64,000 nucleotides of DNA from an uncultured archaeon (GCA_963799775.1 CAWCYD010000002.1:1-64000), one strand, 5' to 3'. Shown: positions 1-64,000, numbered from the stretch's first letter. Notes: a model not told the origin generated them from the letters alone. Program-made: numbers and translations.

Positions 1-872
1 TGGGCCGCTACGACCTCAGGGCTTACTTCCAGAACTCCACGAACCTCCAGCTGGTCCAAAGCAGCCTCTTGATTCTGAACGACTCGTCATGGGTGTCTCT
101 GTCCAACGCGTGCCAGCCCGAGCCGGTGACATCCCAGAGCATCTCCTACTCGGCGAGCCTGGCCAAAGGCCCTCAGACGTGGCCCAAGACGCTATACCTC
201 ATGTACAGGGCCTTCGGCGTCGAAGACGTCGCCTCTTACCCTGTCAAGGCCAACCTGGCCAGCGTGAACTTCCTCGCGGCTCCCTGGAACAAGACCGTCC
301 CCGACATGAAGGTGAACGTGACGCCTACCCAGAACGTGATCCAGACCAGCCAGAACGGGAGCACGCTCTACATCCTCGCCGCGTCCTATCCGGTTTCGCT
401 GTCGTACTCTCTCGACATCAGCGGAGGCCACGACGCCTCCCAGGCGTCCCTGACGGTGTCTAAGAGCTACTCCATCCAGACTCAGAACGTGAGCCTCGCC
501 AAGCTCACGGTCAACGTCTTGAGCGACCAGAGCGCCCCGACCAATCTCGAGGTGACCGGGCCCAGTGGCGCGAACATATCCGGCGGGCTCGTCGGGACCA
601 ACCAGACGATGTCCTTCCTGCTCCCGCAAGGCACTTACTCCGTGAGCGCCACTCAAGCGGGCACAGTCCAGGCAGCCCAGGTAGCCTTGACCAACGGCTT
701 CGCGTCCGTGGTGACGCTGAACTTCAACACGCTCATGAGCTTCGAGATAATACTCATAGTCACGGCCGCTCTCGCTGCGATAGCGAACGTCCTCATCATT
801 GTCTTGAGGGGAAGTGACCCTTGGGTCGAGGATGTCCGCTCCGAAGGCCAAGTAGTGAGCCCTCCGGCCTGA
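1..872 (+). CDS. C-terminal part of a large S/T/N-rich surface protein with a C-terminal TM anchor (5'-truncated by window)
   Basis: Frame open from the window start (GRYDLRAYFQNSTNLQ...). Beta-rich composition; hydrophobic FEIILIVTAALAAIANVLIIVL near the end. Confidence 0.6.
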   Translation, partial: GRYDLRAYFQNSTNLQLVQSSLLILNDSSWVSLSNACQPEPVTSQSISYSASLAKGPQTWPKTLYLMYRAFGVEDVASYPVKANLASVNFLAAPWNKTVPDMKVNVTPTQNVIQTSQNGSTLYILAASYPVSLSYSLDISGGHDASQASLTVSKSYSIQTQNVSLAKLTVNVLSDQSAPTNLEVTGPSGANISGGLVGTNQTMSFLLPQGTYSVSATQAGTVQAAQVALTNGFASVVTLNFNTLMSFEIILIVTAALAAIANVLIIVLRGSDPWVEDVRSEGQVVSPPA

Positions 873-929
873 AGGCCGACTGGTCTAAATCCGGCGTCTC
901 GCTGGGATGAATGAGAAGGACGTCCTCCG

Positions 930-1616
930 TTGAAGATAGCTTTCGCCGCTGACATCCACCGCGATGGCAGGATCTTCCCCTGGGTGGAGAAGGAGTTACA
1001 GGCCTCTGACGTCGTGGCCATAGGAGGAGACATCGACGACCCCTACCTGGGCCTGCCGAACTTCAAGTTCAACTACGTGATGCACAAGCTCAGGCCCAAC
1101 GTCGTCAGAGACAGGCTTCTTCGCATCGCTGGGAGGAGTCCCGAGAAGCCAGTTGTGGTGGTCTTGGGGAACCACGACAACAGGGACCCACGGGCCTTCC
1201 ACGGCAGGTCCATCACCTACGAGGGTCTTGTCGTAGGCGGCATCAGCGGATCCCTTCCGGGAAGCTCTCCTTTCCCATTCCAGGTGAAGGAGCCCGAATA
1301 CAAGTCGATCCTTGATCAGCTGGGACACGTCGACGTCCTGATCACCCATCAGCCTCCTTATGGGACCAAGTGCGATGTCGCCTATGGAGGCGCACACGCC
1401 GGCTCAGAGTCGATCCGGGCCTACATCGACAAGGAGAGCCCCCGGCTCGTGCTCACCGGCCACATCCACGAGAGCCCCGCGGTCGACCGTGTCGGAGTAA
1501 CGACGATCCTCAATCCGGGGCCTTTCTTCGAGGGCAACTATGCGGAGGTGGAACTGGATGGGAACGAGGTCCGGGCAACGATCATGGATGCGGTTACAGG
1601 CAAGCCGAAATCCTGA
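930..1616 (+). CDS. Calcineurin-like (Icc) metallophosphoesterase
   Basis: Motifs ADIH, GGDI, GNHD, THQPP, GHIHE. Confidence 0.85.
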
Positions 1617-1689
1617 GCAGAGTCGCGTCGCGAAACTCCCAAAGAGCGATTCAGCCTTAAATCATGGGCTCCTCGCGAAGCGGACCAAC

Positions 1690-3767
1690 TTGGCAAAGGA
1701 GGGGAGGCAGAACCGTCTCATCAAAGAGAAGAGCCCCTATCTCCTGCAATACTCTAAGAATCCAATCGACTGGTTCCCTTGGGGAGAGGAGGCGTTCGCC
1801 AAGGCCCGAAGCGAAGACAAGCCGATTTTCCTGAGCATTGGATATTCCACTTGTCACTGGTGCCACGTACAACTAGAAGAGAGCTTCGAGAACGAAGAGA
1901 TAGCGGCCGTCCTCAACGAGAAGTTCGTCCCAGTCAAAGTCGACAGGGAGGAGCGCCCCGACCTGGACGAGATCTACATGAAGGCCGTCACGACCCTCAC
2001 GGGCCACGGCGGTTGGCCTCTCTCCGTCTTCCTGACGCCCCAGCTCAAGCCCTTCTACGGAGGCACCTACTTCCCGCCTTTCCCGCGCGACGGGATGCCC
2101 GGCTTCCTTGACGTTCTCAACTTCATCGCCGACACCTGGAAGACGAAACGGGAAGAGGTCGTCCAGAGCTCCGAGGAGATCACCAAGGTCATCAGCAGCG
2201 AGTACGTCCTCAGGGGAGAGGGGGCGCTCACCAAGCTCCTCCTCGACAACGCCTACGCTGTCGTCCTCTCGGCCCACGATTCCCAGTACGGCGGGTTCGG
2301 ACGGGCCCCGAAGTTCCCGCTCCCCAGCTACATCGGCTTCCTCCTCCGCTACTACGCGAGGACCCACAAGACGATGGCTCTCGCCCCCGTCCTGAAGACG
2401 CTGGACTCGATGGCAATCGGAGGCATACACGACCATCTGGCCGGAGGGTTCCACAGGTACTCGACGGACAGGTACTGGCTGATCCCGCACTTTGAGAAGA
2501 TGCTCTATGACAACGCCCTCCTGGCGAGGGCCTACGCCGACGCCTACCGCACCACCAGGACCCAGAGGTACGCGACGACCGTCCGAAACATCCTCGAATG
2601 GCTCCTCGAGGAGATGAACTCGCCCGAGGGCGGCTTCTACTCTGCCCAGGACGCGGACACGCCCGAGGGTGAGGGCTACTACTACACCTGGACGCCCGCG
2701 GAGGTCTCGAAGGCCTGGGCGAGAAGGACGGCGCCATCTTCTGCGAACTCTACGGCGTCACGAACGAGGGGAACTTCGAGGGCCACAGGTCCGTGCTGAG
2801 CGTGTCCACGACGCTGGAGAAGGCGGCCGAGAAGTTCGGGTTGGGCATCGACGAGCTCGAGAAGAAGATGGCGAAGGCCCGAGCGGCCCTGCTCAGCGCA
2901 AGAAGACAGAGGAACCGCCCCAGCGTCGACGACAAGATACTCGCCTCCTGGAACGGGCTCGCCATCTCGGGCTTCGCGTGCGCCTACCAGGCGCTCCAGG
3001 AGCCAAGATATCTTGCCGCCGCGACGAAGTGCGCCGACTTCGTGCTCAACACGCTGGTCAAGAAGGGAACCAGCCCGATGCTCTTCAGGAGATACAGGGA
3101 CGGCGACGTCGCCATCGCCGGGGTCCTGGAGGACTACTCCTTTCTCATCGCCGGCCTGCTCGACCTATACGAGGCCTCTTTCGAGATGAGATGGATGGGG
3201 GCGGCTACCTCTCTCGCCGGGGAGATGACCGCCCTCTTCTGGGACGCCGACGTCGGGGGCTTCTTCCTAAAGCCACCTCAGGGCGACATCGTCGCGATCA
3301 AGGAGGGCTACGACGGCCCGACCCCTTCCGGGAACTCGGTCGCAGCGATGGACCTCCTCCGTCTTGCCGAGTTCACGGGCAACAAGGACTACAAGGAGAT
3401 GGCGGAGACGACGCTGAAGCTCTTCGCGGAGCCGATGGAGACGAGCCCCACGGGCTACCTCGAGATGCTGGGCGCGGTCGACTTTTCCTTCGGCTCGAAG
3501 GAGATAGTGGTAGCGAAGGGATGGGAGCCCGGCGAGCTCCAGGCGATGGTCAGGGAGGTCCAGACGCGCTACCTCCCGACGAAGGTCCTCGCGCTGGCGG
3601 ACGGCGACCCTGCGTTGGCACCACTCACCGAAGGCAAGGCCAGCCTCAAGGGCAGGCCGACCGTCTACGTCTGCGAGAACTTTGCGTGCAAGGCCCCGGT
3701 GACCGACGTCCTGGCGCTGAAACGCGAGCTCGACACAGGGACTGCAGAAGGAGGGGCCGCGTCATGA
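1690..3767 (+). CDS. YyaL/SSP411 thioredoxin-domain protein (frameshift near 2716)
   Basis: [33 protein letters not shown] and [11 protein letters not shown], continuing in another frame with [10 protein letters not shown] and EDY. Confidence 0.9.
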
Positions 3768-4582
3768 GGGCCACGGTCCTCGTCGACACGGAGCGGCCCA
3801 AGGTGAGCGAGAGCGAGGTCATCTCCGTCCTGAAGAAGTCGGGCATAGAGTACTCCACCACCAGCCCGTCATTCGGCGTGGTGGTCGGGGGCGACGGCCT
3901 CTTCAGCTACCAAGGAAGGCAGCTCAGCATCCCGCTCCTCTTCGTCGGGACCAAGTCCGTCCGGCCCACGGATTCCAAGGCCCGTCTAGCGGAGGTCTAC
4001 CTGACGGGCCTCGAGGCTGCGCTGAAGCGCGTGAGGGCCGGAGACTACACCGTGACCAAGCACAAGAGGCTGGAGGTCTCGGTCGGCGGCGGCGAGTTCA
4101 GGGGGGAGATATTCACGGACGTCTCGCTGGAGAAGGGCGCAGACAGCAACTGCATCCGCTACACGCTCGAAGTGAGTCAGAGACGAGGAGGCTTCACCGA
4201 CTCGGCCGTCGCCAACGGGATAGTGATAACGACGTCCGCGGGCTCGACGGGCTACTTCTCCTACCTAGACAAGCTCGACCGCGGCCACATTCTACAGCCC
4301 GAGAAGTACTCGAAGATTGGGGAGGACGAGGTCGGGGTCTGCCACATAGCGCCCACCTACACCTCGAGGAGCGAGTCCACGATCCACCCGTTGCGCTACA
4401 GCGTCCCATGGGGCGCCCGCTTCAAGATAACGCTGATGCGCGACGCCGACGCCCACCTCTTCGGCGTCACAAGGTCGAGGAAGGGCCTGAGGATAAAGAC
4501 CGAGGACACAGTGGAGGTAGGCCCGAGCAGCAACACCACGAACGTGATCAGGCTGGCGGCCCGGGAGCCTACGCGGTCTTAG
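3764..4582 (+). CDS. NAD kinase-like protein (divergent)
   Basis: ATG overlaps the upstream TGA; VVGGDG and GIVITTSAGSTGY motifs. Confidence 0.65.
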   Translation: MRATVLVDTERPKVSESEVISVLKKSGIEYSTTSPSFGVVVGGDGLFSYQGRQLSIPLLFVGTKSVRPTDSKARLAEVYLTGLEAALKRVRAGDYTVTKHKRLEVSVGGGEFRGEIFTDVSLEKGADSNCIRYTLEVSQRRGGFTDSAVANGIVITTSAGSTGYFSYLDKLDRGHILQPEKYSKIGEDEVGVCHIAPTYTSRSESTIHPLRYSVPWGARFKITLMRDADAHLFGVTRSRKGLRIKTEDTVEVGPSSNTTNVIRLAAREPTRS

Positions 4583-5795
4583 CCAAAAGGCCGACCATCT
4601 GCTCCGCCGTCGCGACCAGAGGCGTCGACTCGAGCTGGACCTTCACGCTCTCCTGGTCCTTCAGGCCGTTCCCGGTGCAGATGCAGACGACGGTCGCTTC
4701 CTTCGGGATTTTCCCAATCAGCTTCTTCAGCGCAGCGAGAGGCACCGCGCTAGCCGGCTCGACGAAGATCCCTTCGGTCGAAGCGAGGTCCATCCTCGCC
4801 GCTATCGTCTCCTCGTCTGTCACCGCCAGCGCCGTCCCGTTCGACTCCCTCAGGGCCGCCAAGGCCTTTCTCCACGACGCCGGGTTCCCGATGTTTATCG
4901 CGGACGCTATCGTCTTTGGATGGACCGCGGTGACCGAGTCGCGGTTGTGGGTGAAGGCCTCGACGATTGGCTGAGCCCCGGCCGCCTGCACTCCCACCAT
5001 CCTCGGCAGCGAGCTCGAGATCCCCCACTGCTTCAGCTCCTTGAACCCCTTCCAGATGGCACTGATGTTCCCGGCGTTCCCGACGGGGAGGACGACGTAG
5101 TCGGGCACCTCGTACCCGAGCTGCTCGTAGATCTCGTAGGCGTTCGTCTTCTGCCCCTCGATCCTGTATGGGTTGACGGAGTTCATCACCGAGAGCTCCT
5201 TGATCTCGGCCGCGACCTTCAGCGTGATATTCAGTGCGGCGTCGAAGTCCCCTTCGACGCGGATTATCTTCGCCCCGTAGGCGTAGACCTGCGCGAGCTT
5301 GCCTGACGCGACCTTGCCTGCAGGGACGGTCACCATGGCCGTCACCCCGGATCGCGCCGCGTAGGCGGCCATCGAGGCGGCCGTGTTCCCCGTCGACGCG
5401 CAGACCAGCAGCTTCGCGCCTCCCTGGACGGCCCTCGTCACGGCGACGGTCATCCCCCGGTCCTTGAACGAGCCGGATGGGTTCTGCCCCTCGTTCTTGA
5501 CGTGGAGCTTCCTGAGGCCCAGCTTGGCGCCTATCCTCTCGACGCGCACCAGCGGCGTGTCACCCTCCTCGAGCGAGACTGCCTTCACTTCAGGTTCAAG
5601 AGGGAACGCCTTCCTGAATCTCCACGTCCCGGGCTGCCCCTTCTCTCCGTAGAGCTGGCTCTTGGAGACCGGCCCTTCCTTCACTAGCTCCAGCAGGTTC
5701 GAGCATTTGACGCACTCGTAGCTCCTCACGTCGCTCTCGTAGGTCGCGCCGCAAGCGACGCACCTCTGCGTCCAGCCTTCAGCTACCTTTGACAA
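4569..5795 (-). CDS. thrC: Threonine synthase
   Basis: EGQNPSGSFKDRG (PLP lysine), CASTGNTAAS, PVGNAGN; adjacent to thrB. Confidence 0.93.
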   Translation of the reverse strand: MSKVAEGWTQRCVACGATYESDVRSYECVKCSNLLELVKEGPVSKSQLYGEKGQPGTWRFRKAFPLEPEVKAVSLEEGDTPLVRVERIGAKLGLRKLHVKNEGQNPSGSFKDRGMTVAVTRAVQGGAKLLVCASTGNTAASMAAYAARSGVTAMVTVPAGKVASGKLAQVYAYGAKIIRVEGDFDAALNITLKVAAEIKELSVMNSVNPYRIEGQKTNAYEIYEQLGYEVPDYVVLPVGNAGNISAIWKGFKELKQWGISSSLPRMVGVQAAGAQPIVEAFTHNRDSVTAVHPKTIASAINIGNPASWRKALAALRESNGTALAVTDEETIAARMDLASTEGIFVEPASAVPLAALKKLIGKIPKEATVVCICTGNGLKDQESVKVQLESTPLVATAEQMVGLLAKTA

Positions 5796-6741
5796 CCCTC
5801 GCTCCCTCGCCTATCTTCGTGACAAACCCGCCCGACCTGACCTTCTCCTCCTGGAACGCGGCCAGCATCGCCTTCAGAACCTGTGCGGGCTTGCTCTTCT
5901 TCTTGTCCACGAGCGCAAGCATCGAAGGCCCGGCGCCACTTATACAAACCCCTACCGCGCCCGACGTCATGGCCCTTGACCTGACTCGGTCATAGCCCGG
6001 AATCATGGACTTCCTCGCCCGCTCCACCGCCTTGTCGGTCATCCCCTTGCCTATGAGATTGATATCTTTCTTGGAAAACCCTGAGACCATCAAGCTCGCG
6101 CTGGCCACGTTGGCGACCAGAGTCTCGAGCGTGACGGACTTTGGCAAGATCGACCTCGCGTACTCAGTCTTCCTCTGCGGCAGGTCGACGATCGGTGTTG
6201 CAACGCAGACGGCCAGGGCTGCCGGAGGGTCGAATCTGACCGCCGTGGGCCTCTCGCCCTTCCCTCCTCTCACGACCACAAACCCTCCGAGAATCGAGGC
6301 GGAGACGTTGTCGTAGTGGGGACTGCCAGACATGACGGCCTCTCCCTTGCCCGCGAAGTAGATCAGCTCGTCACCTGTGAGATTCAGCCCGAAGAGCTCG
6401 TTCATCGCGAAGGCCGCCGCAGCCGCGGAGGCCCCGCTGCTCCCCATCCCCATCCCGATGGGAACCCTCTTCTCCAGCTCGACCAATATCTCCTTCTTTA
6501 TCCCAAGCTCCGCGGCCATCTCGTGGCACACCACGCAGGCGCCGTTCTCGAGCTCTGATTTTGGGACGCTCAGGCCGATGACCTTCGCCATCCTCACCCT
6601 TCCCTGATGCGAAGACCCCCTCCCGAGCCTGAGGCGGACGGCGTCCCTGGGGGCGTCGAGGGCCAGTGCGAAGACGTCAAAACCCGGGCCGAGGTTTGCG
6701 GAGGAAGCCGGCGCCTCGACTCGGATCGTATCCAAATTCAC
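5779..6741 (-). CDS. thrB: Homoserine kinase
   Basis: APASSANLGPGFD, GMGSSGASAAA, HYDNV, ISGAGPS. Confidence 0.93.
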   Translation of the reverse strand: MNLDTIRVEAPASSANLGPGFDVFALALDAPRDAVRLRLGRGSSHQGRVRMAKVIGLSVPKSELENGACVVCHEMAAELGIKKEILVELEKRVPIGMGMGSSGASAAAAAFAMNELFGLNLTGDELIYFAGKGEAVMSGSPHYDNVSASILGGFVVVRGGKGERPTAVRFDPPAALAVCVATPIVDLPQRKTEYARSILPKSVTLETLVANVASASLMVSGFSKKDINLIGKGMTDKAVERARKSMIPGYDRVRSRAMTSGAVGVCISGAGPSMLALVDKKKSKPAQVLKAMLAAFQEEKVRSGGFVTKIGEGARVVKGS

Positions 6742-6853
6742 TTTTCATGTCCCAGACCGTTGATTATATGTGCGTATCAATCCATGATCTTCATCCCATC
6801 CGACACAAACCTATTTCTATCGACGACGAATTCTCGTTGCAAAGCTCCCCAAG

Positions 6854-8408
6854 ATGTCATCATCCCTCAAGCCTAGAGAGTATCAACAGAAGATCGCGGA
6901 GGCAGCCTCCCAGGCGAACACGCTCGTCGTCCTCCCGACCGGCCTAGGCAAGACCCTGATCGCCCTCCTCGTCGCCAAGATACGTGTGGAGAAGTTCCCC
7001 CAAGGAAAGGTGGTCGTCCTCGCCCCCACGAAGCCTCTCGTCCTCCAGCACTACAACTCGTTCAAGGAGATACTCTCCCTAGAGTCCAAGGACGCCGCCC
7101 TCATCACGGGCGAGAACCCACCCGAGGAGAGGAGCTACCTCTGGAGACGGTCGAGGTATGTCTTCGCCACCCCGCAGACTGTCCGGAACGACGTCCGCCA
7201 CGGGAGGGTCGACCTCAACGACGTCGTCCTTCTCGTCTTCGACGAGGCTCACCGCTCCGTCAAGGACTACTCTTACACCGAGCTTGCACGCCTCTACAAG
7301 GAGACGGGGTGGACCCCTCTCATCCTCGGGCTCACTGCCTCGCCGGGCGGATCCAGGGAGAAGATCAACGAGATAACAAACAACCTCTTCATCGAAAGGG
7401 TGGAGGCGAGGAGCGAGGAGGACGAGGACGTAAGGGGATACGTGGAGAAGACTGAGTTCGAGGGGAGGCGCGTCGCCCTCCCCAAGGAGTACGGCCAGCT
7501 CCTCATGATCCTCCGCGACGTCTACAACGAGAAGGTGAACAAGCTCGTCTCGTCGGGCTTCCTCCCGAAGACGCGCCTATCGAAGAAGATGCTCCTGCAG
7601 GCGCGCGCCACCATGCTCGCGAGGCTCAAGGCCGGCGGGAACAAGGGCTACATCTTCGGCGCCCTCATCAACCAGGCCCAGGCGATAATGGTGAACCACG
7701 CCCTCGAGCTCGCAGAGACACAGGGCGTCGAGGTCCTCCTGAAGTATCTCAAGCGCCAGCGGGAGAAGCCGGACCAGGGCAAGTCGGCGACGGCGCTCCA
7801 GAAGGGACCCCCGGTGGATCATGCTGGAGGAGGAAGCGCAGAGGGTCAAAGATGTCGAGTATCCGAAGCTAACCGAGATCAGGTCCATAGTGAAGGGCCA
7901 GTTCGCGGTCAAGCCCGATTCCAAGGTCATCATCTTCACGCAATACAGGGACACGATCGAGTCGATCATCGACTCGCTCGCCAAAGACGGCGTCGTCGGG
8001 CAGAGGTTCGTCGGCCAGGCCAACAAGACCGACAGCGAGGGGATGGACCAGAAGAAGCAGACCGACGTCCTTGAGAGGTTCACCGAGGGCGAGTTCAAGG
8101 TCCTCGTCAGCAGCAGCATAGGCGAGGAGGGCCTCCACGTCCCCGACGTGGACCTCGTCGTCTTCTACGAGGCGGTCCCGTCTGAGATCCGGGCGATCCA
8201 GAGGAAGGGGCGCACCGGGAGGACCATGCGGGGCAAGGTCATCGTCCTGATAGCGGAGGGGACGGTCGACGAGGCCTACTTCTACAGCAGCCTTCGGCGG
8301 GAGAAGTTCATGAAGAGCATGGTCTCCCCCGCGAAGGAAGATGGCAAGAAGCAAACTGCAGCTCCGAAGGAGGCGAAGGCCACGACCCTCCTGGACTTCG
8401 TGGACTAG
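6854..8408 (+). CDS. Hef/FANCM-like SF2 helicase without nuclease domain (frameshift near 7805)
   Basis: PREYQ, LPTGLGKT, DEAH, GLTASP, then SIGEEGL and IQRKGRTGR in a second frame. Confidence 0.88.
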
Positions 8409-8447
8409 CAGACACTCTCAAATCCCAGTTAGACTCTTTGGTAAGCC

Positions 8448-8825
8448 ATGAGACTCGTCAACATCATCCTCCGTGTGAGCGACCTTGAGACATCGACCAG
8501 ATTCTATGGGGACACCCTCGGGCTGAAGGAGCAGGGAAGCGTTCACCGGGCGAGTTCGTGTTCTTTGATGTCGGCGGAGCCACCTTGGCGATCAGGGAGA
8601 CCACCCGCGCAGTGTTGCCTGGGGACACGGAGTATTCCTTCGAGGTCGCTGACATAGCGTCGACCTACGACTCCCTGAAATCGAAGGTCGCTTTCCGACA
8701 GCCGCCCCGGCCAGTCACCGGTGACAAGACGAGGGACCGTCTACGCCACAGATTTTCAAGACCCGGACGGCCACACCTTGTCCATCACGGGATGGGTGCC
8801 CAAGTCGTCTCCAATCAAGATCTAG
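8448..8825 (+). CDS. VOC/glyoxalase family protein (two frameshifts)
   Basis: LRVSDLETSTRFYGDTLGL ... SFEVADI ... FQDPDGHTLSI spread across frames. Confidence 0.7.
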
Positions 8826-8841
8826 CAGAGGTCCGTCAAGA

Positions 8842-9261
8842 TCAAGAGAGGCCCAACCTGATTAGAAAGTCAACCACCGAGACGGCGACCAAGATAACCG
8901 TCGACACAAGCAACAAGATCGTCGATCTATTCAGCCGCTTGGTGTCCTTTCCAAGCATGTCCATCGATGTCGCGATGTCATCCAGGAAAGCGCGGGTAGA
9001 GGCGAGCAGCAACACTAGATACTCGTCGCGTTTCCGTGCGATCTCAAAGTCCTTGTCTTCCACGGCCTGCAAGCGGGAGTCGAGCTTTCGTTTTCTCAAC
9101 ACCTCCTCATCCTGGCCAGCGATCTCATACAAACCAAGCTTGACTAGCGGACCTCTCAAGGCGTCTCTTTCTGCAATCAGGGTCTCGAGTTCCTTCAGAG
9201 TTCTCTTGATTCGCTCGTCGCTCTCCGATGAGTCCTCGTTCTTCTGTCGACTGGCTCTCAA
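8842..9261 (-). CDS. Hypothetical coiled-coil protein with C-terminal TM helix
   Basis: Charged helical body followed by TILLLVSTVILVAVSVV. Confidence 0.5.
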   Translation of the reverse strand: MRASRQKNEDSSESDERIKRTLKELETLIAERDALRGPLVKLGLYEIAGQDEEVLRKRKLDSRLQAVEDKDFEIARKRDEYLVLLLASTRAFLDDIATSMDMLGKDTKRLNRSTILLLVSTVILVAVSVVDFLIRLGLS

Positions 9262-9339
9262 GCTCTCAGCGAATGCCCAAGATCGAAGGCCTGTCGCTGT
9301 ATTAAAAGGCCCGCTGACTCTTCCAAAATCGGTCCGAGG

Positions 9340-10563
9340 CTACCTGTAAGCCTCGAACTCCCTGCCGAGGACCGTCGACGCGATCTTGAGCTCCATTATC
9401 TCGTCCGTCCCCTCGTAGATCCTCGCGACGCGCGTGTCCAGAAGGTGCTTTGTGACGGGGGAGAGTATCGAGTACCCGAAACCACCGAAGCACTGGACCG
9501 CAGCGTCGGCCGTGTTGTACGCGGCCCTTGAGGCGACATACTTCGCCACGGCGCTCGCCCTGTCCACCTCGGTCCTCATCTCTAAGTTCCCGCGGTTGTT
9601 GTCGTACTCCTCCTTCTTGAGGGCAACCTGATAGACGAGCCATCTCGACGACTCGAGGTTGGCCACCATGGTGGCGACGTGCCTCTGGATGAGCTGGTGC
9701 TTCCCGATGGGTTTGCCGAACTGGGGCCTCGTGGTGACCCTCTCCTTCACCTGATTGATGCAGTCCTCCATTACCCCGAGGCAGCCCGACGCGATCCCCA
9801 GCCTCCCGTTGAGAAGCGCGGAGTAGGCGACAGGGAGCCCCCTCCCCTCCTCCCCGAGGACGTCCTCCTTCGGGACCTTCACGTTGTCCATCGAGAGCAA
9901 CGAGGTGTCAGAGGTGAACAGGCCCATCTTCTCCTCCATCCTCATCTCGACAGAGAACCCCGCCGCCTTGCTGTCCACGAGGAACGCGGTCATCCCCTTC
10001 GTCTGCCCCTCGGGATACGCGAAGACGATGAGCTTGTTGGCGACCGACCCGTTCGAGATCAGGTACTTGGACCCACTGACGTAGTAGTGACGGCCATCCT
10101 TCCTGAAGCTCGACTTTAGCGAGGACGGGTCGCTCCCCGCCTCAGGCTCGGTGAGCGCGTAGGCCAGCACCACCTCTCCCGTCGCGGCCTTTGGCAGGTA
10201 TCTCTGCTTGAACTCCTCGCTCCCCCACTCCTGGAGGGTCAGGCTCCCCAGGGCCTGGTGGACGTCCACGAAAGTGATGACCCCGAGCCCCAGCTGCCCG
10301 AGCCGCTCCAAGGTCAGGGCGTGGACTAGAGGCCTCGCCCCTTCTCCTCCGTACTTCTTTGCTATCGGGACGCCCATCAGGCGGTGCTTCTTTATGATCT
10401 CAGGAATCTTGTCGTTGAACTTCCTCTCCACATACTTCTCGAACTCCGGTAGGACTAGCTCGTCGCAGGCCGCCTCGACCCTCTCGAAGAGCTTCCTGTC
10501 ATCCTCCGTCAGGTCGATGAGCTTCGATGCGTCATCCACCGAGCGAGCGAAGAGGCTTTCCAT
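9340..10563 (-). CDS. Acyl-CoA dehydrogenase
   Basis: YALTEPEAGSD, GSKYLISNG, QCFGGFGY, RIYEGTDEI. Confidence 0.93.
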   Translation of the reverse strand: MESLFARSVDDASKLIDLTEDDRKLFERVEAACDELVLPEFEKYVERKFNDKIPEIIKKHRLMGVPIAKKYGGEGARPLVHALTLERLGQLGLGVITFVDVHQALGSLTLQEWGSEEFKQRYLPKAATGEVVLAYALTEPEAGSDPSSLKSSFRKDGRHYYVSGSKYLISNGSVANKLIVFAYPEGQTKGMTAFLVDSKAAGFSVEMRMEEKMGLFTSDTSLLSMDNVKVPKEDVLGEEGRGLPVAYSALLNGRLGIASGCLGVMEDCINQVKERVTTRPQFGKPIGKHQLIQRHVATMVANLESSRWLVYQVALKKEEYDNNRGNLEMRTEVDRASAVAKYVASRAAYNTADAAVQCFGGFGYSILSPVTKHLLDTRVARIYEGTDEIMELKIASTVLGREFEAYR

Positions 10564-10604
10564 CTTTTGTTTCTGCGGGCAAGGCGCAAGGGAACGACGT
10601 TTAA

Positions 10605-11972
10605 CAGTTACGAGCGAGAAATCCTAAGGTGCTTTAACCCTGGGATAAGACCGAGGCGCTTTTATGCATTGAAGGGGAACTAGGTAATAGATGCCATCAG
10701 CGCTGCGCTTTCGTCTCTATCCATCGCACAAACAAGAGACGAGAATGCTCCACACGCTGGAATCGTGCAGACATCTATGGAACGACGCGCTCGCACATCG
10801 AAAGGACAGATGGCAAGACGAACGTAGATCGACATCGTACAATTATCAGCAGTGGTGCCCTCACCGAGGAGCGACGACTCAATCCAGAAGTTGGGGCATT
10901 ATACTCCCAGGTGGCCCAGGACGTCCTCCATCGTCTCGACAGCGCATTTCAGCGATTCTTCAAGGACCAGGGCAAACATCCAAAGTTCAAGAGATTCCCC
11001 GAGTCCGGTTCCTTCACGTATCCACAGGCATACAACGGCTCAGTCCGACCAGATGTTCGAAGACGGCGCCTTTTCGTCTCAAAGATAGGCAACGTTCCTG
11101 CCATCTTCCATAGACCGCTTCCAAAGGACTCTCGAATGAAGACGTGCACGATAATCCACGAGCCAGACGGAAAATGGTTCGTATCGATGATATTCGAAGA
11201 GATCGTCCCTCTGCAGAATCTAAAGGAGCAGCCTCTTTTGGTCGTCAAACGACCCGTAGGAATTGACCTTGGTCTCCTCTCGCTCATCACGACATCTGAT
11301 GGCGAGAGCGTAGAGCACCCACGCTTCCTCCGCAAGTCAGAAAAGCGACTGAAACGTCTTCAACATGACCTCTCACGGAAGAAGAAGGGCTCGAAGAACC
11401 GCTTCAAGGCCCGAGAGCGCGTCGCATCACAGCATGCAAAGGTGAGACGCCAGCGTCTCGATTTCAACCACAAGCTCTCCACAAGGCTAGTCACCGAACA
11501 CAACCTTATCGCATTCGATGGACCTATGCATCAAGAACATGGTCAAGAACCATAGGCTGGCCAAGTCAATCCATGACGCAAGTTGGGGTCAGCTAGTTAG
11601 ATTGACAGAGTACAAGGCTCTCAAGGCTGGTTCGAGGGTGACCAAGGTCGCCGCTGCATATTCGACACAGGAGTGCTTCTACTGTGGGACCATCAACCTG
11701 ATCGACCTGAGTGTTCGAAAGTTCAATTGCGTCGGCTGTCGTCGTCATCTAAAGCGCGATCACAACGCTGCAAATATCGTGCTGAAGCGCGGCTTGGCTC
11801 TCGCGGGCCTTTTCGCACCAATGGTAGGGCAGGACATGCCCGAACTCAAGCCTGTAGAGATTAGGCCTCTACTCCTCCAGACAACTGGAGTGGCATGCCA
11901 GGTCGAGGAAGCAGGAACTACACGCCCACAAGGGCTGGAAGCCCACGACTTGAGGCCGTGGGAGGATGCCAC
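10605..11972 (+). mobile_element. IS200/IS605-family solo-tnpB element (IS1341-like)
   Basis: Left imperfect hairpin ATCCTAAGGT-GCTTTA-ACCCTGGGAT (~10621-10646) and right hairpin GGAAGCCCACGACTTGAGGCCGTGGGAGGATGCCAC (~11937-11972). No tnpA. Exact ends are inferred. Confidence 0.7.
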
Positions 11973-11979
11973 ACCATAG
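10691..11979 (+). CDS. tnpB: TnpB RNA-guided endonuclease (frameshifts near 10857 and 11518)
   Basis: FRLYP N-terminus, RuvC-I GIDLG, RuvC-II IAF(E)DL, Zn finger CFYC/CVGC, RuvC-III RDHNAA. Confidence 0.9.
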
Positions 11980-12008
11980 CGCTGTCTTCGCGCGTACCGC
12001 GTGCTCAG

Positions 12009-12284
12009 ATGGAAACAGACGAATCGAAGGAGACCCCGATCAAGGGTGTGACCTACAGAGACGCCGATTCTAGACTGAGGACGGACGTTTCGCCTCTCTT
12101 CTTGACGTATTTCATGATCGACTGGAAAAGGATATCACAGTCGCCCTCCTCGAACATGTGCCTCTCCTGCGGTGGCGAGATGATGAGCGTCGAGCCCGTC
12201 CGGGACAAGAAAGGCGTCGTCTTCGACGGGATCGTCTGCCACAAGTGCAAGACTCTCCTCTGGTCCAGGAGCGGCAAGGGCTAG
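12009..12284 (+). CDS. Small Zn-ribbon protein
   Basis: CLSC...CHKC pairs. Confidence 0.6.
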   Translation: METDESKETPIKGVTYRDADSRLRTDVSPLFLTYFMIDWKRISQSPSSNMCLSCGGEMMSVEPVRDKKGVVFDGIVCHKCKTLLWSRSGKG

Positions 12285-12991
12285 ACGCCGAAGGCCCTTC
12301 CCAAGACAGCGACAACAGCCAGGGCATAGACCGAGTATCTGTAGAGGCCAAGAAGGTATAGGGCGTCCTTCCATCCGGGGGACTCCCTGCTCATTATCGC
12401 CAGGTGGTGCATCATGACCACGCTGATGCCGACGAAGATGGAGAGCGCGAGCGCCGGTGGCGTTATCGTCCCGCTCTGGACGAAGAACGCGGCGAGGAAC
12501 GGGATGGTCCCCCATGTCAACCCAAAACCCGCATATGAGTGGACGATCTTCGGCTTCTCCAGCGGGTATGCGATTGCCGCGAACCCTTCGACGAGGACGA
12601 AGACGAAGAAGAGAGGGCTCCATCTCAGCGCCACGTAGAGGCCGACAAGCGCTCCGGCGGCCACGGCTAGGATTCCTATCCACAGCATGCTCGCGGGGAT
12701 CGAAGGGAAGAACGGCGAGAACTTCTCCCGGCTGGTCCCGATGTCGATGTAGTGCGCACCTATGACCAGACCCAAGAGGGCCGCCAGCATGGTGTAGAGG
12801 TAGATCTCGACGCTAAAGCGCGGTGAGAGCAGCTCGCCGAAGGTGACCCACCCAATGAAGACGAGGCTGAATGGCGTCCTGAGGCCGAAGAGCCATACGT
12901 TACGTCTCCACGGGGAGACCAGGTCCGGCTCGACTGGAGGCGATTCCATTCCGTCGATTCCCCCTGGGCTAACTTCAGCAAGCGATATCAC
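12281..12991 (-). CDS. Polytopic membrane protein, possibly divergent UbiA prenyltransferase-like
   Basis: About 7 TM segments, an AHYID loop, and a UbiE-type methyltransferase nearby. Family assignment is tentative. Confidence 0.45.
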   Translation of the reverse strand: MISLAEVSPGGIDGMESPPVEPDLVSPWRRNVWLFGLRTPFSLVFIGWVTFGELLSPRFSVEIYLYTMLAALLGLVIGAHYIDIGTSREKFSPFFPSIPASMLWIGILAVAAGALVGLYVALRWSPLFFVFVLVEGFAAIAYPLEKPKIVHSYAGFGLTWGTIPFLAAFFVQSGTITPPALALSIFVGISVVMMHHLAIMSRESPGWKDALYLLGLYRYSVYALAVVAVLGRAFGV

Positions 12992-13092
12992 GTTTCAGAA
13001 GAATCTTCTAGCTGTTCTCGCCCTGCGAACAAGTCCTAGCATGACTACATCGAGTCCCTTCATACCGCTTAATACGATTATTCGGCCGGGTC

Positions 13093-14199
13093 GTGAACGT
13101 GAAAACAAGTACAAACCACAAGTACATTGCTCCATTAATCCTCGCAGTTTTCGCATTCACCTTCATCCCCGGCCTAGTCCATCCAGCAGCAGCGGCGACC
13201 GCCTCCACAGGCGTCATCGTCCCGCTCTACAGCTATCCTGGTTGGACGTGGACAGCCCTAATCCAGCAAAAAGAAGCCTTTCCGAGCGTCCCGATAATGG
13301 CGGTAGTCAACCCGTCCAACGGTCCCGGATGGGGGTCTGACCCCAACTTCTATTCTGGAATAAAGAGCCTCCAGGCCGCCGGAATCGATGTCCTTGGATA
13401 CGTCGCCTCTAACTACGCAAGCGTGCCGCAAGGCACGGTAGAGACGGAGGTCCAAGACTACGTTTCCTGGTACGGGGTCAACGGGGTATACATCGACCAG
13501 ATGGCCAACTGGCCAGGGGCCGAATGGTATTACTCCGGCATCACCAACTACGCGCACTCGATCGGCGCATGGTTCGTGGCGGGCAACCCCGGGGCGGACG
13601 TCCCATCTAGCTACATCGGGACGGTGGACACCATCGTCATCTACGAGAACGCAGGCCTTCCAAGCCTCGGTTTCCTAGGTGGATGGCACACCTCCTACGC
13701 GAAGAGCAACTTCGCGGTAGTGGCCTATGGCGACTCCTTCGACCAGTCCTACATCCAGAGCGCCTCCGGCTATCTTGGCTGGATATTCACGACGGACGCA
13801 GGATGGCCCAACCCATATGGGTCGCTCCCGAGCTATCTCGGCAGCCTGCTATCTACTGTCGCCGGTTCGGCACCCGTCCCTCAAACCTCGCCCACGACTA
13901 GTCCCACCCCTGCCGCCGGCAGCGGTGGCCCAGGCACGATCAGCGTCGTCACGATCAGTCGCAGCTCAGGCGAGATCTACGGCATCTACACAACCCTCTG
14001 GGAGAACGGGGCCCTGGTCTCGAGCTGCTTCTCTCCTTGCACCTTCTCAGTCAGCGGAAGCACCAACTACAGCGTAGCCGTCTCGAACTACGCCAGCTAC
14101 TACTACGCGTCTTGGGCAGACGGGAGTCTTCCCAACTTCTACTCCGTCTCTGAGCCAGCAACACCCACAAACCTCATCCTCACCGCATTCTACAACTAG
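13093..14199 (+). CDS. Secreted spherulin-4 (GH135-like) protein with C-terminal beta-sandwich domain
   Basis: Signal peptide, VIVPLYSYP, VVNPSNGPG, VLGYV, GVYIDQM, GNPG, IVIYEN. Confidence 0.8.
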   Translation: MNVKTSTNHKYIAPLILAVFAFTFIPGLVHPAAAATASTGVIVPLYSYPGWTWTALIQQKEAFPSVPIMAVVNPSNGPGWGSDPNFYSGIKSLQAAGIDVLGYVASNYASVPQGTVETEVQDYVSWYGVNGVYIDQMANWPGAEWYYSGITNYAHSIGAWFVAGNPGADVPSSYIGTVDTIVIYENAGLPSLGFLGGWHTSYAKSNFAVVAYGDSFDQSYIQSASGYLGWIFTTDAGWPNPYGSLPSYLGSLLSTVAGSAPVPQTSPTTSPTPAAGSGGPGTISVVTISRSSGEIYGIYTTLWENGALVSSCFSPCTFSVSGSTNYSVAVSNYASYYYASWADGSLPNFYSVSEPATPTNLILTAFYN

Positions 14200-14313
14200 A
14201 CACACGGAAGCTGTTGGGGCGTGCCATGGAGCCGCCTCTCTCCATTTTTCTGTATTTTTGAGAGCCTAGCCTTAAGAGGTCCTGGCGAATGATGAAGCTG
14301 CGGGAGCCTACTC

Positions 14314-15006
14314 ATGGTCCGACAGGACGCACTGGCGCGCAGCATCTTCTCGGGCATCTCTTCTTCTTACGACAACGTCGTCAACCTGATGACGCTGCAA
14401 CAGGACCGCGCGTGGAAGCGAAGGATGCTCGAGAGGCTCCGAGTGCCCCGCGGTGCCAGGGTCTTGGACATCGGATGCGGGACGGGCATCCTCGAAGAGT
14501 CGTCTCCTCTTGACACGTCCGAGGTCGTGGGGGTCGACATCACGAGCCGGATGGTCCGGTCCGCGCAGAGCAAGAAGCTCCGAATGACCCTCGGCCTAGC
14601 CGACGCGGAGCATCTTCCTTTCTCTCCGGGGTCGTTCGATTTCGTCGTCTCATGTTACGTCCCGAAGTATTGCAACACGCGGACGTTCGTAGAGGAGATT
14701 GCGCGCGTTCTCAAGCCCGGCGGAAGGATGGCGGTCTATGACTTCACCAAACCCTCAGGGACGCTCGCCCTGCCCCTCGACCTCTACGTCAAGGGCATCC
14801 TCCCTCTCTTCGGAAGGCTTGTGGCCCCGATCGTTCCTTCGCTGGGATTCACCTATGCCGCGCTTCCAGGCCTCATCGATTCATCATCCTGGAAGGAGGA
14901 ACTCGGGCCTGCGCTCAGAGACAACGGCATCTTCGACGTCGAGAGCCGAGCCATGACTGGCGGCATAGTCACCGTCTTCTGGGCCTCCAAACCGCTCCTC
15001 TACTAG
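14314..15006 (+). CDS. UbiE/COQ5-family SAM methyltransferase
   Basis: IFSGISSSYD..V.LMT, VLDIGCGTG, ARVLKPGG. Confidence 0.8.
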   Translation: MVRQDALARSIFSGISSSYDNVVNLMTLQQDRAWKRRMLERLRVPRGARVLDIGCGTGILEESSPLDTSEVVGVDITSRMVRSAQSKKLRMTLGLADAEHLPFSPGSFDFVVSCYVPKYCNTRTFVEEIARVLKPGGRMAVYDFTKPSGTLALPLDLYVKGILPLFGRLVAPIVPSLGFTYAALPGLIDSSSWKEELGPALRDNGIFDVESRAMTGGIVTVFWASKPLLY

Positions 15007-15051
15007 AGGCAGGGATTCGCTTTTATCCGCGCCACGATTCGCCGCTGTGCT

Positions 15052-15579
15052 GTGTCTGTCCTGAGCGGCGCAGACGTCGCAAAGTCGTGCTCCTCCTACA
15101 AGAAGATCAACCCGAACGGCGTCGACCTCTCCCCGAAGGAGGTCAAGCTCGTCCCCCGCGGCTTCAAGATCTATCTTCACGGCGAGCAAAGGGGATACGT
15201 GGCTCCCTCCGCCCTCAGGGGCCGAAGGGGCAAGCCGGAGGTCAGGGACGTCAAGGAACTGGTCCCGCCTGACAAGGAGGGCTTCTACGACTTCCTCAAG
15301 GGCAACCTATACGAGCTGAGGTTCCCGAAGGTGACCGTCCCTGCCGACTGCACGGGGTTCGCGTTCCCTCGCTCCACGGTGAACAGGCTGGGCATCATCA
15401 AGCTGGAGAGCGCCGTCTTCGACAGCGGCTACAGCGGAGAGCCCACGCAGACCATCTTCACGCCGATCGACGCGAGGGTCCACAAGGACGAGGCCCTCAT
15501 CCAGCTCGTGTTCATCAGGAACGAGGCCCCTGCGAAGCAGCTCTACAGCGGCCGATACCAGAACGAGTCCTCGACCTGA
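15052..15579 (+). CDS. dUTPase/dCTP deaminase family protein
   Basis: INPNGVDL, PRSTVNRLG, FDSGYSG, IQLVF, YSGRYQ. Confidence 0.8.
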   Translation: MSVLSGADVAKSCSSYKKINPNGVDLSPKEVKLVPRGFKIYLHGEQRGYVAPSALRGRRGKPEVRDVKELVPPDKEGFYDFLKGNLYELRFPKVTVPADCTGFAFPRSTVNRLGIIKLESAVFDSGYSGEPTQTIFTPIDARVHKDEALIQLVFIRNEAPAKQLYSGRYQNESST

Positions 15580-15623
15580 TAGCAAGAACCCCGTTTAAAT
15601 CGCCGCAAGCCCCCGAAGCACGG

Positions 15624-16121
15624 ATGCCCCGGACTGGCGACGTCAAGGTAGCGGTGGCCGACCCTGCGAGCAAGGACGCGAAGTGGTGCATGGCCCAATA
15701 CTTCTCGGAGCTGGACAGGCGCTTCGAGGGAGGGTTCGACCCACGGGTCACAAGGCCCACTCCGCCTCGCGAGTTGAGGCCGCCGAGGGGACTCTTGCTC
15801 ATCGCCCACCTGCGGAAGGAACCCGTCGGCTGTGGCGCCCTGAAATTCCACGAGGATGGGGTGGCGGAGATCAAACGCTTGTGGGTCGCACCGAAGATCA
15901 GGGGCCGCGGCGTCGGGCGCCGCCTCCTCGCGGAATTGGAGAAGTCGGCCTCGGAATCAGGCGTCAAGGTGCTCCGCCTCGACACGAACAAGGCACTCAG
16001 AGAGGCGATGGCCCTCTACAGGAGCTCGAACTACGAGGAGGTGGAGCGTTTCAACGACGAGCCCTACGCCCACTTTTGGTTCGAGAAGCGCCTGGGCTCC
16101 AAGAGCCTACTTCGCGGCTGA
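15624..16121 (+). CDS. GNAT acetyltransferase
   Basis: VGCGALK, EIKRLWV..RGRGVG, LRLDT. Confidence 0.85.
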   Translation: MPRTGDVKVAVADPASKDAKWCMAQYFSELDRRFEGGFDPRVTRPTPPRELRPPRGLLLIAHLRKEPVGCGALKFHEDGVAEIKRLWVAPKIRGRGVGRRLLAELEKSASESGVKVLRLDTNKALREAMALYRSSNYEEVERFNDEPYAHFWFEKRLGSKSLLRG

Positions 16122-16820
16122 CACTCTGGCCAGCATGCGGGGGGACTTGCTGACGACCTCCCTGTAATACACGCAGCGCGCCTTGAGGGTGCACTCGCCG
16201 CACCTCGGGCCGATTGGCTTGCACGTGGTCTGCCCGAACCTCACGAAGAGGTCGTTGAGCGCTAGCCAATACCTCTTGGGGCCCTTCTTCACGAGCTCCG
16301 CCTCCGTCTCCTCCGGCGTCTTGGTCTTTACCAGCCCCAGCCTGTTGGAGATCCTGTGGACGTGCGTGTCCACGGGGATCGCCGGCTTGTTGAACCCGTA
16401 GACCAGCACGCAGTTCGCGGTCTTCCTCCCGACAGACGGCAAGGTCATCAGCGTCTCCACGTCCGAGGGGACCTCGCCCCCGAACCGGTCGACCAGCTGC
16501 TTCGCGACCTTGATCACGCTCCTCGACTTCACGTTGTAGAACCCTACGGACCTGATGAGCTTCCTCACCTCCCGGACGTTTGCTCCCGCAAGCTCCTCGG
16601 GGCCGGGGAACCTCTCGAACAGCCTGTCGGTTGCCATCGTCGTCATCTCGTCCCGGGTGCGCTGGGAGAGGATCGTCCCGATGAGGATCTTGAACGGGTC
16701 GCCCTCCTCCTCTTCCTTGAGCTCTGAGAGAGCGGTGGCTCTGGGTCACTTGCTCTCGCGGACCATCTTCGCGATGGCGCTCAGGATGGGGCCGATGTCG
16801 TCTAGCTTTCGATCAGCCAT
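16107..16820 (-). CDS. nth: Endonuclease III (frameshift near 16748)
   Basis: DPFKILIGTILSQRTRD, HhH LPSVGRKTANCV, VDTHV, Fe-S motif CKPIGPRCGECTLKARC. Confidence 0.9.
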
Positions 16821-17734
16821 GGCTCTTTTGCCCGCCACTCGGCTATGTCCGCGCTCGTCTTCTGGAGGTTGTAGTCCGGTGAGTATGAGATGGTGCCCCA
16901 CGACGCCTGGTCTTCCAGGTACAGGCCTGCCTTGAGCTGGGCAGCTGCGTACGGGGGGAGGCCGCTCTTCGACAGGAGCCCCTCGCGCTTGACCTCGGCC
17001 TTCTTCCCGCTCGCCTCGACGAAGCCCTTGGCCAGCTCCTCCGGGGTGGAGTCGAAGGACTTCACCTGGTACACCTTGCCTGCCTCCCCGGAGGTCGCCA
17101 CCTTGAACAGGGCCTTTGCGACGTCCCTCGGATGAGTGAAGGACATCGGGGTGCCGCTGGAGGGGACCACGACCGCCCCGTTCTCTGCCATCCTCAGGAT
17201 TGGGAGGGCGAGCGTCATGTCCCTCGGGCCTGTAGCTCGTGCAGCCCTTACCACTTTGATTCGCATCTCGCCGCGCTTGGAGAACTCCCGGAGCAACTTC
17301 TCCGCCTCCATCTTCGCCATCTGATAGGGATGCGTCGGCGACAACTCGAGCGCCACCTCTGACGCGCCCACGCGCTTCTTCTTGAAACCGTAGACGTCCA
17401 GCGTGCTCAGGTGAACAAAGTCCTTCGCGCCGTGCTCCTCCGCTTCCTCCAGCAGGTTGCGGAGGCCTTTCGTGTTGACCTCGAGGTAGTCTCCGTGCCC
17501 CTCGTGGTCTGGGGTGGGGGACGCGAGGTTGTAGACGACGTCGACCCCGTCGAGGGGCTCGTGGAGGGTCTCCCTCTCGAGGAGGTCGGCCTCGAGGCAC
17601 TGGATCCCGCACTGGTCGAGTATCCTGAGGTGGGGCCCCTTGCGGATGACGCCCTTTGAGATCTCGCCCTCTTGGAAGAAGTATTCTGCGAGGTGGCCCC
17701 CAATGAAGCCGGTCCCGCCGACGATGAGGTTCAA
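16802..17734 (-). CDS. NAD-dependent epimerase/dehydratase
   Basis: GGTGFIGGHL, YQMAK (YxxxK). Confidence 0.85.
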   Translation of the reverse strand: MNLIVGGTGFIGGHLAEYFFQEGEISKGVIRKGPHLRILDQCGIQCLEADLLERETLHEPLDGVDVVYNLASPTPDHEGHGDYLEVNTKGLRNLLEEAEEHGAKDFVHLSTLDVYGFKKKRVGASEVALELSPTHPYQMAKMEAEKLLREFSKRGEMRIKVVRAARATGPRDMTLALPILRMAENGAVVVPSSGTPMSFTHPRDVAKALFKVATSGEAGKVYQVKSFDSTPEELAKGFVEASGKKAEVKREGLLSKSGLPPYAAAQLKAGLYLEDQASWGTISYSPDYNLQKTSADIAEWRAKEPWLIES

Positions 17735-17791
17735 GGTGCCCCTAGCCCTCCCAGGAGGCGTGCTCAAGTTTCGCATGAAAATCAAGGAGTT

Positions 17792-18130
17792 TCAGAGGGG
17801 CTGTGGTGATGGTGGGCGTGCTCTTCCTTCTTCTTCGCAGCCTCGGCCGCCGCCGGGTCGACCTGGAAGTCGCCCCTCACCACCTTCTGCTGCAGGCTCC
17901 TCTTCGAACTTTGAGACGTCGCCAAAGACCTCCTTGAGCTTCTTCTTCGCGAGGCGCGAGAGCTTCGGGGCGAAGTTCTGCCCTCCGTAGCGCCCGTACG
18001 CGATGCCCTTGAACCTGATCTTCTCGCCCTTGACCTCGATGTATCCCTTGACGATGTTGGCTATCTCTCCGCCCGTCACGTCGTCCACCACGACCTGGTA
18101 CTCGGGGAGGTGCTGATTCTCTCTCTGCAA
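17792..18130 (-). CDS. Hypothetical protein (probable 3' frameshift)
   Basis: Protein-like ORF in an operon-like arrangement. Confidence 0.5.
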   Translation of the reverse strand: MQRENQHLPEYQVVVDDVTGGEIANIVKGYIEVKGEKIRFKGIAYGRYGGQNFAPKLSRLAKKKLKEVFGDVSKFEEEPAAEGGEGRLPGRPGGGRGCEEEGRARPPSPQPL

Positions 18131-18175
18131 ACTGGCCGTTCGAGGTGGGGCAGGTATTTGAATTGTCGGGGCGAG

Positions 18176-18631
18176 CTAGTCCAGGACGAACGGGCTGAGG
18201 AAGTTCTCCTTGGTCGTGTTGAGCACCACGTGGGTGTTCGTCCTCTCGACATGGGGGAGGGCGAGCACAGCCTTTGTGAAGTTGCTGAGCTCCTCCCTGG
18301 TCTTGAACTTCGAGATCACAATGCTGTCCTCCTCGCCAGTGACGTCGTATACCGCGCAGACGTGCGGCAGCTTGGCGATGTCTTTCTCGACCTCGATGAC
18401 CTTTCCCTTGGAGACGGTGACCTCCGTGACCGTTGTTATCTCGAAGCCGAGAAGCTCGGAGCTCACCTGTGCGGTGTAGCCCTTTATCACGCCCGCCTTC
18501 TCCATCTTCCTCACCCTCTGGGCGACCGTCACGACCGAGGCGTGAGCCTTTTTTGACAGGTCCCTGAAGGATTGCCGCGCATCGGTCATAAGCTCCTTCA
18601 GGATGATTTTGTCGAGGTTGTCCAATTGCAT
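18176..18631 (-). CDS. Lrp/AsnC transcriptional regulator
   Basis: LDNLDKIILKEL..DAR HTH and YDVTGEED RAM domain; divergent from glnA. Confidence 0.92.
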   Translation of the reverse strand: MQLDNLDKIILKELMTDARQSFRDLSKKAHASVVTVAQRVRKMEKAGVIKGYTAQVSSELLGFEITTVTEVTVSKGKVIEVEKDIAKLPHVCAVYDVTGEEDSIVISKFKTREELSNFTKAVLALPHVERTNTHVVLNTTKENFLSPFVLD

Positions 18632-18746
18632 TTGCTACGTGCATGGCCCATATATTAGCCATTTGATAAGTTTTATCATGGATATGTAAACAAGCGCAAA
18701 GATGTAACGGCAAGATTTATTAGACCTCCGAAGCCGGGCCACATCC

Positions 18747-20214
18747 ATGCCGTTTGATAGGACCGCGAAAGGCAGTCTCATTCCAAGAAAGAGAACACCG
18801 AAGCAGGTTTTGGACGAAGTCAAGGAGAAGAACGTAAAGTTCATCGACCTCCAGTTCATGGATGTCCCTGGAAGGATCCAGCACGTCTCCATAACGTCGA
18901 CAATGTTGGAGGAGGATACATTTGACATCGGAGTCGCAAAGCTGGACGGCTCATCGATCAAGGGCTTTGCAGAGATCTACGAATCGGACATGCTCCTCAT
19001 CCCAGACCCCTCGAGCTACGCCCTGATCCCGTGGGGCGACGAGAGGTATCCGACGGGCAGGCTCATCTGTGACATCCAGTGGGGCTTTGGCAAGGGGAGG
19101 TTCTCTAGGGCACACCCGCTACATCGCCCAGAAGGCGGAGGAGCGCCTGAAGGCCGCGGGGTTCACGGACTCCTATTGGGGCCCAGAAATCGAGTTCTTC
19201 GTCTTCGACAGCGCCACCTGGAACGTCAACAACCCGTTCGAGGTCGGCTTCAAGATAACTTCCGTAGAGAGTGCCGTCGAGTCGAGGGGCACGAACTTCC
19301 CCATCAGGTGGAAGGAAGGATACTACCCTGCGCCACCTCAGGACACCCTCCAGGACTACCGCAGCGAGGTCGCCTATCTGCTGGAGCAGAACTTCGGCGT
19401 GGTCAACGACGCCCACCACCACGAAGTCGCGACCGCAGGTCAATGCGAGATCGACATGTATCGCGACTCGCTCGTGGCCATGGGAGACAGCGTCATGAGC
19501 TACAAGTTCGTGATAAAGAACATCGCTGCGAAGAGAGGGCTCATCGCATCGATAATGCCCAAGCCCATCTTTGGGGACAACGCTTCCGGAATGCACGTCT
19601 CCTCGAGCCTCTGGAAGGGGGCGAAGAACGCGTTCTACGACGCCAACGACAGCTACGCGGAGCTGAGCCAGACCGGCCGCTACTATGTAGGAGGGCTGCT
19701 CAACCACAGCAGGGCGTTGACAGCGATAACTAACCCAACGACCAATTCGTACAGGAGGCTGGTGCCCGGATACGAGGCTCCGATTTACGTCGCGTGGAGC
19801 AAGGCCAACCGCTCAGCGAACGTCAGGATCCCTGTCTACCACAAGGGTGCCAACGAGGAGAAGAGGAAGAGGGCCGAATTCAGGACTCCAGACCCCTCCG
19901 CCAACCCCTACCTCGCCATGTCGGCGATACTCGCCGCAGGCCTAGACGGCATCAAGAAGAAGATGGACCCTGGCAGCCCGATCAACGAGGACATCTACAA
20001 GCTCACCCCAGAGAAGAAGAAGTCCTACGGCGTCAAGGAGCTCCCGACGAGCCTGTTCGAGTCTCTCGAGGCGCTCGAGAGCGATTCGAGCTTCCTCGAC
20101 GGCATCTTCTCCAAGGACATGGTAGAGATGGTAATCGAGCTGGGCTCGGCCAGCGCCAAGGCGGTCGCCGCCAGGCCTCACCCGTACGAGTTCTACCTCT
20201 ACTTCGACATCTAG
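18747..20214 (+). CDS. glnA: Glutamine synthetase type I (frameshift near 19110)
   Basis: DLQFMD, DGSSIKGF, GPEIEFF, HHHEVA, NASGMH, NSYRRLVPGYEAP, EFRTPD; ends HPYEFYLYFDI. Confidence 0.95.
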
Positions 20215-20236
20215 CAGTTAACTGCTACCTGTCAAG
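20191..20236 (+). repeat. attL: glnA 3' end plus palindromic arm
   Basis: TTCTACCTCTACTTCGACATCTAG (20191-20214) matches 37960-37983 at 23/24. Perfect palindrome TAGCAGTTAACTGCTA at 20212-20227. Confidence 0.85.
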
Positions 20237-20271
20237 GCTTAAATGTGGGCTGGGACCAAGGTCCAGCCTGC

Positions 20272-21537
20272 ATGAAGGTCCTAAACAGAAGAGCGTACGA
20301 GTGGAGGAGAGATTATCGGGACGAGGTAGTCGTTCAACTCAAGACCTATCTGGAGAAGGTGGGAAGGCGCGGCTCCAAGAAGAGCATCGAGAACTCTACA
20401 GGAGGGATGATGGACTTTTGCAGCTACCTCGAGATGCTGCCTAACGACGCTCTGGCCTACATGAGGAAGAACGACGTCTACAAGGTCCTCGACGGATACG
20501 TGGCTTGGATGCTCAAAGACAAGTTCGCGCCAAACTCCCTCAGGAACCGACTCTCGGCCGTGAAGAAGTTCCTCGCCATTAACGACTTCGAGTTGGACAA
20601 CGCCAAGATGAGGGTCAAGGTGGATCTCCCCAGGTATCACTCGGTCACCGCCGACAGGGTCCCGACGCCGGATGAGCTCAGGAGCGTCCTCACGCACGCG
20701 GATGCCCGCGGAAAGGCCCTCGTCACAATGCTGGCTTCGAGCGGGATGAGGGTAGGAGAATTCCTTACTCTTAGAGTGAAGGATGTCGATCTTTCCAAGA
20801 GTCCAGCGACGATACACCTGAGGGCAGAGGTGACAAAGGACAGACAGCCGAGGTATTGCTTCATCAGCGACGAGGCGGTCACGTTCTTGAAGGAATTCCT
20901 CCTCGACCGGATCAACAATCCCAGCGACTACATCTTCCCGACGTCAACCCGTGGACAGGAGCACAAGACCGGCAACCTACCGATGTCTTACTGGAACGCC
21001 GACCACATCTTCTCGTTGGCGCTGAAGAACTCCGGACTGGGGGAGAAGGACGACCAGGGGAGGGCTACCATCCACATCCACTGCCTGAGGAAGTTCTTCT
21101 TCACGCAGATGCTTCAGCCATTGGGAAGGGACATTGCCGAGGCGCTGATGGGGCACAAGCTCTTCCTCGACTCCGCGTACAGGCGATACACGGAAGACCA
21201 GATGAGAGAGTTCTATCTCAAAGGCATGGAAGCGGTCACGATAATGCTGCGCAAGCGAGGGATGAGCCAGGAGGAGATCAAGCAGTCCTTCAAGCGAGAG
21301 ACGCTGATACAGATTGCCGGCTACACCCAGGAGCAGGTCGACAAGCTGGACCTGTCGAGCATGAAGGACGAGGACTTTCAGAAGATGGTGCGAGAGAAGC
21401 TGCTCGGAGCCATGGCCAACAACGGGAACAGGCAGAAGGTGATTCCTATCAGCGAGCTGAAAGCTCATATTGGTCAGGGCTGGGAATATCTCGCTCAGCT
21501 TCCCGACTCAGACGTTGTCGTTAAGTTACCAATGTAG
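20272..21537 (+). CDS. Tyrosine recombinase/integrase
   Basis: Catalytic set present: SGMRVGE (R), TKD (K), HCLRKFF (HxxR), LMGH, DSAY (Y). Confidence 0.93.
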   Translation: MKVLNRRAYEWRRDYRDEVVVQLKTYLEKVGRRGSKKSIENSTGGMMDFCSYLEMLPNDALAYMRKNDVYKVLDGYVAWMLKDKFAPNSLRNRLSAVKKFLAINDFELDNAKMRVKVDLPRYHSVTADRVPTPDELRSVLTHADARGKALVTMLASSGMRVGEFLTLRVKDVDLSKSPATIHLRAEVTKDRQPRYCFISDEAVTFLKEFLLDRINNPSDYIFPTSTRGQEHKTGNLPMSYWNADHIFSLALKNSGLGEKDDQGRATIHIHCLRKFFFTQMLQPLGRDIAEALMGHKLFLDSAYRRYTEDQMREFYLKGMEAVTIMLRKRGMSQEEIKQSFKRETLIQIAGYTQEQVDKLDLSSMKDEDFQKMVREKLLGAMANNGNRQKVIPISELKAHIGQGWEYLAQLPDSDVVVKLPM

Positions 21538-21547
21538 TGACAACCGG

Positions 21548-21862
21548 ATGGACCACTTTGTCGCCTATGATGGAAGAAAGATAAGATTCACTGAAATCCA
21601 GAGACTACACATCGCTTTCTTCCATCCCGAAGTGATGGTCGATGAACACAAGATTGAACTCGCGCTTTCGGAGCCGGAGCTTGTGGCGACTGGCGCTACC
21701 GACGATACCAGGATTCTCTACAGGTTCTTCACGAAGACGGCGGTGACATCGAAGTACCTTGCAGTCGTGATCAAGCAGTTGAATGGAGAAGGATTTATAC
21801 TGACGGCGTACTTCACTGAGAATGTAAAGAGGAAGAAGGTGGTATGGAGAAAAGCAAACTGA
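21548..21862 (+). CDS. Putative BECR/RelE-fold (DUF4258/PBECR2-like) toxin
   Basis: H..F.HPEV, ALSEP, YRFF, FILTAYFT; overlaps a DUF2283-like gene. Confidence 0.65.
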   Translation: MDHFVAYDGRKIRFTEIQRLHIAFFHPEVMVDEHKIELALSEPELVATGATDDTRILYRFFTKTAVTSKYLAVVIKQLNGEGFILTAYFTENVKRKKVVWRKAN

Positions 21863-22059
21863 TCATCAGCTATGACAAGGAGGCCGATGTGGCGTACCTG
21901 AGCTTCGGGAAGCCGCGGCCTTCTGTCTCAGAGGAGGTTGATGATTATGTGCTGGTCAGGCGCGACCCGAAGACCAACAAGATCAGAGGAGTTACCATCA
22001 CGAACTTCAGTCGTTACTTCACCGCCAAGAAGGAGATGAAGGTGGAGATATCCGAATGA
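21844..22059 (+). CDS. DUF2283-like putative antitoxin
   Basis: ISYDKEADVAYLSF...IRGVTI signature. Confidence 0.8.
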   Translation: MEKSKLIISYDKEADVAYLSFGKPRPSVSEEVDDYVLVRRDPKTNKIRGVTITNFSRYFTAKKEMKVEISE

Positions 22060-22325
22060 CGCCGCATACTGAGAACCACTCGACTCGGCCGAAGGTCTCG
22101 AGGCGTATCGAGGTGCTGTCTGGGACTGGAGAGCGTATGACGAGGGATGAGCTCATTCGCCTCGCGACCAAGCGGAGGTTGTATGATGATGAACGGATGG
22201 CCGAACTCGAGTCAATAACTTCCAAGCTGCAGAAGCAAACAAAGAGCAGGAAGCATGTGAAAGAGGAGATAGAGTGGGCCAAGGCCGGCACCAGAAAGGC
22301 GGTTGCAGAGATGCTGAAGCAATGA
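22056..22325 (+). CDS. Small hypothetical protein
   Basis: ATGA overlap with the upstream gene. Confidence 0.45.
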   Translation: MTPHTENHSTRPKVSRRIEVLSGTGERMTRDELIRLATKRRLYDDERMAELESITSKLQKQTKSRKHVKEEIEWAKAGTRKAVAEMLKQ

Positions 22326-22516
22326 AGCTTCATCCAAGATATTGAATCAGCGGATAGCGCAGCGTCGCTCCACAGCTCGGCATTACCGAGATTCGGATGG
22401 AGGCCCTGCAGCCCGTAGTAAGATATTACGATGACGTGCTGGGGTACGAAGAGAGGGTGGCGTCTTACAGAGATCGAGAGTGGTAATCATCATGATTCAT
22501 GTGGACTGAGCAGCCA

Positions 22517-23224
22517 TCAATTGCGTGAAGAATTCAGGAACTCCAAATCTGAATCTTCTGAGTCGCTCTCTTCGTCTTCATCGAGATTCCAGTCTTCAGG
22601 GACGTCCGCCTGAATGATCTGATCTGCATTGTCCTCAAGCCGGAATTGCATCGCTTTCTCCAACTTGTCCTCCATGTTTTCAATTGCGGGGAAATTCAAG
22701 CTGTACGCCGTCTCGCCGGCGGAAACTATCACGCCTCTGTTTGTGCTCTCTTCCAAGGACATGCCAATCCCGAATCCTGCTGACCTGAAAGTGGAGATTG
22801 GAGTTGGTTGAAACATCGAAAGCATGTTTCGATTCAGATTTACTTCTCTTCTCCCGAACAATTGAAGGAACCCTTCAGAGAATGGAATTACCTCGCCGCC
22901 TCGAAATTCCTCGGCCAAGAGGTCGACCTGACGAATCTCTGGAAGTGCATGGGGGAAAATGGTCCGGACAAGTGCTTGGACATCGAGCGACCCCCGCGCT
23001 AGTATTTGATGGACCTTTGGCTCGGATTCGATTGTTCTTTCGGCGTAGATGGGCAAGTTCGTGAAGTCGAATCTTGGCGGAACCCCTACGCTAAACGTAT
23101 AGTGATGATTCCATTCCGGCCTCTTCATCATGACTTTGTAATCGTACCCAGTGTGACCACCGAACATGATCATGAATAGATCCTCGAACCTGATGCGCTT
23201 CAGCGGTCCGAACTGGCCTACCAA
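22517..23224 (-). CDS. Hypothetical protein with acidic tail
   Basis: Long ORF in an AT-richer island segment. Confidence 0.55.
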   Translation of the reverse strand: MVGQFGPLKRIRFEDLFMIMFGGHTGYDYKVMMKRPEWNHHYTFSVGVPPRFDFTNLPIYAERTIESEPKVHQILARGSLDVQALVRTIFPHALPEIRQVDLLAEEFRGGEVIPFSEGFLQLFGRREVNLNRNMLSMFQPTPISTFRSAGFGIGMSLEESTNRGVIVSAGETAYSLNFPAIENMEDKLEKAMQFRLEDNADQIIQADVPEDWNLDEDEESDSEDSDLEFLNSSRN

Positions 23225-23286
23225 GACGGCGGTTTGAGGTTGAGCTTTCTCATTAGCCTTTGGGTCGAGTTGTCTAGCACTGAAGC

Positions 23287-24336
23287 ATGAGAAGGTTATT
23301 GCCGCAATCTTGGGATTTTTCCGACCTTAAATATCAAAGAAGCTTTCACATGAATAAGAAAGTGTTGTCCGTTCCTGCACCGACAAAACCCAAACTCGGT
23401 CTATCACTTTATCTCGCGTATCATCTCTATCGTATCGCTCAAATCTATTGGATAATCAGCATTTTTGCTGACTTGGGTGCAACAGAGATCCTAGTCGCGC
23501 TCTGGAGGGAGGGGGCATCACGTCAGGTAATGTCGAACTATGGCGGGTCGATAATCCCAGGGTTCGAGCTCTTCAGCGTCATCATGAATGGTCTGATAAT
23601 AGCACTGCTGATCAAATGCCGCAATGACTGGTATGTCAAGGCGCAAAGGGTGCGCATCTTCCTAGCAGCAAGGAACTGGATTGTAGCATTTTTCATTCTG
23701 TCTTTCAGCCTGATTCTTTTCATCGACGAGATCGCTGCCTCAACTCAGGTATTCGCTTCAATCATAGGGATTTTTGGAGTGACCTTCGGGCTGTTTGGGA
23801 TAGTGGGCCTTCTTTTCTCAATGCCCTATACGTTCAGAACAGGCATCGACTATGGAATTCCAGAGGTGTTGCAGATCCTCGCCCAGTTCCAATACGTGCC
23901 CAGGCTCCTACGTCCGAAGACGTGTACCCCGCTTCTAAAAGAGGCACACTCCGTTTTGGAGTCCTTGCTATCCACGGGCTATCCACGTATGATTTTCGCC
24001 AGTCTAGGCAATGACTTTTCCGGCATTGCCTTATGCATGAACATAGGCACGGATGAAGAGAAACGCCTCCTCACTCAGTTCTTCAATAATAGCTATCGCA
24101 TCGTTGTCAGAGGAAGAAAGAGACCTCTCGAATCATCTAATGAGTTTCTACGGGAGCTCGAGAGCTTGAAACAAGGTGTCACCAGCGTTCCGGAGCTACA
24201 GCAGAAGCGCGAGGTTCACGGGGCTTGGACGAGAAGCTGGGGAATGACTGTCGTGAACATTGTTCGCCCCTATTCTGATGTCATCATTATTGCCCTTGCA
24301 GTCCTAGCCGTGATACTTCAAGTGGTTCTTCGATGA
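23287..24336 (+). CDS. Hypothetical multi-TM protein
   Basis: About 4 N-terminal and 1 C-terminal hydrophobic helices. Confidence 0.6.
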   Translation: MRRLLPQSWDFSDLKYQRSFHMNKKVLSVPAPTKPKLGLSLYLAYHLYRIAQIYWIISIFADLGATEILVALWREGASRQVMSNYGGSIIPGFELFSVIMNGLIIALLIKCRNDWYVKAQRVRIFLAARNWIVAFFILSFSLILFIDEIAASTQVFASIIGIFGVTFGLFGIVGLLFSMPYTFRTGIDYGIPEVLQILAQFQYVPRLLRPKTCTPLLKEAHSVLESLLSTGYPRMIFASLGNDFSGIALCMNIGTDEEKRLLTQFFNNSYRIVVRGRKRPLESSNEFLRELESLKQGVTSVPELQQKREVHGAWTRSWGMTVVNIVRPYSDVIIIALAVLAVILQVVLR

Positions 24337-24465
24337 GCCAACGCTCTAACCCTCAGACAATGAGGTCGACCGGAAGCGCCAAGTGAGAATTTTGAATGTA
24401 AGTCTGGATGCATCTTTTAGCTCCTGGGCCTCACTGAGTTCTTGGATGCCAAGGCTTAAGATACT

Positions 24466-25383
24466 ATGGGGGGAGTTTGGAGGGAGACGAATTGGTTCAT
24501 GGCGGACTCAGAAGCATCTTATCTGGACAAGCTGAAGAAGACGATACTTCAGACTGGCTTTCCTCTTGAACTTGAAGTCGACGACATATTGCGAAATATG
24601 GGTTGGCAAACTTCGCCTAACATGATGTATGTTGACTATGACTTGGATCCGCCGGTACAGAGAGAAACGGACAATCAAGCATTGTCTCCGCTGCAGGAGA
24701 ACCTGGATAAGAGGCATTATCCAATCCCAGTAAGTCCGAACTTGTTCGTGGAATGCAAGAGACTCCCGGCAACATATGCCGTTATCATGAATCGGAAGCG
24801 AAATGTCGTTACGCACTACGATTTCTCCGGACAATTCATTGATCTTGGATTGCATCCCACGAACGAGGGTTCAGCACTCGGCATGTTCTTTGACGGTGTT
24901 GATTTTCACTACAAGCGAATGGCCGAGAGAATCGGAGTCGGGAAAGAAATCAAAATCGGCGACACGATGGAACGGGAAGGTAAGGACTCAATCTTTGGGG
25001 GATCGATGCAGCTAGTCAAAGCACAAGCATACAACGTGTCTAGGATTTTTGAGATGCAGAAATCCACGCCACACAGTCACCATCCTCTGTTCTTCACGTT
25101 TCTCGCACTAATTATTGACAGGAAGATCGTAGAATCAAGATGGAACGGAGGAAAACTGGAGCTTGAAGAAGTAGAGCATGCAATAATGCAAGTAAACTAC
25201 AAACCGAGCTATCTTGGCGAACCCCGAAGCTATCTCATCGATGTTGTTTCGAAGGATTATCTCAGGACGTACCTTAATTTGCTCGTGAATGACATTGCGG
25301 CATTGAGTCCAGAGATAGAAAAGCGGAAGGATTTCCTGCGACATTATCTTGACAAGGCCAGACCTCCTCCACCCATTTTGTAA
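24466..25383 (+). CDS. PD-(D/E)xK nuclease-like hypothetical protein
   Basis: TGFPLELEV...RETD...FVECKR pattern. Confidence 0.6.
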   Translation: MGGVWRETNWFMADSEASYLDKLKKTILQTGFPLELEVDDILRNMGWQTSPNMMYVDYDLDPPVQRETDNQALSPLQENLDKRHYPIPVSPNLFVECKRLPATYAVIMNRKRNVVTHYDFSGQFIDLGLHPTNEGSALGMFFDGVDFHYKRMAERIGVGKEIKIGDTMEREGKDSIFGGSMQLVKAQAYNVSRIFEMQKSTPHSHHPLFFTFLALIIDRKIVESRWNGGKLELEEVEHAIMQVNYKPSYLGEPRSYLIDVVSKDYLRTYLNLLVNDIAALSPEIEKRKDFLRHYLDKARPPPPIL

Positions 25384-25569
25384 TGACACTTGCACATTTT
25401 CAGGATGAGGCACGTCGAAGGGGGACCGGGACATGCCGGGAAGGATAGAATTTGCGGAAAACTGGAAGCTGTCTGAATCTTTACTTTTAGTTTGAATATT
25501 TCTGATTAAAACAAGCCATACGACGTCTTCCTTGTATTCCAATAAACTCTCCCTTCGAGAGGTCGTCGC

Positions 25570-25932
25570 TTAGTAAGCCGAATAGTAGTTTTGGATAAGC
25601 CAGCCTGCTATCAATAAGCCCAGGCCCGCCACCAAGACCCAAGGTTCGACAACTACCTCGATGACAATCGCTCCGAGTACGAGCCAGTGGCGGCGGTCCT
25701 GCAGAAGTCGAGCATCGCCGAACATTCCATAGACGAAGAATCCAATCGCGATTAAGAGGCCTGGAACGTACGGACCCATCAAAGACTGAGCCATTGCCTG
25801 CATGATTGCGCCGAACGCAAATCCGACCACTCCTAATCCTAGTCCGTTACCGAACTGATTCGTTGCGTCATCAATCATGTCGGAAATGCTTGTCAGAGAT
25901 CTCTCCCCTAATGGCTGAAAGCAGTGACACAA
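25570..25932 (-). CDS. Small membrane protein
   Basis: 3-4 hydrophobic segments; true start probably at MIDD. Confidence 0.45.
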   Translation of the reverse strand: MCHCFQPLGERSLTSISDMIDDATNQFGNGLGLGVVGFAFGAIMQAMAQSLMGPYVPGLLIAIGFFVYGMFGDARLLQDRRHWLVLGAIVIEVVVEPWVLVAGLGLLIAGWLIQNYYSAY

Positions 25933-26228
25933 AGATGCTCAAAAAGATTGTGGAAAAGAATCCAAAGCCTCTACTCGGATTTGAAGGAGAGCCTCAACGC
26001 CTCGGAGGAGCAGCCAGGATTAGTTGATGAGTAGAGAGCTACTTTACATCTGCGCCTGCGCCGGCTCCTGCACTGCCGCCAACTCCCGCATGTTTGGCAT
26101 GACAGAAATCGCACTCATAAGGATGTCCCGGCGCGATGAAAAGTCTCAATGCCCAAACTCCTCGCTTTTGGTATTCATGAGGATATGCCCCACGTGCGGA
26201 AAGGCCGATTTGTCACGGGGTGGCGGAC

Positions 26229-26903
26229 TCAGCCGAAGTGACCCAACTCTCTTAGACTGGTATCCAGCTTCCTTGCAACGTCTCTAAACAAGGCCAGAGA
26301 GCCGGATATCTCATCCTTGACCGGACCCTCTGGAAGCTCCTTCGTCAGGTTGAGGAGATGCAGATATCGATCCTTCAGGCCCCACTTTATGAATCGCTTC
26401 TCCCACAGAATCCCCCCGCTGAGCAGCTCCGTGAGACGGATCTCGGTCCCCTTGCTCTCGCTCCTTTCGAGCTCCTCCCTCTTCAGCGAGGGGTTGTACT
26501 TCAGCAAGAGGTTCCTTATGACCACCAGCCTCTCTCTAACTTTGCTTTTGTCTTCGTCATCCAAACCCTTGAACGTCCTCGATAGGAGATAGCGAAGGTC
26601 GAAGAGAAGGTCGTAGCAGCGGCCAAGCGATATGGCCAACCGCGTGTTCGTTATGATCGCGAGGTCGTCTTCCTCTCCCGCGACCCTGACGAACCGGATC
26701 CGCTCGAGCTCGCGCCTTCCAGCGTCCGTGAGGCCGTACCTGCCTTCTTCGTCCTTCGAGATGAATCTTGACTCGGCGAGACCTGTCAACGCGACATAGA
26801 CCGTCTTGTCAGGCCTTCCAAGGTCTCGGACCAACTCGGAATAGCGCCTGGGCCCTTTCTCGAGCAACTCCAGAACGGAGACCTTGACGGTGACGTCGGG
26901 CAT
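26229..26903 (-). CDS. Winged-helix (ArsR/HxlR-like) regulator
   Basis: LELLEKGPRRYSELVRDL..KTVY..L..L...YGLTDAG. Confidence 0.75.
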   Translation of the reverse strand: MPDVTVKVSVLELLEKGPRRYSELVRDLGRPDKTVYVALTGLAESRFISKDEEGRYGLTDAGRRELERIRFVRVAGEEDDLAIITNTRLAISLGRCYDLLFDLRYLLSRTFKGLDDEDKSKVRERLVVIRNLLLKYNPSLKREELERSESKGTEIRLTELLSGGILWEKRFIKWGLKDRYLHLLNLTKELPEGPVKDEISGSLALFRDVARKLDTSLRELGHFG

Positions 26904-26907
26904 CTCG

Positions 26908-26970
26908 CCTACCTACTGCGTAGGAAGGCTTATAAGGTTGCCGCAGGCCTCTTCCTACCAGCATGGTAGG
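26908..26970. promoter_or_regulatory. Divergent promoter: palindromic TATA box flanked by two CCTAC-N7-GTAGG operators
   Basis: CTTATAAG at 26929-26936; inverted repeats at 26908-26924 and 26954-26970. Confidence 0.6.
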
Positions 26971-27184
26971 TAAACTAGAGCTGCAGGATGGGCCTGCCGC
27001 GCTCGTGAACATTCGCCCGATCAAGGAATGGGCCGCGACCAGACTGAGTGCTGACTCGACACTGCGGAAAGTTCTCGAGAGCGAGCAAGAGACCATCCAA
27101 GCCTCCGAGTTCGTGGGGAAGCTAGGCGTCTGGCTGCAGCTTCTTGAGGTGGAGGAGGCCCTGAGAGACAGTGGACGCCACTGA
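26963..27184 (+). CDS. Small hypothetical protein
   Basis: First gene of an overlapping three-gene operon. Confidence 0.55.
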   Translation: MVGKLELQDGPAALVNIRPIKEWAATRLSADSTLRKVLESEQETIQASEFVGKLGVWLQLLEVEEALRDSGRH

Positions 27185-27947
27185 CCTGCTCCTGGGCTTG
27201 ACCGCCCTGTCCGAGGCCGCCTACCTGATCCTCGACGGTTTCACGAACATAGCGCGCAAGGACCGAGAGATGACGGGGAGGCGGATTGCGGTGGTCTCTC
27301 TGCTTTCTCTCATTGGGTCGACAATCCTGGGGGTCCTCGTCGTTCAGGTCAGCGAGGACGTTCCCGCGTTCGAAGGGGCCCTCCTCACCGCCGTCTGGAG
27401 CGCGCTGCTCGCTTTCGTCTGGTTCTGCTCTTGGAGGCTCTATCACTCGATGCTCGAGTACTCCGGGCGCGTCCAGTCGGAGAAGATGGACACCGTGGAG
27501 TTCGTAGAGAGGCGGACCGCGGAGACCCTCGCTCCGATGGGGGAGAAGGTCGGCAAGATTGAGGGGATCGCGGACGCGTTGAAGACCTCCATCGAGCAGT
27601 GGAACCAGAAGGCGCCGGCGACCCTCGACGCCATGAAGAAGGCGAGCGATGCGACCAGGAGGTCGAGCGAGTGGGTCTTCGACTGGATAGAGAACACGAA
27701 GAAGGACATGGGCCAGATAGCCAGCCGCTACGAGGAGTTGGCCGAGGCGCACCGAAACGACTCGGCGACAATCTACCTGGTCTCGAACAAGCTGGAGTCC
27801 CTGGTCGAGAGGGCCTCGATCCTCCAGGATGAAATAGACGAACTCCTAGCGGAGGGTGCCTCCGCTCCGGAGGAGGAGATTGATGACGACAGCCCCGGCG
27901 GAAGCTCGGCAGGAGCCGGGACACCCAGAGGTGGGAGTGGCGACTAG
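27171..27947 (+). CDS. Membrane-anchored coiled-coil protein
   Basis: 3 TM helices followed by a long heptad-like region. Confidence 0.6.
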   Translation: MDATDLLLGLTALSEAAYLILDGFTNIARKDREMTGRRIAVVSLLSLIGSTILGVLVVQVSEDVPAFEGALLTAVWSALLAFVWFCSWRLYHSMLEYSGRVQSEKMDTVEFVERRTAETLAPMGEKVGKIEGIADALKTSIEQWNQKAPATLDAMKKASDATRRSSEWVFDWIENTKKDMGQIASRYEELAEAHRNDSATIYLVSNKLESLVERASILQDEIDELLAEGASAPEEEIDDDSPGGSSAGAGTPRGGSGD

Positions 27948-28434
27948 AGCAGAGAAGGAGGGGATCGCGATAGGGCACAGGCGACTCACCACGGAGGACG
28001 GGCGGGCGAACAGGGAGAGGGGCAACAACGCCCAGCTGAGGTTCTGCGAGGAGATCCTTCGTGGAGACGGCAAGCTGGTCGACAACAGCATAAAGGAAGG
28101 GACTCCGGACTACGTCTTCTATGCTCCCGGGACGCGCAGTCCTAGGGGGGTCGGCGCGTTCAAAGCTCTGACGCTTAGGGAGGACGGGACGAGGCAGAGG
28201 TGGATACCCAGGAGGAAGTTGCTCGCGGAGCAGCGGCTGGCGTTGAAGTTAGGTGTCCCCCTGATCCTGTTCGTCCTGAACTTCACCAACGGGAGGATCT
28301 GGGCGAAGGTGGTGTCGATGGAGGAGCTAAAGGAGTTCAGCGGGCTCACCACGCCTTTGATGGTGATGGAGAACGACCCACAGGCAGAGAAGGCGTGCAA
28401 GGAGACGCTGGAAATGGCTCTCCAACTGCTTTGA
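27937..28434 (+). CDS. Hypothetical protein, possible PD-(D/E)xK fold
   Basis: GTPDYVF...GAFKA; overlaps the upstream stop. Confidence 0.45.
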   Translation: MATRAEKEGIAIGHRRLTTEDGRANRERGNNAQLRFCEEILRGDGKLVDNSIKEGTPDYVFYAPGTRSPRGVGAFKALTLREDGTRQRWIPRRKLLAEQRLALKLGVPLILFVLNFTNGRIWAKVVSMEELKEFSGLTTPLMVMENDPQAEKACKETLEMALQLL

Positions 28435-28727
28435 CGCAAATTGTCCTTCTACTGTCACGGCATTGTCGCGACAGTCTCAAGCTGTCCAACAATGCTCAGC
28501 CGCCCACGGCGCCGCACCCTTTTTTATTACTAAGCAAACCCATGTTTTTTGCCGAACCCGCTTCGCGACAAGCCGTGCAGCCTAAGGCCCGCGGTCTCCC
28601 CCGCGCGCTCTTGGTCGGCCCGCGGGACTTCTTCGGCCTGGGGCCTTGCGATGCGAAATAGGGACTCATTCCAAGAGTGCGTCGGCAGCCTGACCCAGGA
28701 ATGATGCAACAGATTGACATTGACTCG

Positions 28728-28886
28728 TTACGCCTTCTCTATCACGACGCGCTTGCCGTCTATCCTGGCGACCAGCTCCTCGAGGGGCTTGAAGGGGAAG
28801 GCGCTGTCCCTGACAAGCTCCGATGGCAGGTTGATGCTGTGCCTCCCGCCTGACACGTAGATCTTGACCTTGGCCTGGGCTGTCAA
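28728..28886 (-). CDS. AbrB/MazE-like small DNA-binding protein (not in ORF track)
   Basis: TTG start; MTAQAKVKIYVSGGRHSINLPSELVRDSAFPFKPLEELVARIDGKRVVIEKA (52 aa). Confidence 0.7.
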   Translation of the reverse strand: MTAQAKVKIYVSGGRHSINLPSELVRDSAFPFKPLEELVARIDGKRVVIEKA

Positions 28887-28990
28887 CGGGTGCCGCTCAC
28901 GTATGTACGCGATATAATACTTGGGTGGCTTCGCCGGTATGTATGCCGTTATATCCCTACCTATGTATGTACTATCGTGTGCATGGCTGA

Positions 28991-29455
28991 ATGACGGAGA
29001 GGGACTTGTACGATGTGCTCGGCGTCGCGAAGTCGGCGTCAGAGCATGATATCAAGGAAGCCTACAGGAGGCTGGCCGTCAGGTATCACCCTGACAGGAA
29101 TAAATCTCCGGATGCGGAGGAGAGGTTCAAGGACGTCTCTCAGGCTTATTTTGTCCTGTCAGATGCCGAGAAGAGGGCCTTGTACGACGCCCTCGGCCCC
29201 GAGAAGTACGACGATCCGCGGGAGGTCTTCCGCTACCAGCAGCAGCGTGATGCTGCCATGCGAGACGTGAGGAACTACGAAGCCTACAGGTCGGCGCATC
29301 ATGAGGAAGTAGCTAAGACGACTGGCACCCTCCTCTTCTTTCTCATCCTGCTGAACCTCATCCCCTCCTGGGTTTTGGGCCCCTGGTACGTCATATTCAA
29401 CGCCTTCTTGCTACTCTCCCTCGCCTTCTCCATCTACCAGTGGTTCGACGTTTGA
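28991..29455 (+). CDS. J-domain protein with C-terminal TM helices
   Basis: [20 protein letters not shown]; two hydrophobic helices. Confidence 0.85.
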
Positions 29456-29548
29456 CGGCCTTCCGGCCAGCCGGCCCATGAGCCAGGCGGGCGACGACGG
29501 GGCAGGGACCGGCCGCTGTTCTCCAGGCGCGCGGTGGAGGTTCTCTGG

Positions 29549-30284
29549 CTAAGGCTCACTCTTGGCAGCATCGTCATGTCCTCGCTCTCGAGAGCAAAAG
29601 AGGGAGACGGTCTCGACCATGGTTGCGTTGTCTATATCGTACCAATACTGTGTCGACTGTTGCCTCTCCAATAAATCTCCCAGCAGCTTCCGTGCCTCCG
29701 AAACGTATGCAGGGCCGTTCTTCTCCTCTGCGTCGATTAGGACACGGCGGAGAACGTACAGCATTGATTCGCATACGAGCTGGTCGTCGGCGAGTTCGAG
29801 ATTGACCAGCCCGCGCGAGAAGTAGTCCACCATGCTGTCATGAAAGCGCTCGACCAGGGAGTCTTCGCCTTTACCGCTTAGCTGCTCCAAGAGGTGGAAC
29901 ACCAGGTGGGAACGAGCGTGTGGGCGAACCCATGACTCGATGCTTTCGTCTCCGGGAGCTTCTCGAGAGGAGCGCACGACTGCTGCGATTCCCTTCAGCG
30001 ACAACGAGTACAGGGCCACCGTCTTCCCTCGGTACTCCCGCTCCGAGGAACGGAAGACGTAGCCACGATCGACGAGGCCTGGAGACCGGCGAGCCAGGCG
30101 TTGCCTTCCCACCACCAGCCTGAAGACGACTGCCTCTTTCTGCTTGACCTGCTGGTAGCTCTGGTCGTCGCGGCACAAGGTTCTCGCCAAGTCCCACGTC
30201 GACAAGGGGCCCCTCTCCGAGTTCCCGCATGATGGCTATGGTGTTCCCGGCGGCCTTGCCCTTCAATACTTGAGCATTGTCCAT
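29549..30284 (-). CDS. Hypothetical wHTH-type protein (frameshift near 30210)
   Basis: IMRELG..GPLSTWDLA ... LVDRGYV ... YSLSLKG. Confidence 0.5.
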
Positions 30285-30360
30285 CGGGGCCTCCTCAGGG
30301 TAATGCATACCCTACCCATAGGGGTAACCCATATATCAACGCTCGTACCTTGGACACCCA

Positions 30361-31276
30361 ATGACAAGAATCGTTAGCTTCATCAACTACAAAGGAGGTG
30401 TCGCAAAGACGACATCAACGTACCACATCGGGTGCGCGCTCGCCCACTTCCACAACAAGAAAGTGCTCCTGGTCGACGCCGACCCGCAGACAAACCTGAC
30501 CTTCCTTTGCGCACGGCCTGAGAGATGGAACGAATTTCGACGAGAGCACGGAACGCTGGAGGCCCTCTACAACAAGTTCCTCGAAGGAGACGCCGAGGAC
30601 TTCGACATAAAGGACATACTTTGGAAATCCCCGATAACCAGAGGCGAAAGCCCGATAGTCCCCAACCTCGATCTCATACCCTCCACGGTTTCCTTGATGG
30701 GAATAGACCTCGACCTGCAGAGCCAGATGACCGGGGCCAACACCGAGAAGGCGTTCGCCAAGTCATACCTGAGGATAAGGACGGTCTTGAGGAACGCGCT
30801 AGACCAAATCAAATCTGACTACGACTACATCCTGGTTGACTGCCCTCCGAACCTATACATCGTCACGCAGAACGCGCTCCTGGCCAGCGACGCCTACGTC
30901 GTCTCCGCGCTGCCAGACCACCTCTCGACCGTAGGCCTGTCGCTTCTCGACGCGAGGATTAAGAAGCTCGGGAGGGCCTGGAGGAACTACGGAGAGACCG
31001 CGGGCGAAGAGGTCGATGTGCCCAAGATGAAGGGGATAGTCTTTGTCAGGGTCAGGCTGGGCGGCACCGCGACGGTCGACATGCACAGGACTGTTATGGC
31101 GGCGATTCGCGAACAGTACGGGGACGTGGTCTTCGACTCGTACACTACCGAAGGAATCGGATACGGAGAGGCCGCGGAAATGGCGAGGCCGGTCTTCCTT
31201 CAAAAGTGACCCGAACGCACAGCGAGTTGCCCCGCAATACGTTCAAATCACCAAGGAGTTCCTGCGTAAAGTATGA
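30361..31276 (+). CDS. ParA/Soj-family ATPase (frameshift near 31200)
   Basis: NYKGGVAKTT, LVDADPQTNLT, ILVDCPP. Confidence 0.88.
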
Positions 31277-31818
31277 GGTCCACAAGCGGCACGGAACGCC
31301 CTTGGATAGAGCGTTTGGAAACCCTCGCCAAATCGACAAGATTCTCCGTCTCCGACGAGGAGAGGGCAGCCATGCTGAAGGCCGCCGACGACTTGATTGG
31401 ATTCCTGACCAGGTACAAGGAATTCGTCTCACAAGTGCCCAGCGACGAGGAGCAGAAAGCCGCCTCGAGGTCCGCCGAGGTGCTGCTGGGATTTGCGAAT
31501 CGGCACCGGCACAATCAGGGATTGGCATTCATGTTTCCGGACTCCAAAGGGGGTAAGGCGACGGTGCAGAAGAGCAGGTCCAACAAGCCCCTTGCCGACG
31601 TCGAGGCGCTCATGAAGGAGTTGCAGGAACTTCCAACTTCTGAGATTGAAAAGAGGCTCTCCCGCGCGGAGCTTAGCCTCTTGGATCTATCAATCCTGGC
31701 AAGACGCCTTGGTCTCGCGGCCAAATCGAACGACACCAGGTCTCAGCTCATAGAGAGAATTGCCGCTGTCGGATTTGCGAATCGGAGAGGCTACGACTTG
31801 TTGCGAAACGACAAGTAG
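31273..31818 (+). CDS. Hypothetical helical protein coupled to ParA
   Basis: Overlaps the ParA stop; C-terminal LARRLGL...R.QLIERI resembles Rho-N/HeH. Confidence 0.55.
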   Translation: MRSTSGTERPWIERLETLAKSTRFSVSDEERAAMLKAADDLIGFLTRYKEFVSQVPSDEEQKAASRSAEVLLGFANRHRHNQGLAFMFPDSKGGKATVQKSRSNKPLADVEALMKELQELPTSEIEKRLSRAELSLLDLSILARRLGLAAKSNDTRSQLIERIAAVGFANRRGYDLLRNDK

Positions 31819-31918
31819 GACTCTGGTAGATTCTCTGCTCTGCGTAGGGCCGATTGGGCAAAGGATTAGGAACAAGTTTACGAGCGGCTTGTCCGGGCCC
31901 TCTGTGGAGGTCGCCCAA

Positions 31919-32434
31919 ATGAGCTCGCCCAAACGAATTGAGAACCTCGCATGGGTTCTCCCTCGCCCGAGCTTATCCCATTACAAGGGAGGGATGCCTC
32001 GCTTCGCTGAGATTAAGATTCTCCGTGAAATCGACTCTGACCCGAAGGTAAACTCCGAAATCAAGATTCTCCACCCCTTCGGCGGGCGCGCGGAGTTTGG
32101 TTTCAGGTGCGACGTCAATGCCGATGCGGACCCCGACTTGCGGTGCGACGCGCACCTCCTCCCGTTCAGGGATTGCACCTTTGATGTGGTGTTCCTTGAC
32201 CCGCCATATAACGAGCAATACTCAAAAGCTCTCTATGCAGCCGGCAAGCCCAGGTTCAAGAAGTACACGGCCGAGAGTGTCCGGGTGTTGAAGCCGGAAG
32301 GCTACATGGTGATGTATCACTACATGGCGACGCCGAGGATAGACGGCACCCGGCTTGTCAAGCGGATATTCATCGAGACCCGCCTCTGGCACAAACTCCG
32401 AGTAGTCCATATCCACAGAAAGGAGAAGGCGTAA
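31919..32434 (+). CDS. Small N6A/N4C-type DNA methyltransferase-like protein
   Basis: LHPFGG and FLDPPY motifs. Confidence 0.65.
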   Translation: MSSPKRIENLAWVLPRPSLSHYKGGMPRFAEIKILREIDSDPKVNSEIKILHPFGGRAEFGFRCDVNADADPDLRCDAHLLPFRDCTFDVVFLDPPYNEQYSKALYAAGKPRFKKYTAESVRVLKPEGYMVMYHYMATPRIDGTRLVKRIFIETRLWHKLRVVHIHRKEKA

Positions 32435-32439
32435 GAGCA

Positions 32440-32904
32440 GTGAGGCGGGGAGGATACAGCACCGCCGTCGTTGGCCGCTCACCTCCCCCGACCTCGGAGG
32501 CGGTGACGCGGGTGATGCGGTCAAACAAGAGCACGGGCACATCGCCGGAACTGGCGCTGGGGCGCCTGCTGAGAAAGAAGCCCGCGCGTTCGAGGTTACC
32601 AGGGAGGCCAGACTTCGTCTACAGCAGGGCGAGGCTGGCCGTGTTCGTCCACGGGTGCTGGTGGCACAGATGCCCCGTGGAGGACTATCCTCTGCCAAAG
32701 ACGCACACGGATTTCTGGCGTAGGAAGTTCGAGAGGAACGTCGAGAGAGACCGACTGAACGCAGGGGCGCTTAAAGCGATGGGCTGGAATGTTATCGTCG
32801 TGTGGGAACACGAGGTCAAGCGAGACCCAAAGGGGACGGAGCGGAGAGTCAAGGGGCTCGCCGTTGAATTATTAAGCGAGCGCGAGGCCACCCGAGGCAA
32901 CTGA
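32440..32904 (+). CDS. vsr: Very short patch repair endonuclease
   Basis: MRSNKSTGTSPE, PGRPDF, FVHGCWWH, WEHE. Confidence 0.9.
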   Translation: MRRGGYSTAVVGRSPPPTSEAVTRVMRSNKSTGTSPELALGRLLRKKPARSRLPGRPDFVYSRARLAVFVHGCWWHRCPVEDYPLPKTHTDFWRRKFERNVERDRLNAGALKAMGWNVIVVWEHEVKRDPKGTERRVKGLAVELLSEREATRGN

Positions 32905-32906
32905 CA

Positions 32907-34212
32907 ATGGCCAAGCCGCGAGAGTTCGAAGCGTTTTCCCTCTTCTCAGGGGCGGCAGGTCTCGACTACGGCCTAGAGACGGCGGGCAGGCTCCTAGGCG
33001 ACGACCTCGGCCCTGTTTCGGCGCGGTTCCGGATACGCGGCTATGTCGAGTCCGAACCCGTAATGCAGGAGACCCTCCGGCTGAACATCGCCAGAGGGGT
33101 GCTGAGCCCGGGGAAGGTCTACGGCGACATAGCTGAGATCGCAGACCCGCGGGGGGTCGTCGAGGAGTGTGGCGTTCGAGGCGAGCTCCCCCTCCTCTGC
33201 GGAGGGCCTCCCTGCCAGCCGTTCAGCACCGCGGGGCGCAGGGGGACTGTCCAGGATCCGCGCGGCTCGGTGATTTGGGAGTTCGTGCGATTCGTCCGTG
33301 AGGTCCAGACCCCAGTTCTTCCTGATGGAGAACGTGCGCGGCCTCATCTCGGCGGCCGTTCGCCACAGACCCATAAAGCAGCGGGGTAGGGGCAACCCGC
33401 CGCTGGCGCCAGAGGAGGAGCCCGGTTCCGTGTTGCGGTTGCTGCTCGCTGACTTCGAGGCCCTGGGATACCACGTCGACGTGTTCGAGGTGAACGCCGT
33501 GAACTACGGCGCGCCCCAGTTGAGGGAGCGAGTCCTGCTCATGGGCAACAAGTATAACATGACCCTGGACTTCCCAGCCCCCGCATACGGGAAAGCCGGC
33601 ACTCTCCTACGGCGGTGGCGGACGCTGGGCGAGGCGCTAGAGGGCCTCAAGGACGGAGCGGGAGAGGTGCTCGACTTCTCGCCGCGCAAGAAGAGGTATC
33701 TCGCCATGATACCGCAGGGTGGGAACTGGAGGTCGATGCCCGTCGCCACGCAGAAGGAGTCCATGGGCTCCGCCTGGTATGCCAAGGGCGGCCGGTCGGG
33801 CTGGTGGCGCAGGCTGTCCTTCGACCTCCCAAGCCCGTGCCTCGTCACGATGCCGAACCACTCCGGGACGGCCCTCTGTCACCCGACGGAGGTCAGGGCG
33901 CTGAGCCTCAAGGAATACCTGAGGGTGCAGGAGTTACCCGACGACTGGGAAGTGGCGGGAACCCTGGCGGAGCGATACAAGCAGGTCGGGAACGCCGTGC
34001 CGGTAAGGCTCGGCGAGGTGGCAGGAAAGGTCATAGGTGACGCGCTCGCGAGCCTCGGCGACGTGGAGGAGGTCAGGCCAGGCCGGAAGGTGGTCCCTAG
34101 CGCGAAGGTCTACGTGACTTCGCACGTGAGGACGCGCCGCTGGTATGAGAACGGCAAGGCCGTCGTGAGGACTGCGCCCCAAGCCCCGCCCGTCGCGGGG
34201 CTGGCAACCTGA
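32907..34212 (+). CDS. C5-cytosine DNA methyltransferase (frameshift near 33305)
   Basis: SLFSGAAG, GGPPCQPFS, ENV, QLRER, QVGNAVP. Confidence 0.92.
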
Positions 34213-35294
34213 GCGCTTCCAGAGCGAGGGCGAGCATCGAGCAGAAGGCACAAGAAGACTTCTACGCAAGGGTAAAGAAGGCCGCGCCTTTCGACCCTGC
34301 TGAGTTCGCCTCCCTTCTCCAACGGCTCGACGAGCGGAGGGTTAGGGATATCGCGGAACGACTCTCAAGGTATCTGGAGGCCAAACTGCCCGCGACCGTA
34401 AGACGCAGGGATGGCCTGAAGGACTACAAGCTCAACCCATACGTGCTGCTCACCTCTGCCGCGACTCGCAGGCTCAACGAGCCGCGGCGGTTCGCGTCAT
34501 TCATCTTCGACGCGAAGTTCTACGCCGGTCTGGAGACCTCGTTCGGCAAGTCCATAGAGTCGGAGCTGTTGGCGCTGTATGAGTGGAAGAAGCCGGAGGA
34601 AAAGACCGCAGAGGAGAATTCGCTGAAGGGGCTGCCAAGGGTCGAGAAGGCCAGGAGGCGCGTCAACTCCGTGTGGAGAGAGGTGGACAGCAGCCGGATG
34701 GTGGGGAACAGGCGCTTCTTCCTCACGGTGAAGTCGGGCCCCAACTGCATAAACGACACTCAGGTCGACAACATGCAGGAAGCCATCGCCAAGCACCATT
34801 TGACATGGCTTGACCAGACCCGAAGGTCTCTTCCGGACGTTCGAGGCATAGACGTGGTTGTCGGGCTGACATACGGAACCACGACAACCACGAACAACAA
34901 GGAGAACCAAATACTCGTCAAGCTCTTGGAGCATGGGTTCAGGGAGACCAAGGAAAACGGGGTGCTCGTCTCAGGCAAGAACGATGCTGTAAGGGTCTAC
35001 CGCCGCATCGGGCGGGACTTCTGGGCACTAGTGGGCTCTCCGGCTGCGCCCGCGAGGGGCGGGCACACGTTCCTTGAGGTTCTATTGGGCCTCGCGCTTG
35101 CGTTGAAGCAGGGGAGCCTAACGGAGACCATGGAGAAGATGGTGGACCACAAGATAGACGAGCTGGCAGTGGCAATCTCCTCCCTAAAGCTCGAGGGGCA
35201 ACGGCTGCCCGACTGGGTATCCCAGACCTTCGGGGCACAAGAGCTGAGCGTTTTCATCGACGCGGTCTCCTCGTTCTACGACGGCGGCCTTTAG
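34209..35294 (+). CDS. Putative type II restriction endonuclease (PmeII-like)
   Basis: Frame open from a CTG overlapping the MTase TGA; LNPY, ETSFG, EVD...VKSGPN motifs. Confidence 0.65.
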   Translation: MSASRARASIEQKAQEDFYARVKKAAPFDPAEFASLLQRLDERRVRDIAERLSRYLEAKLPATVRRRDGLKDYKLNPYVLLTSAATRRLNEPRRFASFIFDAKFYAGLETSFGKSIESELLALYEWKKPEEKTAEENSLKGLPRVEKARRRVNSVWREVDSSRMVGNRRFFLTVKSGPNCINDTQVDNMQEAIAKHHLTWLDQTRRSLPDVRGIDVVVGLTYGTTTTTNNKENQILVKLLEHGFRETKENGVLVSGKNDAVRVYRRIGRDFWALVGSPAAPARGGHTFLEVLLGLALALKQGSLTETMEKMVDHKIDELAVAISSLKLEGQRLPDWVSQTFGAQELSVFIDAVSSFYDGGL

Positions 35295-35366
35295 TCCATC
35301 CTGGATGGGCTTTTTGTGGTTAAGGAGGGATGGCCCTGGACACCGAATCTTGCCGGCGGAAGGCAA

Positions 35367-35660
35367 CTATACTGCGACAAGCAACCAGGCACTGAACACG
35401 AGGAGTAGGAACGCCACTATCGCGACAGAAATCGACGGGGCGCCGCGGATTTCTTCCCAACCCTGCCACAGGCCGTAGAGCGAGAGCGCGAGGAACCCCA
35501 GATCCAGAAGGACCGCAACGGCGGGGAAGAGCGCGTCGAGGAACACCTGGACGCAGAACCAAGCGACGAACGACTTCATCGCCTCCGGAATGCCGGTGAG
35601 CACCCCGTTCAAGACGGTGTCAATCCCGTCGAAGAAGTCGTCGATGACCGACATGGGCAA
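35367..35660 (-). CDS. Small membrane protein
   Basis: Hydrophobic 97-aa ORF. Confidence 0.45.
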   Translation of the reverse strand: MPMSVIDDFFDGIDTVLNGVLTGIPEAMKSFVAWFCVQVFLDALFPAVAVLLDLGFLALSLYGLWQGWEEIRGAPSISVAIVAFLLLVFSAWLLVAV

Positions 35661-35763
35661 ACGTGGTGCAGGGTACTAAAAAAAATTTTTGCGCCGAGTC
35701 AAGGCTCTTTTGGCGCAATGACGTTGGTATTCGAGATTCCCGCAAGGATTTAAGATTCGCATC

Positions 35764-37083
35764 GTGAAAGGAAGGGCGGTGTCAACCAGTCAAGCGACGT
35801 TGCGCGAAGAGACTGCCGATGAGATGCTCCAGCTAATCGAACGAAGGAAGACAACCTATGGCAAGGCGAAGATGACCTCTGCCTTAGTGAAGGTGGGCGG
35901 AAGCTGGGAGAATTACCTCACTAGGTTTGTCGTCCTCTCTTCCGAGGATGCCAAGCAATACCAGAGGACGATGAACTACGGGGATCTCTTGCTGAAGGAG
36001 ACCGTCGTTGACATCCCGAAAGTCGAGTCGATGTTGCAGTTGTTATCACATGGGAATCAACTCACACTTCCTGGGTTGGATGCACGACCGATTGATGGTG
36101 ACCTCCAGAGATACCCCGCATCGCCGTCCTATTATCAGCCCAGCAATGATCCAGGATTCAATCTTGAATGGCCGGGCAATGTATTCGTGGTCGCGCCGAA
36201 ATCCAACCGGCAGGTTCAGCTTCCTAATGGTCCAACCTGCGCCATAGACGAGCCGCTTTACGATTCCGGGAATGCCGCGGTGAATGATTTCTTTGGATTC
36301 CTCGCGAGCAACGTCCCCTGGAGGGGATCTGCGATATTCATGCTTCCAAACTACAAAGCCAAGATAACCCAAATCAAGCTCGGCTCCACGAGAATTACGG
36401 TCACTTTTGCTCTCGGGAAGGACTCGCGCTACTCTGACCTGCTGGCGAAAATGTATCTTGAGTCCGCCCAAGGCATTGCGCAGAGAGACTTCGAACCGAA
36501 GGAAGGGGAGAACGTGATTCCCATAGGCATCGCGCCGCACCTGTACGTAATCTATCTGTTCTCGAAGGCCGGGGGAGAGGTTGTGGATTTCCGGCGCTTT
36601 GGAGCTGGATGGACCAACCTGAGAGACGTGGTGATTGAAACAACTCCCGACAACATCGAGCAGATAATCAGCCGCGGCGAAAATAACCGCGTTGAGTTCA
36701 AACTGGCAATTCCCAAGAAATGGGAAGACTTCGCAGAAACAGCAGTCTCGATGTCAAACTCCAGCGGAGGGATTATTTTCCTGGGAGTGGACGACGACAC
36801 TACTGTCGTGGGCGTCGACGATCCGAAAATCGTTGACACCATAACTGATGCGCTAAGGAATCTCAGCGACCCGTGGATTAATCCGAAGATAACCACCCAG
36901 GTGGTTCAGGGCAAGACCGTAGCGGTCGTTGAAATCAGTCAGGGGACGAGAAAGCCGTACGTATTGAGGGCTAGAGGCCCGATGGTTCGGATTGGCGCGA
37001 CCGATAGAATCGCGACGCGGGATGAAATAGTCGCTCTCGCAACGAATCAGAGTCCGTGGACCTCAGCACCTGGAGTCGTCTGA
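35764..37083 (+). CDS. Protein with C-terminal Schlafen AlbA_2 domain
   Basis: GENNRVEFK, AVSMSNSSGGIIFLGVDDD, PYV...VRIGAT. Confidence 0.8.
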   Translation: MKGRAVSTSQATLREETADEMLQLIERRKTTYGKAKMTSALVKVGGSWENYLTRFVVLSSEDAKQYQRTMNYGDLLLKETVVDIPKVESMLQLLSHGNQLTLPGLDARPIDGDLQRYPASPSYYQPSNDPGFNLEWPGNVFVVAPKSNRQVQLPNGPTCAIDEPLYDSGNAAVNDFFGFLASNVPWRGSAIFMLPNYKAKITQIKLGSTRITVTFALGKDSRYSDLLAKMYLESAQGIAQRDFEPKEGENVIPIGIAPHLYVIYLFSKAGGEVVDFRRFGAGWTNLRDVVIETTPDNIEQIISRGENNRVEFKLAIPKKWEDFAETAVSMSNSSGGIIFLGVDDDTTVVGVDDPKIVDTITDALRNLSDPWINPKITTQVVQGKTVAVVEISQGTRKPYVLRARGPMVRIGATDRIATRDEIVALATNQSPWTSAPGVV

Positions 37084-37090
37084 GAGCAAC

Positions 37091-37615
37091 TCAATCTTCG
37101 AAGCACGGCCCAAGACTCGACCATGACTCTTCTGACCATTCCACGTCCGGGCGGTCCTTGTATCTCACTGCTACGTGGAATCTTATGAAGATTCCGAATC
37201 GGTAGCCCAACTCCTTTTGATAGTTTGAAATCTTCCGCTTGTCGCACTTTCCTTCGCTTTCGGGATTCGTGTCCTTCTTCGCCTCTATGATTAGGAAATT
37301 GTTCTTGGTTCCTCTTTCATGGACGACTATGTCGGGATAGACGGTCTCGCCAAGGTCGTCATCAGATGATACACTTTTGGGCTTCAGATGGAGTCTCTTT
37401 GTTTCATATTCATCTCTGTTGTACTCGCAATCGACATCCCAATCATGGAAATACTCCTCGAGATGGATGGCGAACTTGTGGGTTATCGATCGCTCGTTGG
37501 CGTCCTTCTCAAGAAGCTTCCAGTCGTTCTCGCGAAACTTGACCCACGCGCCTTCAATTGCCCGCTCGACATACCCTTTGTCATGGTCGGTCGGCACAGC
37601 ATTTCGTCTTTTCAT
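37091..37615 (-). CDS. PD-(D/E)xK nuclease-like hypothetical protein
   Basis: NERSITHK, DCEYNR, YPDIVVH, IIEAKK. Confidence 0.65.
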   Translation of the reverse strand: MKRRNAVPTDHDKGYVERAIEGAWVKFRENDWKLLEKDANERSITHKFAIHLEEYFHDWDVDCEYNRDEYETKRLHLKPKSVSSDDDLGETVYPDIVVHERGTKNNFLIIEAKKDTNPESEGKCDKRKISNYQKELGYRFGIFIRFHVAVRYKDRPDVEWSEESWSSLGPCFED

Positions 37616-37942
37616 AGACCGTCAAACGGACCATTAAGCTTTGGCATTGAAGGCATACGTGCCAAAGATGAGGTGGCCTGAACCGCGCGGAGGGGCCGGT
37701 GCATTTCAGCTCGTAACTGGCCGAGACCTCTGCGTCAACGTTCGAAGAAGAAAAATGGGGAGGGTGCCCGCTACGGTTCCGCCGCGGGCCCTGCCGGGCC
37801 CGAACCCAGGTACAGCTTCGCTCCCGAAAGCCTAAATCTCTTCGATGAATCTTAACCCTAGATGGGATATTCAAACCTGCTCGAGTGGCTTAAACCGTTA
37901 AAATATTCCAGCACGAAACGGCTTTACGGGTCTTTTTTGCTT

Positions 37943-38013
37943 GACAGGTAGAAGTTATCTTCTACCTCTACTTCGACATTTAGACGATATGTAGAAGTCA
38001 ACTTCTACATATC
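37943..38013 (+). repeat. att-like site 1 (71 bp)
   Basis: GACAGGTAGAAGTTATCTTCTACCT CTACTTCGACATTTAG AC GATATGTAGAAGTCAACTTCTACATATC. Confidence 0.9.
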
Positions 38014-38235
38014 CGCACCTGAATTTCCTCGCTGGAATCAGGGAAATCGACGGTTGTTCAGCCGAGGCCCTAACGTCTCCGGAGCGGCAGAACTGAAGGG
38101 GTGTCACCGCATCATGCCTAGTTCGAATCGATTCATCTTGCTCTAGTGTTGACGAACTAGACAAGAGTTTCGGAGCGACCTAGAAAGCGAATAAATTCAA
38201 TCTGGCATGGAGGAGATAAAAATCCCTGGTCTTTC

Positions 38236-38478
38236 TCATCCCAAACTTTTTTTGGCGGTTGCCTGAATTTCGGGAATCTTTGGCTTGACATAAAGCTCCA
38301 AGGCCCTCTTCAAGTTCAAGAATTCCACTCCAACAAGCCGTTCGTTCTCACCGTAATCGAATAGGACATCCAATGAATCCACTTTCCCTTCTCGGGTCTT
38401 CTTCACGTGTCCAGCGCTCAATTTGATATAAGCTGCATTGGCATCCACATCAAACTCGACTTTGGGCGTCTTGTCCAT
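38236..38478 (-). CDS. DUF2283-like putative antitoxin
   Basis: EFDVDANAAYIKL...DY.EN.RLVGVEFLN. Confidence 0.8.
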   Translation of the reverse strand: MDKTPKVEFDVDANAAYIKLSAGHVKKTREGKVDSLDVLFDYGENERLVGVEFLNLKRALELYVKPKIPEIQATAKKSLG

Positions 38479-38485
38479 AGCTAAA

Positions 38486-38698
38486 TCATTGGTAATACGC
38501 AGTCTTCACCTTAAAATCATTTCCTCGGCGATAAGCAATCACCACTAGAATCTTGTTACCGAAGTGACGCTCGAATGCCCATTTGTCGGGTTCGTCATAC
38601 AACCTGGTTGAGCTCGTCGGCCGCTTGAGAGCTCGCAGAACTTCGGATTTCGAGATTCGTCTCTTACCCATCCTGTCCTCCGCATGTTTCGTATACAC
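38486..38698 (-). CDS. DUF4258-like (RelE/BrnT-fold) putative toxin
   Basis: YTKHAEDRM.KR.IS..EV..AL..P...VKTAY. Confidence 0.8.
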   Translation of the reverse strand: MYTKHAEDRMGKRRISKSEVLRALKRPTSSTRLYDEPDKWAFERHFGNKILVVIAYRRGNDFKVKTAYYQ

Positions 38699-38944
38699 TA
38701 CGTTGGAAGCGGAGTGACTCGCGTTCTCAGCCTGTTCTTCAATAATCGGAACACTAGATAACCTATGGTGCTCTTGTCAGACTTGTCGGATCATTTTCTC
38801 AAGCTGGAACGCAAACTGTTTCAGTACCCCCAATCTCTCCGCACCTTGGTGGCGAATGTGATGACTCGCTGGGTACTCGACTATCGCAATTGCGTCGATG
38901 ATCTTCCGCGACGTGTTTGAGCTAGGAGATGCCGGATTGGGCAT

Positions 38945-39015
38945 GATAGGTGGCAGTTAACTTCTACCTGAACTTCGACATTTAGATGATATGTAGAAGT
39001 TGACTTCCACATATC
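38945..39015 (+). repeat. att-like site 2 (71 bp)
   Basis: 61/71 identical to site 1 by manual alignment. Confidence 0.9.
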
Positions 39016-39085
39016 GCCTGGCCCCCTGGGAACCGAAAAGGTTAGGGTTCGGCGAAGCGCTAGCGATTGGCGTAGCTTCTTCGTG

Positions 39086-40534
39086 CTAGGGCTTCAAAGG
39101 CAAGTCCTTAGGCCCGCCTCTGAGAGAGAGCGAGGTGGCGACGCCGACGCCGGCGAAGACCGCCGCAGCTAGAAAGGCGTACCGAAACGCGGTGACGACC
39201 TCGGCGCTAGGTGCCGCGACTCCCATGCCCAGGGTCACCAAGCCTATGACCGAGACGGCAACGGCTAGGCCGATGGGCCCTCCTACCTGCCTCGACGTAT
39301 TGATAAGCCCAGAAGCAATCCCCTCTTCCCCGGGCTTGGCAGCCGAGAGCCCAACGATGCTCGATGCCGTCGAAGCGATGGAAGAACCCACAACGGCAAT
39401 GAGCTGTGCTGGGAGGATCACCGTGAAGTAGTTCGAGGTCAACGAAATCTGGGTGAAGAGGAGCATCCCGGCCGTGAATGTCGCCATCGCTCCAATCATG
39501 ACGTCCTTGGCCCCCACCCGCCTAACCAGCCTCGGCGCCGCGAACCCGCCCAAGAATGCGTAGAGAAGCGAACCGGGCAAGAGCGCCGCTCCCGCGTAGA
39601 TGGGCGAGTAGGAGCGCAAGACCTGCAGATAGGTGGTAATGACGAACACCATCAGGACCATGCAGGCAAAGACAATCAGCATGGTAGCGTTGGCAAAGAA
39701 GATCTTCCTGCGCCTGAGGAACCCCAACGGCATCAGCGGTGCGGGGGAGAAGTGCTCAAGAGCGATGAAACAGGCGAGGACTCCGGCAGCGAGGGCGAAG
39801 ACCAGGTAGGTCGTGTAGGAAGGGTCCCCGTTGCCGACGCCCGTCAAGGCGTAGACCAATAGCATCAGCCCCCCTGTTACAGAGACCGCTCCAGGCAGAT
39901 CGAGGGTCGCGTGCTTCCTCTCCTGTCCCCTCGGGTCCGGGACGAATCTGATCGCGAGTAGGGCTATCAAGACACCTATGGGGACGTTGACGAAGAATAT
40001 CCACCTCCAGCCGAGCTCCTGGGTCAGGACTCCGCCCAGCACGATTCCGGCCGAGAACCCCGATGCGGCGACCGCGGTGAAGATGCCCAGGACCTGGTTC
40101 AGCCTTCCCAGGGGCGCGAATATCCTGACTATCATGGCCAGTCCCGTGGCCGAACAGAGGGCCGCACCGATGCCCTGCACGACCCTGGCGGCTATCAGGA
40201 TCTGCTCTGACGGTGCAAGTCCACCCGCGAGAGATGAGAGAGAGAAGACGACCAACCCGACCATGAACAGCGTCTTTCGGCCATACAGGTCCGAGGCGCG
40301 GCCGCTCAGCAAGAGCAGGCCTGCGAACGTGAGGCCGTAGGCGCTGACTATCCACTGGAGGTCAGGCAGAGACATCTGGAGGTCAGTCCGTATGGTTGGC
40401 AGAGCTATCTGGACGATTGAGAAGTCTAGCACAACCATGAACTGCGCAGTAACTAGGAGTCCCAGAACTAGTCCAAGCCGTCGCGGAGGACTATTTGCGG
40501 GAGGTTCCTCAGAGGGCAAAAAATCTCGAACCAC
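39086..40534 (-). CDS. DHA2/EmrB-QacA MFS efflux transporter
   Basis: AQFMVVLDFSIV.IALP, WIVSAY, GWRWIFFVNVP; about 14 TM. Confidence 0.9.
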   Translation of the reverse strand: MVRDFLPSEEPPANSPPRRLGLVLGLLVTAQFMVVLDFSIVQIALPTIRTDLQMSLPDLQWIVSAYGLTFAGLLLLSGRASDLYGRKTLFMVGLVVFSLSSLAGGLAPSEQILIAARVVQGIGAALCSATGLAMIVRIFAPLGRLNQVLGIFTAVAASGFSAGIVLGGVLTQELGWRWIFFVNVPIGVLIALLAIRFVPDPRGQERKHATLDLPGAVSVTGGLMLLVYALTGVGNGDPSYTTYLVFALAAGVLACFIALEHFSPAPLMPLGFLRRRKIFFANATMLIVFACMVLMVFVITTYLQVLRSYSPIYAGAALLPGSLLYAFLGGFAAPRLVRRVGAKDVMIGAMATFTAGMLLFTQISLTSNYFTVILPAQLIAVVGSSIASTASSIVGLSAAKPGEEGIASGLINTSRQVGGPIGLAVAVSVIGLVTLGMGVAAPSAEVVTAFRYAFLAAAVFAGVGVATSLSLRGGPKDLPLKP

Positions 40535-40585
40535 AGGCGCTATACTTAGTATAGTTTATAAATCGATAAGGGAGAGAAAGTATAG

Positions 40586-41044
40586 TTGGAATACATCCAA
40601 GGCGAGCGGGAACGGGGTTCAGACGAGAGCGCCCTGCTCCCGTCTGCGAGTTTCAACCATTGCCCGATAACCATTTCCGCCGGGCTGCTCGGGAAGAAGT
40701 GGACGATGCTGATCCTTCGGGACATAGGGATGCGCAACATCCAGCGCTTCAACCGCCTCCTCCAATCGGTGCGGGGCATCACCCCCCGCGTGCTTTCGCA
40801 GCGCCTCAAGGAGCTCAATCAGGAGGGATACATCGAGTGCGTCGAGGAGCGGTCCCCCACTGTGGTCCGATGGACCCTGACCGAGAAGGGAAGGGACACG
40901 CTTCCAATCCTCATGAGCTTCATAGCCTTCGGCTCGAAGTGGTATGCCGACCAGGTCTTCCATGACAAGAAGCCAAGGACTCTCAGCAACCTCTTCCCGA
41001 CTCCTCAGGCTAGGGAAGTCATGGAAAGGTTCACCCGGCCCTAG
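40586..41044 (+). CDS. HxlR-family regulator
   Basis: CPI...LLGKKWTMLILRD, RFN.L..GITPRVLSQRLKEL. Confidence 0.9.
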   Translation: MEYIQGERERGSDESALLPSASFNHCPITISAGLLGKKWTMLILRDIGMRNIQRFNRLLQSVRGITPRVLSQRLKELNQEGYIECVEERSPTVVRWTLTEKGRDTLPILMSFIAFGSKWYADQVFHDKKPRTLSNLFPTPQAREVMERFTRP

Positions 41045-41147
41045 CGAGCCCATAGTTCCCATCGTGAACGTTTCGCCATTTTGGAATACCACAACCATGA
41101 AGGCAAATGGCAAGAGTTATATGCTAACTAAATCACTTAGTGACCAA

Positions 41148-41375
41148 ATGGCAACGGTCAAAGTGGACGAAAAGACATACGCCGAGCTGAATCGTATCGC
41201 AGGGTACCTCAGAGCGGCAAGAGGGAGGCCGGTGCCGATAGACGAGGTCATTCGGGAACTCCTCAGCAAGAAAAGGGCTTCGGAATTCATCGGATCGTGG
41301 AAGATGAGCGACGAGGAAGAGAGGCGAGTCTTCGGCGAACTGCATGAGGCGTGGAAGAAATGGAAACAAGCCTAG
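41148..41375 (+). CDS. VapB-like antitoxin
   Basis: MATVKVDEKTYAEL...DEVIRELL..FIGSWKMSDEE; overlaps the PIN gene. Confidence 0.75.
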   Translation: MATVKVDEKTYAELNRIAGYLRAARGRPVPIDEVIRELLSKKRASEFIGSWKMSDEEERRVFGELHEAWKKWKQA

Positions 41376-41768
41376 TCCTGGACACCGATGTCCTCGTCTC
41401 TGACCTTCGGGGCATGGACCTCCATTCTGAAGGAACTAGAAGGCAAAGATCCAGCCACGACCGTGGTTAATGCCTTTGAGTTGTTCCACGGCGCCTACAA
41501 GTCAAAGCAGTCTTCTGCAAATCTGTCCGCCACTCGGGGCCTCCTTGGGAGCCTGAGACTCGTCGACTTGAGCGTGAAGGCTGCCGAGAGAGCTGGAGAA
41601 GTGCTGGCTCAGGCACAAAAGTCCGGACAAAATATCGAAATCCGAGACCTCCTGATTGGGTGCATCGCGAGAGAGGAAGGGCTGTCGCTGCTCACGCACA
41701 ACGTCAAGCACTTTCAAAAGATTCCGGGTTTGACGGTAGTAGATGCTGCCCGGTACGCTGATAGGTAG
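41360..41768 (+). CDS. vapC: VapC PIN-domain toxin (frameshift near 41420)
   Basis: VLDTDVL, AFELFHG, RDLLIG, THNVKHF; stop codon lies inside att site 3. Confidence 0.82.
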
Positions 41769-41843
41769 AAGTTAACTTCTACCTGAACTTCGACATTTAG
41801 GCGATAGGTAGAAGTTAACTTCAACATGAACTTCGACATCTGA
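41760..41843 (+). repeat. att-like sites 3a/3b (43-bp tandem); probable outermost attR
   Basis: GATAGGTAGAAGTTAACTTCTACCTGAACTTCGACATTTAGGC followed by GATAGGTAGAAGTTAACTTCAACATGAACTTCGACATCTGA. Confidence 0.9.
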
Positions 41844-42088
41844 GGACGCAAAGTCAAGGTCGATTCGGACCGGCTAGGAGACGGAGCAGGGTCAACCCCT
41901 GTCTTTGTCCCCTCGCGGTCGCCTCGGAGCACCTTTCAGAGTCTTCGGCACCGGCTGGGGCAGAACTGCTTCAGAGAATCGGAACTTAACTGGCCTTCGT
42001 AGCGTTCCATGCAAAGTCAGTTAACCGCCTGAGACCGCTCGGTGCCATGAGTTCCAGCACTCAGTCGAGCGTCAGGAGGGAGACACGC

Positions 42089-42514
42089 ATGGCGACGCAC
42101 GTCAGCCCCTACCTGAGGTTCAAGGGGAATTGCACCGAGGCAATGAATTTTTACGAGAACTGCTTCGGTGGAGACCTGAATCTCACGACCATCGCTCAAT
42201 CGCCGATGGCAGGTCAAATGCAAGGAGAAGATCCGAAGCACGTCTTCCAAGCCAGCCTGACGAGCGGCGGCATCGAGCTGCTAGGTTCGGACATGGCTCC
42301 GCGGGAGGGTCTGAAGAAAGGCAACGCGATGGCGCTCGCGTGTCAGTGTGCGAGCGAACAAGAGCTGAGGAACCTCTTCGCAAAGCTCTCCGCCGGTGGC
42401 AAGGTGAACTCCCCCGTGGACAAGGCAGCGTGGGGCGGACTCTACGGCCAACTCGTCGACAAGTTCGGGAACGAGTGGATGCTCACCTTCATGGAGCAGC
42501 GACACCGGCCCTAG
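42089..42514 (+). CDS. PhnB-like VOC protein
   Basis: SPYLRFKGNC.EAMNFY, WGGLYGQLVDKFGNEW. Confidence 0.85.
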   Translation: MATHVSPYLRFKGNCTEAMNFYENCFGGDLNLTTIAQSPMAGQMQGEDPKHVFQASLTSGGIELLGSDMAPREGLKKGNAMALACQCASEQELRNLFAKLSAGGKVNSPVDKAAWGGLYGQLVDKFGNEWMLTFMEQRHRP

Positions 42515-42718
42515 CGGGAAGCTCTCTTCTTCCTCCGGGGTGCCAGTCGAAGATTCCTTCTCATCCCTCTCTTGAGAGGGCGGAGCTTCTCTGGGTCCAT
42601 GACGTCCTCGAGGATTCCCGGCCCGACGGTCCCGAAGTACGCCTGGAGACTCGCGATCTATTGCTCCACCGTCGCAGGGAAATGGAAGGCGGAGGCCCAT
42701 GTCGGGGTTCGGAGACCC

Positions 42719-44199
42719 TCAGGCCAGGGACGAGGGACGCACTATCGTGAATCCGGCATTCGAATGATTGGAGGACTTGGACTCGATCGCGTCGGCCCAC
42801 TTCCTTGTGACCTCGATGAGCTCGCCTCGCAGGTCTTCACCCGTCAAGCCCATCCTGCGTATCTCTTCTATTCCATCCGCCAACTCGTTGAGGCCTAGGA
42901 CATCCCTGATCCACTTCTCGTAATCCCTCCTCTTGGCGTGGAACTCGATCGAATCGATGGGCGACCTTTCGAGGGCCTCTATGAATCCCTCGACGGAGGT
43001 CGCAAGTATCCCCGTGTAATGCCCGAAGTTGGTGAAACAGTAGAACGCGGTCTCTAGAGGCGAAGCTATGATTCCAGATACCACCTCATCCGAGAGGATC
43101 GATACGCTCGGCCAGATCCTGCTCCCGCTCAGGACGGTCGCCCTGTCGCCGATCACGCACCCGGGACCGATTATCGATCCGCTCACGGAGGCATTGTCGT
43201 GGACCACAACGGTCTCGCCTATCACGCTATCTGAGATGGTGCAGTTCCGCCCAACATACACCCTCTCCATTATGGCGCTGCGCTCGATCGAGCTGCCCGA
43301 AGAGATCAGCGCGTTCCTCTTCACCGAGCAATCTCTACCTATCTTCACCCTTTCCTCGATCGTGACGTCTCTCTCTATGATGACCGGCTCAGCAATCTGG
43401 ACCCCCCGTGCTATTGAGGCTGACCCGTGAGTCATCGCGACGTTCGGCGACGATGTCTGCGGACCTGGTTGCGGTCGGCTCGTCGTCTCCAACACCCATT
43501 TCATCCCGCCCAGGAATCCCTCGAGATTTCCGATGTCCACCCAGAACGCGTCCGAGGCGAAACCATACAACTTCTTGTGGAGCCTCAAGAGGTGCGGAAA
43601 GAGGTCCTTGGCAAAATCCCACTTGTTGTCAGACAGGTAGTCTATCGATTCCGGCTCCATCACATAGAAGCCTGTGCTGACGAGGTTGCTTCTCGCTTCT
43701 CCCCTCTTCGGCTTCTCTTGGAACTCTGTGATCATGTTCTTGTCATCGAGCAGCGCTACGCCGTACTCCGAAGGGTCGGGCACCCTTGTCAGCACGATGG
43801 TCGTCAGGGAACCGACCTTGTGATGAAAGTCTACCGCCTCGCGAAGCGGAATCTCGGTCAAGGTGTCCGCCTGGGCAATCAAGAAAGTTTCGTCTAGCAG
43901 GTGTTCGACAAGTTTGAGACACCCGGCCGTCCCGATATGAAGCCCTTCTGGTTCGACCGCATAGGTGATACGCACGCCGTAGCTCGAGCCGTCACCGAGA
44001 TAGTCCATGATCTGGTCCCTCTGGGGACCCTGACCACCGTGACGACCTCGTCAAAGCCCTCTTTTGCAAGGCGCGTGAGCACGTAGTGGATGGAGGGCTC
44101 CGGACCCAACGGGATCATCGGTTTCGGCCGCGTGAAGGTTAGCGGTCGCAGCCGCGTCCCTTCCCCGGCCGCAAGGACCACCGCTTTCGCCCCACTCAC
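42719..44199 (-). CDS. NDP-sugar pyrophosphorylase with hexapeptide repeats and C-terminal DUF5752-like domain (frameshift near 44025)
   Basis: LAAGEGTRLRPLT, EKP, WVDIG, LbH repeats, SIEFH..R.DYEKWI. Confidence 0.85.
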
Positions 44200-44243
44200 C
44201 CATCGAGAACGAGTTGGCTCCGCTCTAATTAATGGTTGCTGTC

Positions 44244-45026
44244 CTAGGCGCTCTTTGCGAAATTGCCGCTTCCGTCGGGTAATAGGTCGAAGCGGATCTT
44301 TCCGTTCTCCATCGCCAAGTTCTGGACGACGTAGTCGGAGGAGTAGGTCTTCGAGAGGGCGCCCCTGACCACCCCCACCAGGAACTGGTCCACGACCCCT
44401 TTCTTGGAGCCCGATGTCACAGGCTGGTCGATTACTACCTTGAGCCCCCTGAAGTCCCCTGAGAGCTCCAGCACTCCCAGCCCCACGGCGCCGAAGTATG
44501 CCTTTAGATTCGCGATCTCCTGCTCCACCGGCGCAGGGACGTGGAAGAGCGTCCTTATGCTGTCCATGATCTCCTCTCCCACCGTGACGCCTTGGTTGTG
44601 GAGTATCACTCCACCCGGGGTCCCGAAGGTCTTGAGGATCGAGTCGATCAGCGCCGCCCAACCCTCCGCTGAGAGCACGAAGACCCGCGTGTGGCCCGAG
44701 CGGGTCAGCGGGAACATCATGGTCTCGAACTTCACATCCGTCCTCGCTTCGATCCGAGCGTCCTTGACAAAGTCCAGTTTCTTGAGCGACTCCACAAGTT
44801 CCTTTGGCTTGACGGTCGCCCCGGCCATCTCCAAGTAGAAGATGTCGTAGCCCGTGCGCATATCGTCGGAGCATTGCAGACTGCCCGAGAGGATGTCGAT
44901 GTTCTTCTCTCCCATGATCGTCGCGAGCTTGGCGAGAACCATTGGCTTGGAGTCGACGGAGATGTAGAGCTCATAGACCTGGCGACCCTCGGGCGACGAT
45001 ATGCCCAGTGACCGAGTTTGCCTCAA
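44244..45026 (-). CDS. ACT-domain plus V4R-like regulatory protein
   Basis: DSKPMVLAKLA..MG.KNIDIL; FG..GVILHNQG...G, GLG, FLVGVVRG. Confidence 0.65.
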   Translation of the reverse strand: MRQTRSLGISSPEGRQVYELYISVDSKPMVLAKLATIMGEKNIDILSGSLQCSDDMRTGYDIFYLEMAGATVKPKELVESLKKLDFVKDARIEARTDVKFETMMFPLTRSGHTRVFVLSAEGWAALIDSILKTFGTPGGVILHNQGVTVGEEIMDSIRTLFHVPAPVEQEIANLKAYFGAVGLGVLELSGDFRGLKVVIDQPVTSGSKKGVVDQFLVGVVRGALSKTYSSDYVVQNLAMENGKIRFDLLPDGSGNFAKSA

Positions 45027-45275
45027 ATGGTCCGTATTGCGCTAGAGGAAATATAAGTAATTCGTGCGAATTCTCAAATCCATGTTAACTTTGGCGGCCT
45101 TGTGTGTTGACAATTGTCAGCCCGGCTGAAGGATGGCGCCCTTGCTCTCAGAATTCGAACTCGAGTTGGGCTTTTAAGAATTTCCAGCTCTTCAGGGCTG
45201 TTCTTGGTCCTCGATTACTGCGGCATCCTTATGCGTCTCCCTCGAAGCAACGTGTAGCTCTTGCCAGTAACGACA

Positions 45276-45990
45276 ATGTCGCCTCAGAAGGGCGCGGAAT
45301 TCGAGTCGCTGGACCAAGTGGCTGCGGCCATCGTGGAATGCAGGCGCTGCCCGAGGCTTGTCAGGTATCGGGAGTCGCTCCCGAAACGCAAGTCCTTCGG
45401 GTCGGAGGAGTACTGGCGGAGGCCGGTTCCCGGGTTCGGAGACCCGGAAGCCAGACTCGTGATCATCGGTCTCGCGCCAGCTGCGCATGGCGGGAACAGA
45501 ACGGGGAGGGTGTTCACAGGGGACGAGTCGGGAAAATTCCTGGTCAGGGTTCTCTTCGAGGCGGGTTACGCAAGCTCGCCCATTTCGTCTGGGCGAGCTG
45601 ACGGCTTGGTCTATTGCGACTGCTACGTCTCCGCCGCGGTGAGGTGCGCGCCGCCTGAGAACAAGCCGACCACGAAAGAGTTCGAGAACTGCAGCGAGTA
45701 TCTCGACTCCGAGCTAAGGCTTCTCCCGAACGCGAGGGCCGTGCTCGCGCTTGGAAAAGGCGGCCTTCGACTCCTATCTCGCCTACGCCCGCAGCAGAGG
45801 GGCAGACACGAAAGGCATGGGATTCTTCCATGGGGCCGTATACGCGCTCAGGAGTCTCCCCACTCTCTATGGCTCGTATCACCCAAGCCCTAGGAACACT
45901 TTCACGGGTAAGCTGACGAGGAGTATGCTGCTCTCCCTGCTCACGAGAATAAAGAAGGGTTCGGAGTCTTTCGACTCCGGGGCGATGTAG
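45276..45990 (+). CDS. Uracil-DNA glycosylase family 5 (UdgB-like; frameshift near 45758)
   Basis: CRRCPRL, GLAPAAHGGNRTGRVFTGD, RCAPPENKP, SYHPSPRN. Confidence 0.9.
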
Positions 45991-46033
45991 CGCTCGTCGC
46001 GAGCCTTTCGCGAGGAGTCTCAGCTCTAGCGCG

Positions 46034-46528
46034 CTATCGGGTGGAGTTAGACCCGCTCGACGTCGAGTTGGTCTCGAACATCGATGTGGAGGTTGTCACC
46101 GAACTCGAAGTTGTCGTGGAGCTCGTGCAGCTGGTCTCAATCGAGACGGTGCCGGTGCCGTTACTGGTCACGGAACTTGTAGACGTCGAATTGGAGGTCA
46201 AAGTGGCGCCGCTGGCCGGGACGCTCCCTGAGCTAGAAACAGTGCTCGTGGTCAACGTCGAGCTTGGCGTGGTAGAGTTGCAAGGCGAGCAAGGTGTGTA
46301 GGTGCCTGCACATGGCGTGGCCTTTGAGAGGTTGCTCGTGTTGGCGGTTGTGAATGGATTGGCTATGCTCGTAGTGTTGTTGGGTAGCGTACTGTTCGTG
46401 GTGGTGCTGTTGGGGTGGCTCGAGGCGAGATACACGGCGACTCCCGCGATTATGATGATAACAATCACGACTGCCGCTCCTGCTGACGCTGCGAGGCCCT
46501 TCCTGCCCTCCGTGACGTAGCTGGTCAA
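46034..46528 (-). CDS. S/T-rich membrane-anchored surface protein
   Basis: RKG followed by a hydrophobic helix (class III signal-like), then low-complexity S/T. Confidence 0.55.
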   Translation of the reverse strand: MTSYVTEGRKGLAASAGAAVVIVIIIIAGVAVYLASSHPNSTTTNSTLPNNTTSIANPFTTANTSNLSKATPCAGTYTPCSPCNSTTPSSTLTTSTVSSSGSVPASGATLTSNSTSTSSVTSNGTGTVSIETSCTSSTTTSSSVTTSTSMFETNSTSSGSNSTR

Positions 46529-46701
46529 GAAATCTCAAGTTCCAAAATGCCGACGTGCATTATATGCAAATACAGAGTCCGTATTAGATGAATGCTACAA
46601 ATCGGAACACGGAAGGCAGACCACAGTATCGGAGCAGTTCCCTCCAGAAGGGGACAAGCTAACAATAAATCGACGTGTGCTGATGACAGCGGCAGAGGAC
46701 C

Positions 46702-47487
46702 ATGGTCAGATTCCCTAGGTTCCCAAGACCGCTAATGGAGGCCTTGCATCGAAGGGGCACTGTCTTCACAATGATGTTCGTCTGCTTGGTCGCCTCCGTC
46801 TGCCTCAGCGCCGGTCTCTACCTGCTCCTAAGGGCTACAAATCCGCCGCCGCCCTACGGGCACCCTGGAGCCCCCACCTCAATTAGGGTTTGGACTGAAT
46901 CATACGCCAGCTGGAGCCAGGCAAGCCAGAGCTACGGACTGGACTTCGCCCTCAGTCTGCTGGCGCCGTTCTCGTTCCTCGCGGCGCTAGGTGTCATGAG
47001 ATTCCCCAGGGCGGCGTTCGTCACCTCGTTCTCACTCTTGAACCTTTTTTTCGCGTGGTCTTCCCATGTCATAGCCTCGATTTCTTTTTGGCTGCAATCC
47101 GGCCTGACGCAAGCGGTCTCCTCCCAAGACTTCTTCCTTTTGACGAGCCTGAGACTCTTCTTGTTCACAGGCAATGCCTATGTCGTCGCAGACGCGGAGT
47201 CTCTGGCCTTGCTCGCCGGTGTCGTCGCTTCCGCATTTCTCTTGGGCCGAGACCGCGGGAGGAGAAGGGCGCTGGTGCTCTCGACCTGGGCAGCGTCCCT
47301 CTGCCTCGTCATTCTTGGGATCGAGATCGCGGTCTTTGACTATCGCGAGCTCTTCCTGCACGTTACCCAGGCTCAAGTCGTCCTCGACCTTGCGCCGTGG
47401 TTCTCCAACGCGGACCTCCTCTTCTCGGCCCTCCTGGTCTTCTCGCTCGCGAGCCTCTCGCTCCGCCGCCCTTGGTCGGACCGCTGA
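46702..47487 (+). CDS. Hypothetical multi-TM protein
   Basis: About 6 hydrophobic segments. Confidence 0.55.
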   Translation: MVRFPRFPRPLMEALHRRGTVFTMMFVCLVASVCLSAGLYLLLRATNPPPPYGHPGAPTSIRVWTESYASWSQASQSYGLDFALSLLAPFSFLAALGVMRFPRAAFVTSFSLLNLFFAWSSHVIASISFWLQSGLTQAVSSQDFFLLTSLRLFLFTGNAYVVADAESLALLAGVVASAFLLGRDRGRRRALVLSTWAASLCLVILGIEIAVFDYRELFLHVTQAQVVLDLAPWFSNADLLFSALLVFSLASLSLRRPWSDR

Positions 47488-47617
47488 CCGGGTCATCCGC
47501 ACCCCGGAGGGCGCGCGCAGAATCTGGGGCCATCTGGCGGAGATTCACTAACAATTTTGGAACGAGTTCGGAAATCCAGTATATACTTCAAATACATGGA
47601 TGACATCGACGAAAACA

Positions 47618-48252
47618 TGACGACGACAAGAACCAAAGCAGCGACCATCGGGGTCCTCGCAGTGGCACTGGCAATAACCCTGGCCTACTCGGCCTTGGCC
47701 TTGCCCGCCTCCGCACAGGCCCAGACAAGCAACTCCACCACATCCAACTCGTCCAGTTCAGGCACAGCGACAAGCACAACGACCGCGCCCCCAGGAAGGC
47801 TCGGCGGCCCCGGCTGGGGCCCCTTCGGCGCAGGGCCTCTCCGCGGCGGCCACGGCCTCGGCCAGCAACCGGCCAACCTCACGGTCGGCCAGACAATCAC
47901 CATCACAAGCTCGAGCGGAAACTATGTGGTCGTGGGCAACCATGACCAGAACGGGACAGCGTCAGGCACGCTGACGTTCACCGTCACCGGCAAGCTAGCC
48001 GGCGGCTACACGCTCTCAATCACTTCAGGCAGCCTGGTCGTGAGCGGGACCACATACACAGTCTCCTCGGGCTCGGCCCAGATGGGAAGGGACGCCGCCC
48101 GACTCGTGGGACAGGGAGCCACAAGCTCCTCCGGTGAGTTCCTCGTGACCGCATCCGCCCATGGCAGCTTCGTGGGCACAACAGCAACGATGTCGCTAGA
48201 CCTCAGCAACGGGTCGACCGAGTACCTCGTCTTCCTTTCAGGCACAGCCTAG
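47618..48252 (+). CDS. Secreted beta-rich hypothetical protein
   Basis: Signal peptide, S/T linker, G/P-rich segment, beta domain; T-rich tract downstream. Confidence 0.6.
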
Positions 48253-48389
48253 AAGGACTGCGAGGCTACTCGGCCCGCCTTATTTTTTCCCTGATGGAGA
48301 CCCTTCTCCGCAGCGGGTCACGCAACGTAGACGTTTCCTTCAGAAGACTAATATCGCGTCAGACGTCGTTTCCTACCGGTTTTCAAGCC

Positions 48390-50914
48390 GTGGTGTCGAA
48401 GAACGCCATCGCGATCGTGATCGGAGTCTTGCTGATCGTCTCCAGCTTCGGGTTCCTCTTGTCCACCCAGTCGCAACCTCCTCGCTCGTCGTCGAGCAGC
48501 GTCTCCTCTCTCTCTTCGAGTGGCAGCTCTCTGTCGACGCGCACAACTCCGACCTCCGCCACTCTGAGCTCGCAGACCTCGACGACCCCCGGCTCGTCCA
48601 GCGCGAGCTCGACCGCCACCTCCACGTCAGCGACCACTTCTTCGACGGCCTCCACCACGACATCGGCGTCTTCCATGACATCGAGCGCCCCGAGTTCGAC
48701 GTCCTCGACCACCTCCTCGACGACCGCCTCGACGTCGACGAGCACCTTCTATCCGCCGACCCTCTACGTCGCCACGGACGGCAACGACGCATGGAGCGGC
48801 ACTCTCTCCTCGCCGAACAGCGCCCACACCGACGGACCCGTCGCGACGCTCGCGAAGGCCCAAAGCCTGGTTAGGACGATCAAGGGCGGGCAGAACGTGC
48901 CGAGCATCATCGCGGTAGAGGTGGAGAACGGGACATACTTCCTGGCGTCCTCGCTCACTCTCACCTCAGCCGACTCTGGGCACCCCACCACCCAGATCGT
49001 GTACGAGTCGGCCCCCGGTGCGACGGTCGTCATAAGCGGGGGCAAGGCGGTCACGGGCTGGACGAAGGTCGCGGGCAACGAGTGGGAGGCGTCCGCCACC
49101 GGCTTCCAGTACTTCGAACAGCTCTGGCTAAACAACCAGGTGATATTCCGACCGAGGACGACCAGCTCCTATCTCTACTTCGTGGGGCCGGTCTTCTCCA
49201 AGTACAGGAGCTCCAGTTGCTCGGTCCCATCGGGCACCCAGTACCAGTGCTTCAACAGGTTCCAGTTCAAGAGCGGCGACCTGGCCTCGAGCTACTACGA
49301 CCTCAACGACGTAGAGATCGACGACTTTGAGTGCTGGACCATGCCGAGGATGAGGCTCGCTTCAATTGACACGGCCAACGACACCGCCTACACCACGGGA
49401 GAGACGGCCCCGGTCTCCGACTGCCACGGGTTCATCGCGGGTCACAAGTATCTCGTGGAGAACGTGAAGGAGGGCCCTGAACCAGCCCGGGCAGTGGTAT
49501 TTCGACCAGCCCAACAACCAGATCCTCTACATGGCGGAGCCGGGGGAGAACCCCAACTCAGAGTCCTTCATCGCGCCTCAGCTCACCCAGCTCATCGTCG
49601 CGAACGGCCTGAGCTACGTCACCTTCCAGGGTATTACCTTCTCCAACTCGAACTGGGTCGTCCCTCCCCAGGGGTGGCAGTCTCCCCAGGGAGAGGAGCT
49701 CAGCGCCAACTCCTACGTCCCCGCGGCGCTCTCGTTCACGGGCTCGAGCTACATCACGATTGATGACTGCGTCGTCTCCCACATCGGGGACTACGGCATA
49801 GGCTTCTACGGGACGGGGCCGTTCACCCCCACGCAGCAGACCCCCTACAGCAACCAGATAACCAACAGCGAGGTCTACGACTCCGGGGTCGGCGGCATAG
49901 TCATCGGCCGGGTTCACCCTGCCCAACGACACGGACGCGAACGTGGCCGAATACGACCTGATCTCGAACGACCAGATAACGGGGATGGGGAGGTTCCTCC
50001 CCGGCGGCTACGCGATCTACGTCATGGACGCTCACAACAACATGGTGTCCCACGACACCGTCGACGACACCTACTCGAACGCCATCTCCGTCGGCGCCAC
50101 CTACGGGGGGAACCTTGCGGTCTCCCAGTACGCGTACGACAACATCGTCGAGTACAACCTCTGCTACGACGTGAACCAGGGCGTGGCCGAGGACGGAGGG
50201 GCCATCTACACCGCCTCCGGAGCGACCCAAGGGAACAAGATACTCAACAACGTGGTCCACGATGTCACCGCGGACATCAACTCCACGGTCCACGGCTACG
50301 GCGGATGGGGCATCTACTTCGACTCTACGAGCCAGAACGTCTATTCCGCGAACAACCTGGTCTACCGCACGTCCTTCCCGAGCATCCACCAGAACGACGG
50401 CTTCAACAACACAGTGACGAACAGCATCCTCGCCTACGGCAACTTCGGTCTCATAGACCGCTCGCACAACAACGCGAGCTCCCTGACCGTCGCCCACAAC
50501 ATCCTCCTCTGGGACATCAACTCCGACCAGGGCTCCTTCCAGCGCGGCATCTGGAGCTGCATCTCCACTTGCACGAGCCAGTTCTCCTTCGCAGACAACC
50601 TGTATTGGTATCTCAACGGGACGCCGAGCTTCTTCACGACGAACGGGGAGAACCAGAACCCGATGGTCCACACGCTCGCGCAATGGCAGGCACTCGGAGA
50701 GGATGCAGGCTCCATCATCGCCAACCCCCTCTTCACTGCTGCGAGCTACCCCACCTACAACTTCACCCTGGCCTCCAACTCGCCCGCGTTCAGCATCGGG
50801 TTCGTCCCCTTCGACCCCAGCCAGGCCGGGGTCATCCCGGGTTCGACGCCTCCACCTCCGCCTACACCAGCGGCGTTCCCGCTGCAGCTGTTGAACTCTG
50901 GCTCAGGCTTCTAG
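48390..50914 (+). CDS. Secreted right-handed beta-helix protein (GH141-like; frameshifts near 49470 and 49915)
   Basis: YVATDGNDAWSG..DGPVATL.KA, GTY.L, VISGG, DGGAIY, GWGIYFD. Confidence 0.78.
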
Positions 50915-50927
50915 AGGAGCAGCCCGC

Positions 50928-52577
50928 TCAAGCGGCGAAGATTCCTTCCTCGATGACGTACTTCCTCCTCGCGAGGTCCATGAGGTTCCTCGTGAAGACT
51001 ATGCCGTAGATCGCCACGACGATAGCGAAGAGCAGCGAGACGTACGCCGCGGGTGCGATGTTCCCGGCCGCCATGTTCGACGAGATGTAATACATCATCC
51101 CGTTCTTCACCTGAAGGCCTTGGGTTGAGACCGAGGGTGCAATCCCAGGCCAGAACTCCCCGATTGCGATTCCCGCCCACGCGCTGTTGATGGTGCTCGA
51201 CAGCCCGGTGATCAAGTAGGGGAGCGTCGAAGGGAAAATCACCCGCCTCATCTTGGTCCAGAATGGGATGTGGTAGTTCATCACCACCTCGTTGAACTCA
51301 GACGGCACCGCCTGGACCCCTATCCAAAAGTCGAAGAAGATGTAGTAGAAGCAGCTCAGGAAACCGAGGATGAAGATGTAGACCTCAGTGTAGGTGAAGG
51401 GGAGCGCGTGCTCGAGGAAGGGGAGGGTGGCGATGAAAATCAGCGGGAAGTATGTGGGCGCTGGGAACGCCGCGAAGACCTGGATAGCAGGGAGGAGAGC
51501 GTTGCTGGCCCTGTGGTGGTTCGAGAGGTAGTAGCCCACGAAGACTGCCGTCGCGAGCGAGGCGAGCGCGATGAGGCTGACGCGGATGTAATCGGCCCCC
51601 ACATATTCGAGGAGCTGGGGCGTCTCGGAGAAGAAGGTCATCCACGTCTGCTTGGGGACCGACGTGACAAGCTGCGCTGTCCCGTACAGCAGGTATCCGA
51701 GGACTCCCAGCAGGATGGCGATTCCGATATACTTGGTGGCCTTTGCCCGAGTCTGGTGCTTTTCTACGTCGAAGGCCTCGCCCATCCTTGCCCTTATCAC
51801 GCGTGAGTAGTATCCGCCCACCACGCTGCTCGACCTGAAGGCGCGCCACGGAGTGGCAAGCCTGCCCCGCCACCTGCCCGCGTTATGCTTGATGACCCCG
51901 GGCGTATCGACGCCGAACTTGGCTATCGCCCACCGGCTGACCCTTGAGAGAGACAGAGTGACTATCACGACGGCGACCGCTATTGATAGCAGGCAATACA
52001 CCACCCCAGTGAAATCCCCCGCGGCGGTGTATTGCGTGATGAGCGTCCCGATTCCGAAAGTCGAGCACTGGCCGCTCGGACAGATCTTCGCCGTGGCGAC
52101 CCCAGCGGTGAAGACTTCGCTCACGGAGATGTAGAAGAAGGCGTCAGCGAAGCTGGAGAAGACGTTCGAGGTTATCCTGGGGATGGAGTGTGGGATGAAG
52201 ATGGTCGACATCCTTCTCGCGAAGCTGAACCTGTAGTTGTCAGAGACCTCCAGGAGGTGCTCCGGGACGGTCTTGAAGGCCTGGTAGATGCCTATCCAGA
52301 CGTTCCAGACGACCGCGTCGAATACGAGGAAGTCGACGGCGAGCTCGACCCCTATCTGCCCAGGAATGGCGAGAACGAAGGCGACAAGGACCAGCGGCAG
52401 GAAGCCGATGACGGGAATCGACTCGAAGACGTTCACCAGAGGGACGTATATGCTCTCGAAGGTCCGGCTCTTGATTGCCGCGTAGGCCAGACCCCACCCG
52501 GTGAGGATCGAGAGGGCTATGAGCGCGAAGATCCTGACGAGTGTCGCGAGGGTAGCAAGCGGAATGGTGAGGTCCAC
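50928..52577 (-). CDS. NitT/TauT-type ABC permease (duplicated domain)
   Basis: SIPVIGFLP, FPAPTYFP, PSTLPYLITG. Confidence 0.85.
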   Translation of the reverse strand: MDLTIPLATLATLVRIFALIALSILTGWGLAYAAIKSRTFESIYVPLVNVFESIPVIGFLPLVLVAFVLAIPGQIGVELAVDFLVFDAVVWNVWIGIYQAFKTVPEHLLEVSDNYRFSFARRMSTIFIPHSIPRITSNVFSSFADAFFYISVSEVFTAGVATAKICPSGQCSTFGIGTLITQYTAAGDFTGVVYCLLSIAVAVVIVTLSLSRVSRWAIAKFGVDTPGVIKHNAGRWRGRLATPWRAFRSSSVVGGYYSRVIRARMGEAFDVEKHQTRAKATKYIGIAILLGVLGYLLYGTAQLVTSVPKQTWMTFFSETPQLLEYVGADYIRVSLIALASLATAVFVGYYLSNHHRASNALLPAIQVFAAFPAPTYFPLIFIATLPFLEHALPFTYTEVYIFILGFLSCFYYIFFDFWIGVQAVPSEFNEVVMNYHIPFWTKMRRVIFPSTLPYLITGLSSTINSAWAGIAIGEFWPGIAPSVSTQGLQVKNGMMYYISSNMAAGNIAPAAYVSLLFAIVVAIYGIVFTRNLMDLARRKYVIEEGIFAA

Positions 52578-52580
52578 AGG

Positions 52581-53420
52581 TCACACCGGCGGCGTAGGGT
52601 TGTTCTTTCTCAGGCCTGCGTACAGCCTGTCCACGTAGTCGAGGAACCCCTGATTCCTCTCCGAGCGGGGGCGTGGCAGATCTATCTTGACGCAGTCGGT
52701 TATGACGGCCGGCGACCCGTTCATTATGTAGACGCGGTCTGCGAGCTGGACCACCTCGTGCAGGTTGTGCGAGACGAGGATAGCCGATTTCAGCGAAGTC
52801 TCCGGGTTGAACACCAGCTCGTAGACCTCCTTCCTTATCTCGTCTGCGGTGAGCTCGTCGAGGTGGACGAACGGCTCGTCGAGGAGCAGCACGACAGGCT
52901 CCGCCGCCAGCGCTCGCGCTATCGCGACGCGCTGCCTCATCCCGCCGCTCATCTCCTTGGGATAGTGGTACTCGAACCCCCTCAGCCCGACCATCCCCAG
53001 CATCTTCATCGCCACGTTCGTCATCTCTCCTTCGCTCATGCCTGTGCCGATTAAGACGAGCTTGATGTTGTCGAGGGCCGTCATCCAGGGGAAGGTCGCG
53101 ATCGACTGGTGGACGAGAGATATCTTCGACGACGGCTTTGTCACCTCCTCCCCGTTCAGGAACACCTTTCCGGATGTAGGAGGGATCAGATGTGCGAGAC
53201 ATCTGAGCAAGGTGGACTTGCCGGTCCCTGTAGGCCCGACGAGAGCTATGAACTCGTCCTTGTGGGTTATCACGTTGATGTTCTGGAAGATTGGCTTCGA
53301 ATCCGGGTAGCTGAAGCTCAGGTCCCTTCCCTCGAGCACTATGTCTCCCGTCTCGACGGATGCCGATTGCACCGCAGGTTGTGAGTTCAACGTCTCACTC
53401 TGCTGCATCGCCGACGGCAC
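52581..53420 (-). CDS. NitT/TauT-type ABC ATPase
   Basis: GPTGTGKST, MSGGMRQR, LLDEPF. Confidence 0.9.
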   Translation of the reverse strand: MPSAMQQSETLNSQPAVQSASVETGDIVLEGRDLSFSYPDSKPIFQNINVITHKDEFIALVGPTGTGKSTLLRCLAHLIPPTSGKVFLNGEEVTKPSSKISLVHQSIATFPWMTALDNIKLVLIGTGMSEGEMTNVAMKMLGMVGLRGFEYHYPKEMSGGMRQRVAIARALAAEPVVLLLDEPFVHLDELTADEIRKEVYELVFNPETSLKSAILVSHNLHEVVQLADRVYIMNGSPAVITDCVKIDLPRPRSERNQGFLDYVDRLYAGLRKNNPTPPV

Positions 53421-53461
53421 AAGGATAATCTATATACACGTATCCCCTCCCCGGGGAGGGG

Positions 53462-53726
53462 ATGGCACAGCACAGGAGGAAGCAGGTGAGCCTGCGCATC
53501 AAGAGGATACATGGGCACGTCCACGCGATCACAGAGATGCTCGACGATGGACGCTCGTATCCCGAGATAGTGCACCAGATATCAGCAGTGAGGTCGGCGC
53601 TCGACGGAGTCATACAGGTGATAGTCGATGGACCTCGTCGAGGACTGCATCGCGTTGCAGAAGGGCGAAGAGCCGCTCGAGAAGACGCTCCACGAGCTCG
53701 AGGCGGTCGTGGAGAAGCTGCGCTGA
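53462..53726 (+). CDS. CsoR/RcnR-family regulator (frameshift near 53630)
   Basis: LRIKRIHGHVHAI.EM....EIVHQISAVRSAL. Confidence 0.8.
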
Positions 53727-55613
53727 ATGAAGCCAGAGGTCGGGCAAGCCAAGGAGCCCACGGAGAACGGCCCTGAAGAGGGCAATACCAACGCCGACTT
53801 GGTCAAGCTGGGGGTCATAGCCGTTGCGGCTCTGACCAGTGCGCTGGGGGTCTGGCGCCAGCTGCTCCCTATAGACGTCGTAGCCATCGCGGCGACCCTG
53901 CTCGGCGGGTACCCGGTCTACAAGGAGACCTTCCAGGCCCTCAGGCACGGCCACATCAACATGGAGGTCTCGATGACCGTCGCAATCCTCGCCTCTCTCC
54001 TAGTCGAGCAGTTCACTGTCGCCGTCGTGATAACGTTCTTCGTCCTCCTCTCCGAGTACATCGAGAACTACGCCGTCGACAAGGGAAGGCAGACGATCAC
54101 ACTCCTCGAACGTTCGGCACCCAAGCAGGCTCTGGTGAGGAGGGAAGGGAAGGAGGTCGAGGTGGACGTGTCCTCGTTGCAGCCCGGAGACATCGTCATC
54201 GTGAGGGACGGGGAGCGCGTGCCAGTGGACGGGACCATAGCGGTGGGCTCTGCTTTCCTCAACCAGGCCTCCATAACGGGAGAGTCGGCGAGGGTCGAGA
54301 AGACGGCCGGCGACCAGGTGTACGCGGGGAGCGTGGCCGAGTCGGGCCTCATCGAGGTGAGGACGGAGAAGGTGGGGACGGAGACAGTCTTCGGGAGGAT
54401 AATCAAGCTCGTCGAGGATGCGGAGAACAGAAAGGCCCCAGTCCAGAGGATTGCGGACAGGCTCGCCACATGGCTCGTCGAGTTCGCCATCGGGTTCTCC
54501 GCCCTCGCGCTGCTCGTCACAAGGAACACGACGACGGCCCTCTCAGTAGTGGTCGTGGCCGGCGCCTGCGGGGTTGCCGCTGGCACGCCGCTGGCCATAG
54601 TCGCGATAATGGGCAGGGCCGCGAAGAAAGGCACGATAGTCAAGGGAGGCGCCTACATCGAGGCGATGAGCAAGGTCGACACGGTGGTCATCGACAAGAC
54701 TGGGACGCTCACCTTCGGTGAGCCGACCGTGACCGCGGTTGTGGGGTTCGACGGCTATCCGGAGCGCAAGGTGTTGGAGTACGCGGCTATGGCGGAGAGA
54801 TACTCGAGCCATCCGTTGGCGAAGGCAATCGTGAAGAAGGCCACAGCCTCAGGAATCAAGCTCCCCGACTCTGGCTCCCCCGCACCTCCGAGCTACATAG
54901 CAGGGAAGGGGGCCATCTGTCAGTTCGACGGAGGGCAGATTCTCGTCGGCAACGACGCGCTGATGGCGGACAAGCTGGTCAGGCCACCCAACAACGACGA
55001 GCTCGCGAAGGCTCAGGGCGTCTCCGGCGGTGCGTCGACCGTGCTCGTCGCCTACCAAGACAGGTTGTGCGGGGTGATAGCCATCTCCGACGAGATTCGG
55101 AGCGAGAGCAAGAGGGCCATCGACCAGCTGAAGAGAATGGGCATACGGACCGTGATGCTGACGGGCGACAACAAGGTGGTCGCGCATCAGGTCGCTCAAC
55201 AGGTGGGGATAGACGAGGTCTACGCGGAGCTGCTCCCTGAGGACAAGGTCTCTATCGTGGAGAAGCTCGTGGCCGCTGGCCATAAGGTTGCGATGGTTGG
55301 AGACGGGATAAACGACGCCCCCGCACTGGCGAGGGCCGACGTTGGGATCGGGATGGGGGCCGGGACGGACGTGGCGATCGAGGAGGCGGACATCGTCCTG
55401 ATGACGAACGACCTCCAGAGGATCGCGGATGTCGCCAAGATGAGCAGGAAGGCCTACTCCACGATAATGCAGAACTTCTACGGGACCGTGGCGGTCGACG
55501 GCATCGGCGTAACCCTGGCTTTCCTGGGCCTGCTGAACCCGCTCCTGGCCGCCGGGATACACGTCACCTCGGAGCTGATCTTCATCCTCAACTCAGCCAG
55601 GCTCATCAGATAA
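53727..55613 (+). CDS. P1B heavy-metal ATPase
   Basis: TGES, DKTGT, SSHP, MLTGD, GDGINDAP. Confidence 0.92.
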   Translation: MKPEVGQAKEPTENGPEEGNTNADLVKLGVIAVAALTSALGVWRQLLPIDVVAIAATLLGGYPVYKETFQALRHGHINMEVSMTVAILASLLVEQFTVAVVITFFVLLSEYIENYAVDKGRQTITLLERSAPKQALVRREGKEVEVDVSSLQPGDIVIVRDGERVPVDGTIAVGSAFLNQASITGESARVEKTAGDQVYAGSVAESGLIEVRTEKVGTETVFGRIIKLVEDAENRKAPVQRIADRLATWLVEFAIGFSALALLVTRNTTTALSVVVVAGACGVAAGTPLAIVAIMGRAAKKGTIVKGGAYIEAMSKVDTVVIDKTGTLTFGEPTVTAVVGFDGYPERKVLEYAAMAERYSSHPLAKAIVKKATASGIKLPDSGSPAPPSYIAGKGAICQFDGGQILVGNDALMADKLVRPPNNDELAKAQGVSGGASTVLVAYQDRLCGVIAISDEIRSESKRAIDQLKRMGIRTVMLTGDNKVVAHQVAQQVGIDEVYAELLPEDKVSIVEKLVAAGHKVAMVGDGINDAPALARADVGIGMGAGTDVAIEEADIVLMTNDLQRIADVAKMSRKAYSTIMQNFYGTVAVDGIGVTLAFLGLLNPLLAAGIHVTSELIFILNSARLIR

Positions 55614-55726
55614 TGCTGGGGCAGGGGTCTCCGAGGCCGACCTGCCACGGAGACAAGGGCCAAGCGTGCGGTTAGAGGCAAGATGAATCTCAAATTCTCA
55701 AAGCTTATCGCTCTGAAACCACCCGA

Positions 55727-55925
55727 ATGGCTCCCGAGGTTCTGATGGCAGTAGAGTTCTTCCTCGCACTCTTCCTCATGCTCCTGGTCGCTAGGGTGTT
55801 CGGGGAGGTTCATCCATAGGGTGAAGCAGCCCGCGCTGGTCGGCGAGCTCTTCGCCGGAGTGCTCATAGGTCTCACGAGGATAATGTCCCCGATCACCGC
55901 AAGGATCTCGATAGCCAGATAGCTG
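55727..55925 (+). pseudogene. Remnant of a CPA2 (Kef-type) cation/H+ antiporter
   Basis: LLVARVFGE..RVKQPALVGELFAGVLIG N-terminus only, then truncated. Confidence 0.55.
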
Positions 55926-55998
55926 AAGCGCCAAGAGGGGCCGAAGGAAACAGAGGAGGCCAGCGAGCGCGCGGCCACGCCGAGAATTGTCTGAAGGT

Positions 55999-57090
55999 CT
56001 AGCCTGCTCTAGCCTCGTTCTCAAGGATCTGCAGCTTGCTCGGGTCTCCGAGGACCAGGAGTGTGTCTCCCTCCCGGAGCCTGAACGAGGGGTCGAAGAC
56101 GTCATGGAGCACCTCGTCGTTCCTGACCACGCCGATTATGACCGCGTGCTTCATTATCTCCTGCAACCCCTTCCCGATTAGAATTGATCCTTTGAAGATT
56201 GAGAACTCGGCGATTTCCTTCGTCCCTGTCTTCTCGGAGAACACTACGCCCACCAGGTCACTTTGTCACCGCGGAGAGGGCGAGGAGGTGGCCGACCGTG
56301 ACCGACTCGGGTATGACCACGTCTGCGCCGGCGTTCTTCGCGGTCTCCACGAGAGCTTCGTCGTGAACGACCGTGACGATCCTGATGTCGGGTCTGAGCT
56401 TCCTCGCGCTCAGGATGTACAGCATGTTCTCGGGGTCGCTGTTGTGCGCGACGACCACCATTCCTGCCCTGTCGATGCCCGCTTCCTTGAGGACGGAAGC
56501 CGGCCTGTTCTCCGCCTCTAGCACCACTAGCACCTTCTTGTTCAGGAGTTCCTGAAACAGGGCGGGGTCCCTTGTCGTGACCACGTAGTCTATCCCCAAC
56601 TCCTCGAGCTTCTCAGCCACATATCTGCCCATGTGGGTGTAACCGAAGATTATCACGTGGGATTTCAGCCGCCCTACGAGCCTCTTCTCCGCCTCGCCCT
56701 TCGCAAGCGACGAGTTGACGGCTGTGTTGACCGCGCTCTGCAGGATTGACGCGCCGGCCCCGACGGACACGACTATCATCACCACGAGGAGGCCCGCCTC
56801 GGTCCTGTTGATCGTCATGAAGTTGCCCCCGTTCGGGACGTAGAGGCCTATCGTCGTGATCGTGGAGACGGAGGCCAAGAACGCGGAGAGGACGGGGAGG
56901 CTCTCGTAGTAGTGGAAGATTACCGCGCCCGAGACGAACATCACAAAGAGGACGATCACCTGTCGGTAGATCGCCTTGCCCAGCGCTATCGGCCCGTATC
57001 AGGGCCTCATACAGGAGGAAACTGAACTTCCTGCTCTCCCTCTTGGTCGTCGACTTGCCGGCCCGGAAAAAGATGGGGTCGGAGGAGCTC
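55999..57090 (-). CDS. K+ channel with TrkA-N/TrkA-C (RCK) domains (frameshifts)
   Basis: STITTIG pore-like motif, HVIIFGYTHMG, AGADVVIP, LREGDTLLVLG. Start is approximate. Confidence 0.75.
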
Positions 57091-57195
57091 ACAAAGGAAA
57101 ACGACAGGCTCACGTAGTTTTTACGCGTTTCGAAGATTCGGTGGCGGGTCCGAAGGCGGATTCCGCAATTATATCTCTCCCGTCGAGGGGGATGC

Positions 57196-58479
57196 GTGTC
57201 AACGCAGGGAGAGGCGTCGCGAGACACGAACCTCCGCCCGCAGCTGAGGTTCTTCGATACCATCGCCACTGGCCTCGCAGCCATCCTTGGCGCGGGCATC
57301 TTCTCCGTCATCGCCCCCGCCGCGAAGATCGCCGGGCCCGCCCTCCTCATCTCGTTTCTCATCGGGGCCTTCGTCGCGCTGTGCAACGCGCTCTCCTCCA
57401 CCCAGCTGGCCGCGATTTTTCCGAGGGCCGGCGGGACTTACACCTTCGGAAGGAAGATGCTCGGCCCCTGGTGGGGCTTCTCCGCAGGATGGATGTTCCT
57501 CGTCGCGAACACGGTCGGGCCCGGGGCGATAGCCCTGGCCTTCGGCGGGTACCTGAACGCGGTGGTGGGCGAAGTCCCCGCCCGCGCCGCGGCGGTGATG
57601 GCAGCCCTTGCGATGACAGCCGTCAACGCCGCTGGGATACGCCGGTCGGTCCGCGTCACAGACGTTGTCGTCGTCCTCTCGGTCCTTTCGCTGCTCGCGG
57701 TGGTAGTCATTTGCCTTCCCAGCGCGAAGGTCTCGAACCTCTCACCATTCGCCCCCGGAGGGATACCAGGGATACTCCAGGCCACGGGCCTGCTCTTCTT
57801 CGCGTACACCGGCTACAGCCGGATTGCGACACTGGTCGAGGAGGTGCACGACCCCAAGAAGACCATCCCCCGCGCCACGCTGATAGCCCTGGGGACGGCG
57901 ACCCTGCTCTATCTGCTTGTTGCCACCACGGTGCTCGCCGTCTTGGGACCGCAGAGGGTCGCCGCCTCCTCCTCTCCGCTCGAGCAGGCTACGGTCGCGG
58001 TAGGCAGCGGCATCGGCGTGGCGATAGTCGCGGCAGGAGCCCTCTTGACGACCTTCAACGAGGGCCTCTCCGACCTCCTCGGCGTCTCTCGTGTCGCCTT
58101 CGCGATGGGCCGTGATTCAGACTTGCCATCGGGCCTTACACGGCTGGGCTCGGGCCAGAACCCCTGGCGCAGCGTGGTCTTCGTCGGGGTCATCTCAATC
58201 TTGGTCGCGGCCTTCGCCCCCTTCTACGTGGCCGTCGCGGTGTCCAGCTTCGGCACCCTCCTGTATTACGTGGTGGCGAACCTATCGGCGCTGCGGCTCG
58301 AAAGGGGACAGCGTATGTTCCCGAGGGCGCTCGCCGCGGCTGGTCTGTTGGGCTGCCTGGCCCTCGCCTTCAGCCTGGCCCCGCAAGAGATCGCAATCGG
58401 CCTTGCGATCCTTCTCGTGGGCCTGGGCTTCCGGACCCTTCGACTCCGGCTCGCCGGTCCCCACGAGCCCCACGGATAA
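57196..58479 (+). CDS. APC-family amino acid permease
   Basis: AILGAGIF, FPRAGGTY, FFAYTGY. Confidence 0.9.
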   Translation: MSTQGEASRDTNLRPQLRFFDTIATGLAAILGAGIFSVIAPAAKIAGPALLISFLIGAFVALCNALSSTQLAAIFPRAGGTYTFGRKMLGPWWGFSAGWMFLVANTVGPGAIALAFGGYLNAVVGEVPARAAAVMAALAMTAVNAAGIRRSVRVTDVVVVLSVLSLLAVVVICLPSAKVSNLSPFAPGGIPGILQATGLLFFAYTGYSRIATLVEEVHDPKKTIPRATLIALGTATLLYLLVATTVLAVLGPQRVAASSSPLEQATVAVGSGIGVAIVAAGALLTTFNEGLSDLLGVSRVAFAMGRDSDLPSGLTRLGSGQNPWRSVVFVGVISILVAAFAPFYVAVAVSSFGTLLYYVVANLSALRLERGQRMFPRALAAAGLLGCLALAFSLAPQEIAIGLAILLVGLGFRTLRLRLAGPHEPHG

Positions 58480-58499
58480 TTAGACCGAGGCCCGGAGGG

Positions 58500-58938
58500 A
58501 TGGCGATGATCACAGGAATCGGGTCCGTCGCTGTCCTCGTGAACGACGCGAAGAGATCGGCGGAATGGTATAGGGACAAGCTCGGATTCGAGGTCGTCTC
58601 GGCTGAGGGACACGCGGTGTTCGTCAGTGCCCCAGGCTCCGACTCCTTGCTTCACCTGTGCGGGAGGTGCAACGACTGGGGCGATGATACACCGGGTGGA
58701 AGGACAGGATCTGGCTGAGCTCACGAGACGTCATCATGAGAAGGGACGAGAAGACCGGATCGTTGCTGCCCCCGAGCAGCCCAGAGAAGGTCGAGGAGAC
58801 CTATCGAGAGCTGAAAAGGAGAGGAGTGGAGTTCACCCAGGAGCTCATGACCACGAGCTGGGGCAACGCGGCCATGATCAGGGACATCGACGGGAACGAG
58901 TTCGAGATTTCCTGGCCCGTAGTCAGATCTTCATGTAG
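58500..58938 (+). CDS. VOC/glyoxalase protein (frameshift)
   Basis: VAVLVND..RSAEWY.DKLGF ... WGN.AMIRDIDGNEF. Confidence 0.75.
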
Positions 58939-59178
58939 AAGTTCTCTGGGTGATCCAGCGTGTGGTCTCTCTTCTTGTGGGTCGTCCCGCAGCGCCTGAG
59001 ATGTCTAGAGTATCTTTGGGCACTGATCATCTTTCCACACTTGGGGCAAGTAGGCAAGTTGTCCGGTGGTCGCCTGCAAGGACTTACCGCCACCGGGGAT
59101 ATAATTGCCTATCCTTGCGGGCAACCCTTAGCTCCGGCTCGCGTGGCTTACCGGGCCGAGATCCAGGGGAATGAACCC

Positions 59179-60362
59179 CTAGACCCCGCCGCAGCCGTTG
59201 GTGCACGTGTACCAGGCGTCCACGTATCCCCCGTTGGCCACCACAGCTAGAGGCCGGGTGGTGCTGCCAGTCGCCCATTGGCTAAAGAGCACATCGTGCG
59301 TGGACCCGTGACACTGGTCACAGTCTGACGGATAGACGTAGTATGTCGCCGACGGGCTCAGCCCAGAGAACACGAGCCCGTTCTCGTTGGAGAAGCCCGT
59401 GGCCACCTCGTTGCCCGACCCGTCATACAGAACCACCCACATCGACGCCCCTGGTCCTGTGCATGACGTATCGCATGAGGCCTGTGGGTTGGTGCACGTA
59501 GTCGCGAAGCATGGGGCCCAGTAGCTCGCGGAGGTGCCTGTGGTCGTAGATGGTTATCGTCCCTGGCCCTGCTCCACCCTCGCCCGAGACAGTCCCGCCA
59601 CTACCACCCCCCCCTCCGGTCCCTCCGCCACCTCCCGATGGGCCCTCCGCAGTTGTATACCGCGGTGAACGTCATCGACCCGCTGGCCGAGAACCCTCTT
59701 GGGTCGCTGGTCACGCCGTCGGACCACTTTGCGAAGGAGCAGCTGCCGTAGTTGTCCACCTGGATGCTGTAAGACAGCCCCGACGTGGTGCTGAAGGTCG
59801 CCGGCGTGAAGCCGTTCGAGACCTCGTTCCCGCTCGAGTCGTAGAGGACTGTGTAGTACCCCGAGATGGAGTTCCCGCTAGTGTCCTGAGAGTTCACGAC
59901 GACCGATGATGCGCCGCCTCCGCTGCTTCCCCCTCCCGTCCCTCCGCCGCCACCACCGCCACCGCTGCTGCCGCCGCAGTTGTAGACCGCCGTTATCTGG
60001 GTGTCGCTGCTTATGGAGATCTGTCTAGACGCGCTCGTGCTGCCCGTGTCCGACCAGTTAGCGAAATTGCAGCTGCCGTAGTTGTCCACTTGGACGACGT
60101 ATATGGCCCCGTCATCCAGCGCGAACGAGGCCGGCGTGAAGCCGGTCGAGACCTCGTTCTGACCTTGATAGAGTACTGTGTAGTAACCCGAGATCGTCGA
60201 GCCAGACGTGTTCTGGCTGGCCACAACCAGGCTCGACTGGCTTTGAGCGTGCACGGCCGCCAATGGGAAAGCGAAAGCAAATCCCAAGAGCGCGGCCATG
60301 ACGACTAGTCCGGCGCTCCGATCCCGAACGGACAAGAACCTTCCGGATAGTTTCATCTTCAC
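59179..60362 (-). CDS. Secreted surface protein with tandem beta-sandwich repeats and Gly linkers (frameshifts)
   Basis: Two near-identical units (SQ.TSG..ISGYYTVLY...NEVS.GFTPA.F...QVDNYGSC.FA.WSD) plus a third divergent unit. Confidence 0.7.
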
Positions 60363-60468
60363 AAAACACCAGTCTGCTGAAAGACTCCGTATTGATGTCG
60401 GTATGCGGAGACGGCTACGTAGGGTGCTTCTGAACCCTTGCGACTAGACCTTTGACCATGGGATGGAG

Positions 60469-61491
60469 TCAGAAGAATGCAGGAACGAAAGACACCAGTC
60501 CTATCAGCAACTGGAGCGCGATCGCCTTCTTCACAGGGACGTTGTTTCTCCTCAGCATCAAGAGTGCCAGCAGGTTGGCGAAGGACGAGATGGGGTCTAT
60601 GTTCCCTGCCAGACCGGCGTCGACCGCAAGGACTGGGGCTGCCTGGGAGGTCGGGTGTGACACGCTGAGGACGAGCTGCGTCGCCGGGACGTTGCTTATC
60701 GCCGCCGAGACGACCCCGAAGAAACTGGCGGTGGCCGGCTGCGAACCCGCGGCGACAGGGGCCACGTAGGGGAGGACGACCGGCTCGATGAAGGCGCCGA
60801 GAAGTCCCACCAGGCCGACAAGCAAGAAGAGGATAGCCAGGCTCCTCAGGTTGAACTCTCTTGCGACCCGTCGCAGAGACCTGAACGTGAAGGCGAACCC
60901 GAGGACGAACGCCGCGAGGAGGGCGATTACGCTGGGGACCCTCTCGAAGCTTAGGAAGAAGACGAGGGCCGCCGAGCCGGCTAGATAGACCGCCGGAGCC
61001 AGGGGCCCTCGCGAAGGTCTCGGCGCTGCTATTTCGGTCCGCCTCGCTCGGAACATGAGGAGCAACAGACCGGAAGCCACGTGCCGGCTACGAACTCTAC
61101 CGCCGAGATCCCGGATTCCTGCCACAGGAGGATGTTCTGCGGATTGCCCAGCGGCGTGAGGGAGCTCGCGATGTTGGTGAACGTGATCTCCGCCACCACG
61201 AACGGCGCGACGTCCGAACCGGTCTGCTTGGAGTAAGAGACGAGGACGGGCGTAAGTATGAGGACCAGGACGTCGTTGAGAACGAACGGCGAGAAGACCG
61301 CTGTCACGACCACGACCGCGTACATAACGCCCAGCCGGCCCTCTAGCGCGGAGATGAGCCCCCGCAGGAAAGAATACCCGTCCGCTGCCCTGAACTGGGC
61401 CGCTATGCCGAAGAGCAAGGCCAGAGACACGAAGATCGAGTAGTCGAGTGTCAGGATTCTCAGCCGCCGGGCGCGGCAGGGTGCCGAGCAC
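60469..61491 (-). CDS. ArsB/NhaD (IT superfamily) permease (frameshifts)
   Basis: SPFVLNDV, TNIASSLTPLGNPQN, SAAISNVPA, LAGN..PISSFANL. Confidence 0.75.
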   Translation of the reverse strand: MLGTLPRPAAENPDTRLLDLRVSGLALRHSGPVQGSGRVFFPAGAHLRARGPAGRYVRGRGRDSGLLAVRSQRRPGPHTYARPRLLLQADRFGRRAVRGGGDHVHQHRELPHAAGQSAEHPPVAGIRDLGGRVRSRHVASGLLLLMFRARRTEIAAPRPSRGPLAPAVYLAGSAALVFFLSFERVPSVIALLAAFVLGFAFTFRSLRRVAREFNLRSLAILFLLVGLVGLLGAFIEPVVLPYVAPVAAGSQPATASFFGVVSAAISNVPATQLVLSVSHPTSQAAPVLAVDAGLAGNIDPISSFANLLALLMLRRNNVPVKKAIALQLLIGLVSFVPAFF

Positions 61492-61541
61492 CTTTAGATG
61501 AACCTGCTACTCTTTCGACGACCGCCCGCTAGGCCGAAGAG

Positions 61542-61739
61542 CTACTCTTGGGTTGCCTGGGGGAGCCCGAGCACCGGGTCCCAGCACGTGCAGACCCATG
61601 TGTGCCTTCCGCAGCCGACGCAGATCGCCTTCACCACCGACGAGTTCCTCTCGGTCATATCGGGTGCCCAAGATGCCCTACCGCACTTCGTGCATATGCC
61701 AGCAGAGAACTTTGAGAAGCCCAGTGTGGTAAGCGACAT
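61542..61739 (-). CDS. Small Cys-rich Zn-finger protein
   Basis: CTKC, CVGC, CTC. Confidence 0.45.
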   Translation of the reverse strand: MSLTTLGFSKFSAGICTKCGRASWAPDMTERNSSVVKAICVGCGRHTWVCTCWDPVLGLPQATQE

Positions 61740-61823
61740 CCGAACGTTTCGTGACGTGCACTCTATAGTAAGTGATGCAACAATCTTCTATCTAAGGAGA
61801 GCCGCCCGTTGACCGCCTGCCCG

Positions 61824-62561
61824 TCACGCAGGCGCGGCCCCGATGAAATGGCCTATCAGGAATCCCGCGAGGCCCGCCGCGAGGCCGATGACCGTCATCT
61901 GGAGGCCGCTCCTCCATATCGAGCCGACTGTCGTCTTGGCCTCATAGTAGCCGATGACGAAGAGGAACGCCCCGCTTATCGCGACGGACCCGACCGCCGA
62001 TGCCTGGATGTTCTGGCCCCATAGCGCGTAGGGTATCAGGGGCATTATCGAGCCGAAGACCGTCGAACCGAGCACGACAAGGAAGCTCCTGAAGGGCTCC
62101 GACTCGCCGACCTCCTCCATGTGGAGCTCGTGGGCCATCATGAACTCGAGCCAGGCCTTTGGCTTCTCAGCGATCAAGTCGGTGGCTCGCTCCAGGTCAT
62201 CCCCGGTGTAGCCCCACCTCCGAAAGACATCCCTGACCTCTTCTCTCTCTTGCTGAGGGACCTCTTTCATCTCCGTCCTCTCTCGCCCCACCTCTTTCAG
62301 GTACTGTTTCCTTCTGGCCAGGGTGGACGTGTAGGCGACGGCCCCCATCGAGATGGACTCCGCTCCGAGCGCAGCAAGGGCGGCGACGAAGATGAGCCTT
62401 AGATCGCTTGTCGCGGCACTCAGCCCCAGAAGGATCCCGAGAACGTTGACCAGGCCGTCTTGGCTCCCCAGGATGAAGTTCGAAAGGACGTTGGTCCTGG
62501 CGTGCTGCTCTGGAGAGGTCTCGTGCTCTTGCTTCCTTCGCTCTCCGAGGGGATACGACAT
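61824..62561 (-). CDS. VIT1/CCC1 Fe/Mn transporter
   Basis: ILGSQDGLV, AESISMGAVAY, FMMAHEL. Confidence 0.9.
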   Translation of the reverse strand: MSYPLGERRKQEHETSPEQHARTNVLSNFILGSQDGLVNVLGILLGLSAATSDLRLIFVAALAALGAESISMGAVAYTSTLARRKQYLKEVGRERTEMKEVPQQEREEVRDVFRRWGYTGDDLERATDLIAEKPKAWLEFMMAHELHMEEVGESEPFRSFLVVLGSTVFGSIMPLIPYALWGQNIQASAVGSVAISGAFLFVIGYYEAKTTVGSIWRSGLQMTVIGLAAGLAGFLIGHFIGAAPA

Positions 62562-62679
62562 CAGCAGAGACGCGGAGCCTGCCTCTTACATAAACTGGAT
62601 TGGCTCCTCCAACAGTTATGCTCCATAACATTTTTCGCAAACCCGTAACTAAGCCCCGCGAAATAGTCGGTCGATAGCG

Positions 62680-62946
62680 ATGGCAAGGCAAAGCAACAAG
62701 ACGGTGACAGTTCCTGACCAGGGTAAGGCTTCGAAGACCCTGAGCGACGCCGCTGAGAGCCTCAAGGAGAGCGTGGAAAAGGCAACGAAGAGCGTTCGGT
62801 CGGGTGTCGAAAAGGGAAGGATTGCGGTGAAGGAGCACCCCAAGGCAGCCTTGGGCGTCGCCCTGGGGGCGAGCTTTGCAGCAGGCGCGATCGCCGGCGC
62901 AGCATTCCGGAACAGTGCGAAGAAGTCGCGAGCTAAGCCAGCCTGA
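62680..62946 (+). CDS. ElaB/YqjD (DUF883)-like small protein
   Basis: VKEHPKAALGVALGA. Confidence 0.55.
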   Translation: MARQSNKTVTVPDQGKASKTLSDAAESLKESVEKATKSVRSGVEKGRIAVKEHPKAALGVALGASFAAGAIAGAAFRNSAKKSRAKPA

Positions 62947-63062
62947 GCCGGCCTTGGCTCCATCCCCCGTCTCTTAGCCTCAAGTATCTTCTATCTCCAG
63001 ACCACCTAAGAAAGTATCGTCAGCGACTTAACTTTGGGCGAGCACCTTCAGTCCGAAAGACA

Positions 63063-63413
63063 ATGAGTTCTGAAGATACGGAGGAGAGGAAACAATACGT
63101 CCAGCAGAGTCCCAACAGCCCGGGTACTGTGGTGGTCGAGCAACCAGCTCGGACAGCACCCGTCGCCGCTCCAGCGCAGGTCATACAAAACGTCCCAGCT
63201 AGTCAGAAGACCGTAGTGAGCCATAGGACGACGAACACTGGCGCACTCATCGCTATGGCCGTGGGCATCGTGGTGCTCTTGGCCGGAATAGGTTTGATCG
63301 CATCCCAGGTCAGATTCCTGCCATACCCATACTCGCTGATCGTGATACTAGGGTTCGGCCTGATCCTGCTTCTGGCCGGCCTCTCGATGATCGACAGAGG
63401 CAGCGAACCATAA
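63063..63413 (+). CDS. Small 2-TM protein
   Basis: Two hydrophobic helices. Confidence 0.55.
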   Translation: MSSEDTEERKQYVQQSPNSPGTVVVEQPARTAPVAAPAQVIQNVPASQKTVVSHRTTNTGALIAMAVGIVVLLAGIGLIASQVRFLPYPYSLIVILGFGLILLLAGLSMIDRGSEP

Positions 63414-63608
63414 CCGCCGGATCGACCTTTCCGACACACCGAGCCACCGATAGACACGGGTAGCCCCACTGTGGGTTCTGGATGGATCGGAGGGTACATA
63501 ACGTGCGCGCTCGGGCAATGCCTTGAGTGGGAAGGCCCGAGGGCCGCGGTCCTCTGGTCTAGGAAGAATGTCACAAATTCATTTTAGAGACGAGCAGATG
63601 CGGTCATC

Positions 63609-63866
63609 ATGTCAGCTGTTCCCGTAGCTCTCGGTATCATAGTCTTAGCGGCGATCTTCTTACCGGTCATACCTCATACTCAGTCGTCCTCATGGTTTTA
63701 CGGCCTCGGAAACAATACGGTCGAGGCCGACGTCTCACTGACCTTCCTTCTCGTTCACTGCGGTGCCTACATCAACGCGAATTCGACTTCGACCGTCCTA
63801 GAGGTTGGCGCATCTTCACCCGGTCCGAAGGGATACAACTTCAACTGCAACTTCCGAGTCACCTAG
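63609..63866 (+). CDS. Small hypothetical membrane or secreted protein
   Basis: N-terminal hydrophobic segment. Confidence 0.4.
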   Translation: MSAVPVALGIIVLAAIFLPVIPHTQSSSWFYGLGNNTVEADVSLTFLLVHCGAYINANSTSTVLEVGASSPGPKGYNFNCNFRVT

Positions 63867-64000
63867 GCGTTCCAGGCGAGAAAAATTCCGAGGCCCTCCC
63901 GCCACCGTCGGGAGGGTCCATTTGCGCTAACGTTCAGACTCGAGATTGTACGACCGAGACGGTCCTGATGGAGCCGAAGGTGTCGCTTCTCAGCAACTTG

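Follow-up and report, generated by a model that had tools for sequence, protein, structure and literature searches.

The repeats downstream of glnA are probably att sites, and would have arisen as successive mobile elements integrated site-specifically into the terminal codons of the gene. On the reading that we favour, the array comprises one 17.8-kb integrase-bearing element (E1), then small integrase-less cargo modules accumulated at glnA.

Sites at the end of glnA and the element E1

Within the window (the whole stretch of 64,000 nucleotides that was analysed), a repeat search recovers a 75-nt repeat family at 37939, 38941 and 41756, with 85% and 81% identity and spacings of 1002 and 2815, and a fourth half-unit begins 43 nt beyond the third. 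The four related sites of the original prediction, beginning at 37943, 38945, 41760 and 41803, are recovered, as is the 61/71 identity between sites 1 and 2; the corresponding values are 60/71 for sites 1 and 3 and 61/71 for sites 2 and 3. The 18-mer box GTAGAAGTTAACTTCTAC has seven matches in the window at three or fewer mismatches, compared with 0.01 expected, and the core ACTTCGAYATNTRR has six at one mismatch or none, compared with 0.22 expected, an excess that excludes chance as the source of the repeats. The core match at 30599, one of the six, carries one mismatch and is unrelated. Box and core are confined to the glnA locus in the whole genome (2.47 Mb, 82% complete), all five cores lie on the + strand in direct orientation, and the core search of the window finds no further core beyond 41843.

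The last glnA codons (...L-Y/N-F-D-I-stop) are present in each site, where they form a core of ACTTCGACAT plus stop, and the real 3′ end of glnA is itself a fifth related site at 20191–20228. Because this end carries both core and box, the interval 20215–37983 can be delimited as an integrated element, E1, and site 1 is its attR. The original prediction had overlooked the fifth site, the glnA codons and the nature of site 1, but is supported in reading these as recombination sites anchored at glnA and tied to the single integrase beside it (20245–21537). The array runs from glnA/attL through E1, site 1, module 1, site 2, module 2, site 3 and a 43-bp unit to the native flank:

18747–20214, + strand: glnA (glutamine synthetase), the integration target; Pfam Gln-synt_N 4.6e-28, Gln-synt_C 2.1e-116
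20191–20214, + strand: attL core, the last seven glnA codons plus TAG (TTCTACCTCTACTTCGACATCTAG), a direct repeat of 37960–37983 at 23/24 identity
20211–20228, no strand assigned: type A dyad box (CTAGCAGTTAACTGCTAC), offset by +10 relative to the first core base, left end of E1; this left end recurs 15 times among relatives and metagenome contigs
20215–37983, no strand assigned: E1, cryptic integrated element of 17.8 kb, from Pfam content and att repeats
20245–21537, + strand: E1 tyrosine integrase, 430 aa, intact and unsplit by integration; Pfam Phage_integrase 1.6e-18
37943–38013, + strand: site 1, in which the E1 attR adjoins the left end of module 1; P box 37948–37965, core 37970–37983, type B box 37991–38008 inside a 28-bp palindrome at 37986–38013
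37984–38985, no strand assigned: module 1, 1002 bp, toxin-antitoxin-like pair, GC about 48%
38236–38478, − strand: DUF2283 (Pfam), module 1
38486–38698, − strand: DUF4258 (Pfam), module 1
38945–39015, + strand: site 2; P box 38950–38967, core 38972–38985, type B box 38993–39010
38986–41800, no strand assigned: module 2, 2815 bp (Pfam)
39086–40534, − strand: MFS transporter (Pfam MFS_1), module 2
40586–41044, + strand: HxlR (Pfam), module 2
41148–41375, + strand: VapB-like ORF without a Pfam match, module 2
41388–41768, + strand: PIN/VapC (Pfam), first codons apparently in another frame, module 2
41760–41800, + strand: site 3; P box 41765–41782 (perfect palindrome), core 41787–41800
41803–41843, + strand: site 4, cargo-less 43-bp unit plus terminal attR; box 41808–41825, core 41830–41843 ending TGA, then native flank

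The N domain of glnA (ORF from 18747) and its C domain (ORF 19069–20214) do not share a frame, and a 1-nt indel appears to lie near 19.1 kb; glnA of the relatives is a single open frame of about 490–520 aa. The stop codons of element-supplied ends are TAG, or TAA in G016 and L070, and the window, G017, G009 and G014 each retain TGA with native flank at their terminal site. The 43-bp cargo-less unit is best explained as closing with the displaced original glnA end (TGA), after which the native flank resumes.

E1 encodes, in addition to the integrase, a wHTH regulator, DnaJ, a ParA-like ATPase, a methyltransferase, Vsr, a split Dcm, an EcoO109I-like restriction endonuclease and Schlafen/AlbA_2. 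On direct reading, its attL (20191–20214) and attR (37960–37983) share 23 of 24 bases, and a perfect 12-bp inverted repeat relates 20225–20236 (CTACCTGTCAAG) to 37940–37951, which would flank a reconstructed attP of E1. The element displays the features of archaeal non-suicidal (pNOB8-like) integration, namely an intact tyrosine recombinase and direct att repeats, one of them inside the target gene, and an empty site is available in G011 (glnA 93–94% aa identical), where no element lies behind glnA and synteny resumes at window position 53461. The integrase directly follows glnA, 16.4–17.7 kb upstream of site 1, and its GMRVGE, HCLRKF, GH and AY motifs align with the Arg, HxxR, His and Tyr positions of XerA (5hxy), which we take to be the catalytic residues. 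XerA is also its closest solved structure (6e-8). Against the XerA profile the integrase scores 74 bits with a cut-off of 220, and against the integron-integrase profiles it scores 41.5 bits for TIGR02249 (cut-off 265) and 21.5 for NF011946 (cut-off 435).

Integrase-less modules with a left end of their own

The gene content originally assigned to the modules is borne out by Pfam for DUF2283, DUF4258, MFS_1, HxlR and PIN, and so is the absence of a recombinase, since none of the seven module ORFs in the window matches Phage_integrase. The modules hold their own regulators and have genes on both strands. The VapBC DNA of module 2 is 81% identical to positions 1411–2047 of contig G002:C15, where it likewise abuts a box, and the MFS and HxlR genes have a 73% identical counterpart in G017, where the pair is an ordinary chromosomal one. 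This cargo looks like ordinary chromosomal genes.

The boxes are phased with respect to the core. Relative to the core start, the P box occupies −22 (22 bp upstream) in 9/9 cases, 16 type A boxes stand at +10 and eight type B boxes at +21 or +22, and compensatory changes at pairs 5/14 and 6/13 maintain the dyad symmetry of the boxes. By reading, the type B palindrome of 28 bp has an 11-6-11 layout, GATATGTAGAA-GTCAAC-TTCTACATATC. At their right ends the modules resemble E1, with 23/25 positions shared by reading between the module P arm GATAGGTAGAAGTTAACTTCTACCT and the E1 P arm GACAGGTAGAAGTTATCTTCTACCT, but their left ends are distinct: the modules have a box at +21 within the 28-bp palindrome, whereas E1 has a box at +10 plus CTGTCAAGG. 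Thus, simple deletion of E1 cannot yield the modules.

The site anatomy suggests how such an array could form. The incoming attP would consist of a dyad box (GTAGAAGTTAACTTCTAC-like) located 22 bp 5′ of the core, a core (ACTTCGACAT plus stop) that imitates the terminus of glnA and, 3′ of this core, another dyad box, and the tyrosine integrase would exchange strands inside the roughly 10-bp invariant core; both the exact crossover point and the binding of the boxes by the integrase are predictions from sequence. After each event glnA would retain a working end, the old end would be shifted downstream, and each internal junction would become an attP-like box-core-box site. The modules would then be non-autonomous, CIME-like passengers combining the right-end box and core of E1 with a palindromic left end of their own, and would need an E1-type integrase in trans or ride with E1 as a composite.

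Conservation of the element and its modules behind glnA

The same layout is found behind glnA in related soil Nitrososphaerales genomes, with modules that vary in number, order and content, as the original prediction had anticipated. The box, at two or fewer mismatches, occurs in seven of 22 same-genus genomes versus none of the 38 genomes of other genera searched. Orthologues of the E1 integrase (67–96% aa) lie directly after the glnA stop in five further members of the genus, G016, G017, G014, G018 and G004, and the 12.8-kb element of G017 shares the E1 backbone at 87–98% aa (int, orf21470, wHTH 26229, orf27171 and orf27856). Between genomes the integrase is more alike than glnA, at 96% versus 88% for G017 and 86% versus 74% for G004, with integrase fragments in genus g9 at 90% versus 66–70% for glnA, which indicates horizontal movement.

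A single metagenome scan, aimed at type A ends only, places the type A left end at the glnA stop in 7/8 contigs; the integrase follows in 7/8, in L076 as a 27-residue match at which the contig ends, and the remaining contig, L074, ends 34 nt past the site. Across all data the integrase follows type A left ends in 13/13 evaluable cases, two more lying at contig ends, versus 0/10 for the palindromic type B left ends, which bound modules of 1–5 kb; autonomous elements with type B ends, as yet unsampled, may exist. The 12 integrase-less units measure 1.0–4.9 kb, and the three bounded integrase-bearing elements 8.9, 12.8 and 17.8 kb. Toxin-antitoxin pairs are found in about half of the modules, in line with the earlier description of site-bounded, integrase-less modules rich in such genes.

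One module is captured as a clean presence or absence between two related genomes. G072, a member of another genus with glnA at 67% aa, carries at its glnA end an integrase-less insertion of 1,986 bp with a box at both ends. The insertion encodes a DUF2283/DUF4258 pair, 60% aa identical to that of module 1 and in the same position, along with a PLP enzyme. G082 is the empty counterpart: its two flanks align at 92% and 94% and overlap by 11 nt at the core. This indel at the core lends indirect support to mobilisation by a partner integrase, and we infer that the modules are moved by an E1-type integrase in trans. Two soil contigs lend weak support to the integration model, one running from the E1 attR core directly into sequence resembling the G011 native flank and another departing from the window exactly at 38013. 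Neither excision joints nor circles were seen in the low-coverage assembled contigs. Modules occur without an E1-type integrase in G009, G012, G022 and G072 (54–88% complete), where the best matches are of 28–57% identity or fragments; if these modules are mobile, their integrase has left or escaped assembly.

Alternative explanations and known systems

An unlikely alternative is that the modules are decayed, immobile remains of once autonomous integrase-bearing elements at glnA, in which toxin-antitoxin genes, present in about half of them, persist by resisting deletion. Tandem integration followed by integrase loss is the default described for archaeal integrated elements in the literature consulted (PMC8371274, PMC6563490), and several module-bearing genomes have no cognate integrase. 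Decay is also visible, as degenerate cores in G002:C15, a split MBL gene in G017 and the apparently frameshifted vapC of the window, so that part of every array is fossil. The type B (+21) versus type A (+10) left ends nevertheless rule out simple deletion from E1; both ends are intact in each module, which random decay would not preserve, and what separates G072 from G082 is precisely one module, with the break at the core. No integrase remnant adjoins the type B ends (0/10), and none of the 38 ORFs scanned in or beside the relatives' modules matches Phage_integrase, so the relatives examined, with their differing left ends, do not present these segments as internally decayed integrase-bearing islands, the outcome against which the original prediction had been set.

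The 28-bp palindromes might themselves be dif-like sites at which the host XerA moves modules in the manner of Acinetobacter pdif modules or IMEX, although we consider this very unlikely. Xer/dif sites are 28 bp long with an 11-6-11 layout, the geometry read from the type B palindrome, the integrase has XerA as its closest solved structure, and the 43-bp cargo-less unit (core-box-core), found in the window and in G016:C15, resembles a scar that box-by-box deletion would leave. The box, however, is found nowhere else in its own genome (82% complete), which therefore contains no chromosomal dif resembling it, a core lies between two boxes at every junction, the G072/G082 breakpoint falls in the core and outside the boxes, the cores are all direct, unlike alternating pdif sites, and the locus has a linked integrase dedicated to it. 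It is more improbable still that a resident integrase takes up cassettes lacking promoters at a fixed attI-like site, despite the sight of one integrase heading an array of site-bounded, toxin-antitoxin-rich units, as the integrase falls far below the integron-integrase cut-off (41.5 against 265 bits) and belongs to a mobile 9–18 kb element that is absent from many module-bearing genomes. Together with the missing GTTRRRY/RYYYAAC motifs, the direct cores and the module regulators and genes on both strands, this leaves the integron or dif-module framing of the original cassette-accretion proposal unsupported, as does the integrase being part of an ordinary 17.8-kb element; the proposal's att sites at glnA, its link to the integrase and its toxin-antitoxin modules are supported. 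We give almost no weight to palindromes that are operators or terminators of neighbouring genes, locally duplicated: perfect dyads are typical of protein-binding operators and the palindromes form strong hairpins as single strands (z −4.5 to −6.4), but an Rfam search matched no family, the glnA stop region is copied in each repeat, and the repeats bound indels between related genomes and lie on either side of an element that encodes an integrase and whose attL and attR match. The occupied and empty pair already contradicts the operator or terminator reading.

Serial site-specific integration at the glnA end is thus the reading that we carry forward. As a more tentative extension, somewhat short of even odds, soil Nitrososphaerales may share a pool of non-autonomous 1–5 kb cassettes, which an E1-type integrase moving between genera would take up, stack and release again at the glnA stop. 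The putative pool cassettes carry toxin-antitoxin pairs, efflux pumps, regulators and oxidoreductases with no recombinase, and end in the 28-bp palindrome on one side and box plus glnA-mimic core on the other. If true, such a pool would be the archaeal equivalent of integron or CIME cassette traffic, anchored at the end of a gene.

The system is best read as one of serial integration at a single att site, like tandem islands, CIMEs (cis-mobilizable elements) and tycheposon islands. In the accretion-mobilisation of Streptococcus ICEs, CIMEs are taken to be derived from ICEs by deletion. As in CIMEs, the modules lack recombination and transfer genes and are bounded by the att sites of a tandem co-resident integrase-bearing element, E1, with internal sites that would allow excision alone or as a composite. 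Unlike CIMEs, the modules have their own left end and so cannot be simple deletions of E1; they reside in an archaeon, no conjugation genes are present, and their mobilisation is putative. Mobile integrons and Acinetobacter pdif modules likewise comprise small site-bounded units, many with toxin-antitoxin pairs, whose tyrosine recombinase is encoded outside the unit, as is the case here. In contrast to integrons, there is no IntI-type integrase and there are no attC motifs (by reading, GTTAACT, GTTATCT and GTTGACT in the sites do not fit GTTRRRY), and the units carry promoters and regulators with genes on both strands. While pdif sites alternate in inverted orientation and are moved by host Xer, the cores here are direct repeats at a chromosomal gene end rather than on a plasmid.

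There is also a likeness to integrated elements of Thaumarchaeota, which, as Krupovic et al. 2019 (PMC6563490) describe in their main text, target the 3′ ends of protein genes and form tandem arrays at one att site. E1 shares with them a tyrosine-recombinase element in a 3′-distal protein gene with a substitute stop codon supplied, an intact integrase beside attL, re-use of the site to build arrays, and cryptic-element gene content with defence cargo. That main text does not name glnA among its protein-coding targets, nor does it describe runs of 1–5 kb integrase-less units with intact ends, and the att sites it reports are generally short, with a 13-bp example, compared with a 10-bp core plus phased 18–28 bp dyad boxes here. 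In the tycheposon islands of Prochlorococcus, as presented in the preprint (bioRxiv 10.1101/2020.12.28.424599), new arrivals push older elements deeper into the island, partial target-gene copies separate units, the cargo is adaptive and the integrase adjoins the target gene, all as at glnA; tycheposons differ in having tRNA targets and fragmented integrases among remnants, as opposed to a protein-gene end and modules in which no integrase fragments are seen.

Repeated glnA ends and the element E1

The window carries a family of 75-nt repeats beginning at 37939, 38941 and 41756, with identities of 85% and 81% and spacings of 1002 and 2815 nt, followed by a fourth half-unit that begins 43 nt past the third. 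The repeated sites of the original prediction are thereby confirmed, including the 61 of 71 positions that it gave as identical between sites 1 and 2. Each unit contains an 18-bp dyad, here termed the box (GTAGAAGTTAACTTCTAC; seven matches in the window at up to three mismatches, 0.01 expected), and the motif ACTTCGACATYTRR (six matches at up to one mismatch, 0.22 expected, of which the one at 30599 is unrelated). Across the whole 2.47-Mb genome the box is confined to the glnA locus. The same prediction overlooked the box and motif matches at 20197–20228, the very end of glnA. The glnA C-terminus reads ...PYEFYLYFDI-TAG, and the motif in every site copies these last codons (L-Y/N-F-D-I-stop), forming the core; 20191–20214 matches 37960–37983 at 23 of 24 positions, and no core is found in the window past 41843. 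Folded as single strands, each box closes on itself as a hairpin, or boxes 1 and 2 pair with each other around a looped-out core; this is uninformative because dyad protein sites fold likewise. Rfam returned no family within 18000–44000. The gene content claimed for the modules, and their lack of a recombinase, also held in a Pfam search of the module ORFs, with DUF2283 and DUF4258 in module 1 (1002 bp) and MFS_1, HxlR and PIN in module 2 (2815 bp), where the VapB-like ORF has no Pfam match.

Because the glnA-end core is repeated at 37960–37983 and an integrase lies behind the glnA stop, 20215–37983 is an ordinary integrated element of 17.8 kb, E1, and site 1 is its attR. The Arg, HxxR, His and Tyr positions of the integrase line up with those of XerA in an alignment. 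The 12 nt at 20225–20236 are a perfect inverted repeat of 37940–37951, so that the joined ends of E1 would form an attP with symmetric arms. A search of viral contigs with the integrase found no relative, nor did the predicted attP pattern match there, and free or viral forms of E1 were not found among these contigs.

Features of the glnA locus in the window
20211–20228: type A box (E1-type left end), immediately past the glnA stop
20245–21537: tyrosine integrase, 430 aa (Pfam 1.6e-18), after the box at 20211–20228
Within 20215–37983: E1 cargo, namely wHTH regulator, DnaJ, ParA-like ATPase, methyltransferase, Vsr, split Dcm, EcoO109I-like nuclease and Schlafen/AlbA_2 protein
42047, VOC/glyoxalase; 42719–44008, NTP transferase; and others: variable stretch beyond the last att site

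Within E1, Vsr, Dcm, the EcoO109I-like nuclease and the Schlafen/AlbA_2 protein form a defence-like block at 32440–37083, and orf21470, behind the integrase, is toxin-like by eye, with no Pfam or NCBIfam match. The reading frame of glnA (18747–20214) changes between its N-terminal and C-terminal domains, apparently through an indel of one base near 19.1 kb; in relatives glnA is a single open frame of ~490–520 aa. The dcm gene (32907–34212) is also split in two, and the first vapC codons (~41362–41400) are out of frame. Either the long-read assembly introduced these frame breaks as indels, or the genes are true pseudogenes. The array ends, both in the window (41801–41843) and in genome G016 (L067, G016:C15 reverse strand 5760–5816), with a unit of 43 bp that has no cargo (core-box-core); boxes deleted one by one may have left it as a scar, or it may be a landing pad that was inherited. 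The ~9 kb past the last att site (41844–50900) has no recognisable core or box and is variable too, since synteny with G022 returns only at ~50925 of the window and that with G011 at ~53461.

Integrases and integrase-less units in relatives

The box was sought with up to two mismatches in 22 other genomes of the genus and 38 genomes of other genera, and occurs in 7 and none of these, respectively. Within the genus, glnA was located in 18 of the 22 genomes, and up to 20 kb downstream was examined in 15 of them. Five genomes (G016, G017, G014, G018 and G004) carry an orthologous integrase (67–96% amino-acid identity) directly past the glnA stop, and have a common left end consisting of the stop and CAGTTAACTGCTACCTGTCAAGGCTTAAATG. 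The 12.8-kb element of G017 has the integrase and four more backbone ORFs in common with E1. The E1-type left end is also present on eight metagenome contigs, with glnA upstream in seven and the integrase downstream in seven; the integrase evidence on L076 is a 27-residue match only, at the contig end, and L074 stops 34 nt past the site. On L077, what stands upstream of this left end is not glnA but a degenerate pseudo-end of glnA together with another element, so that a third kind of element uses the site and glnA need not have E1 as its nearest neighbour. Within 1–1560 of this 44-kb contig, the E1 left end is preceded by this pseudo-end, which is longer and has no box, and by a low-GC gene. 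Between genomes, the integrase is better conserved than glnA (96% versus 88%, 86% versus 74% and, in genus g9, 90% over fragments versus 66–70%), as would be expected of a moving element.

What appeared to be a second integrase fragment on L070 is not a remnant. Rather, it is a small stand-alone ORF (7263–7373 of the oriented copy) inside an E1-type element, with 51% identity to approximately the last 37 integrase residues, and the integrase C-terminal tail may be a separable domain. In L047 (G004:C34, oriented 295–520), the scaffold has a copy of the glnA end and E1 left end on either side of a run of N, perhaps because tandem or heterogeneous copies collapsed during assembly.

Repeated glnA pseudo-ends delimit integrase-less units in relatives too, and the site directly behind glnA looks empty in G011, G021, G007 and G005.

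Integrase-less units in related genomes
G017: one unit, 1.8 kb
G014: one unit, 4.9 kb
G009: two units, 3.1 and 2.0 kb
G022: one unit, 2.3 kb
G012: one unit, 1.2 kb
G002, contig C15: three units, 1.3–1.7 kb
G015, G005 and G016: units interrupted by contig ends

The integrase-less units are 1.0–4.9 kb long, and the three bounded integrase-bearing elements 8.9–17.8 kb. None of 38 ORFs in or beside the relatives' units matches Phage_integrase in Pfam; the matches obtained include PIN/MazE/RHH pairs, the regulators TetR, TrmB, AsnC and HTH_10, an ABC transporter, dehydrogenases, a luciferase-like oxidoreductase, RibD_C, alpha/beta hydrolase, XPB with DUF790, and others. The MFS and HxlR pair of module 2 recurs in six other genomes with no box or core nearby; these loci are therefore ordinary chromosomal copies. 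Boxes that stand alone, with degenerate cores, occur at a distance from glnA at L068 (G017:C7 ~131396, ~200 kb from glnA) and L069 (G010:C227 ~138); they could represent secondary sites or remnants that have moved.

Among 60 genomes of the family, the only match to module 1 DNA outside the window is in G072, of another genus; 21 genomes of the window's own genus have none. In G072, glnA (67% amino-acid identity) is followed by a 1,986-bp unit comprising, from left to right, a type-B-like box, a PLP-dependent enzyme, a DUF2283/DUF4258 pair 60% identical to that of module 1, and an upstream (P) box with core. G082 represents the empty site, its flanks aligning to G072 at 92% and 94% around exactly this 1,986-bp unit and overlapping by 11 nt at the core. 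G072 has no E1-type integrase (best match 29%, on another contig), and one lies behind glnA in three other genomes of its genus (G036, 50%; G073 and G074, 90% over fragments). At least four further candidate loci of this genus have a second core-like motif less than 1.5 kb from glnA.

Site architecture and proposed serial integration

The P box begins at −22 from the core in all nine cases, and the downstream box of type A at +10 in 16 cases. In type B, the left end of the integrase-less modules, the box is at +21 or +22 within a 28-bp palindrome (GATATGTAGAAGTYRACTTCTACATATC). The dyad symmetry of the box is maintained by compensatory changes, for example GTAGCAG...CTGCTAC and GTAGTGG...CCGCTAC. 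From this placement, internal junctions are box-core-box, the structure expected from an attP recombining with an occupied site. Native flank is reached only at the last site of an array, which ends in TGA in the window, G017, G009 and G014; element-supplied ends are TAG, or TAA in G016 and L070. The hexamer preceding the core is often CTGAAC, which would encode Asn where glnA has a conserved Tyr and is thus assigned to the element arm; we infer that the crossover falls to its right, within ACTTCGACAT. In all 13 cases that could be evaluated, the integrase follows a type A left end (two further type A ends are at contig ends); it follows none of the ten type B left ends. Modules and E1 have the right arm in common (23/25) and differ at the left end, so a simple deletion within E1 does not account for the modules.

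All of this anatomy is accounted for if elements integrate site-specifically at the glnA end one after another, each arrival bringing a new glnA end and displacing earlier ones downstream. On the simplest reading, the integrase-less units would be non-autonomous elements that either use an E1-type integrase in trans or travel with E1 as a composite and remain after E1 departs. If two internal box-core-box sites recombined, a circle with one complete site would be released. No excision joints were found in three runs of one soil study, all of them assembled contigs, where coverage is too low to argue absence (the best of the three runs contains 0.26 of the sampled words). One soil contig joins the E1 attR core to sequence resembling the native flank of G011, and another single soil contig departs from the window exactly at 38013.

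Of the original prediction, accretion anchored at glnA and tied to one integrase stands, and its integron or dif analogy falls on integrase score, sites and orientation. Against an integron, the integrase scores 41.5 bits versus a 265-bit cut-off, attC motifs are absent, and the units are bidirectional and self-regulated. Modules of the pdif type were rejected on failed orientation and XerA tests and on the box occurring nowhere else in the genome. The 28-bp palindrome does have the geometry of an Xer site, and we leave a small chance that host Xer-type recombination acts there.

A tandem att-site island at glnA

At this locus, att sites are stacked in tandem to form an island, with glnA as a new target gene; the literature searched contains no account of archaeal elements that integrate into glnA. 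The site architecture of the island is unusually regular, and its integrase-less modules form a family whose members, from sequence comparison, appear to insert as units. To our knowledge, little is known of how soil archaea related to ammonia oxidisers gain and shuffle accessory genes. The glnA stop provides a well-defined, repeatedly used landing site with a precise site architecture and a candidate integrase, and one of the set of small integrase-less units is a clean insertion when related genomes are compared. With the integrase and box-core-box substrates, it thus becomes possible to test directly whether archaeal cassettes are mobilised in trans, and the glnA 3′ end can serve as a marker for flexible-genome islands in Nitrososphaerales MAGs. 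Were the modules mere fossils, the locus would be nothing more unusual than a tandem island whose target gene is new.

The nearest functional analogue of the glnA-end array is the CIME accretion model. Thaumarchaeal elements are described as integrating into the 3′ ends of protein genes (14 of 68 elements), supplying a substitute stop codon and re-using sites in tandem (PMC6563490); glnA is absent from the target list in the text of that paper, whose Table S2 may list more targets. Integrated archaeal elements are also reported to lose their integrases (PMC8371274). In tycheposon islands, arriving elements push older ones inward and partial target copies separate the units (bioRxiv 10.1101/2020.12.28.424599).
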